DNA of 56,270 nucleotides, counting the filler, from Dugesia japonica (taxonomy: Eukaryota), in NCBI GenBank assembly GCA_001938525.1. It is 5 parts of 5 records of this genome, joined end to end, with 100 filler letters (N's around TTAATTAATTAA, not from the genome) between each part and the next. Parts side by side here need not be neighbours in the genome. Positions count along the whole stretch, not along the records: positions 44,543 to 56,270 come from MQRL01625802.1; 4 more parts are not named here. The stretch is one strand, 5' to 3'. The first letter of the stretch is position 1. Every line of letters starts with the position of its first letter. Shown here in pieces: positions 1-56,270 of the stretch. Below the pieces are notes generated by a model. It had not been told where the DNA came from. It did not search any database and saw nothing but the letters and a program-made list of their open reading frames with translations. Position numbers and translations under genes: made by a program.

Positions 1-429
1 CTTTTTAAAAACCATATTAAATTTTTTATCGTTCCAGTTGAAAGTTTCTCTTAAAATAGTTTTCTTAACGGAAATTAAATTGAAAAAAATTCGAACTAAG
101 TTCTTAAAAATATAAGAAATAAATATTAAATTTTTTATTGAAATTTTTAGATCAATTTAGTTTTTTAATTGTTAATAAAGATTTAAATTTCGAAATAATT
201 TTTAAAAAGTGTCAATTTAAATATGTTTAATATTAAATAAATTATATTTTAAAATATTTATATAAGATGTATTCAAATTAATATAGTTTTGAAAATAAAT
301 AAATTTATAAATAATTAAAAAACGGGGTTTTTTAGAATTTTAAATGTTTTGAAGAGATAAATAAAATNATCAAATAATTAAAATAAATTTGATTTAAATA
401 AATTATTTTCTCATAAAAATTATTCTTGC

Positions 430-1326
430 GAAACACGTAAAAATATTCGGACTCAAAGTTCACCCAACCACATATGTCAATTAGGAGATAGTTGTAGTTT
501 AGTTAAATTTTATGAAAATAGAGTAGAACCTAACGTATATATTTTATTTTCAAATGAAATAGGTCTAAAAATAAGGAATATAAATTTTGGTATATTGTAT
601 TTTAAAATTTTAAGGTTTAATTAAAATAACGTTTTATAAATATTTAAAATGTAAATTTTAGTAATTTAAGAGTTATGTGTTACATAATTCTGTTTTGTTT
701 GATTTAAATATATTTTGGTTTTAGAGTGATTACTAGATGTGTGAATCAAATATTAAAATTGATTTTCAAGAATGATTTTTAAGAATGTCATAACTCGTAA
801 TCAGAAAACACTATTAGTCGAAGCCTTGCCAAAGAAAGCTGGGAATTGATTAATTTTCAAATTTAACCTTTTTATCGCAGAAACTCTGATGTAGTCGAAA
901 GTTGATTAAGGATTTAGCAGGATGGTTGACAATCAATGAGTTATGCTTAACTAGCGTCTTTGATTTGCATTTTATCTGAAGGAGCTTCAACCTTGGAGCT
1001 TCAAATTTTTAATCAGAAAATACAACAAAAGAAGAAGCAAGAGAAACCTTTACAGAAACCTTTATGATAAAGAAATCCATCAAATATTTATTTATGGAAC
1101 TTTCAGAGGTAAAAACATGATGAGAAATTTGTTACCTTCGAAATTCGAGTCTAAAATCTGTTAACTGATGTGTTGGTTTCTGTATAATCAAAGAATAACT
1201 TGTAAGTAATTTTCTTTTAAAACACGCAAAAAGTGCCGGACTCAAAATTCTTATCACCAAACCAAATATATCAATAGGAAATATTTGAAGTTTAGTTAAA
1301 CTTTATGGAAATAAAGTAGAACCTAA
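430..1326 (+). repeat. Pair of diverged ~105-bp direct repeats (about 430-533 and 1220-1326)
   Basis: Both copies read AAACACG..CGGACTCAAA..ACCA.ATAT.TCAAT..GTTTAGTTAAA.TTTATG.AAATA.AGTAGAACCTAA; spacing is about 790 bp. Confidence 0.6.
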
Positions 1327-2079
1327 AAAAGGATGGATTTCAATTAAACGGTCATCTTAATTGAGGAAAACAAAGACTAAAATCACATAATAATTCTGGT
1401 TATGATCGAATGAACCAGCGACCCATTGATGAACCGTTACCAATTATCACATGACCACTTAATGATAATCATACTACTGATGATTTTAGAAGACGAAATA
1501 AACGAGAAGCTGCACTCATACACCATCCTGACTCAAGAAAAAAAGATAGCCCAATGCATTCTAAGAAACACATAGCTAGACTAATATACAATATATAAAC
1601 CAGTTTTTCAACATCTGAAGGTGAATTTTTTTGATGTTGTTAATGTTTCTTTTGTGGTGTAGTAAACTATCTGAGAATTTACTGTTCAATGAAGTACAAA
1701 TTTGTGACAAACATGATCATCTTTTTCGTTCATGCTAGTAGATAAATAATTTTTATTAACCAGTAATGATTTTCTTTAATAGTAATAATTTTCGTAATGA
1801 TTTTCTTTAATGATTTACTTAATGAATTTTTTGTATTGCCTTTCTTTAAGGATAATAAGTAATGATTTTTAGTAATGATTTAATTTAAAGATTTATTTAA
1901 TATCATACATTAAAGTGATAACAGTTGACTTTGAATTCTTGACTATCGGATCTGTGTCTAGCTAAATATTGGTGTGTTTTTATCTTATAAAGGTTAGAGA
2001 GTTGTAGCGATGTGTATTTGAGACCGGATGTGAACGGTCGGAAACATTGCTTTCATAGATGTCACATACTGTAATCGAG

Positions 2080-2274
2080 CTTAGAGTTGGCAACCTACGG
2101 CCCTTTGGACCCCTACTTTGGAAACTCTACTTTAATCTACTTAATACTTGAAACTTGTAATAATGTTATTGGAATTACTCGTATTTTCTAACAATAAATT
2201 TACGGCTCATTAAAACAGGCAAATTGATTTTTACTCATATTTGGTTCTTTGCTAACAAAGGTTGCCGACCCGTG
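2080..2274. mobile_element. hAT (Charlie/MER5-like) MITE
   Basis: Inverted ends ..GAGTTGGCAACCTACGGCCC and AGGTTGCCGACCCGTG resemble CAGGGGTCGGCAACCT hAT termini; right flank is GTCTAG; no ORF. Confidence 0.5.
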
Positions 2275-2569
2275 GTCTAGTTAAAACTACACAAGCCAGT
2301 CGATAAGGTCAATTATAAATGAAATCAGTTGGATGCTAGCGGACCTTAATGAATTCGTTCCGTTGGATTGTACATGTCAGAAAAAGTAATGTAATGATAT
2401 GAAATGAAAACAAAACTATTGAAACAATGTATGAAAATAATTTTTAATGATATTATTATTAATAATTCTTATTATCAATAATAACTTAGAATACAAATAA
2501 TATACTGATTTCATTAATTATATTAAGACAAAGAATAATTTTACTTAAACATATAAATATTAACAATGA

Positions 2570-2795
2570 TTTTCCTCGGGAGAGCAACCGTTTCCTAGGG
2601 TGATCAGCTAATATTAATTAGCCAGGAATTTAATATTAGAAGCGGTAATCATTAATGAGTCTGGAAGCATCTAATGTTATTGTTTCACATGAACTTCCCA
2701 TAGTTTGTGCCCAGGCGCTACTAATGTTGATATTGCCTGGAAGCCAAAAATGTTAATATTGTCCAGGGAAACTCAGTTTAACTATGTACAAAATT
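2570..2795. repeat. Dispersed repeat built of AATATTAATATTGCC(C/T)GG-like units; second copy at about 46396-46575
   Basis: Both loci share the motifs CAGCTAATATTAAT, GAAGCATC, ATATTGCCTGG and the end TTAACTA..TACAAA.TT. Confidence 0.5.
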
Positions 2796-2854
2796 TGATT
2801 AATTTAAACAAAAATATTCTATTACTCCGCTTTTTTATGAAGAAACTCATGAAA

Positions 2855-3010
2855 GTTTTATAATTACAATTATTGCGAGAATAATTGTTTGATGCAATCG
2901 TTGATCATTTATCAGGTTTCATTAAAATAAAAGCTTCGATCAAATTGTTTTTTGTTTGTTATAATATTTCGAACTTTCGACTTAGTCTTCGTCAGGAATT
3001 GAAGTCAATT
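2855..3010 (-). mobile_element. Penelope-type terminal-repeat (pLTR) copy with minimal hammerhead ribozyme
   Basis: Minus strand reads AATTC-CTGACGA-AGACTAAGTC-GAAA-G-TTC-GAAAT, followed by the family tail GATCGAAGCTTTTATTTTAATGAA...ATTATTCTCGCAATAATTG. Confidence 0.7.
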
Positions 3011-3551
3011 TACACCTTCCCTTTTTATTACACCTTCTCTTACTCATTATAAACTTTTAAATGATTAACTTCAAATTTTTTTTCTAAATCTTTTAACATA
3101 TTAAAATTATAATTAATATTTTACGTTAATTTTTCTTAAGCATCATTATTAGTTTCTAGTAAATAATTTATTTTTTGTAGAGAATTCAAAAGAAATAATT
3201 TAGTACGTTCTATTTCATTGAGGCAACTTACCTCATTTTTAAGTAGAACTATTTATTCTATCAAAGTCAAATAAAATTTAATTTTCGCTGTTATTTCTAG
3301 TCTAAAGTTATTCATTATTAATAAAGTCATTTTTTACATCGAAGTTAGGAAAGATGAATTTGACTATATGCAGATAAATTCTGACCAATCGAATACTAGA
3401 TTAATTCTGATTCTCTCGCAATTTGATGCAACCAATTAAATGAACTATTATTTCTTAATACAGCTAAAATTTAATTTTCAAAATCAACATTATGACCAAT
3501 AATTTAGTTTCATTTTTACAAATATAAAACCTTAATGGAAATGATAATTTT

Positions 3552-4711
3552 ATGATAATGAAAAATAATTTAATAGAAAACCCAAAAATTGTAAATTACC
3601 GAAGAAATTTTGATGAAATCAGTACAAACTTTTCGATGAACGAAGATAAATATAAATTGTTACATATGAAAAGCCATGATTATGTGGATAACTGTAGTAA
3701 GTATTTTTTAATTTGTAAATTTTCAATCTAAAATAAGTTAAAGGAACATTCAAAAAACCTCCATTTTCATATATTTCGATGATTGCCATGGCAATTCAGG
3801 CATCCCCGTATCAACAATGTACCTTAAGTGAAATATACCTATACCTTAGAGAAAACTTCAATTTTTTTAGAGGAGAATATCAAGGATGGAAGAATTCGAT
3901 TCGCCACAACCTATCCCTTAATGATTGTTTCATTAAACTACCAAAAGGTTAAAACAATGTTATATAATATTTAATTAATTATTTTCCTGTATTTACTAAT
4001 ATTGTTGAATCAACTTTATTTTCTAAAAAATCAGAATTTATGGATATTGATAGCGCAAATTAGATATATTAAAAATAATGACATTGTACTATAACTATAA
4101 ACAAAACAACTATGGTTGAAATAAATTCAATTCATAAATCATCAATTAGGAAGGAAATGCATGCATTAAAGACATAAAATTATAATAATAGTAAGATATA
4201 AAACAACCATAATTTATATTTCCAGATGAACTTGAAATAAAAATGAATATATTATTGTTAACCTCAAGTTAGATTTAGAAAGAATATTCTAGTGATTTTG
4301 TCTTAATTACACTGCGAATGCTACTAGAAAGATATTGAATTTATACTCGATATTTTATAATCATAAAGATGCACTTAATCCAAATTCATTTTAGACAATG
4401 GTAGAATTGGTAAAGGACATTATTGGGCAATTGATAAGAATGCCAGCTTTTTGTTTAATGAAAAATGTAATCGCCGAAGACCTAGGGGATTCAAACAAAA
4501 ATTTCAATTCGCAGAGAAAAGTTCAGTCAATTTTTTGACGTTTTCAACTCAACCTGATAAAGCAGCTGTATTATTTAATCCATATGACATTCCAAAAAAC
4601 AATATCCAGAATTCTAACTTCTGTTGTAATTCATCAAATTTCCTGAATGGATGGTCGAAATCTAATTTTTACTGCGAAATATGTACCAATTCGTATTATT
4701 CATATTTTTAA
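3552..4711 (+). CDS. foxF: Forkhead box transcription factor, FoxF class (3 exons, ~223 aa)
   Basis: Exons are 3552-3696, 3738 (or 3744)-3947 and 4395-4711, with GT-AG introns. The spliced domain [52 protein letters not shown]|[24 protein letters not shown] carries the FoxF-diagnostic FFRG.YQGWKNS, FIKLPK, GKGHYW and RRRPRGF motifs. Confidence 0.93.
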
Positions 4712-5129
4712 CTTTAAAATAGTGAATAACGAAGTCTATTGTTTTTTTTTTGATAATATTAAAATTCATTTTAATTTATTTATTTTCTGTTATCAATCAT
4801 TTTTTTAGCTATCGTGATTATAATAAACAAATTCTTTTTATGTATTTATATTTACTTATTACAATAATAATACAAAGTNNNNNNNNNNNNNNNNNNNNNN
4901 NNNNNNNNNNNNNNNNNNNNNNNNNNNNNNNNNNNNNNNNNNNNNNNNNNNNNNNNNNNNNNNNNNNNNNNNNNNNNNNNNNNNNNNNNNNNNNNNNNNN
5001 NNNNNNNNNNNNNNNNNNNNATGTTTTACGGACACCCATAAATTATCCATCATCCTAGATAGCTAATTTATTTAAACTGAGTTAAATATACTTATTAGTG
5101 AAATATGTTTTGTTGCTATATTTTGTAAA

Positions 5130-6150
5130 TCTAAATTATAGATTTATTGTAAATAAAATATGGATTTTTTATGTGAGTGAGAAACTTCTCACTTGTAATA
5201 TGTATAAAAATGTTCCATTCTAGAAATTTATTAATCCCATATTTCAAGATATGATGCATCTTATAACCTTTTAAATTATGGAAAACTATGGGCAGACTGT
5301 ATCTTATTTTCTCGATAAATTATATTTTGAGCATGCTGGACCCAAATATTTACCATTGAAATGGTTGTGATCGCAAACACAATTTACTATATCATTTTTA
5401 CAAAGGTAACAGGTTCTACATACAAGAAAACGTCTATCTTATTCGTTTCATAATATTTTTATTGAATTTTTTCATTCATTTTTATATTAAGGCTTTATGT
5501 TTTGTGAAATATTCTTAACTTCTGCAGAAATTGAAATACGCAGTCGTAACCTATAAATTGTTGATATTGTATAGCATGAGTTATGTTGTTGATAAGTAAA
5601 ATACCTGATGATATCGGTCAATGTTTTCGAGGAAAACTTTCACCAGTAGGCAAGATCAGATTTGAAATCAGCATATAATACATAAGCTGGAGTTATCTGT
5701 TTGTAATAATTTTTTAAAAACAAATTTTTATCCTCCGGCATGGTGTAAAGAGTCATTCCATTTTGATTCTTTGTGAATAAGCTTTGATGGTTCCCAAATG
5801 TACCCTGTCTTCTAAATCCTTTGAAACAAGTTCTACGCCATATAGATTGAATATGAGTGTTACATACAGATTTCGAATTAAATAATCTATTAAAAATTTT
5901 GACAACAATATGATGAAATTTATTATTTTCTTCTAATAATATTAGATATATTTGACGACCATCAACTACTTTGGAACGATGTTCAGATAATTTGTTATAT
6001 TGTGATAAACTTTCAAGATATGAAATGATAACGTACTCTTTTAATATAGCTAAAATACTAGAAATAAAAAGCATGTTACCATTATTCTTAATATTAACTG
6101 CAGCTTTTTTATTTGATAATGCCTTAGGCAATTTTATATAGCCATTGTCT
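5130..6150 (-). mobile_element. Polinton/Maverick protein-primed DNA polymerase B, degraded N-terminal part
   Basis: Translated pieces in order: PKALSNKKAAVNIKN, IYLILLEE..HHIVVK.FNRL, MPED..FLKNYYKQITPAYVLYADF, CYLC..CDHNHFNGKYLGPACSKYNL, FFHNLKGY. This is the motif order of Polinton pPolB. Stops and frameshifts are present. Confidence 0.8.
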
Positions 6151-6239
6151 TGAGAGTCTATTTATTACGTATACTTTTGTTATCTTAAAATTAATTTTTA
6201 AAATTATATTTGAGTGGAAGCTCGATTCAACCTTACCTC

Positions 6240-6545
6240 TTATAACTGTTTTCACATGTATCATTCTTATTTCTTCTTCAAAGAATGTATTAATTTCTCT
6301 ACTATTATAAATGTTACTTCCTTGCACACCTCTGAAACTACAACTTTCAAACGTATCTTTCCAATTGTCTCCAATGAGCTGTTATTTGCACAATACAATT
6401 GTTCCTCGCTTTTCTTTAACATTGTTTCTCCGAGTATCCCAAATTCCTTCATACTCATTACATTTATTCTTGCTCCTATATCTAACAAACCATCAAACTG
6501 TTCACCCTTGATTATCACTGAATTGTTAGGTCTCCCTTGCATTTT
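6240..6545 (-). mobile_element. Ty3/gypsy aspartic protease fragment
   Basis: IIKGEQFDGLLDIGARINVMS is a degenerate LLDTGA motif, followed by LYCANNSSLETIGKIRL. Confidence 0.75.
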
Positions 6546-6579
6546 ATCATATGAAATTATATTTTAGTTGGATCTTTTT

Positions 6580-7720
6580 TTTACATCTCTTTACTGATAA
6601 CGTGTCCCAAAAATTTAATCTCATTTTGCATGAATTTACATTTCTTCATATTAACTCTTAGACAAGCATTCTTAATTTCTGTCAGTACTTTATTGATTAT
6701 TTCATAGTGTTGCTACTTTGTTTCGGTAAATATGAGAATATCATCTAGATAAAACATTGCTTTTTTTATTTTCCCGATTACTTTATTCATCATTTCCTGG
6801 AAAGTACCTGGTGCTGCTGCAATTCCAAAAGGCATTCTATTGAAGCATTTCGTCCACATTTGGCATAGGAAAAACTTGTCTTTCTGTTATTGTATTGAGT
6901 TGTCTAAATTCTAATCATAATCGTATATCCTTTTTTATCTTTTTCCAAACTCAGATTAATGACGTATTTCATTGAGAATTACACTTCCGGATGATACCAT
7001 TATCATAAAGATTCTTGATGGCCACTTCAATCTTCTCTTTTAGATTCATTGGTTGACGATATAGTTTTATGTTGATTGAACCTTCTCTAGTAATTATTAG
7101 ATGCTTCGTTAAATGTATGCATCCAGTGACCAATTTGCCCGCCATAAATACATCCTTATTATTCTGAATAATCACAGTCAATCTATGATCTTAATTAATT
7201 TCTAGAATCTCCATTGTATTTCTCAATCGTTCACTTGTATGTATCTGCTTCCAAATTTTGCCTCGTTATCGCAAACANNNNNNNNNNNNNNNNNNNNNNN
7301 NNNNNNNNTGCACGTTTTTTGAAGATGATACCCAAAAATATTCCGAAATTCTACTCCACCAATTAGATCTGTCAAGGGAACAGCTTTATTTGATATTCTA
7401 CATAGTTTTACTTCTTCATCTTTTAGAAATTCAATATGTTTACCGAACTGAATCTTTAAACTTTTTAATTATTTCATATAGTTTCTTTAAAAGAACATCA
7501 GACAATTTTATTTCTTGCATATTTAAGTTTTCTACATTACCTTTTAATATTTGATAACACCTAGAGAGATCACTTTCTATTTCCGGTTCAATAATTGCTC
7601 CACCTATTTGACAGGCATTACTTCTCCATTCATCTGTTACTGAGAAATTGTATATTGTTTCTTCTCCATCACATTCATTTATTAATGTGAAATTGTCTAC
7701 AAAATTTTCTCCACTCATAA
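6580..7720 (-). mobile_element. Ty3/gypsy reverse transcriptase remnant
   Basis: Motifs KLYRQPMNLKEKIE..GIIRKCNS, RMPFGIAAAPGTFQEMM, FYLDDILIF and KFLGHVISKE, disrupted by stops and frameshifts. Confidence 0.85.
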
Positions 7721-8238
7721 TGTCAATTACTCTACTTTCTGTCCCATCTACTATAACTTATGCTCCATCATTTACATCGCTTTCTTTTCTAATATATACG
7801 CTTTCTGTTATGATTTAAAATTTTAATCATTGATCGCATTAAGCATAAAACTTTCATTCTGCAAATAGTTTGACATAAGACGTTTACTGGTCATCGCATT
7901 AGGCATGAAATGTTTCATTTCCGTTTGAATAAGGTATAAAATGTGTTACATTTTTCATAACATTCTAAAATAAACTAAATTTCAATTAATTAGAAATAAA
8001 AATAAGTTTATTAATTTTCCTCTTTTGCATTATATTGATAATGATATCATACATAATTATCTAAATATTGGGGAAAGCAGACACTAAGATCCAACATAAA
8101 ACAAGCACACATACATACAAAAATAAAACACAACAAAACGCAACAATCAATCCAACAGAACAATCAACCCAAAAATAATATTTGGAAAAAAACATTAAAT
8201 TTGTGATAAATGGAATAATTTTAATGAACAGTATAATT

Positions 8239-8338
8239 NNNNNNNNNNNNNNNNNNNNNNNNNNNNNNNNNNNNNNNNNNNNTTAATTAATTAANNNNNN
8301 NNNNNNNNNNNNNNNNNNNNNNNNNNNNNNNNNNNNNN
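8239..8338. other. Artificial scaffold gap with six-frame-stop linker (N44-TTAATTAATTAA-N44); also at 20721-20820, 32145-32244 and 44443-44542
   Basis: The same 100-bp structure occurs four times. Confidence 0.95.
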
Positions 8339-9929
8339 CAAAGAATTCTCTATCTAATAGTCATGTTGATTACAAGTTTCGAGAAGAAAAATAGTTTTTC
8401 GAAAAATCTTTATTTGTGAAAAATAATCTCCATGGAATATTTCATCGGTTGATGTAAAATCTCAACAAAAAATGTTTTCAAAAATTTTTTAAAATTTTGA
8501 ATGTTCTCCCGGATTCCCATAAAAATTTTAATTATTTGAATTATTAAAAAAAATTCATCTATTTCCCACGAATTTTCGTAAATAATTCTACCCAAATAGA
8601 TCAACCAGAAGAAATAATTACCTAAAATCATACAAAAATCAACCTTCTCGAAAAATTTCCTTATTAAATCATCCAAAAATTTGAAAATTTGAATAATTCG
8701 GTAAATNNNNNNNNNNNNNNNNNNNNNNNNNNNNNNNNNNNNNNNNNNNNNNNNNNNNNNNNNNNNNNNNNNNNNNNNNNNNNNNNNNNNNNNNNNNNNN
8801 NNNNNGTAAACTATTCAAAAATACGAGCAAAAGTTATGTCTGATATATACAATAGATCCAATTGATCCGATCAAAAATTTTTTGATCCCAAAAATCTTAG
8901 AAAAAAAAGTTGATACCAAAAATCATGGTTAAAGAAACGCTCGATAACTGCTTAAAAATATTTTTGCCTGAATTTCAGCTCATTGCCAAATTTTGCCCGT
9001 GTGCCACTATCTATCTACTTGCAGTTTCTTGTAAAGTTTCCATTTTTCGATACTAATTCTTTAGATAATGTATACGTAGATTTTAATAGCTTACTTGATA
9101 AAATCAAATTAAAGTCTTTATGATAAAAATTAGAGTCTGGGCGTGATTTTTAATTTTTAAAATTTTAAATCTTACACATTGCATTAGAATTCTGAGATAA
9201 CGATTATGTTTGTCAAGGTTTTTCGAGTTCAACGATATAAAGTCTGTCATCACAGCATATACGTACTCGTCTTAATTTTAATTTTAAAATTGAAGAATAT
9301 AAGCGGTTCAATACTGACCTAACTACCTACTAAACTGTTATTCATTTTTCGTTATGAAGGAAGGATTTTTCAATAAAAGTCAATTAGGTACTTATAGATG
9401 ATTTTCGAGTCTCATCTCATTGATGGTGCGTTCAAGTCAAAATTGGATGCTGGCTGATTTATCGATCTTACATCATTAATAGTTTTGTACCAACACACTT
9501 GATTGAACTGAGAATTGCACCATAAAATCCGCCGCGTCAATACACATCAACATTACTATGACTATACCGATTTCATGATTAGTATTGCCAGAGAAAGTCA
9601 ATACCAAACTTCGAATTGCTGCGCATTTAATAAATACTTTCATCCAGTAAATAATAAATGATTCGACGCTTATTTAATTTCATCGGAAATGTCCAAATCA
9701 TTCAAGCTGATCTACTGGTTTCAAAATACTTACTCTGGATATTCAAATGTACAACTTAAATATGACATAAAATTAATTAATTATTAATACTAGAATCAAT
9801 AACATAACTGGATAAGTATTTTAATCATAATGAATAAATAATTTATAAGTCGAAATGAAAGTTTTAATAATAATAAATAAAAAATTTACAATGTGGATCA
9901 AATAATTTTAGTCCAGTGATCCTCAATTC

Positions 9930-11395
9930 GAGTTAAACCTCGTCAACGCAATTCAAACAAAACAAAAAAATAATATATTGAAGCATAGAAATTATCCCAC
10001 ATAAAGCCACACGTTGAAATTTGACAGTACATCGCATTACTACTACACTCACGATCTCTATCTCGCACTCATTCCTTAATTCGCACAATTTCTTTCTCGC
10101 TAAACTATGCTCGTGTGTCATTCCCTCACGGTCACNCCTCGTCTCATACTGGTCTCAAATCTCGCTGTACGGAATTCAACTCCCGCTATTTAACTCCTCG
10201 ACAACTAAAAGCTTCTTAAAATAAATGAAAACGACACTCGGACAAATTTCGCAGGGGTTTTAGTTAATGTCGATAACCCCAAAAATCATCAATAATAAAA
10301 TAATAATAAATAAAAAAAANNNNNNTTTTTTTACTATTTTCTCGCTAGATGTCGTCCTCGGGATTATATCTGTGAACTGAATAACAAAATACAATTCGAA
10401 ATAATTCGCATAAAATTTTAGTAAAAATTCTGCTTATTTTCTTCGTGTCCCGAGGTTTTATTTCGTTCTCGAATATGAAGACTGAGGAGCTCTCATTGCT
10501 CACCCAATTGCCTGTCCGTATTCCGCAATCTCAACATCCTGTTGGCTAGTACCTCCTGTTTCTCGTGAATATTTTGTTGTTCCTCTGTTGTCGTGTGGAT
10601 TTCTCTATCCGGCCGATGATTGACAACAAATTTGGAAAACCAAATTCGTGTCGTCAGGAGAATGTCCTTGTTACACCGTCTGGTTTTCCAACTGAATCAT
10701 CGTTTAAAAAAACCAGAAATAAACGTGACTGGAAACTAATTTTCAATAATATTAAACGCTAATTAGCGTTATTTATAATAACGATAATGGGTCGTGGAGG
10801 CCCTTTTAATATTTTATTATAGTATTTTATATTATTTTTATTATTTGGTTTGTTATTTCCTGTTGATAAATCCACAATTCGTTATTGTAACACGAAATTT
10901 GGGTCCTCTACGCCCAATTTTCCAAAATTACTCGTATAATAATTATAATAATAATAATTACATAATAATAATGATAATATAAAGTAAAATATCTGGTCTA
11001 GCGACAACTTCTACTTAATTTTCTGCTTACTATCCTGTATATTTTAGTATTATTTCCAGATGTGTTCTAGCCCAACATGTCATTAAAATTATTATTGATA
11101 GTATGAGGGTATAATCTTAAAGTAAGAGAAGACAAATGATGATAACATGACAAGGGTATCGTTAACAACGGAGATTAAGTAGGATATTGATCGAAAAATT
11201 GTAAAGAGCCTACGCGAGTATTATAAATTAAAAACTCAGACAAAAGAAATGCGAACAAGTACTCGAACTACATGTCGCGAGTTTCCGGCTCCATTCCGAA
11301 AATTTAGGGACTATGGATCTAATTCTTCACGGGGTTATTCTAAGCTATACTCTCATATATAAATAAAATTGAGCTATCTAGATGGAACCCCAACA
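9930..11395. mobile_element. Probable LTR remnants ending in ..CCCAACA (ends at 11077 and 11395)
   Basis: GC-richer non-coding block. The end GTGTTCTAGCCCAACA matches GTGTTCTACCCCAACA at 39666, and AATAAA precedes the 11395 end. Left boundary is uncertain. Confidence 0.35.
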
Positions 11396-11519
11396 TTATA
11401 TTATTATTATTATTACAATTATTATTACTACTATTATTATTATTATTAAATTAAATAATTAAAAAATAATTAAATTCTTAAAAAATCGAGCATTTTCTTA
11501 ATTACAAAAGAAAATAAAG

Positions 11520-14500
11520 TCATTTCTTAAAAATACAGAAAAATCTTTTAAGTGACTTCTTCTTATGAAAACTTTTATTTAAAAACTTATTTCCCAACAG
11601 TTCAGTAGCAGTTGCTCGTTTCTTTGGATTGCATTGCAACATTAGATCAAGAAATTGTTTTAATTCTTTTGATAAATTTTCAGGATACTTTATTGTATTC
11701 GACAATTGATTTTTGAATAAAACATTTTGTGTTGCCTTAATGCACGGTGTTTCTCCTGTTTATTAAAAATAAGAATTTTAATATTGCTTTCTAAAAATTA
11801 AAAATAATTTTGGAAACTAATTGAAGAGAAAATTAATTTTAAATATAAATTTATCAAAACACATAAATATTGAAATTCCAAAATTGAAGTAAAACTTAAA
11901 ATACGAAATATTCCAAAAATCTATGAATAAAGGCAACATTCATTTTATTAAATTAAAAGATGGGGAGAAGAACGTTGTTATGATATTTATTTTGTTAGTC
12001 AATCAAACATCAGTAAGTAGATAGGTCAGCATGGCCGCACTAATTTGTTTGGTAAATTTGTTTGATCTTGAATTGTGATTGGTCAATTGAAAATAATTTT
12101 CTATCACCCTCTCACAAGCGAAAATAGATTACATGTGGTGTCTAACTCGGTATAAGTTATCGTATAATTTTGATTGTTGATAGTATCAGATTTTTGATCG
12201 GATCAACTTTTCTGATCAGATCTAAAATCTTTATTTTTTTTTAGTTTTTTGTATTAATTAATGGTAAGATTTTCTTTTAACTTGAAAATTCGTTTTTTTA
12301 AAAAAATTTTGAAAAAGATATTGCGGTATTGGTGACGGATGGTATTGAACATATGTGTGTGGAGAATGTATGAATGTTATCATATTTATGTGTGTTCACT
12401 TTTTTGAAGTTTTAAGATTGGATTTGCCCAGGTCCTAGAATTCGACCTATACGTTTTTTAAAGGACTTATAGTGTAAAATGTGCCTGAGGGTTACAAATT
12501 TTGGTCACCATGACCACATAATGATGAGTAATAGCGTATTTTTGTTAATAAGGGTGTGGTGTAATGAGTTGCTAGAATCTTGGAAATTTAGAGTTGTTGA
12601 AAAGAGGAAGTGTTGAGGTAGGTGATGATGTTTGTTTTAAGTTGATTTGATGGATTATTTTGTTATTTGATGGTTACAGTTTAAAGGTTTGTAAATTACA
12701 TAGGTATACGAAAATATTGTTTTCTAAGGTGTGCTTTATTTTTAGTAGGAGAAAAGATATGAAAAATTATGATGTTTTTTTAATTTTAAATTTTATGATA
12801 TAATTAATGAAAGAATTTTTGGCGAATTTTAAAATTTGTTTTATTTTTTTAAAACTTTTATTTATAAAAATATTAGTATTGATAAAAGGCGGTATGGTAT
12901 GAGTGCGTGTGGAAAGTGTAGATGTACATTTAAGTGTAATGTGATGTGTATAAATACGAAATTTGACTCAAAAAGTGTGTATACATGTGTGCTAACTTTT
13001 TTGAGGTTTTGATGATGAAATTGATCAGGCCCTTAAATTCGACTCATACATTGCCTAAAGGGCTAAAAGTGTAAGCTTTGTTTGAGGGTTACAGACTTAA
13101 ATCTGTATGACCAAATATTGATGGGTTATCGCGCACATCACTTAAAATCAACCTGGTGTTGTACGTAGCTGTCATATTTAGATGAATTTAATGTTTTTTA
13201 AAAGAAAAAAGCATTAAGACTGCCCAAAAATCATCTACAAACACACTCGTCCCTCTTCTGCTATAATTTTTAAAAATTCACACATATACATCCNNNNNNN
13301 NNNNNNNNNNNNNNNNNNNNNNNNNNNNNNNNNNNNTATCCTTTTATTTTTCTTGTTTCTACTAAAAATAAAGCACACCTCGGAAAAAATCTTTTTGTGT
13401 ACCCATACAAAACCAAAGGATTTTCTCCTTTGAAAAATAAATCAATAATCCATCAAACCACCTTGAAACCCGTGCTATCACACGGGTAAACACTTTCCAA
13501 CAATATTAAATCCAATAACTACCTACAAAACCAGACCGATTTTAAGAGAAGTGCGCGATAATTCATCACTGTGCGTTCATGCTGACATAAATCTGTAACC
13601 TTCAGACCAAATCTTACACTCTAACTCCTTTAGGCAATGTATGGGTTGAATTTGAGGCTCTGGTCAATTCCATCATCAAAACCTCAAATAGTGAACACAC
13701 AAACGCACACACCTTGGATCAATTTTCATTTTTAACAATATCTTTACAACACGTCGCAATTCCATATAAATTGCACCTAAATGTGCATCTAAACTTTTCA
13801 CTCATACTCATATACCATACCGCCTCGCATAAATTCCAAAATAATTATATATAAAAGTATAAAAAAAAATTTTAAAAAAATAAAATAAATTTTAAATTCT
13901 AGCAGAAAATTCCTTCAATAATTATATCAAAAAAATAAAAATTAAAAGAATAAATTTATCAACACATACCCTACTAAATACGATTAAAAAAATTATACAC
14001 ACATATCTAATTCTCGGAAAAATCTAAATCATATTTTTTCATATTCCTTAATCTTGCCTCTTTCTATTAAAAATAAAGCACACATAGAAAATATTTTTTT
14101 CGTGTACCTATACAAACCTTTAAACTTAAACCATCAAATAACAAAATAATCCATGAAATCAACCCAAAACCAACACCATCATTTACCTCAACATCTTCTC
14201 TTTTCAACAACTCTAAATTCTTATTTTTTATTAGGAAATTTTAAAAAAGCGTAAATTTAATACTTCAAAATTTTAATTGTAAAGGTTTATATTAAATTCA
14301 GTGTTCATTAACATAAGTTTATAAAGGTAAATGTAAAATTTAATTTCAGAGATTTTTAAAAAGGTTTAGTGTAAAACTTTTTAATACAAATTTTTAATTT
14401 GAAATTTTTGATTTCAATAATTTTAAATATAAATGTTTAATGTAAAAATTATTAATGAAATTTTAAGGAATATTTATTATCGAGGGGTAAAAATATATAA

Positions 14501-17500
14501 ATAATAAGTAAGAAAAATAATAATTGAAAAATAAATTTAGAAAATAAATAATAGGTATAAAAATGAAAGGTAAAATTAATTAATAAGACAGTAAATTAAT
14601 TTTAAAGTAAATTTAATTATTCTTGAAAAAAATAATTATAATAAAGTTAAAGCACAAATAAAAGAACTGTAATTAAAATTTATTTAACAAATTTTGCTTG
14701 ATGCTTCAATGCTGATTTTGGTTTTACAGGTCTTTCTCAATTACGTCTCTCACTAATCAGAATATTGCTACTGCTGGTGGTTTACATTGTTTCAAACGTA
14801 TTGCCATTCAAACAAAATGCTTGCAGATATAATCTTTCATATGGACAGAACAACTACAAATAAATTTTTACCAATCAGCTTGATTTGCAAGTAGACACCA
14901 TATTTTTAATGATTTTTTCTACAGCAAAAATGTTTTGTCTTTACCAGTTTCAATTATATTTTCTTCATTATTGTAAATAAATGTTTTTCTTTTTATAAGT
15001 AGTAAATATATATTTATATATATAATTACAATAGGGATGCAACACATATGCAACACACATGCATCCCAAAATCAAGTGTCTGTGATTTTTAGACTGCTCG
15101 AACATTCATCTAAAAACTCCCCAAGCCCTCCACACTATGATTTTCAAAAATACTTACACATACACCCACACCCCAGAAATAATCGAAACCATGGCTTTTC
15201 TTATGCTTTTATCTTTCCTCTTTTTAATAAAAATAAAGCACACTTCAAATTTTTTTTCGTGTACCTATACTACTTACAAACCTTTAAACGTTAACCATTA
15301 AAAAATATATCAATAATCAATCAAATCTACGCAAAACCACCATCATCACCTGCAGCAACATCGCTTCTTTACAACAACGCTAAATTCCCACAAATTTAAA
15401 AACATAGTTTAAAATGAGCGATAACTCATCACTACGGTCATGCTGACAGAAATTTGTAATCCTCAGGCACATTTTACAATATTAGTACTTTAGAAAATGC
15501 ATAAGACAAATTCGAGGGCTCAGTCAAATCTATCCTCGAAACCTAAAAATCAATAAACCACACACATACCTAGTGAGAAAATTTTCGTTTTTTCACTATA
15601 TCTTTACGCACACACACATCAATTCCATAAAAGTGAACCCATATGTGCGCCTTCAATTTCCACACAACCCCAATACTCACAAAAAAATATTTTAAAAAAA
15701 TTTAAAGAAAATTAAAACAAAATTTAAAATTAGTTGTACACAATTAGATTTTAAAAATTTATTTTATAACTTATTTTTGTGATACAAATTTTAAAAACAA
15801 ACTTGTCTTTAATAAATTCCATTTTAAAACCCAAAAAATTCCAATCTGTTTTAAAAGACTATCTTATAAATATGATTTAAAGATTTTGAAATATTTATTT
15901 AAAAAACACTCAATGACACTATAATGAATATGTAACCTTTAACGACCTATTATATTATTATTTTCGAGTACTTCAAAGTATACACATACGCACATACATT
16001 CAATCATGAATACACATTTTTAAATACATACATCAATTGACGACTTTAAATATATAAACATCGACATATGAATATTATAGAATTCACAGTCACGTTTCAC
16101 AATGATCTTAAAACAAACTATTAAAAATATAAACCAACCTGTAGACATTTCATAAACTGTTGCACCAACTGACCATATATCAGTTTCGAGATTATAATTT
16201 TTACCACAAATCATTTCGGGTGACATGTAACACTTAGTCCCACACATCGATTTCGAGGAAAAAGTTGATTCAGAAGTAAAAATGCGACTAAATCCAAAAT
16301 CAGCTATTTCAATATTTCCAAGTTCATTAATCAAGATGTTGTCACCTAATTGGAATGGATAAATAAAATTTAACAATTATTCTAAAGTACTTTTAATGTC
16401 TCTATGACATATATTACCAATGTGAAGATACGCAACACCTTCAAGGATTTGTTTGCTATATTTTTTTATAGTTTCTTCAGATAGAAATCCCCCCATATTT
16501 TTAATTTCATCTTTTAAGGATCCCTAGAAAATATTTGAATTATTGATAAAATATTAAATAAAATATAATTATATATAAATATAATTTTAATTATGTAAAT
16601 ACAAAATTTCTCTGCATTTATTCATTAATTAGTTTAATAAAGCAAATAAAGAAATGTTTTATTTTCGATGATATAAATATTTAGAAATATTCATTAATAC
16701 GAGATAATAATGTTCATAAAATGTATATTTTAAATTTTTTTCAAAATTTTAATAGCCATTATTATATTTTAAAAGGTTACCGTATTTTACGCAAGATACC
16801 GCGTACCAGCAGATAACGCGCATCTTACAGGGTTTTCAACTTAATTTAATCATTTTGCAATTTAATTTAATCCTTTTGCAATTTTGTTTAATGTTTTCAA
16901 AATTTAGTAAATATTTAAATAATCTAAAATTATTATAAAATTAGTTATTACTTCTTTCTCAACATAATCCAATAAATGTCCTATAAACATATTAAAAGAT
17001 ACACACAGCTGCCAGTACAGAAATATTTTTAATTCTTATTGCCCGAAAAATTTTCCTTGGTGTTGTATTGATTAAACTTTTTCCAATTTTTGTCTCGAAG
17101 AGCAACTTATTCCAAACTCATCAAGAAATATCACCTTATATTCATCATAAATTAAATATTTCACTCAATGATCATACCTTTTTTCAATATTACTTTCTGA
17201 ATTTCTTTGTTGAGGAATTAATTGTATTCTTTTAAAGGAATAATTTAATGTTGTTATTGAATTATTAATGGTACTAATACTAGCTTTAATATTAAGTTCG
17301 GATTGTAATTTATTTTTCAACTGATTTGAAGTAATTGAAACATCTTCTTCTATTGCTGGTCGAATAAAATTTTTACCTTTTTCAGTTATAATTTTAGTTC
17401 NAGCTTGTCGATTACACTTAGCTGAAATTCTGCCAATAGTTTTATAAAGTCTTATAACCGAATTTATAGTTTTATAATTCAACTCAAGTTCCGAAGCTAT

Positions 17501-19601
17501 TTGAGCCGGAGTTTTATCATCATCATATTTGTTGCAAATACGGGATCTGATATCTTCTGTGAGCTGTTTTTCTCTCGAAATAATGTTTTCCATTTTAGAT
17601 TATTTAAATATTTACTAAATTTTGAAAGCATTAAACAAAATTGCAAAAGGATTAAATTAAATTACAAAAGGATTAAATTAAATTTCAAAAGGATTAATCG
17701 AATTGATAAAATAAACACTTCGCTTTTCAATACAGTTTTTTCCCTATGTATAACGTGCATAGTCATATTTGCTCGATTTATATACTTTTTGTATAGATAA
17801 TGCGCAAGGCGGAAAATACGGTAATTGATTTTAAAATAATATATTTCGGTATTTTTAAGTAAATGTTTTTCACTTGTTAATTACTGATCGGTATTTATCA
17901 AATAAAAAGTTTCGAAATGCTATAAATTGACAATTGACAACCTCATTGTTTTGATCTCAGCATTTTGCCAAACATTATTGATAAATATAGATCAACATAA
18001 ATATATATCGATTCTGAGGCGCCTGTAACGTCCGTAATTTTTGAATTTATTTTTAATTTTTCAATCTGAGAATATTTTGCAAATTTCTTTGGTTTGAATT
18101 AATAAAAGAGGAGTAAAATTCAATGTTATTACAATAACGCGTTAGTATTTATTTGCTCCACTATTTCGTTATAAAAAATATTGCGAGTAAATTGCCTTGC
18201 GTCATTTAGTAATGGTTCTTGTAATTCACACAAAATGTCACGGTTGATCGGATTTACTAGATCATCCCAAACTAATTCAAATATCCGTTAACCATTATGG
18301 TATATTAGTTTGTAAATTTCAAACCATTGATACAAATTATCATTGACTTTTTACTTGTGTGCGAACGTTTCAGAGTGAGGCAATGAGCGAATATTTAGTT
18401 TATCTTAAATATATCAATTTAAATATCAACGTTCCAGCGTTAGTCAGTGAGTGAATTAAGTGTTTATATTATAAATGTTTTTCGTTAAAGTGCGATGATC
18501 ATTAACAATTTTTCCTTGATAAAGTGATTCGTTGATATACATTCTAAGGCTTTCATAATTTCTGTAGCGAGTAAGTGCAACATCGACTTGGCCATGAGAG
18601 AAAACTGGTTCAAGTAAATACACGTCCAATTTATCAAATTATTGACCTTGGCCTTAATAATGGTTATAGAGAATGCCAAGATTACTGGAAAATTTTAAGC
18701 ATATCAATTAAGATTTAAAACTTTTAAATTTATAAGTTTAAAATTTATTAGCTTAAAATATTTTGTTTAACTGAAGCGTTCAAGAGTGAATCAACCAGTG
18801 AATGAATAGCGTAATGATATTAAACATGGTTAACAAGTGAAAACATTTATTATAATGCTTATTTAAATTAACTGCAAGCATTTTCAATAAATTTAATGTT
18901 GTAAAATCTTAACCAAACTAATTGCGAATAACAAAGAGAGAAAGAAACTTACAAAGCCATTAATGATAGAGTTCCCAAATTTATGTTAGTCTATTACATT
19001 AGAAAAACGTACTTATTTGAAAAATCATTAATACAACTTGAATAAAATAAGAACTATGAAAATCAATAAATATTGCTACGATATAAATTTATAATAGATA
19101 ACTTAATAAATTAATTCTTTATGAAAAAATTCAACTTATCATGTAAACCCAAAAATTAGTGCGGCTTTAGAATATGCAGCATTAATCACAGAATAAAGTA
19201 AGCATTATATATATATATATATATATAACACCATTTAAAATAAAACTTTATTGTTAAATATTTCATCATCAGACAAAATGCAAAATATGAGATTATTCAA
19301 ACAAAGATTCAAGTAATTATATAATTTTACAAACTACTTACACGTTCCATAAATTTCATAAAAATGAAAAAGTATTTATCGTTTTTTACGGTTCCATAAT
19401 ATTTTATAATTCTTTCATGATTAATAAGAGGTTTGTATTCATCAATCTTATTTTCAATATATCTTATATCATCATTTGTATCACAATTTAAACGTTTTAT
19501 TGCAAAAACACGATTTGAATTTGATTCCGTTGCTTTGTAAACAGTGCCAAAACCGCCTTTTTTAATAACTTTGTCTTTTTTGAAATTTGTTGTTGTTACA
19601 G
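11520..19601 (-). CDS. Ser/Thr protein kinase, MAP3K/STE11 (MEKK)-like; 5'-incomplete, 4 exons
   Basis: Exons 19601-19342, 16523-16391, 16345-16139 and 11755-11520 are all GT-AG and phase-consistent. Protein: KKGGFGTVY..FAIKRL..HERIIKYYG..IFMKFMER|GSLKDEIK..KQILEGVAYLH..HRDIK|SDNIL..ADFG..GTKCYMSPE..DIWSVGATVYEMST|GETP..LQCNPKKRATATELL. The first exon begins at a TTTAG acceptor with no ATG. Confidence 0.92.
12330..15730. repeat. Array of a ~600-700-bp repeat unit in tandem and inverted orientation, inside a kinase intron
   Basis: The anchor AAAATAAAGCACAC occurs at ~13364, ~14069 and ~15229 (+) and ~12743 (-). Units share TGTAACC.TCAG.C and TAATCCATCAAA motifs. Orientation flips near the gap at 13294-13336. 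Confidence 0.8.
14690..14950 (-). mobile_element. MULE-type transposase C-terminal remnant (SWIM finger)
   Basis: ICSCSVHMKDYICKHFV*MAIRLKQCKPP is a CxC..CKH SWIM motif, followed by a degenerate RP.KPKSAL basic tail. Confidence 0.5.
16780..17821 (-). mobile_element. IS630-Tc1-mariner superfamily element, internally deleted, with long inverted arms
   Basis: Ends are TA-CCGTATTTT ... AAAATACGG-TA. A ~90-bp inverted repeat lies at 16841-16930 and 17592-17690. ORF 17593-17165 encodes HTH domains (PAQIASELELNYKTINSVI; LKNKL..NIKASISTINN), then VIFLDEFG and IILD of the DDE core. Confidence 0.85.
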
Positions 19602-19658
19602 CTAAATTAATATTCAATTTTAAATTAAAAAATTGATATGAAAAAATTCATAATAAAG

Positions 19659-20134
19659 TAGATAGTAGGGCACTGGATCAACCCCTAACCCTTCGTCAAC
19701 GAAGTGATTCAGAGATTTTTCAGGAAGGTCGAATTTCAAAATTTTGGTTTAGAATTGGTTCGGTCAAATTGTATCATATGGTTTCAAATTTAATATCGTT
19801 GGACTCAGAATAAAAACTGATATAAATATGCTTAATTTTCAATTTCAAGGTTTTAGCGCACGGGATCAGTCGAATCTGACCATTAAAAATATTTTTAAAA
19901 CATTTTGGCTGTTCACTCGGATTACCATAAAATTTGCAAATTTAAACAAATAGGACTTTTCCAACCAATTTCTGAAAAAATTTGACCGATTATGTAAACA
20001 TTGTATGAAAATTCTGCACCAATGTATAAAAAATTTGATTGCATAATATTACTGAAAAAATGTTCCCAACTAAATACAGAGATTAGTTAATCCTCATACG
20101 TCAGCGGGAGGTTGGTACAGTGCGCCACTATCTA
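19659..20134. mobile_element. Non-autonomous TIR element with TAGATAG termini (possibly Academ-like)
   Basis: TIRs TAGATAGTAGGGCACTGGATCAACC and reverse-complement TAGATAGTGGCGCACTGTACCAACC; flanks are AAG and ATG. Related ends occur at ~9012, ~30552, ~30909, ~32032 and ~46990. Confidence 0.6.
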
Positions 20135-20820
20135 ATGATTTATATAATTTATTAAGATCAATTTTCAAAAAAAATTTCTGATAATTAATAATTTTTTTAT
20201 GGAAAATTTTGAAAAATATTAAATTAACTATTATCTCGGAAACTCCTGTAGACTCCGTAAGTTCAACACATCACACCCTTATGAAAATTTAACGACGAAT
20301 TGTAAAAAATGATTTTTCTTAATATACTGTAAAAGTTCTAATAAGCTTGTTAATTATTGATATTATTTTTTTGTTCATAACAATGAACATACTTTATAAG
20401 TACTAAATTAAATTTACCATAATTAAAACGCAAAAATAAATTNNNNNNNNNNNNNNNNNNNNNNNNNNNNNNNNNNNNNNNNNNNNNNNNNNNNNNNNNN
20501 NNNNNNNNGACTTCTTAATTTCCAATTTCAATATTTTATGTTATTTTAACAAGTTATTGAACTTTTTTAGAAATTTCTAATTTTACTGTATTCTGGAGAT
20601 AATCACATTGGTGAATCATTTACAATAATGCATTACTACACACATTATTTCATCAAATATATAGTAGTATATTTATGAAAACTCAAGTTAAGTTGAATGA
20701 TTATTCTAAGTATTATGTGANNNNNNNNNNNNNNNNNNNNNNNNNNNNNNNNNNNNNNNNNNNNTTAATTAATTAANNNNNNNNNNNNNNNNNNNNNNNN
20801 NNNNNNNNNNNNNNNNNNNN

Positions 20821-22345
20821 CTATTACCACTTCCTTTTCCTCTTTGCATTGACTAAGGACTGCACCGATAGCCCCAAAACTAGCATCAGTGTCTTAAATG
20901 AACATCCGATCTTCTCTTGGATATTCTAATACTGGATCACTACACAGCTTGTCTTTTAATGCATTGAAACTGTTGTAGCATGTTTCTGTCCAAACTAACG
21001 GTTTGTTACAACCTGAAGTTGATTTATATAAAGGAGCTGCTATCTTTACATAATCGTTTATTAAACATCTGTAGTAGTTTGTTAGTCCGAGAGGCAAACG
21101 AAGTTTTGAAGAACATTCTGGAACTATAGCATTATTAATTACCTGAATTTTAACTTTATTAGAGCGTATACCAGTTGCACTAACTTTATGTCCCAAGAAT
21201 AACACTTCTTTCTAATAAAACGTAGATTTCTCTGGGTTTATTCTTAATCCCGAGTCTCTGGTCATGTAAAAGACTGTCTTTAACATTTTATTGTGATCCT
21301 CCAAAGTTTTTCCGTACACCAGAATATCGTCCAGATATACAATAACTCCTTTGAAAATTAATTCCTCCAATAACTCGTACATTAACTTTTAAAAAGTGGT
21401 CGGTGCTGTAGCTTTTAATATGCTGTCTTTTAATGAGCATTGGTATCGTTTATGCCCATGTTCTGCGTAGCAATAACTTTGTCCGTTTTGGGCATTTTTC
21501 TTACTGAGATTCTGGAAATCCTCTATTTCTATTAAAATAACATCTTACCAAATATTTTATTGATACTGTTGGTTTCGGCCTCATCACTTGTGTTCTATCT
21601 TCCATCACCACTGGTTGTATGTTCCTCTCATAAAATCTTTTACAGGCAAATTTTTTACGTCTATCCTCTTCAACTCTATTTATGTACGGTTTAACTACAT
21701 TTGCAAAACATTTTTTTTATCATACAAATATCTTCTTTTTCGGAGATTCGTTGATAATGTTCTTTATCTTCGTAAATCTTTGCTAGGGATCTCATTTCCG
21801 TGATCTTCATATCAGGACGTGTTGTTAATGTTTTTCTCAACTTTGTATTTTTAACCTACTTTGAGAGTACGTCATTAATTATTTCATCTTTACTTAGTCC
21901 TGAATTCATGACATTATCAATCAGATTTCGTACTCTGATTTCGAATGTCTCAGATCGTTCTTCGCTCTCTTGTTTTACCATTGCTAATTCTAAAACCAGC
22001 TCTGAAAACGATTTTATTTATCATGAATGTGTCCGTAAACCATATTTTGGCTATCTCCATTGTGATTTCAATATTTTAAAGAATTCCTGCTTCGTCTGAC
22101 AGTAGCAAACCAAAGATATCCATCAAATTAAAATCGTTAACGATTGTTTACTCTTCGATATGTTTAAACCCTTTTGAAGCTTCTTCTACACCTTTTCCGT
22201 CATATTTTCTAACGTTAAAATTCATTAACTCTTGCGCTTTGTTTGGTAACGCATCTAAAATTGCTTTCCGTTGATGCTGTTGTCTTGTTACCGCATTTAC
22301 AGTTTTGGTGTGGATGCCAGTTACAATATTCTTGTCCTCTATCAT
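20821..22345 (-). mobile_element. Ty3/gypsy gag-pol remnant (gag, zinc knuckle, RT C-half, RNase H)
   Basis: Gag-like start ..VRKYDGKG; degenerate knuckle CYAEHGHKRYQC; VYLDDILVYG; FLGHKVSATGI..LGLTNYYR; DTDASFGAIGAVLSQ. Confidence 0.88.
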
Positions 22346-22439
22346 ATTTCAATAACAACTAAGAATAGACACTTTATTAAACATAATTTATAACGTTAAT
22401 TCGTATTATTCAAACAACGTTATTTCGAATTTCCATAAC

Positions 22440-23832
22440 TAAGATCAAATTTTTGGGACACGTTATCAGTAAAGAAGGTGTCAAAACAGATCTAACTAAG
22501 ATAAAAGCAATTAAAAACTTTGGTAAATCAAAATGCGTTAAGAAAATCAGAAGCTTTTTGAGAACTTGCAATTACTACCGAAAGTTTATTAAAGATTATT
22601 TGAAAAAAAGCTAGATTGCTGGAACAATTGCGTAGTCAGCCGAGTAACAAGAAAATTGGCAAACGAATTAGAAGAAGTTTTTAATGGAATGAAAGAAGCA
22701 CTAATGATGTCTCCAATATTATATTTTCCAGATAAAAATAGGATTTATTTTGGACACGAATGCGAGTTTCAATACGATTAGGGCAGTACTATCTCAAAAG
22801 GACAACAATGGGGAAGAAAAAGTAATTGCATACGCAATGACGAGTTACGAGAAATGATATTGTACTTCGTGGAAAGAATTGTTCGCAATTTACTACTTCT
22901 GTATTCATTTCAAACATTACTTATATGGGTAGAGATTTATCCTCAGAACAGACCATAAAGCTATCACTTTTATGCTAAATAACATGAAACCGATCACATC
23001 ACAGTTTCAAACTTGGATTAATTATTTGAGCAGTTTAGATATAAAACTGGAATATAGACAAGGATCACTTCATACAAATGCAGATATGTTGTCAAGGAGT
23101 AAATGCGATATATGTGCACAGCCAGCCAAAATGTTTGAGTTGTTATTTTTATGTTATGTACAGAAGATAAGAGGTTGGAAAAAATATGTTCTTGGTATAA
23201 TAGATCAATGCAGTAAGTATGTAATAACAAAACAAGATGAAGATACCATACGGCAGGCAATAATGGAGAAGTGGATATTAAAGTTCGGGTGTCCGAGAGA
23301 AATTCGAGTTGATTGTGGAAGAGCATTTGAGTCTAAAGCAATGAAAGATTTTGCCGCTGAAAATTGAATTATCCTCAGGCTTTAGAGTCCATATCATCAT
23401 AACAAAAATGGACAAATTGAGAGACAGTTTAGAACTATGCAGGATTTGATAAATGCAATACTTAAAGAAAGAAAAACCTTAGATTGGACTGATGTATTGC
23501 CAGAGATAGAATTTACTTTGAATGCTACAAATCAGAAGACCATCGAGAAAGTCCCTGCTGAAATCGTATTTTGGAAGAAAATAAGCATAGAAAAAAGGTA
23601 CGAAACCGATACTAAAAAGTGCACAAAGAGCAAGATGAAGAGAAACTAACCAAAAGACAATTCGAGGTCGGTGATGATAAGATGAACGTCGAAACAAGAA
23701 CCAAGATCGTTTTGAAGGAACATATAAGATCAAGAGGAAGGTTCACGACAGACGTTACATCCTGGAAGATACAAACGGAAAAGTCTTAAAAGAAACGAAG
23801 ATATAATCAAAAAATCTTTTTAAAAGGGAGAT
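22440..23832 (+). mobile_element. Ty3/gypsy pol 3' part (RT end, RNase H, integrase) with polypurine tract
   Basis: KFLGHVISKEG; ELFAIYYF..FILRTDHKA; EYRQGSLHTNADMLSR; LGIIDQCSKY; FGCPREIRVDCG; PYHH..NGQIERQFRT; RFEGTYKI. PPT AAAAGGGAGA is followed by TG at ~23832. Confidence 0.9.
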
Positions 23833-24736
23833 GAAAGGTAGTTTTTAAAAGCAGATTTAATTTTTTGTATTTTGAGGCGGAATTTATTGAAATCAGTTAG
23901 TTAAATATTTAAATAAGAAAATAAGATAAATATAAATAATGTATTTTTAAAATATATATAATGTATTTTTAAAATATATATATAGTGTATTTTTAATATA
24001 TATATATTTATAATCTATCAGTTTGTTTAAATATTTAAATAAGAAAATAAGATAAAATATATATAATGAATTTCTATATTAGAAATTTAATAAATTTTGG
24101 ATAAATTAAAATAAGATAAAATAAATAAAAGGTATTTCTAAAATTTGACATAAGATAAATTTTAAAATGTTTTGCAAATACTGATATTTTCTGTTTTGAA
24201 TAAAAAATTTTAAATTGGTTTGAAAAAATCAAATTTACATGTATATTTCATTTTAATAAATCTTGTAATGCATTTGAGTTCTGATATTGATGATTCGACG
24301 AGTTTTTCAAACTCATCTAACAATATTATTTAGGAAAACGAAGACTAAGAGCAAAAATATATTATCTTGTAAAGAAAAACAAGAAAGTTGAAGATTTATT
24401 TTATATAGATGAATTTGAACCGGGATTTATTTGGGAACGGAAAATAATTAAAGCAAATAAATGGATAGAAAATAAAACTTTTGGGATAATATTTCTTCAT
24501 GTTAATTATTTAACTTAAAAAATTGTGGGTTATGCAAATAGTTTTATAATATTAAAGAAACTTAGATACTTTTTACATAAATAATGTATACAACATTGAA
24601 CTTATTTTGCAATTATGTTTAAATTCTGGTTAAACATTTAAAGTAATCAAGAGTAACACAAATTTCAACCAATGCATACAAACTTTACATTAAATACTTA
24701 TCAACACCGAATATATAAGCAAAAACATTTAATAAA

Positions 24737-25335
24737 ATGACAACGGAATTTCATGTAATCGAAACGAAATTCTTAAACAGACTAATAATATATCCGTTTC
24801 GAGTAATTGTATTTATTTATTTTAATATTTAATATTTTCATTTAGGAAATTGCGAAGATACAACGATCTACTTATAGTTTGTTGATATCAGATATTGATT
24901 CAAATGGCAAGTATATTTTAAACTTATAATTCAAAAGAATGGAACTGTCAATTTCAATATAAGATACGGTTTTCATTAATATTAATGATTCAAAGGGAAC
25001 TGTATTCTAAAATTACTACTAAATACACATACAGGATCATACTTTGTAAGTCGTAATGCAGGAAACAATTCTGGTTTAAACCAACATTTTTGCTAATTTA
25101 TACAAATTGATTACTTGCACCGAAATTGATTACCACTGTTAATGATTGCAAACGAATAACTTTAATATCATTAATTTATCCATTTCCAACGGTTTACTGC
25201 ATCCCATTATTCGACAATTTCCTGATTTAAATAATATGATTGTATATTTCCTACTTTTGTCAACAAATTAAAAACATTTACCAATAAGAAATGACATTTT
25301 GCTTGTTACACCTTACGACACTTTACCTTTGTAAT
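24737..25335 (+). pseudogene. Intron-containing pseudogene, putative Polinton/Maverick minor capsid (penton)-like
   Basis: Exon 24737-24802 (MTTEFHVIETKFLNRLIIYPFR), a 43-nt GT-AG intron, then EIAKIQRSTYSLLISDID... and, across frameshifts, APKLITTVN..NIINLSISNGLLHPIIRQFP..HLPIRNDI. Homologous to 52187-51773. The penton assignment rests on recalled motif resemblance only. Confidence 0.5.
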
Positions 25336-25439
25336 TAGTATTAACTAACATAATTAATAATTTTTAATAAATGTGAATGTATATATATGTATTTTACAGA
25401 AATAAAATTTATTGATTTATTTAAACAAAGAGAAGTATT

Positions 25440-27175
25440 AAAATAAAGAAAAAGCTTCGATGAAAATAAAATGTATTTGCAAAGAAATTCAAATTTTCGA
25501 CACTTGTCTTCTTGAGGAATGATGACTTTTTGATAGATTCAATAGGAAAATAGATCTTTGCTACAAAATTCTTTATCTTTTATCGAAATTTTATTGGTCT
25601 ATTTAAAGTATAATGTTTTATTTGAAAATTAAATCTTAAAAATCTTTTTTTATTAACATTAAAATATTAAAACTTTAATATTAAATTTTTTTACTAATTT
25701 TTTTAAAAATTTATTAATTATTTTAATTATTGAAAATCTTTAAATTTCATACAGACAAAACAAATAAATTGGTAGCTTTACCTGAACAGTCATCCAAGGG
25801 TTTCTTCTCTGAACATCTGACTAATTATGAGACCATCATTCAAAAAAAAAACTACCAATTATTGAAGAGAATAAATTTAATAAAGAATTGATTAAAATTG
25901 TAGAGAAATATCAAGACCGAATAAAATCTTTATTTTTAGCAGTTACATGTCATGAACCAGTTCTATCCTCTATGTACTGTGTTCCTAAAGATCATAAAAC
26001 AATAATGAAAGGAAAACCTATTGCCAATGCTTCTGATACTCCATCTACTTCATTATGCAAACTTATGGCAGATTATTTGAGACCACTATTAAGTTTTATT
26101 CCGGCAAATTTGAAAAATAATTAAGAGTTTGTTGAACGAAGTAAGAATTATGACTGGAAAAACGATGATCGATTTGGTTCATTAGATGTAGCAAATCTTT
26201 AAGAATCAATTCCCATTGAAGGGCCGGAAAATTTCATCGATATTGTAAGTGATTTCTTTGAAAGATATAAAGAATGTACAGAAATTAAAGAGAACACCAA
26301 AAATGATTTCAAATGCCTTATTAATTTGTCTCATCTCTAATAACATTTTTGTCGGTGAACAACTTTGTAAATAAAAAGGTGATCTGGCAATGGGTAACAA
26401 TTTGTCTCCTGTTTTGGCGATAATTTTTATGAACTTCATTGAAAGTCAAATCATTTTCAAAGCTAAGAAAATAAGTCTATGGTTTGTTACTAATTCTCCT
26501 TCAGAAAATATTATAATTAGCCAATAGTATTAATGATAACATAAAATTCACTTTAGAGAAGTGAATTGACTTTTAGATTCATTTTCTGGACACCTCAATC
26601 CAAAAGAAACCTGGTGAATTATTAATTACCCAGTTGTATATGAAACCATTTCACAGTGGACATATATTACTTTGGAGTAGTAATACTACCATCAGAGAGA
26701 AAATTGGAATAATCAATGGTGAAAGAATAAGCGCTGAAAGACTATCTTCAAATGAAGAAAAAAGATTGATTTCCATCATGTTGATAAAAAATAAATTCCT
26801 AAATAATGATTATCCATAAAGAATTGTATCTTAGTACTTATACTCGAATACAAAATTTAATAAAATCAAATAAAAGACAAACACAGTAATTAAATTGTCT
26901 TTTATTAATGAGAAATGTAGCCGAATCATGCAAAATATAATAAAAAAATCGAAACTCAAACACAATCCAAGAATTATATTTAAAACGCAAGCACAATTGG
27001 GTATCCAATTACACTAAACAAGAAAAACTTTTTGTGGTCCCAAATGCATTTGTGATGGTAGAAATATCTGCAATAAAAAATATCACTTACAAAATAACAT
27101 GCACCTTATGTAAGGATACATATACAGGAGAATCATGTAGAAATATTTGTACAAGAATTAAAGATTAAATTATTT
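25440..27175 (+). mobile_element. Penelope-like retroelement (RT + GIY-YIG), degraded, preceded by an inverted pLTR fragment
   Basis: DKTNKLVAL; MYCVPKDHK..KGKPI; SLDVANL.ESIP; GDLAMGNNLSPVLAIIFM; IKFTLE; FLDT; YMKPFHSG; C-terminal YKITCTLCKDTYTGESCR..TRIKD. The segment 25440-25525 is an inverted copy of the hammerhead repeat. Confidence 0.9.
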
Positions 27176-28156
27176 GCGATTAAATTTTTGTCATCTTTTT
27201 CCTTTAAAATATTTTCATTTAATGTAAATTAAATTGAAAATAATTAGAATTAAGTTATTAAGATAAATGAGTAACAAATATTAAAATTTTTATTGAAATT
27301 TTAAAATCAAATTAATCTCTTAAGACAATAGCACACTTCATACTACCAATTTTTATTATAAATTGTATCATGAATAAAATATTTTCATTTTGGAATTACC
27401 CGCGAACTTGACGAATTAAAATTTATTCGAAAACCATTAGAAATTAATATCACATTTAATTTACTCTGATGAATAACCACAAAATTACAAAACATGGGAT
27501 TTTCAGCATCTATTTTGAGCAATCGCAGAAATGTAGTCATAGAAACGCGAGATACTTCAAATGATTAACGAGAAACTGTGTGTTTGTATTTCAAAGATTG
27601 AGCCTCAAATCAATCTTATTTGAGTTGAAAACAATCTCAACGGTCGAATTGATCAAAAATAGAGTAATAAATTAAACATTAAAAAATTTCTTTCACACTA
27701 ACGAAAGTATCATCTTTTTAATGTGTGCGCAGCGAAAACAAGTTTTGGTTTATTGCGCTGCAATCTGAAAAAAAGATGCTCGACACTGATTTAGAGTTAC
27801 GATACGCGGATTTTTTATAAAACAAATATAAAACTAGGTGTTTTATTGTATGCACCAATTGTCTTGACGGTCATTAAAATATTAAATCTTTTCAAAATGC
27901 TTTTCAAATGAAAAATTATTACCGTATTTCCTCATCGATGACGTATATCTTATGTATAAAACGGATCTAGAGTTTTATAATGAAAAGGTTATACATGAAA
28001 ATGATTTAAATAACGGATATCAACGAGCAGATCTTGCACTTCTTATATGTTTCATATAGTGTTGCGCAATTTAAATTTTTTCTTTAATGTGTTTTTTTGT
28101 ATAATCGCTAATACAGCACTAATTTTGCAATTACTATATCATAAAATTAGATTTAC

Positions 28157-31100
28157 CTATAATTATTAAGCCTTTTTTTGCTCTAGTTAAAGCTACATTC
28201 ACTTGATTTGGATCTGTTATAAATCCAAGATATCGGTTTTCCCAGCCAGGAGTAGGATTTTTATTTATGTCTTGTTGATTGCTTAATGAACGAACAGTAG
28301 AAAATATAATATAATCATTTTCTGATCCTATAGTAAATAATAAAATAAATCAAACATCAATAACTATCATTAACCTTGACTGCAGGTAACTGTTTTCACT
28401 TGTGACTCCATTTTTAAAATATTTTCTTGTTTTAAAATTTTATTGCATTCAGATTTAATTAAATTTTGCTGTAATTTATATTGCGTTAAAACAGTGATAA
28501 AAGATGGAGCTCTTCGTGGAGGAGCTAGTCTTTTAATTAATTTTCTATAAATACAACCCTAAATGAATAATATTTCACATAATTTTAAAAGAATTGAGTA
28601 ATAAAGTACAATAAAATAAAATGAAAATAAAAAATTTTAAAAAATTAAATGAAACTTTAAGAATAATTAAATTATTTCTGTTTTCAACATTTCGAGTAAA
28701 TTAGTTATTTATATTTTTACGTGTATGCATTAATTTCCTAGGCTTAGAAATTGGTTGTCTTAATAGTATTATATTATTACATCCATAAAAATTTTTGCCA
28801 TCAAATAAACATTATCTAACTCTAGTTTTCAGTATGGTTCATTTAAAAATAATGGAATAATTTTTTCATCTTTAGTATGGATTATGTCGAAATTTATCCT
28901 AACAAAACGCAATTTGCGGGAAGCTTTGCATCTTTATTTCCATTTTAAAAATAGTATTATGAAAAGTCAATAAATGGTATTAGACGCATAGGGCGATGCA
29001 GTTCATCGATTTCAATGTGTCAGTACTAGTTTTGCCGTTTTAAAAGTGGAGTATTTGACACCGATTACAAGGAACGTCCAAGAGAACAATAGAAAATAGA
29101 GGCTTTAGTCTTGAAACACAAGAAGAACTTGCAAAATCATTAAATGTTTATCAGTAAAAAATTGTTAAACTTTTGAAGACCATTGGAAAGATTCAAAAGC
29201 ATAGAAATTGGATACTGTATGAATTGAATTGAATACTGTATGTGGAAAGGCGTAAAATGACGTGCGAATTGCTTGTTCAAAGACGCAAAAGAAAAATCTT
29301 CTTATATTATATCATTATATGTGATGAGAAATGTACACGATTTGATAATTAGACGCGCATGAAATTGTGGTGCAGACCAAGAAAATCATAAAAATCGATA
29401 GTCAAGCCAAATATTCAAGGTACAAACGATGCTCTGCATTTGATGGAACCATGTGTGCGTAGTGCATAACGAACTGCTCAACCTAAAAAAATCATCACTA
29501 CAAAATTGTAGAAACATCAACTAATGCAATTAAGTGGAGCTTTTAATGAAAAATTGCTAGATTACAAAAAAGGTGCGAAAAACCAATTTTACAGCACGAT
29601 TAATCGTTCACATATTGCGAAAATTGTTAAGGAGACATTAGAGGTAATTAACTAGGAAGTCACACCACCCCTGTCATATTCCTCAAATATTGCTCCTTCA
29701 AATGTCTACCTATTCCGATTGATAACACATGACCTGTCTGAGCAGGGCTTCCACTCCAATGAGGATACCAGAAAATGAGTCGAATCGTAGATAGCCTCTA
29801 AAAATGCTCTGCACTCTCGCCGGGAATCCAACTTTCATTAGAATGATGGGGAAAGGTAGTCGACAGTGATGGGCAATATTTTGAATGAAATATTTTTAAT
29901 AATTTTTTATAATAAAGCCATATTTATTACTGCCGTATAAAAGCCGTTTATATGGAGCAACACCCGGGCTATAACAGTGATCTTGTATGGGCCAGCGTAT
30001 CTTTTATTGTCTTTTGTTCTAGTTTCTAGTTTTATCAATACTTCGTCTCCTACTTAGAATTGTCTTTTCGTAGGTGTTTCCTCCATCGACTCTTTGTCAT
30101 CTCTTTGGCTGTCAAACTATTGTTCTCTGTGAATTCTCCTACCAAATATTAATTCTGCTGGTAATATCTTTAATGTCTTTAGTATAGTTGCATTCATCTT
30201 TTATTCGATCTCCGGTATCTTGTTACTCCAATCCTTTTTTCTATCTTCCTCTACGGCTGCGTTAATACAGTCTCTGTTTGTGCGGAATTGTCTCTCTAAT
30301 CTATAATCTCGTTCGTATTGTGATGGTATGGACTTGAAAAATGTATTTCTATATTCATAGATTCTTAAAGCTTTTTGATTCAAATGTTTTACAATTGTCC
30401 ATTGACATTGACCTACTTATGGTTGTCATGTAAATGACATTGATCTATATTTCACTAGACTTTGAACAGTCGATCTTAAAATTCAACCGTGAACATTTGA
30501 CATTGATATTTCAAACCAGTTGACCTTAACCGTGGTGGTAGTGGTAGTAGGTAGATAGTGGCACACTGGCACAGCATATCAACACCTCCCCCCCGTGTGA
30601 CAAATTATTATGTGAGTTTCAGATTTCTAATGTAAATAGGCGTCGGCACACATTTGTGTGCATTATATAATAGTCTGTGAGATTATTACATAATACATTA
30701 ACTGTGCCACGATTTTAGGCGACGAGTAAATTTATGTGCATTACATAACTTTTGCTCGTATTTCTGAAAAGTATATCGAATTTTTTAAAATTTAAGCTAT
30801 TTAAACAGTCCTATTTTCCAGGCTATTTAAGAAGTAGTATTTTTTAGGCTTCTTAAGCGGTAATATTTTTCAGGATTTTTAAGCGATCGGTGATGTCGAT
30901 TTGGTAGGTAGATAGTAATAATATAACACATAACACAACTTGATCAAATCCCCCGAGGGAAATTTTTTAAAAGTAGTGATAAATTTTTTTAAATAAATTA
31001 AAAAATGGTGTTGATTTTGGTAAACTTTTTAAAAAACTTTTAAAAATAGTGTTAATTTTCAGTAAAATTTTTTAAAAAACGGTGTTATTTTTGGTTTGTG

Positions 31101-31747
31101 TTAGATTTTAAGAAAAAATTTTAAAGTGGTATTTAATTTTTAAAAAAGTGGTGTTAGTTATTATGAAGAATAAATTCTCTATGGTTTTATGTTTTCTTCT
31201 GAAAAAGTTCTATGCTTTTATCATTTGATTGAAAAAAAAATAACAAGAAATAAAATAATTAAAATTATAATCAATGAAACAAATATTTTTAATCATATTT
31301 CTAAGAAATTCGTAAACCTTACTACTGCTTCAACTTCTTTCTTATTACCACGAGAATTGTCGTTCCCTGTTGAAGTAGTTACAGACTGAGTAATTTCATC
31401 ACCAATTACATGGAAAAACACGATTCTTTCTGGATACCAATCAAATTCTGCTTTAAAACATTTGAAGAAGTCGGTTCTAAAACCAGGCCATTTCTCATTT
31501 GGTATCGCACTATAATTACTTGATTTTAACGCACTCTGGATATTTTTTTTAATAAAATATTATTAATGTAAATAACAAAAACTTGGTAATGTCTTCTACA
31601 TTTCCTATAATCAATTCCATTCCATTCAAAGTATGATTCACCAAATTTCATATCATCTTTATTCAATCCAGTCCACAAATTTGATATCTGAGTTTTCAAA
31701 CGACCTTTGTAAAATTCTCTACTTGGAAATTCACAAATGGAAGGATG
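28157..31747 (-). CDS. HELZ2-like UPF1/DNA2-NAM7 family SF1 helicase, C-terminal (AAA_12) exons; partial
   Basis: Exons 31747-31583, 31535-31323, 28558-28375 and 28327-28157 are GT-AG and in phase. Protein: HPSICEFPSREFYKGRLKT..IVFFHVIGDE..STGNDNSRGNKKEV..ITVLTQYKLQ..VKTVTCSQ|GSENDYIIFSTVRS..PTPGWENRYLGFITDPNQVNVALTRAKKGLIII. The G.NS..N and W...LGF..DPNQVNV segments are typical of HELZ2. Confidence 0.9.
28884..29888 (+). mobile_element. Mariner (Mos1-like, DD34D) transposase pseudogene in a helicase intron
   Basis: MSKFILTKRNLREAL..; ICDEKC..FDN; LQHD; PPLSYSSNIAPSN.YLFR; ends DGQYFE*. Many stops. Confidence 0.9.
29935..30400 (-). mobile_element. Ty3/gypsy integrase C-terminal remnant
   Basis: ERQFRTNRDCINAAVEE..DWSNKIPEIE..PAELIFGR..RWPIQ; related to the element at 23400-23800. 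Confidence 0.75.
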
Positions 31748-31863
31748 CTAAATAATTAGTTTTATAAACAAAGTAATATTTACATTATACTCATTCTTAT
31801 TATAAGGAAATATTAAGAAAAACAACAAATTTATTTTTAAATGTTTTTGAAGATATATTTAAA

Positions 31864-32025
31864 GAATTCATTAAAATAAAAGCTTCGATCAAATTTCAGG
31901 AATTGATTTTTCCTGACGAAGACAAAATCGAAAATTAGAATTATTATCAAAAACAAAAGAAAATTTGATCGAAGCTTTTATTTTAATGAATACTGAATAA
32001 AAATCAATGGTTACGTCCAACAATA
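31864..32025 (+). mobile_element. Penelope-type pLTR copy with 5' inversion and minimal hammerhead
   Basis: TTTTC-CTGACGA-AGACAAAATC-GAAA-A-TTA-GAATT at 31908-31942; segment 31864-31906 is an inverted copy of downstream sequence. Confidence 0.7.
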
Positions 32026-32244
32026 GTAGAAAGATAGTAGCGCAGAAGAACAGTATACATTAAGTAAACCCCCCCCCCCCGACGTAATCGGATTATTACA
32101 TAACTGTTTTTAAATTTTTCTAATGTATATAGGCGGCAGCACACNNNNNNNNNNNNNNNNNNNNNNNNNNNNNNNNNNNNNNNNNNNNTTAATTAATTAA
32201 NNNNNNNNNNNNNNNNNNNNNNNNNNNNNNNNNNNNNNNNNNNN

Positions 32245-32312
<68 letters not shown>
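32245..32312. repeat. (ATT)n microsatellite
   Basis: Pure ATT run next to a gap. Confidence 0.95.
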
Positions 32313-32869
32313 GATTAAGTATAGAATGGTTTGAAAAATCACTGTTTTATTCTGACTAAATATGTAGTAAATTACTAATTTCTTTTAGAGAAAAAAACTT
32401 TTAAGGGCCTAAAACTTAAAAGTAAATGGAAATTAAAAATTTCTTAAATCAAACGCTTTCATTTAATAAAAGAAATCACTAAATTGTAGAAAATAATTAT
32501 TTTGGTGAACTTGAAATATTTTTAAACATGACTAAGAATAAATTAGTACGCGCAATAGATTCTAGAGGTTTCCCGTTAATATAACAATTGTGTCATTAAT
32601 AAATACAATAATTACGCGAAATATAAATAAGAATGTGTGACCAAAACGGACTGCGGTAAAGGATGTATAACACAGGCTGTAAGTCATATTTTTTTCTTTA
32701 TGTATCACATATTTCAGTAAAGTCAGCTCATCAAGCAATATCTGATCAAAACTTTAAGCTCAATCTTAACATTTCCCATCGTTTACTTTACTTTTTGAGA
32801 ATTTATTTATATAATATTTATTATACTTGTCATTTTTGCTACTATTAGTTTTCGATTAACCAAACGAAT

Positions 32870-33700
32870 AAAGTAAATGATGAAATTTTTAAAACATTTA
32901 TGTGGTTTTTGTTTTAACATTAGTTGATCAGCCTTCATTTTACTGATGAACTAAAAATAGGAGAAATGCAATGACATGCAATTTATCTGTACGGAAGAAA
33001 TGGTTACCGTATGATTGAAATGAGAAACAAAAAATCGGTCTGCGAAAAAGTCGCAAAACACTTTTGAAAACAAGAACTCTTACCAAAAGAAGATTATGTT
33101 TGCCATTCGGTGTTATGTTAGAGATTTTATTCGTAATGACTTTCTGACTCCTGGAGAAACAAGTAAAACATATTGCAAATGTCAAATCTTCCTCCGATAT
33201 CGGTTAACATAGTAGATCTTATTACTTTTCGTGACAATACCCGGTTATACCATTGCTTAAATGATGATACGAAAGTTCCATGCGTTTGAGTAACATTTTG
33301 CAGCATCCACTTTACTCGCCAGACCTCTCACTTACCGATTATCATTTTTTCAAACTTCTAATGNTCTTCCAACAAGATAAATTTTTATTGAATATACTTA
33401 ATTCAGTAAAATTAAAACTTCGATGAAAAGTCAATTCCTGACGAAGACAAAGTCGAAAATTAGAATTATTATCAACAACAAAAAAAATAAATTTTGATTG
33501 AAGTTTTTATTTTAATGAATTCTGAAAAGCGATCAATGGTTATGTCCAACAATTATTCTCGTAATAATTACAAGTGTAAAACGAGTATACTGCTGAAAAT
33601 GCCTTCCAGTGGTTTATTAAATTATGAACACCGGAATTCTATACTATCATCTTATCTCTCATTGGCAAGCATATTTAAGAATATTTAAACAGTCATGAAT
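32870..33700 (+). mobile_element. Mariner transposase remnant, interrupted by a hammerhead repeat
   Basis: LLFRDNTR (HDNAR-like) and LQHPLYSPDLSLTDYHFFK. Confidence 0.7.
33433..33467 (+). ncRNA. Minimal type I hammerhead ribozyme (Penelope-type), within pLTR copy ~33400-33582
   Basis: AATTC (stem I) CTGACGA A GAC-AAA-GTC (stem II) GAAA A/TT (palindromic stem III) A^ GAATT (stem I'). Predicted cleavage is after position 33462. Confidence 0.75.
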
Positions 33701-34538
33701 ACAAAATTAAAGATAACCAAAATTGGGTAATTTTTTGGAATCAAAATTTGAAACATTCTTGCATAATACAAGTTTAAATTTAGAGTGAAAATATGTTAGA
33801 AATTCATAGAAAAAGAATAAATAATCATTTTATTTGTACTTTCTTAAAAAATTGGGACAACACGAGTTCCAACATTGTAACNTATTGACAATAAAAGCAT
33901 ATTTCATACTAAGTTTCATTTTAAATTCACAAATTTCAATACAACATGTTCATAAAAAATTAAGCTCATAAAAGAACAATGATTTTATGGGTGATATAAA
34001 AGTGACTTGCTATTAAGAGACTTATTATTAAGAAAACTCATTTGTGTGGGTTTCCGAGAGAATTTTGTTGGTGCTCCGTAAAATTTTGCTATACAGTTAT
34101 CATGCAAAGCGTAGTTTATGTTAAAGAATCAGCAAAATTCTCGTTTTATATTTATGGAAATAAAATGATAGTGATAAAAATCTTAAATTAAAACAAATAT
34201 TATAGTTCTCGGGCATGGCAAATGGATAGTGTAGGACTATAATTTCATTTCCCGTACGATTTATAAAAAATAAAATTTAAGCAAAACAAATAATTTTTCA
34301 AATTTTTCGCAAAAATGTTTTTGTCATAAAAAAATTTTATTCATTTTTTTTTGAAAATTGTAATAAAAGAAAATAAGTTTACATGAATCTTATATCATCA
34401 CTTTGATTTATATTTAATTATTTAAATAATATTTGTGAAATGATTTTAGAATTTAAAATATTTGATTAATTTTATTATTTTAATTTTTTTTTAAGATAAA
34501 ATTTTTTTATTAATATATATTTATTAATTGTTAATTTG

Positions 34539-34959
34539 TAGGGTTATTCATTATTATACACACCTTTATTCTTTTTTATATAAATATCCATTTTTGTGCA
34601 CTTTTATTCATCATTTATATTCATCAAATCTTATTGAAGAATTTCTTTATTCTATTTAAACAAGATTTTCTTGCGAAAGAAGAATTTATAGAAATTTCCA
34701 TGAAATTCGAAATTTGGATAATTGTGATGTTGTGTGTGTGTAATTTCTTTTTATTCATTCGAGAAATTTTATTGACAGGCATTATCAAAACATGCATTTC
34801 ATTAGTTGATTTCAATAAATTTCATGTTATTTTTTATTACGAATAAAAAACAATTACATAAATTACATAAACAAACGAAATGTTAAAAAAAAAATCGAGA
34901 AAAAGAATAAATTTGTAAATTTATTTTTATTTTTCTAAACATAATAATGAATAACCCTG
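34539..34959. mobile_element. Tc1/mariner-type MITE
   Basis: TIR (T/C)AGGGTTATTCATTATTAT at both ends; TA at the right flank. Confidence 0.65.
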
Positions 34960-35584
34960 TAATAATGAAGTACTTATAATTTTTTTAATACCTCACTAAT
35001 TTCAGCATCAAGTGTCCTATAGATTGTATTAGAGAATGGCCGTGTTGGGGTTTCAAAGTTTATTCGGCGGTAATTGTTAAATTTTCATTTAAAAAATTTC
35101 AGAAAAACACTTCTAGGATTCACCAATTTGCTGGACTGCCTCTCAAAATTTTGGAAGATGGGGAGATGGTACNTANACAATGTATAAAATTCCTATTGCT
35201 GCAGATTTTAAAAGTGAAGTGAGACCTCAACTAAATCATGGAATATTTTGTAGAAAGTGAGAAAATTGAAAATTAATTTCTGTTTTTTTTTTAATTTAAA
35301 TAATTGCCAAACATATTATTTATTTATTATTTATTATTGTAAAAAAGGATCAACATATTTAATTTTCCTTTTTAATATATCTTTAGTTCTTCGGAATTTC
35401 TTTAGTAATTTTTGTCGTGAAATAAATTTTTGAAAATTAAATTTGGAATTATTAATAACAATCCATTTATAAATAAATATAATAAATATAAATAATCCTT
35501 TGAAGAAGTTACAAGTAAAAATGTAAATTTAAATTAAATTAAATTTTTTTAAAGTTAAAATCAATTTAAAATAAATGATAAGTC

Positions 35585-36035
35585 TTATTTATAAAGGTAT
35601 TTTTGAAAAATATCTAAAAAAAGAATCTTATTTATAAAACTTATAAAATACCTAAAAATATTTATAGAATTTTTAGAATACCTAAGAAAATATTTATACA
35701 AAAACCAATTAAAAAAATTACTTAAGAATATTTAATAATATAAATATTTTGTTTAGTCAAATCTCATATATGACATATTTATATTATTACCCCTAAAATG
35801 GAAAATGTACATAATGGAAATTGGACATAATCGACGAACTTGTCTCAGGCAAATAAACAATCAATTTAGTTTTAATTTTTTAATTAATTTTTGAATATAT
35901 ATTTTCTTATGTATTTTATAAATTCCACAATTTTTTTTAGGTATTTTATTAATTCTATAAATATTTGTAGGTATTTTATAAATAAAATGATTTTTTTAAG
36001 TATTTTTTCAAAAATCCCTATTATAAATTATAAAC
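35585..36035. repeat. AT-rich inverted-repeat (foldback/MITE-like) element
   Basis: TTATAAAATACCTAAAAATATTTATAGAATT on the left arm is mirrored by AATTCTATAAATATTTGTAGGTATTTTATAA on the right arm. Confidence 0.5.
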
Positions 36036-37326
36036 TTTTATAAAAACTAAATAACGGCCATTTAAATATACAATTTCTATTATAATTTCTAATAAAACTT
36101 TGTGTAAGCAGTTTAAAAATTGTATTGATTCGTTAATAATTAGATTTCATAATCCGAAAATTAATGTACATACAAAATTATTTTGACTAAAATAATGAGA
36201 GCTTTTTGCGTTTTATTTTTTACATTACTGATATGAAATTATGAGTGAATTCTTCAACTTAGGTTTTAAATTTATAATTTAAAAATAGGTTTATTTATAT
36301 TTAATTAATATGACTCTCAAAGTTTCATAACAAATGTTTGAATCGTTGTTTGAATAATACCGACTGAATCATAATATATTTTAAATTTTGTCTGAAATTG
36401 ACGTTTATTCCGATGAAATAAATCACAATTAATTATTAGGTTTAGTTAGCGTTATTCAATTTTTTAAAAAAAAGTTTATTAGTTTTTTGCCTATTTAACT
36501 ATAATAAAATTTGTTTGAATAATTCTTGCTATTTAAATATAGATAATGTTATGTTAAAACAAATAATGGATTCTATGAATTTAAGAATTTTTAAATTAGT
36601 TTTTTTCATTGAAAACTATTTATTAATTATTAAGTTATTATTTTATTTATCTTTATGTAAAATTTTCCACACTCAAAAAGTACCGATTAAAAATAAATAC
36701 TTCATTCGTAAGAGGAATCATTTATAAACGAAATCAATTATAACATATAACAGTTTCATCAAATAGAATAGAAGGACCAGACAGCCTTTATTATACCAAA
36801 TTGTTGTAGATTAACATTAAAACGATGTTTTATTTAATTGAATACATTCGTTACAAATTTATTCATTTTACCAATTTGATTTTAGATTGTTTACATTTAT
36901 GATAAATAGTAAATCAGAAAATGAAAATTATTTTCAGTTTCATTTATATATGTGTAATGTAACTAAAAATAGGTTTTAAAGTATCACGAATAAACTCGTT
37001 ATTGAAAATGAATGGGTTAAATTTTATTTCAGAAAATTGTAAACAAAGATTTGAATTTAAAACACAAAATGCTATTTTGTTTGAAACGAATAAATATTTC
37101 GATGTATCTGAAATAGAAATGTATTATTAATTTAGAATATTACACTACATAACTCTCTCTCTCTATATATATATATATATATGTGTGTATGTGTGTGTGT
37201 GTTTTTTTTTGAAATTAATTTATACTTTCACTTTTTAAATTTATGCAACATCCAATATATAAAAACTTATACTAATCATTATTGTAATAAATATTATATT
37301 AATAAAATTTGCGTTTGTTTAAATAT

Positions 37327-37745
37327 TACAGGGTTGTCGAATTTTTATGGAATATTTTAGTTTTAATTTATTTTAGATAATTATGTCTGGTAATTAAATA
37401 TTCACCAATATTGGAGGAAAGTGGCAACTGAGGTCGCTTTATTTCACTCAAATGAATTTTTTCTTTTCAGGCATTATCAAAAATAAAGTATTTTCAAGTA
37501 ACACATGCACTGTTGATGACATGATTAATTTCATAAGAGAATCGTGCAAACAAATTGAATAATAATAAAGAACTCTGGGCAAAAGTGTGCTTGAATGTAA
37601 CAAAGAGGCTATTGAAATGTTTCAATGCTGACCGCTAACAATTCGAACACCTCAGAGACCCCATATAATTGAATTTATTGTTTTAACATAATATTTGGAT
37701 TTCACAAACGAATAGTTAGGCTGAATTGTATTTATGAAACCCTAA
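37327..37745 (+). mobile_element. Tc1/mariner-superfamily (WPPRSPDL-type) transposase remnant
   Basis: Left end TACAGGGT, right end GAAACCCT; WQLRSLYFTQMNFFFSGIIKNKVF is a degenerate WPPRSPDLTPLDFFLWG. Confidence 0.55.
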
Positions 37746-38040
37746 AAAAGAATTTTTTTAGTAGTTTACCACGTTACACTCTCATCTATATCAGTGTGTA
37801 TTTCGCCTTACAATGGTTTCGGTTCTTAGTGGGTATGATACACGGTTGCGAAAAGTTTATAGTATGCGGCTGGAGACCTCGTTATTAGCTGAATGTGTGG
37901 CGATTAAAATGTGAAATGGCTTAGCAGTACCATTTACTTATTTAATATTTTAATCATTCTTGTTGATTCTCAAAACTAATTGTATTGTTTTAGTCTGTAA
38001 GCTATGTTCCTATGTTACTCGTCAAGATGATTATTAGATA

Positions 38041-38300
38041 TTTATTTAAAAATAAAAACTTCGATAAAAATTTGTTTTTTTGATTTTTTGAGATTATTTC
38101 AATATTTCGACGTTGTCTTCGTCAGGAATTGACTTTTTTAAAAAAGTCAAGTCTTGACGAAGACAAAGTCGAAATATCGAATTAATCTGAAAAATCAAAA
38201 AAACAAATTTTTGATCGAAGCTTTTATTTTAAATGAATTCTGAAAAACGATCAATGCTTTCGTACAACAAATATTCTCGCAATAATTGCAATTTTAAAAC
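38041..38300 (+). mobile_element. Palindromic Penelope-type non-autonomous insertion with two back-to-back hammerheads and a 12-bp TSD
   Basis: A ~200-bp imperfect palindrome centred at 38139/38140. Hammerhead motifs at 38130-38096 (-) and 38149-38183 (+). TSD GATTATTAGATA at 38029-38040 and 38301-38312. Confidence 0.85.
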
Positions 38301-38319
38301 GATTATTAGATAGAAACGA

Positions 38320-39666
38320 TTGTTAATTATTTAATTCTTAATCACATTACTGTTTACTTGATTGTTATATAATTCAATTTTTACTTTTTATCATTCTCCC
38401 ATTACCATCAATAAACAAAACAAACGCAAGTTGAAAGTCAAGTTCTTTATTTATAAAAACTACACGTCCTTCAAGGATGATCCTTGTAAGCACTGGTCTT
38501 GCCGTAATATTCAGCAAGATAGGTGCCAACATCGACCATGTCCCAAGATGGAATGAGACTAGACAAAGCTGGCCGTTATTCATAAGTATTGGCAGTATTT
38601 GGAATCATCTTATATTGGTTGTGGGTAGAACATCTCGCTTCAAGTTTGACGATCTGCTTCTTGAAGCATGGTTAGAATTAATTTATTTTTTTTCTTTCGT
38701 CAACTTAATATACCTTTGTAGCCTCTTTATTTTCTGATTACATTTTCGTAACAGTTAGCAATATCTAGTCTCGGCCTTTATAAGTTGAGTATCTGTTTCC
38801 TTAAGGGCACTCAATAACCAACTGCGTAGTTGTAGTATATGAAACAATTTGAGGATAGCCACAATCCTTTCTTCGACGTTTTCATAGGAGTTTTTTATCT
38901 TCATACTGAAGGAACATAAGATTAATTAACGATTAACGCGTAATACTACAATATAATTACGTCAATTAAATAACAAATTAAATTTACTAGATTATGAAAG
39001 TATATTACCAGAATTAAGCTTATAGTGAGCTCGTACCTGTATAGCCTGTGATTATCTTCAAAAATTCTTTTCCCTTTGAATAACCCACACATAATTGAAC
39101 TAAGTTTGTTTAGTTCAATACGATTTTACTCAAAACGCAAAAATTATTATCTATCCTATCCAAAATACAGTGGTTTATATAGCGTCAGGATTCTTTCTAT
39201 TCTATGCTTAACCTTCTTTTGGTCGGCTAGCTGTTCACTTTTTTAATTTAAATTTTTAATTTTTCGTACTCCCATTGGTTGTTGTTTGCTGTCTGTCTAC
39301 TTATTTGAGTTTCAACTACAAACATAATTTGCCAATTATTTATTCGACTAATAATTATTTTAATTAATCTATTTGACGCTGATTATTTCCTACTGCGTAA
39401 TTATTCTTACAATGTTGTCCTGCTATGATAATGGTTTTATTATTATGATTACTTGGAAACCTTCCCGGCCACACTGTCCGATCATATACAGCTAATTATT
39501 TTCTGGATGTTGATTTATTTGCCGTTTTCCTACTATAATTAAATTATTTAGCTACTATTATTTGTTTAGTTTTGTTGCTATTTTAATATGACGAATTGTA
39601 TTTTTTACTATTTTAGCTGCATCCTGGAATTTTAACAAGGTTAAAAGTAGGTGTTCTACCCCAACA
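38320..39666. mobile_element. Probable LTR-retrotransposon remnant (LTR-like end at 39666)
   Basis: End GTGTTCTACCCCAACA is shared with 11077. The adjacent decayed reading frame has no recognisable domain. Confidence 0.3.
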
Positions 39667-39719
39667 ATAATAAATTCTTATTGTAGCTTAATAAAGCTAT
39701 TTTCTAGAGTAACGATTAC

Positions 39720-40410
39720 TACATACCAGGGGTGCAGAACAAATGGTCTGCATTCAAAGTCCATGAAAAATCCAAAATGTATTTTTTATAGAAATATAAT
39801 TATATACAACAAATATTTCACGGATTTAAAACGATCTCCTCCAAAATACTAGCTGCAAAATGACACTTTAATAGTGCTTTATTAAACCTTCGAAGTTATC
39901 TAGAATATTATAGTAGTTATAATATAAGTGATGCATAGAATTTGACAAGCTTTTAAAGATAAGTAGTTTTATTTTAAGCAATCTGTGGAACCTTCACACT
40001 ATAGTCACGATGTTAGATCCTACCTTGATGACATCTTGCCAAACAGAAAGATTTGAAGAAGGAGTTTTGTAGAATACCTTCCGCGTTCACCAAATCTAGC
40101 ACAAATGGATATTTTTATGGGTCAATTTTAAAAACAAACTTTTCGCTAGGAAACCTAATTGAAAGCAGAAATTGAACAACAATACAGGCAAATATGAAAT
40201 GGAATGTTTATTAATGTATGCCATTGCGTTGCTTTACGTTGTCAACATTGCCTGAACTAGAACGAACTTTAGTTTGAAAAGATGGTTTAACTGAGCAATA
40301 AAACTAAAAACCGTATATTATATTACACTATGAAAATGAAATGTTTTTTTAATCCAACACAAGTGCATATTTATTTAAAATGTGTATGAAATTTTTAGGA
40401 ACACAGCTTC
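39720..40410 (+). mobile_element. Tc1/mariner-superfamily transposase remnant
   Basis: EYLPRSPNLAQMDIF is a degenerate WPPRSPDL.P.DFF motif. Confidence 0.45.
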
Positions 40411-40540
40411 TCTTTTCTCTCTCTCTCTATATCTATATATTTTTTTTATTTCTTTCTTAAACAAAATTACAAATCAATACATTAATCATAGAAAAAGATA
40501 TTGTATTTGTATTGTATTATATTTTCAATAAATTTCTTTT

Positions 40541-40682
40541 TGAATTCATTAAAATAAAAGCTTCGATCAAAATTTGTTTTTTTTTGGTTTTTAATAATTC
40601 TTTATTTGGACGTCTATGGATTCTGAAAAACAATCAATGATTACGTCCAAGAATTATTCTCGTAATAATTGCAATTGTAAAA
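40541..40682 (+). mobile_element. Penelope-type pLTR copy, hammerhead region deleted
   Basis: An inverted GAATTCATTAAAATAAAAGCTTCGATC arm plus the family tail ATTCTGAAAAACAATCAATG..ATTCTCGTAATAATTGCAATTGTAAAA; flanked by an AAATT(T)CTTTTT near-duplication. Confidence 0.65.
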
Positions 40683-41321
40683 AAATTCTTTTTGTTACTG
40701 TTATTTGCGATAAATCTGATTGCTTTTACATTTTCTGTTTACTCTAAGATTTTATGAAGTTATTTTTTATATAATCAGGATAATATTCATTCTTAAATTC
40801 AGTAGAAGTTCAATTTCAACTATTCTTAACAGATACTAGTGAATATATAATATTTCTTTTACATTATACCTTACTATGAATGAGCTATCGAAAATTAAGA
40901 ATACCCTGAAAATAATTCGCTACAATTGTACTCTGGATATTTGTGTTCTATACAACACTTTGACTATTTTTAGTTCGAATTGAATTTTAAAACTGAGCAT
41001 TCGATAAATTACATTATTTGTTACCAATTAAAACTATAATTATATAATCAATCAACTACAAGTTTTAATATAAATAAAAAATTAATTTCTGTAAAATCCA
41101 ACTTGAAATAAATTGAAAGATAACATATTTACAATANATAAGATAAAGTAGTTTAAATTATTCAAGATTCTTTGAAAATTTTCAATTATTTTTAAAACAA
41201 CTAATCAATTAGTAAAAATATTAAATTACAAATTTTTGTAAAGATATAATATAAGTTCAATTAGAATAAAGTTTTTTTTTATTAAGTGGAACGTATAACA
41301 TATACTATAAAATAACCATAG

Positions 41322-41836
41322 ATATACAAAAATATCTGAAAAAAACAAAATCAAACAATTTTCAGGGGTTAGATGATTTTCGTTTATATTAAGTTCAAAA
41401 TAAATTCTATATAATTTTCAGGAAAAAAAGTTTGCATTCGCGTGGAATAATTTCTNNNNNNNNNNNNNNNNNNNNNNNNNNNNNNNNNNNNNNNNNNNNN
41501 NNNNNNNNNNNNNNNNNNNNNNNNNNNNNNNNNNNNNNNNNNNNNNNNNNNNNNNNNNNNNNNNNNNNNNNNNNNNNNNNNNNNNNNNCGTTTTGTAGTT
41601 TAAATAAATGCTAAGCATAAAATTATATATTTGGATGTCATTTTATTTTATTTTATTACTTTTAGATCGATAATACAATATGAAGCATTTACTTTTGATA
41701 GAAAGTTTTATGGTATGTATTAACAAATACTACTAACAATTTTCGTTAAATTGTGTTTTAATAAATTTCATGTAAATATATTTTAGATTATACAAAAATA
41801 GAATATCGAGATTTAATGGGTGCAAAAAAACGTTAA
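41322..41836 (+). CDS. 3' exons of an unidentified protein-coding gene (partial, crosses a gap)
   Basis: Candidate exons: 41322-41367 (YTKISEKNKIKQFSG), 41422-gap (EKKFAFAWNNF), 41666-41712 (SIIQYEAFTFDRKFY) and 41787-41836 (DYTKIEYRDLMGAKKR*). The 54-nt and 74-nt GT-AG introns are in phase. Confidence 0.5.
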
Positions 41837-41976
41837 CGACCATGACTGCAATATTTACTGTTTTAGAGGTTTTGGTATATAAAACATGGTTTCATATATT
41901 TATTTTTATAGCTAAAAACAGCTTTCAATAACATTTGTTTTAATTTTAAAGTATTGTGTGATATTTCAAAATAAAA

Positions 41977-42554
41977 ATGTTTTTAAGTTTTTTGCTATTA
42001 ACAAGAAGGGTAATAATGAGACCTAAGGCTGACCGCATTAACTCTAGAGATAAATTCATGAGATTTGCCTTTGTAAGCCATTTGAATTTCTTTTAAAGTT
42101 TATACATTTTTAGAATTTTACACATCGTCATAATCGGTGTTATAAATTAGGTGTAGGTAAAGTTATTAAATTATTTCAAAGAATGAATGATACTCGTGTA
42201 TTACGTCGAGTAACTTCACGGCGTGAATTTGCTGATAGAATTCAAAGAGGATGTTTAGAACATGGTTTTGGATGTCCTGAAGTATTTGTTGATTCATTGA
42301 GACGTATGAACATCGAAATAAATAAAAATATGCTCCAAACTTTATGCATTTATGAGCCTAGAACTTTCAAAGTATGATTATATTCCATATTACGTAATTT
42401 AGCAAAATTTATTTAGAGTTTAGTCAGTGTTGTTCAACAGTATTTATTAGATAATGATTATCATTTTCCAAATATGGGAACGCCTGATAAAGTTATTACT
42501 CGTGGAATGTTAAATTCCCCGATTGTTCCTGGAAATAGAAAATATTATATGTAG
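41977..42554 (+). CDS. MRPL20: Mitochondrial ribosomal protein L20 (bL20m), 3 exons, 163 aa
   Basis: Exons 41977-42072, 42114-42371 and 42417-42554, with 41-nt and 45-nt GT-AG introns. Motifs RHNRCYKLGV, RIQRGCLEHG and NIEINKNMLQTLCIYEPRTFK|SL match bL20m. Confidence 0.93.
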
Positions 42555-42779
42555 AAATAAAATCCTTTTGTCTTTGTGTTTTAATTTATTAATTGTAATA
42601 TTAATTTGTATAATTCTTGGATTAGTTATTATTATTGATTAAATTGATTTTTCAATATAATTATAATATGTAGAAATAAAAATATTTTTACTGGATTCTA
42701 GCATGAGTGATTATTTTGAGGATTTTTTATTAATTATGGAGTAAAAAATTAATTCTTTAGCTGATATTATGGGACAGTA

Positions 42780-43230
42780 TTTGATCTAAGTTCCGAATTT
42801 GGGCACTGGTATTTATTATATGGTTTGGGCTGTTCATTGAATATGTTAATAATTTTACCAGTTGTACCGCTTGTCAAATTTTCAGTGACTTATCAAAATT
42901 ATGTCATTAATTGTTTATCCTTCCTGAAGAATTAACAATATTTTAACTAATGTTTTTGATTTGTTAAATTTATCGTAATAAATAGGCGTTAGTTTATGTT
43001 GGGCATCAAGCATTGTAAAATAATTTCAGCTCCCGATTTATCTTTCGCTAGGTAATGAAATGGTCTTGGTCAAACATTTTTGTCAATAATTCCAACCGGT
43101 GCGTTCTAATTGCTTTTGCATAACAAAAAAGTGTTAATCGCTATCTGTTTTGTTTGAAGCCATTAGTAGTAGCTTTCCCTGTTCCAGCTAAAGTAGACTG
43201 TGATAAACCTCGAAAGAATAAATATTTTAA
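42780..43230 (-). mobile_element. pogo/Tigger DDE_1 transposase remnant
   Basis: TLAGTGKATTNGFKQNR*RLTLFCYAKAIRTHRLELL resembles the pogo motif GFK..KDRLT...CANA.G.HKL. Confidence 0.5.
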
Positions 43231-43529
43231 TCAATTTGTTCTTAGAATATATTATCGGGTTTTTAATTTAATATGATTTATTTTTGAATTGATTGTAAAT
43301 TTTTGAATAATTATAATTTTTCAACCTAAACTCATAGATCAGTGGTGTACAATATTTTTTAGATTAACTCGATGCCACGGGCCATGCGTGCAAAGATTTC
43401 GGGCTAAAGGTTGTGCACCAGTTTCAATGAGGTTATTTATTCCTCAAACAAGCTAAAATTAAACATTTTATATAATTATCAATCACATGTCTCACATTGA
43501 TAGGGAAGAGATAGAACATTCTGAAATTC

Positions 43530-44140
43530 TTCGATCTACCGCATTAGTTAGATGTTTATAGTGAGCTTTTGGGATCTTACAATGGTTTTCTATTGAAAAA
43601 ACATGAACTTGATAGGATTGAAAAAATTAGCTGTTGGGGTGAAGGTAGAAACAATATTGAATGATCTTTAGACTCCACAAAAGTGGCTATTTCTGATCAT
43701 TTATGATATGATACATTATCCGTAATGATTATGGCATTGTTAATTTCACTGGCTGTCAATATTCCTATCAGCTCATTCATCTATTCCAACTAGACAATTC
43801 GGTTTTCTGCTTCATTTAATGCTTTTTGAGGAAATATTCCATCTTTACAAATGAAGGCCATAATTGTTTTATTGCGACATTTTATTCCATAAGTATCACA
43901 AATAGCCATTTTCAGATCGACCATGATGTTTTCTTATTGTATCGATAAATTCAGTTTCATCGAGGAAAACTAACTTTCTATCTTCATTAACTACAGACAA
44001 AAATCAACTGCTGTTAGTTTTCTTGGATTCAATTAAAATCTTCTGTTTATAAATGGCATTCAAAACCTTAGAAATTCTTTTCATCGAAAAATCAAAACTA
44101 TCGATATATTGGGTTTTCACGAGTTTAAATGATGTTATTT
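43530..44140 (-). mobile_element. IS630/Tc1-like (DDE_3) transposase remnant
   Basis: RKLVFLDETEF, IITDNVSYHK and FLPSPQQL (degenerate LP.YSP.LN) occur in the expected order. Confidence 0.7.
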
Positions 44141-44542
44141 ATGTGATAGTAGGGGCATACTCATGAAAACCACAAGCATTTTAGCTTCGTGTTNCTTACA
44201 GGCTCTCGGCTTAGTTCCTGTGACTCCTTTTTACGGGAGTGCTGTAACCGCCCATTTGGTTTGTGTCCAGCGAACCAGAATGCTAGTCTCTCTTAGGAAT
44301 ATATTGTTTCTATTTATGTGCGATTCATTACTATCAGGACTTTATTAACGCTTTAAAAAACAAAAATAATTGTAATTTCGTATCATTTATCACTTTATCT
44401 TATAATATTTACAAATTTAAACTTAGGTAAAAAGTTTATGATNNNNNNNNNNNNNNNNNNNNNNNNNNNNNNNNNNNNNNNNNNNNTTAATTAATTAANN
44501 NNNNNNNNNNNNNNNNNNNNNNNNNNNNNNNNNNNNNNNNNN

Positions 44543-46395
44543 CCATCGATCTTTATCCTTTTCTGCAATAATTTTGCTCTCTGAGAAATCATCATACAAA
44601 CCGTTTGTGTCTCCAACTTATCGTCCTCTGTGATTTGGGTATTTGGAGCTTGTAAACTTGGTGCCATTATTCTTCGATCCATAGTGGATACATTATTTTC
44701 TGTTAGCATGGCCATATTCGGGGCTTGTGGTGGGCTCATATATGGGTTGTTATACATCGTGCCTGGTGGTGGTTGGCTCATGGGTTGCCAACCCTGTTGC
44801 GGATACGCGTTATAATACATTTGCGCTGGTGCTGGTATGTTTTCTCCCCCTCCGAACTTGAATGCGTTCTTTAGTCGTTGCATTTTGCTGATCTTTTCGT
44901 ATTGCTGTCTTTTGAATTCCGCATCATATTCCATAGCAGTTTTATAACTGGGTACATGTGGTATTCCGCTGTTTTCTCCTCTATCATCATCGCTACTACT
45001 ACTACTTTCGTCCTTATTTTTAAACCTTTCCTTGAATTGATTGAAATATGATATTTTCTTCTTAGCATTGCTCATTTCTTCGCACAGTAATCGGAGTTGC
45101 ATTATGACTTCCTTGTCTGATCCTCGTATTTGNCCGAGTTTCCGAATGAATCTCTTTACTCTATCGATGTCTTTGGAGTGACTATTAAGTACCATGGTTT
45201 TAGCTAAGAATAGGAAAATGCCTGTCACCATCTTCCAGTTTACTTTTTTCTCCCTTTTGTATATATCGAAGCATGCGAATAATTGCGTGATTACTACTCG
45301 TGCTACCGAGATTATTAACATGACTCCCAACAAGCATGCCATTGCTTGGCCGAATATTATGAATCTTCCCCACATTTTCCTCATAACATTTTCGGTGGCT
45401 TTCTGGAAGTGGTCAGCTGATAGTAATGCGTAATAATTTACTCGTCCGTCGATGTTGGTTCCGCTGGTCAATTGTACGATATTTGAGAGAATTTGCATTC
45501 TTCGAACCGGGAACAACATATATTCTCGTGCTTTTTCTAAGTCTTCTCTACTGTAAATCCCTCCTTTATTTATGTCGATTGGGGTGAATTACATACCCCC
45601 GTTAAGTCGTTACATTGAAAACTTTCGTGGTTCGACTCCTACTGACATTCGTTGTGGGAACCTTATCCATGACTCATCTGTCATTACGTATTGTGGTCCG
45701 AATATGTTAGAACAGTTTATGATATTCGGCCTATAGCCCACTGGTGATATTATTCGAGTAATTGGTTGTACATATCTTTTCTCATTGTTGTGAATGATTT
45801 CTATTTCGTTGTAGCAGTGTTTTGGGTTTGACGAGAATTCTGCATCAATGGCCTTGCACTTATATAGGTACATTACTTCCCCTACTACTCGACCGAATTG
45901 TCCCTTTTCCAATGGGAGTAAAGGAGTGACACTGTCAGGGTTCGTAACTGCCATGGCTAATTTTGTCTTTAATATTTCCTTGTTCAACGTGCAGTCATTC
46001 TGTATGAGATCGTGGTACATTCGTCCGATGGTATCTTGCATTCGATGAAATATATTGTCTAGTTTATTGTTGGTGTAAAGATGTAATTTGATGTCTTGTG
46101 ACATTACCGCTGCTTTCGCTGTTCTTATTCGATGTTCAGATACGAATATTCCTTTATAGTTTGTTTTGAATACTATTTGTCCACACTTCGACATTGAATT
46201 TCCTTTTATTAGTCGGATAGTCTCGTCTTGTTCCGAAGACATTAGCACTGTCAGTGTTGTATGCCATTGCTGGTCATATGACTTTGGACCGGTCCTTATG
46301 GTTTCCTTGATATTATCTATTCTTTCTTTCATGTTACCTTCCTTTGGTGTTTGGTCAATAGGTGATATAGCACGTTGTCCTTGGTATTCATTGTA
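44543..46395 (-). mobile_element. Endogenous chuvirus-like / gB-type class III envelope glycoprotein reading frame (retroelement env), two in-frame stops, both ends truncated
   Basis: ORFs 46332-45610 and 45519-gap are in one frame, joined by FSM*RLNGGM*FTPIDINKGGIYSREDLEKAREY. Motifs: NDCTLNKEIL.TKLAMA..NP, GRVVGEVMYLYKC, CYNEI..YVQPITRI, C..IFGPQY..W, GIYS.EDL..R..MLFP, then two hydrophobic segments. Confidence 0.85.
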
Positions 46396-49300
46396 ATATT
46401 AATATTAATATTGCCCGGGAAGCATCAAATATTTTATGTCAATATTCCCCGGTGAAAATTAATGTAAATTTTGCCCGGTCAGCTAATATTAATATTGCCT
46501 GGCACTATTAATATTAATATTACCGATGCTGGTCTAATGCTAATCGGGAGAAAATTTGCTTAACTACTTACAAATTTAAAGATTTTCATTAATTAATACA
46601 AAAAATTTAATTCCAGGTAATTACGCAATGGTTACATTTATTTAAATTTACACCATGAAAATAAATACATGAAATAGTAAAACAAAAATAAATTATAATT
46701 CAAATTTAAATAAATAAAGTTTTCCCGCAAAAATTAAAGTAAAATAGATTAAATAAATTTATGTAAAAATAATTGAACAAAAAATATGAGCAAAAGTCAC
46801 GTAATCATATCATCCCCGTTAAATGCATATAAAAATCTTTAGGCACAATTAACGTTATCATATGCACACATTATCTATTCTTATCGTCCGGCTAAATTTA
46901 CGTAAAATTTATACACCGCTAATTCGTAATCACATACACATATATAATCCGCGCACAGGGGGGAGGGCTGTGCCAGTGCTGAACTATCTACCTACTTATA
47001 TTAAGGTTAGTTAGACTAATAACAAAAATAAGAAATATATTGGTTAATTAATAAGATTGATAGTAGTAATACTGATATCGTGATGGTTAAACCAATAATA
47101 AATTCAATCAAGCAATACAAATAATAACGTAATGAATCTGATGGTAATAATGTTGAAAGAAACTTTGCAATACTGTCATCATCGGTGACGATTATAATAT
47201 GATTTTAACTTAGATGAATTTACTCCTTCGTATCAATAAAATAACAACAGTATAACGATAATTTAATAATAGCTATAGAAAACTTCATAATAATTACAAT
47301 GCCAGTCATTAGTAATTCTAAAGCTAAGCACTATTCCTTGGTCCACAACACATAGAGGATATTAAGTGTATCAGCTGGCCATATTAGTAATTTTTAGTAG
47401 AAGCGCCTATCTGTTGTTACGTGTGATAAACTTGTCAATGGTCTTAATCCATCGTTACTACCCGTGCGTATTTAATCAATTTTTCTTCAGTACTAGAAAG
47501 AAAAACAGCTGCGATCCCCACTAGCATTTTTGTCGGGATTCTAACAGTAGATAATCGATTGCAGAAAAATAAATATTTTTGCTCGTACCCACAAAGGCTT
47601 AATGGAAAATCAACTCAAGGTAATATCGTGATGCTGATTAGACTCATGTCCATTTTGTTTGTGGGTTTTGTGAGTGTGCTCGATAGATCAGTATCTCTAT
47701 ATTCATAGTCACTAGTACTATCCTGAAATAGACACTACATTCTATCACAACTTCAGCAATGGCAGTGATTATAACTAATAATTTCTAAACCCACCTACAA
47801 CGAGATAACTATCATAATTTAATGACGAAAAATACGGAATTGAATTGATGATAATAGATGACGAGGATTATTTATCAGATGTGTGGGAAAAGATTTGTAT
47901 TTTGCTACATTGCCATAAGAAAATTTAGTGAAAAATACTGACTCGATTCTGTAATGATAACATAGATAATCTGGCTAATTTGCCGATTTGTAGAAATAGT
48001 GCACTGTTAATTTGATTGTAACGACCCACTAACTGAAATAAGAGTACTTTTTCTCGTAATGGCCAATTCTAACTGATCGGTGACATAATACAAATGCTGA
48101 ATTATATTTCAATAGGATTTTTGTAACGATAGAATAAGATAGGTTGATAAGAGACGAGTTTTTTCGTTGAGATTCTTTGGGTTCTGCTGGTGTGCATGGT
48201 TCCTTTATCGGGCTGTTGGATTTAGAGTTGATTTTGGTGGATCTAGAATTATTAACTGTGATAAGTGTGGTAGCCGTGTTGGGATTGTTACTAGTTGAAG
48301 TAGTTTAGGAGTTATGATTTGTAATGAGACTGATTTATTTTATTGGTTGATTACGTAATATGACAAGCCACCATCATAAGTTATGGTTCAATTTTTTGGA
48401 TAAAGAATTGAGTTCATTACGATTTGAGTTCAATATAGCTCTCAATATTAAAAATATGGATTTTATCTTGTGAAATATAGGCATTCCTTTCAATAAAATC
48501 TTTTAATATTTGCTTTCATTTTTGCTTACTGATTGGCATCTTTGCGCGCACTTTGGTTTTAATGGGTTTATTTTCTTTTACTTAATTGTCAGTCAGTAAA
48601 ATCAATCATTTGACTATAACTTATACATTATATAATGTTTTGTTATTGAGTTTTGTTATTTTGTTTATGAGTTTTAACGAATTCGGTTCATCGTTGAAAG
48701 TACTGGCTTAATCATAGAAAAGTTATGAACTTATTAAAAATAAAAGTTTAATATAGAAAATATTTAATAGAGTAAATATACTCACTAATTATATTGCATT
48801 TATTTTGTACGTAAAGTCATTTAATAGGATTAATTTATACACATTTTTGTCCATTTTCGTCTATTTTATACCATTTTGTCATATCTTTAGTCATTTTCCA
48901 TCATTCACCCATATTTTCGCTATTTACCCCTATTTAGCCATAGTTAGCTATATTTTCTCTATTTTCTCACAATTTCCCATTATTCACCCTTCTGTAGCTA
49001 TATTTATCTACATTTTCTCTTATTTTTATTGGGTCTTAATCCTTAAAGAGTAACATTTAAAGATAAAATGATACAATATGACTTAGTGATGGAGAGTAAG
49101 AGCTGATATGACACGCTTCTTATTTAAAATAATATAATTATTTTAGTATATTTTAATTAACTGATTATTATTCTGCTTCTTTGCTTACACCTTAGTTCCC
49201 TACTTGCTCATTGGTAACCGAGTTTGCATTTAAGTTTCCTTGGCTTTAGTTTTCTTTTAAATACCTAATGATCAGTTACATTGTTAGAAATAAGGAGTTC

Positions 49301-50189
49301 AACATAGAAAATATTTTATTCATCATTAGAAATATTGATCTCAACTTTAAAAATACAGGTTTTATGAAGAATGCATGTTTTACTGTAACTAAGTTTTATC
49401 ATGAAAATATTAAACCAAATATATTCAATAAACCAATTGTTGTTAGTAAAATAATTTAAAAATTTACATGAACTTTACTAAAATTAGTTAAAATTTCCAC
49501 ATACTTTTCTGTTATAGTAAATCTAATACTGTCAAGTTTCATGTCTTGATAATTCATTCATATAATTAGTCAGCAAAAATGGATATCAAGTGTTAATATT
49601 CCTCCGGAGAAACAGTTAGATTTTAATTTTCTATGGAATTTTCATAATAGTACTCTATTACTCATACAATTCACCAATTGTTCACCTAATCAAACCAAAT
49701 AATTCAATCAATCATTCAAGTAATTTCACTTTAATATAATAAAATCTTGAAAAATATAGGTTCATTCTATCTAATATGCATTATTCACTAATTAATCGTA
49801 CTTAGTATAATATTCGATATCATAAGGTTTAAGTCATAGTACGCAACTCTCGCTATCATCAAGTATTAATATACGCAATACCCTTTATCATCATTTACCT
49901 ATTGATTATTCAATTAATTGTTTAATCTGTTCATCACTTATTCTTATATTCAGGTCTATAATTCACACGAATATATACTTTACAACAAATAACTGGTTAA
50001 TTATTCAAATATTTTCACCGTAATATAGAAAATTCCTTTGAAAATAAACCTTTTAATGTGCTTTATTAACTAATTAATCATCAAATTGGAACATAAAAAT
50101 TTATTCCTAACCAATTATTCATCTTCAAATAGAAATTTTATTCAATCAAAGTAAAATAATTAATGAAAACCCTATGAAAAGACATGTAG

Positions 50190-50400
50190 ATAACGGAAGA
50201 AAACCAGTGCACAGTCAGCAGAGCTTTGATTACCAGTGCACAGAGTATTGATGACTGAGGACTAGTGTACAGTGTACAGTGAGCAGAGTATTGTTGACTC
50301 AAAACAAGAGCATAGTAAACAGTGTGCATCACATTGATGACTGAGTGAACAGTGAGAAAACCAATAAGTGAGAGAAAATACCAATGAAGAGTAAATTATC
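50190..50400. repeat. Degenerate minisatellite (CAGTGCACAG / AGAGTATTG.TGACT units)
   Basis: Several irregular recurrences of 10-20-bp motifs. Confidence 0.55.
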
Positions 50401-51772
50401 ACCAAAGGAGTCAAAACCAGTCAAACTGTACATCTGAATCGATATTAATTTTGACTGAGAGCATCTAATTTTAACATTAATACTGTTCGGAATCATCCAT
50501 TATTTAATATTATTAGAAAACAACCTATATAAAGTACTGCTATAAAATTTAAATAATTTTAATTAAAATTAGTAATTAACTGTTTTCAAATCTAAAATGT
50601 CTTGTTTAAATTCATTGTTTGCAATAAATATAATCTTTTCAAATTTCCAAAGTTTTTATTCGTATATACAAGTCAAATCTTTTAGAAACTGTTCAATAGT
50701 ACAAAGGAAAATTTGACAGCACTTGTATACCTTCTATCTAGACCAATACAAATCATTAAACACAATATATCCAATAAGCCTACTACATTCAATGCATTCG
50801 CTACATTTATTAATTCTATACATTCAATTCATTTACGTAATTGATTTACATATTGTATTCAATGCTTTCATTTATTTTAATTTAATCGTTCAAGTTAATC
50901 AATACAGTCACTTAATCCCTGAATATGCTTTATTTGTTACAGTAGTCACTATTTTCATTAAAATAAACACTAAGCAGATTCTAATGCTTAACATATTCTA
51001 TAGTTATAATCTATTTCATCTTACAACTAATCATCAACTAAATTCAATACAATCAATTTACATAGTTATTTATTATGTAAAAGACTCAAATGATTTTATT
51101 CACCTATTAAGTCCTTTGAAAATAAACCTTCTAATTTTAAAACAAGTAATTAATTCAGCCACTTGACTATTCATTCTAAATAATCCATTCGCTGAATACA
51201 CTTGACCATTATTTTCAATAAATATGCAATAAGTTTTAAAAATTTCCTTAGATTTTCTTAATAAATTTTTAATTAATTTTAATTACAACATTCAAAATAT
51301 AGACTAAGTTTTAATGTCTAAATTTTCTTTAAATCACTTAGAATCTTTTAAAAATATTTATAAAAAATTTCAATAAATTTAGACTAAGTTCCACAAATTT
51401 ATTTGGTTTTCATTAAATTTTCACCAACCATTCAATTGAACCATTAAATAACATGAATTATTCTCCTGATGTTATGAAAGATGATAATATGATGAACAAT
51501 GACACAAATTATTCGAATAATGTAAATTGGAAAGAGATCCAAATTCTTTAAGTAATCTTTGTTACTTTCATTCTTATAATTTAATAATATAATATAATAT
51601 TAATATAATATAATATTATAATTTCAGAACATGTCATAAAGAACAAAGAATAATATATGATTGAATTAAACAAACCATAATGTTTTATACATGTTTTGAT
51701 TTATAAAAAAGTAAAATAAAAAAGTTATAAAATAATAAGACAAAGTATTTGTTAATAATAATATTTTTTCAA

Positions 51773-52187
51773 TTAAGATTTCAATGGATTTAATTTTCCA
51801 AAGAGTTTTACTATATTTTCCAATTTTTTGTAACCACATATTTCAACATTAATCATTGCTTTTTCATTTTGAACCTTATCTTTTGATTTTATGAATGATG
51901 ATTCGTCTATTTTCATATTGCTGTTGAATCTAGCAAAAACTTCATTTAATATTTTAAGATCACTAGCACTTATATTTGAAATCAATAATCATAAAAGCAT
52001 TGTTTTAGTTTTATCGGGTCCTAAATAAAAGTTTTAATAAAGTAATTAATAATTATAAAAGTACTTGAAATGTATACATGATTGGTTTCTTTAAGTTAAC
52101 CAATTCATATTTAAAGTAATTGGTTGACTTTCCATATTTGAAAACCAATGTAGACGCATTATCTTTAATCAATGTGATTGATGCCAT
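51773..52187 (-). pseudogene. Intron-containing orphan gene (~122 aa, one frameshift), paralogue of 24737-25335
   Basis: Exon 52187-52065 (MASITL...KKPIMYTFQ), a 44-nt GT-AG intron (52064-52021), then DPIKLKQCFYD/LISNISASDLKILNEVFARF...LNPLKS*. Its last ~45 nt are duplicated at ~52518-52561. Confidence 0.55.
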
Positions 52188-52785
52188 TTTGAAATAATGA
52201 ATACTAAATTAAAGTTTCTGTTTATGAACGCACTGTTTTTTACTCTTTTCCATCTCCACCTCTACATATATCTTAACCTCAATGACCGTCTTATTATTAT
52301 TCGCACATTTTAACAAGTCATCGGTTCAAATCAGTTTTACTTTTATTTTTTAGTAGGTAGTTTATATATCTTCCTTGAATTTTAACCTCTATACTGGGTC
52401 TACCTTGCATTATATCATATTTATCTTTATGTGTTCATTCTCTTCTAATGCCATTATTCTGAAATCATCATTTCTCGTTACTTTTTCTATTATCCTAATG
52501 TCTTTATAATATTTATTCAATTAAGATTTTAATGGATTTAATTTTTCAAAGAGTTTTACTGTTATACAGATTTTTAGAATTTTTCTGCAAAAACGCATAT
52601 ACTTTTCTGTCTACTCTTTCTTCTTTCTTTCACCTTTTTTACCATTAATTTAACTACTTTTATTATAAATATCTCTATCGCAACCTGAATTGTTTTTTTA
52701 AGTCCTTTCCCCAATTATCTCACCGGGAAATTTCTGGGTGTAAATATTCTCGGATGAGGTCCATCGATGTGCTGGTCGCCATTTT

Positions 52786-53272
52786 AGTAACAGATACATT
52801 CTCATTATTGATCAACATAATGCTGAATATGAAAAACTCAAAAAATGATTACTTGTAATAATTAAAACCTAGGAACTCAAACGATTTTAAATAATTAAAA
52901 CTTTATAATTAAATTATAACTTAATAATATCAAAAACTTTATTTATTAAATTATTATTCAAGTTCTTGACTTAAATATTTAAACAACCTGAAAATTAAAT
53001 AAAATTCTTTTAATTAATTTCAATTTTTTTCTTTAAACTTTTCACTCATACCTTTGATTGATATACCTTCAATTAAATCCTTACATATTATAATAAATTC
53101 CTCTTTAAATTAATTAATTCATTTACGAAGAACTTTAATTATTAAATAGTAAACAGTAACGATTAACTATTGACTAAATAATAAATGTTTTATTTAAAAG
53201 AATTCATAGCTTAAATTTCTCAGACACTATCTTGCAATAACTCATAATGAAAATTAATCTTTATCTCTTACA
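52786..53272 (-). mobile_element. LTR (~490 bp) with an upstream PPT-like tract and a downstream PBS
   Basis: Minus strand reads AAGAGGCGAATC|TGTAAG ... TGTTAC(T)A AAA TGGCGACC. Confidence 0.55.
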
Positions 53273-53399
53273 GATTCGCCTCTTAGAGCGATGACAGGAT
53301 GTAGAGCTTTCATTATATTTCATTGAAATTAAAGTAGAGATAGAGGTACATGAATAATATTTACTTTCTGCTAAACTTCACAGTTGCTGGGATATCCGA

Positions 53400-55419
53400 A
53401 AATTAAAATTGAAAAATGCTCGTATTCTCTAAGCCAAACTCTTCTGAATTAAGTTTAAAGATATGGAATAATATCAAATACAAAAATATGATAATGATTT
53501 CCAAATTTAGAGTCTATCTTTTCTCTGTCTAGAATTTTTTGATCACTCAAATAATTTCAACAAAAATAGTGTCTTAAAAACCATCAATTTCAATTTAAAA
53601 TATGCACTCTCATTACATATTTATCGCTGCGTTTATAGTTCTCAATATAAGTGCTGTCGTCAGCATCTCTTTTAATTCTTTGTAGCTTTCTTCACATTCT
53701 GAATTCCATTTTACTTTGTCACACATCTTCTTGTTTCGGATATCTGTTAATGACAAAATAATGAGAGTTTAATTATTGATATGAGCCCTATAATAATTAG
53801 CATTCCGATAAACTGGCGAACATCTTTCTTTGATTTAGGGCGGGAAAGGTCTTGTATTATTGCAACTTTGTCTGTCGTTCGGGAAACCTCTTCTTTCCCG
53901 ATCATCTTACCTAGAAACTCGATTTGAAACATCAAAAGCTAACTTTTTATAGGATTACTTGCAAGGCCGGTAGCCAATAATGCTTTTAGTGCATTTCCAA
54001 AGTTTCAATATACTCTTGATTCGTATGTGAATAGACTATAATATCATCTAAAAAAGCAGCAGTATTAGGAATATTTTTTAAGTAGACTATCCATCATTCT
54101 TTGATAAGTTGCTGGGGCACTTTTAAATCCAAATGACATTCTTTTAAACTGACAAAGAACAAAATGAGTAATAATGAGTAAATGCACTTTTAGATCTGTC
54201 CTGGAGTTTTTTTGGCATCTGATAATATCCCTTCGTTAGATCAATTGTACTAATATATTTTAAATTTCCTAACGAATCAATAATTTTTCGATTTCTTGCA
54301 TCGGATAACAGTTAAAACGTGTCTTTTCATTAATTTGCGTTAATCCTGCACTAATCTTAGTGTTTCATTTTTTTGAACGAATAAGGTAGGACTGGCATAC
54401 GAACTTGATGATTCTTCAATTATATCTTCCTTAAGTAACATCGCGATTTCATTCTTTACAGTATCTCAAGCAAATGTGCCACTACATAAGACTTGAGAGC
54501 CATTGGCTTATTATCAGTTAATTGAATGCTGAATTCCGTTGACCTTGTCAATCCTGGTTTCAACGAAAAAACGTCTTGGTAAAGTTCTACCAGTTTTTTA
54601 CACGTTTGAAATAATTCATCTAACAGTTCTTTATTGATTTGCACGGTATTCTAATCCGTTATTGCGGATTCAGATTTGAGAGCTGATTGTACGAGTATTT
54701 CTTGCTGATTTATCCGTGGGCTCAGAAGATTAACGTGAAATGTTCTTTATCTTTTCTTTGTTCATTCTGTGTCAACTTTTAGTTAACGTTTTTAATTTGT
54801 TCTACAATTTTATAGGGACCCTGCCATCCTGACATAATTTTATTAGCAGATGTCAGTAATAGAACTAAAATTTCATCGTAGGGAACAAATTGTATACCTC
54901 TTGATTTTTTATCATACTATTTCTTCTTTTTTGATTTTTAAGGTTTTTTTGCTGTAACTTTATTTCTGTAACTTGCATTAATTTATCTTTTAAGTTTAAC
55001 ACAAATTCGCAGATGTTTGATTCAACACCTTCTTTACACAATGTCTCTCTATTAGCCTTGAACATCAGATCCAAACAATAGTTCAAAAGGACTAAATCTC
55101 AAATTTTCATGGTTTGAGGATCGATACGCTTAGCATAAATATGGCAAGATTTTCTCCCAATATTTACCATTGATATCCGCTGATAATGGACTTAGCATCG
55201 TCTTTAGAGTACCATTGAATCTTTTACATATTCCGTTAGTCTGAGGGAAATATGGGGAAGTTCTGATGTGTTTGATGCCAGGAAAATTATATAATTATGT
55301 CATTATTGAGATTAAAAAGTTTGTTCCCTGATCAGTAAAAATTTCAGTAAGTATACCTACCTTACAGTAATAATGAGAAATTTTCCTAGCCACTGTTTCT
55401 GCCCGCATATTTGGAATTA
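53400..55419 (-). mobile_element. Gmr1-like Ty3/gypsy pol remnant with integrase upstream of RT
   Basis: 5' to 3': TDQGTNF, TSPYFPQTNG..RFNGTLK and WQGPYKI (integrase/GPY); then DVFSLKPG.T, IIEESSSSYASP, IDLTKGYYQ, RMSFGFKSAPATYQRMM, FLDDII and FLGKMIG (gypsy RT). Confidence 0.88.
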
Positions 55420-56040
55420 GCAGGTGTGGCTAAACTTTAGGGGCTACTATTTCTGTAAAATATGATCTGCGGGCGACAAAGAATATAAAAGGAAACGTTT
55501 AGGATGTTTTATATTTTTCAAAGATATTTTGACAAAAAAATAATAAAATTTTGAAAGAAAATATATTTAATTAAACGACACTTGACATTGCATAAATGCT
55601 GCAGATTTTTCAAAGTTTGGCTCATGCGAACCTAACACAATTCTTAGACACGATTCCAAATGTTTATCTGTTAATTGCGATCTATGTTTTGTTTTGATTG
55701 CATTTGGAAATGAAAATGCAGATTCACATAAGTATTTTGATCCAAAGAAAGCATTAAAACGTGCAACAATTATTCAAATATTTGGATATTTATCTTTATT
55801 TATCAGTTTCCAAAAATACAATTGAAAACCATTGACATAAGATTTATGTCATATTTTATATTTATTATTTCTTCTTCCAAGTCTTGTAGTGGGGGGAAAG
55901 TTGTTTAGTTTCTGACCTATGTTTTCAACATCAACGTGGTAATTAAACGGGTAAGATAAGAAACTTGAAATATTTTTGTTAGGTAAATCTTCAATTGTTG
56001 ATTCATTTTGAAAATCAGAATTCATATTGTTAGACATTTA
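55420..56040 (-). mobile_element. hAT (Charlie/Buster/SPIN-like) transposon 3' end
   Basis: FWKLINKDKYPNI..FGSKYLCESAFS..IKTKHRSQLTDKHLESCLRI..EPNF..QCQVS is a hAT dimerisation domain. The TIR-like CAGGTGTGGCTAAACTT at ~55420 interrupts the gypsy integrase. Confidence 0.85.
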
Positions 56041-56270
56041 TTATTTTACTACTACAAACTATATTTAATACAAAAAATGATTATAGGATACATTTAACTA
56101 AATAATAATATTTAGTTATCTCAATTCTTATTGGCTGAAATTATTAATTAATAATTATTATTTCCTCATATCCCCCTTCTTAAGAAACTTTCTATGTTTT
56201 CCACATTTCTTTCTAAACACTGTCCATTTTCTCCTCGTACTGCATACCGCCTTTCATGAATTTTCTCAAT

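Follow-up and report, generated by a model that had tools for sequence, protein, structure and literature searches.

A decayed chuvirus-related envelope frame in Dugesia japonica, very probably from a Burro-like GAG-ENV-POL retrotransposon

A reading frame on the minus strand of a Dugesia japonica genomic sequence is, with high probability, a decayed internal fragment of a Burro-like planarian GAG-ENV-POL element, an LTR retrotransposon of the Ty3/gypsy group whose single reading frame extends from Gag to integrase. The frame lies in a window of 56,270 nucleotides (assembly GCA_001938525.1), that is, the whole stretch of DNA analysed, which consists of five parts of five records joined end to end. 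It occupies positions 44543–46395 and comprises 617 codons. Its translation is the C-terminal half of a fusion glycoprotein of class III (gB-type), related to those of chuviruses, beyond which it continues in frame through a long linker towards a putative protease. The features of the locus are collected in Table 1.

Table 1. Features of the envelope locus and its immediate flanks, in window coordinates
Feature	Position	Strand	Basis or remark
Chuvirus-related gB-fold (class III) envelope gene, C-terminal part	45151..46392	(-)	PF24664, AlphaFold, Foldseek
Env membrane anchor, ~residues 343-372, basic patch after	45280..45369	(-)	Kyte-Doolittle max 2.51; 5 K/R in following 20 residues
Second, weaker hydrophobic segment, residues 385-403	45187..45243	(-)	Kyte-Doolittle 1.35
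Env tail-to-protease linker, ~190 aa	44572..45150	(-)	Ser/acidic patch, then Pro/Gln/Tyr/Met-rich stretch
Putative first beta-strand of a retropepsin-type protease, LLQKRIKIDG	44543..44571	(-)	PSSM 9.6 bits; abuts assembly gap
Fixed 100-base spacer (44 N + TTAATTAATTAA + 44 N)	44443..44542	.	pol would lie here
Non-coding block, minus-strand end ATCACA (plus TGTGAT)	44142..44442	(-)	Possible LTR end
Tc1/IS630-type transposase, decayed, 3' part only; target of block insertion, outside env element	43440..44141	(-)	Pfam DDE_3 E 2.4e-5; three-frame translation
131-bp MITE-like element, 29-nt terminal inverted repeats; envelope gene cut here at 5' side	46393..46523	.	Arms 46393-46421 + 46495-46523, 90% complementary

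The only stops in the frame are two TAA codons, at codons 262 and 269 (45612–45610 and 45591–45589), with no frameshift and a single N-containing codon (GGN at 45135). When the nucleotides of the frame were shuffled (n = 2,000), the mean number of stops was 41 and the minimum 23, and, of all runs of codons without a stop in the window, the two longest fall inside the frame. It is rich in A (39%) and poor in T (21%), compared with 35% T across the window. The terminal codon at the assembly gap is GG+N, and because this encodes glycine with any third base, the final residue before the gap is Gly. A first-pass annotation had described a minus-strand frame of about 615 codons with two TAA stops, which the recount bears out, and every peptide motif that it cited is present on translation. 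The two stops are just 7 codons apart, a spacing expected in about 2% of cases by chance in a frame of this length; some local event, or poor consensus quality at this spot, may account for it.

Two stops per 1,851 bases correspond to about 2% neutral change (95% range 0.2–7%). The other remnants in the window are older than the envelope fragment, which is nonetheless dead. The earlier description of a young insertion thus holds in a relative sense only, and for a copy that is truncated. With its 5' half lost and two stops in Env, this copy cannot work. That the frame is nonetheless a working gene, either as a host-domesticated envelope or through reading of TAA as an amino acid, is exceedingly improbable: the length of the frame, its freedom from frameshifts and the fact that its two neighbouring stops are both TAA would fit such a gene, but the half with the signal peptide and fusion loops is gone, an inverted-repeat insertion forms the 5' end, and neither a promoter nor a splice site was found there. 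Reassignment of TAA was rejected on codon counts unlike the pattern of a reassigned codon, since TAA accounts for 2 of the 617 codons, against 27–29 each for AAA, GAA and CAA, and none of the 87 codons of the neighbouring L20 exon is an in-frame TAA.

For the Pfam search, the frame was translated straight through, with X in place of the stops. Residues 45–380 (46263–45256) match PF24664 (Monjiviricetes_fusion) with an E-value of 4.8e-59 and 200 bits, against a cut-off of 27. The match covers profile positions 245–579 of 653 only; positions 1–244, that is, the signal peptide and the fusion-loop half (about 240 N-terminal residues), are missing, and the ectodomain is incomplete. What is left spans the end of domain II, the central helix, the crown, the arm, and the membrane anchor. 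An AlphaFold model of residues 1–415, based on a 97-row alignment, has a mean pLDDT of 86.4 and contains a 48-residue helix at residues 104–151. All listed Foldseek matches in the PDB are herpesvirus gB, with five chains at E ≤ 0.001 and low TM-scores (0.22–0.35), while the best matches in BFVD are chuvirus G (E 1e-18, TM up to 0.52). The structural comparison proposed in the first-pass annotation, of the ectodomain with chuvirus G and herpes gB, therefore finds a match to both, and its class III assignment stands for the C-terminal part that is present. A sequence search of the PDB with the frame gave 0 matches, and a search of the ESM Atlas returned nothing usable. Neither an HMM of the N-terminal half of Env, built from 10 relatives, nor tblastn with 18 relatives found a further match in the window.

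Two hydrophobic segments had been proposed, and they differ in strength. The first is a strong membrane anchor, followed by a basic patch. The second is weak, and a membrane crossing there is unlikely; the same difference is seen among relatives, in which the second segment reached Kyte-Doolittle values of 0.99–1.58 in all 14 of those scored, compared with 1.79–2.53 for the first (14 of 16 relatives were scored, the other two being without the anchor motif). The second segment probably forms an amphipathic helix that lies along the cytosolic side of the membrane.

Past the second hydrophobic segment, the frame goes on for another 215 residues, the last of which resemble a protease strand. The linker that makes up most of this extension has no Pfam match and contains no canonical late-domain motif. 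For its last residues, a position-specific scoring matrix of 10 columns was derived from 25 protease sites in 16 relatives, where a glycine stands six residues ahead of the hydrophobic-hydrophobic-D-T/S-G motif in 19 of the 25 sites. The peptide LLQKRIKIDG ranks first among the 200 windows of the tail and second among the 609 of the frame; the single higher-scoring window (10.0 bits) sits within Env and includes an X. A score as high as its 9.6 bits was seen in 3 of 25,020 null windows and in 3 of 40,000 shuffled windows, and true protease sites, scored by leave-one-out, have a median of 11.5 bits with a wide spread (-4 to 19). The distance from Env to the protease is 277 residues, and 13 relatives span 124–465. 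In both register and distance, LLQKRIKIDG fits the strand before L-I-D-T-G; the first-pass annotation had likened it to the strand ahead of an LLDTG protease site. The catalytic Asp is expected 8 codons into the gap, and the protease is therefore inferred rather than seen. On a test of 10 residues, the frame thus appears to end in the first strand of a retropepsin, with Env in frame directly ahead of the protease.

The case for a polyprotein rests chiefly on relatives of the frame. A search for longer proteins returned one match among 2,591 candidates (P0002), and a search for proteins of the same length returned two among 3,919. P0002, the best long relative, has 2,099 residues, is 40% identical, and reads Gag-Env-PR-PR, with a weak Retrotrans_gag match and a CCHC knuckle, followed by Env and two proteases. 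P0004 carries an Env tail, a protease and a reverse transcriptase (RT), in that order, and among solved structures this RT is nearest to that of Ty3 (E 2e-45). Of 910 matches obtained with HMMER among 1.84 billion representatives, the best 150 were listed, and 23 of these, picked as top-ranked or long, were scanned for domains. Among these 23, P0006, P0008, P0024, and P0038 encode Env-PR-RT-RH-IN in a single open reading frame and P0011 encodes Env-PR-RT-RH, all with a gypsy-type Pfam set; together with P0004, six relatives have Env, protease, and RT in one frame. Markers of gag or a CCHC knuckle lie upstream of Env in P0002, P0008, P0012, P0014, P0015, and P0038.

An envelope-core tree (FastTree, midpoint-rooted) was built from 139 sequences, namely the window and 138 of 152 candidates; the 14 left out overlapped by fewer than 220 positions, and four of them bear a protease. 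The window falls within a 19-member clade with a support of 0.965, where its sisters are P0003 and P0013, the latter 95% identical to the start of P0004. A protease motif follows Env in the same open reading frame in 12 of the 18 clade relatives, compared with 0 of 120 sequences outside the clade, and the six clade relatives without the motif all end no more than 69 residues after the match. Clade members that carry enzymes always have them after Env, and always of the gypsy type. From these sequence comparisons, the Env of the window belongs to a lineage of GAG-ENV-POL polyprotein elements whose enzymes are Ty3/gypsy and not BEL/Pao. The layout in relatives, with Env-PR in 12 clade members and Env-PR-RT in six proteins, indicates that the first-pass annotation guessed correctly in placing env inside the polyprotein, upstream of PR-RT. 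Among the matches listed, the closest relatives are just 46–49% identical, and an intact copy of this exact family is therefore not among them.

These comparisons bear on two other origins of the frame, both very unlikely. One is a solitary integration of the glycoprotein gene of a chuvirus-like RNA virus (a non-retroviral EVE), with a tail that is unrelated or due to chance. Chuvirus and related glycoproteins are indeed what the family model describes and what the viral structure library matches best, insect genomes often harbour solo chuvirus glycoproteins according to the text of PMC7642597, and neither gag nor pol is visible in the window copy; against this, stand-alone glycoproteins of about 650 residues are only some 19–29% identical and lie outside the clade, polyprotein relatives are 32–50% identical, and the frame has its long tail with a protease-like strand at the end. 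The other origin is an Env placed after integrase, as in BEL/Pao elements of the Anakin type or in canonical gag-pol-env gypsy elements, whose tail would run into the 3' LTR. P0068, which carries a BEL-type DUF5641 before env, has such an order but falls outside the clade of the window, and the enzymes of clade members lie on the other side of Env. Env of the chuvirus type also occurs in Anakin and in gypsy elements of insects, as the text of PMC7642597 and PMC13524379 relates, and an LTR-like end lies just beyond the gap; yet the insect and BEL rows seen in the published alignment have a motif of the TEHP/TDHP type at the place where the window has the Schmidtea-type TNY.G.

Several further features of the relatives were observed. 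Two or three retropepsin motifs per polyprotein occur in 7 of 16 relatives (P0002, P0005, P0006, P0007, P0010, P0014, and P0015), and in P0006 one of them is located after integrase. A tree of 23 protease domains is poorly resolved, and three within-protein pairs cluster in it with supports of 0.66–0.99, so some of the duplications look local. Between the protease and RT, P0004, P0006, P0008, and P0011 contain a segment of 130 residues that is dUTPase-like by eye and has no Pfam match.

On its 5' side, the envelope gene is cut by the inverted-repeat element, at which the composition turns from A-rich to T-rich. Past 46523, no env or gag homology was detected by tblastn, HMM or Pfam, and tblastn with 18 relatives found no gag in the window. 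On the other side, the frame runs into a spacer that recurs identically four times in the window (at 8239, 20721, 32145, and 44443); the pol of this copy is absent from the assembly here, and 1.85 kb of coding sequence is left. The block at 44142–44442 lies across this spacer, so no distance from the frame can be assigned to it. It ends exactly where the remnant of a Tc1-type transposase begins mid-gene, which fits the end of an insertion, and its CA end is at a real junction with that remnant, although such a terminus carries no information on orientation. The first-pass annotation had offered this block, with its initial TG and a minus-strand AATAAA, as a 3' LTR. Both features exist, the AATAAA at 44346, but the latter was rejected as evidence for an LTR and attributed to chance, since 106 of the 177 300-base tiles of the window carry one on the same strand. 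No second copy of the block and no target-site duplication are visible in the window, three-frame translation of the block gave no Pfam match, the 5' half of the Tc1 gene was not found upstream of the env element, and Rfam gave 0 matches over 43000–48000. Whether the block is the 3' LTR of the env element is, in our judgement, close to an even call.

If the frame is a remnant of a Burro-like GAG-ENV-POL element, as preferred here, a mechanism for its intact family can be proposed. Such an element would encode Gag, accessory domains, Env, protease, RT, RNase H, and integrase as one reading frame. Judged by the general behaviour of membrane polyproteins, its chain would have a cytosolic Gag, an internal signal, a lumenal Env, one anchor, and a linker and Pol in the cytosol. 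Gag would be produced in the cytosol, after which an internal signal just ahead of Env would thread the ectodomain into the ER, where signal peptidase would presumably cut. In all eight scored relatives that have the N-terminal half, the first conserved Env motif has a hydrophobic stretch ahead of it. Transfer would then be stopped by the single membrane anchor, and the linker and PR-RT-RH-IN would therefore remain cytosolic, to be released by the element's own protease. Gag, Env, and Pol would be made 1:1:1 and tethered to one membrane, and enveloped particles could bud there and fuse with another cell via the gB-fold trimer. What the sequences themselves show is the Env fold, the anchor, the in-frame linker, the putative first strand of the protease and the domain order of relatives; processing, particles and infectivity belong to the proposed model. 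Among the 18 clade relatives, a Bcl-2-like domain is found directly ahead of Env in P0009 (Pfam E 1e-3) and P0005, and weakly in P0018. In these three the domain lies 50–80 residues ahead of the start of Env, at which distance the internal signal could serve also as its tail anchor.

A broader proposal, which is possible but doubtful, is that GAG-ENV-POL elements are budding viruses, infectious from cell to cell, with an alphavirus- or flavivirus-like polyprotein, often with two or three tandem proteases, and with ESCRT-recruiting signals that sit on the Env-protease linker and not on Gag. The Pro/Gln/Tyr stretch of the window would then be a divergent equivalent, and the sub-lineage with P0003 and P0013/P0004 may come from a host group for which no such elements have yet been listed. 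YPxL binds ALIX, and PPxY binds Nedd4-type ligases. In the Env-protease linkers of 14 relatives, YPx[LI] occurs in 8 (0.58 expected by shuffling), [PL]PxY in 3 (0.56 expected) and PSAP in 1, with patterns that were chosen post hoc; the linker of the window itself has none of the three. As a sequence pattern, YPx[LI] would also fit a tyrosine sorting signal. A linker-borne reading of budding signals was not met in print in a narrow literature search confined to article text.

The window is eukaryotic in character, with 27% GC, a number of decayed transposons and short GT-AG introns, the last judged by eye from the L20 gene. The low GC, together with the affinity of the envelope, would fit a triclad flatworm as host. 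The gene for mitochondrial ribosomal protein L20, at 41977–42554(+), has introns of 41 and 45 nucleotides and a TAG stop, and is 71% identical to its sole protein match. Protein kinase exons are recognised by Pfam at 16023–16376 and 19330–19647 (-). The 5' part of a Tc1-like transposase lies at 17168–17599(-), with an HTH match and a 93-bp inverted repeat to 16838–16930. The segment at 4379–4708(+) resembles, by motif, the end of a forkhead domain and has no Pfam match. A dispersed, partly palindromic family of MITE-like repeats of 150–200 bp is represented at 38040–38306, 33378–33588, 31838–32024, 2855–3010, and 40537–40690. Decayed gypsy pol remnants lie at 6270–7757(-), 20822–21406(-), where one ends at a spacer, and 22396–23646(+). 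A further decayed gypsy-type remnant, at 53640–55465(-), has integrase upstream of RT-RNase H, the order of the Gmr1 clade; it could also consist of two fragments. These four gypsy remnants are 9–38 kb from the env frame, and nothing links them to the env element.

The env locus itself is of small weight, being one decayed copy of a layout on record since 2019 and the subject of a survey in 2026. It adds a divergent family to the GAG-ENV-POL group, less than 50% identical to the matches found. Its relatives give a testable picture, in which a single Gag-Env-Pol chain would cross the membrane twice, be processed and bud; in the literature consulted on these elements, as far as its text goes, no tests of such a mechanism were met. 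If particles do move between flatworm cells, these elements would be an independent case of a retrotransposon turned enveloped virus.

The Burro or GYPSM1 elements, giant gypsy elements of planarians, were reportedly described by Jurka in 2007 and by Grohme et al. in 2018, and nematode elements with one continuous gag-env-pro-pol open reading frame are said to have been reported by Sacco et al. in 2022. For Burro/GYPSM1, Arkhipova and Yushenova (PMC6431247) in 2019 annotated an env that is in frame, with gag before it and pol after it, and that is similar to mononegavirus fusion glycoproteins; the novelty of the layout that the first-pass annotation had implied is thus not sustained. According to the text of that source, decaying Burro fragments with stops are reported in Dugesia japonica. 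Like the clade of the window, Burro/GYPSM1 encodes a single polyprotein in which PR follows Env immediately and in frame, and its enzymes are of the Ty3/gypsy type. It also has a BCL2-like domain before env, as do the relatives P0009 and P0005, and its described dUTPase may correspond to the segment in P0004, P0006, P0008, and P0011. In contrast to these giant elements, with an internal region of up to 25 kb, long LTRs and BIR, MATH, ankyrin, BCL2, and Ubi domains, the window holds a 1.85-kb fragment, likened to Burro-1 to -4 by description only.

GAG-ENV-POL gypsy elements with a gB-type env are recorded in Nematoda, Bryozoa, and Platyhelminthes in the text of Chary and Hayashi 2026 (PMC13524379), whose first supplement, restricted to intact elements, lists nine from flatworms, six of them from Schmidtea mediterranea. 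These Schmidtea errantiviruses (HSV/gB-type, group C1a) share with the family of the window an Env placed before pol and a gB-type fold. In the second supplement, the six Schmidtea ENV rows share with the window the motif T-V-L-M-S ... K-C-G ... T-N-Y-K-G-I, which among the rows compared is common to these six only. Over residues 45–85, the window is identical to them by eye at 16–20 of 41 positions (39–49%), and it is therefore none of the six listed Schmidtea elements. The GAG-ENV-POL gypsy elements of nematodes and bryozoans (Sacco et al. 2022, cited in PMC13524379) have the same gene order and a gB-type env, but the env rows seen for them in that alignment have no visible similarity to the window motif, and according to the same text they do not form one clade. 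The glycoproteins of chuviruses (Jingchuvirales) and of Anakin (Dezordi et al. 2020, PMC7642597) share the Pfam family and fold of the envelope frame; they differ in that the chuvirus-type glycoproteins stand alone, outside the clade of the window, and that Anakin is a BEL/Pao element. Troyka elements were ruled out as a counterpart, as they encode no envelope according to the text of Kojima 2025 (PMC12440569). The placement of Env before pol is already known and, since an env inside the polyprotein has already been described in flatworms, the copy in the window is a new example of that layout rather than a new kind.
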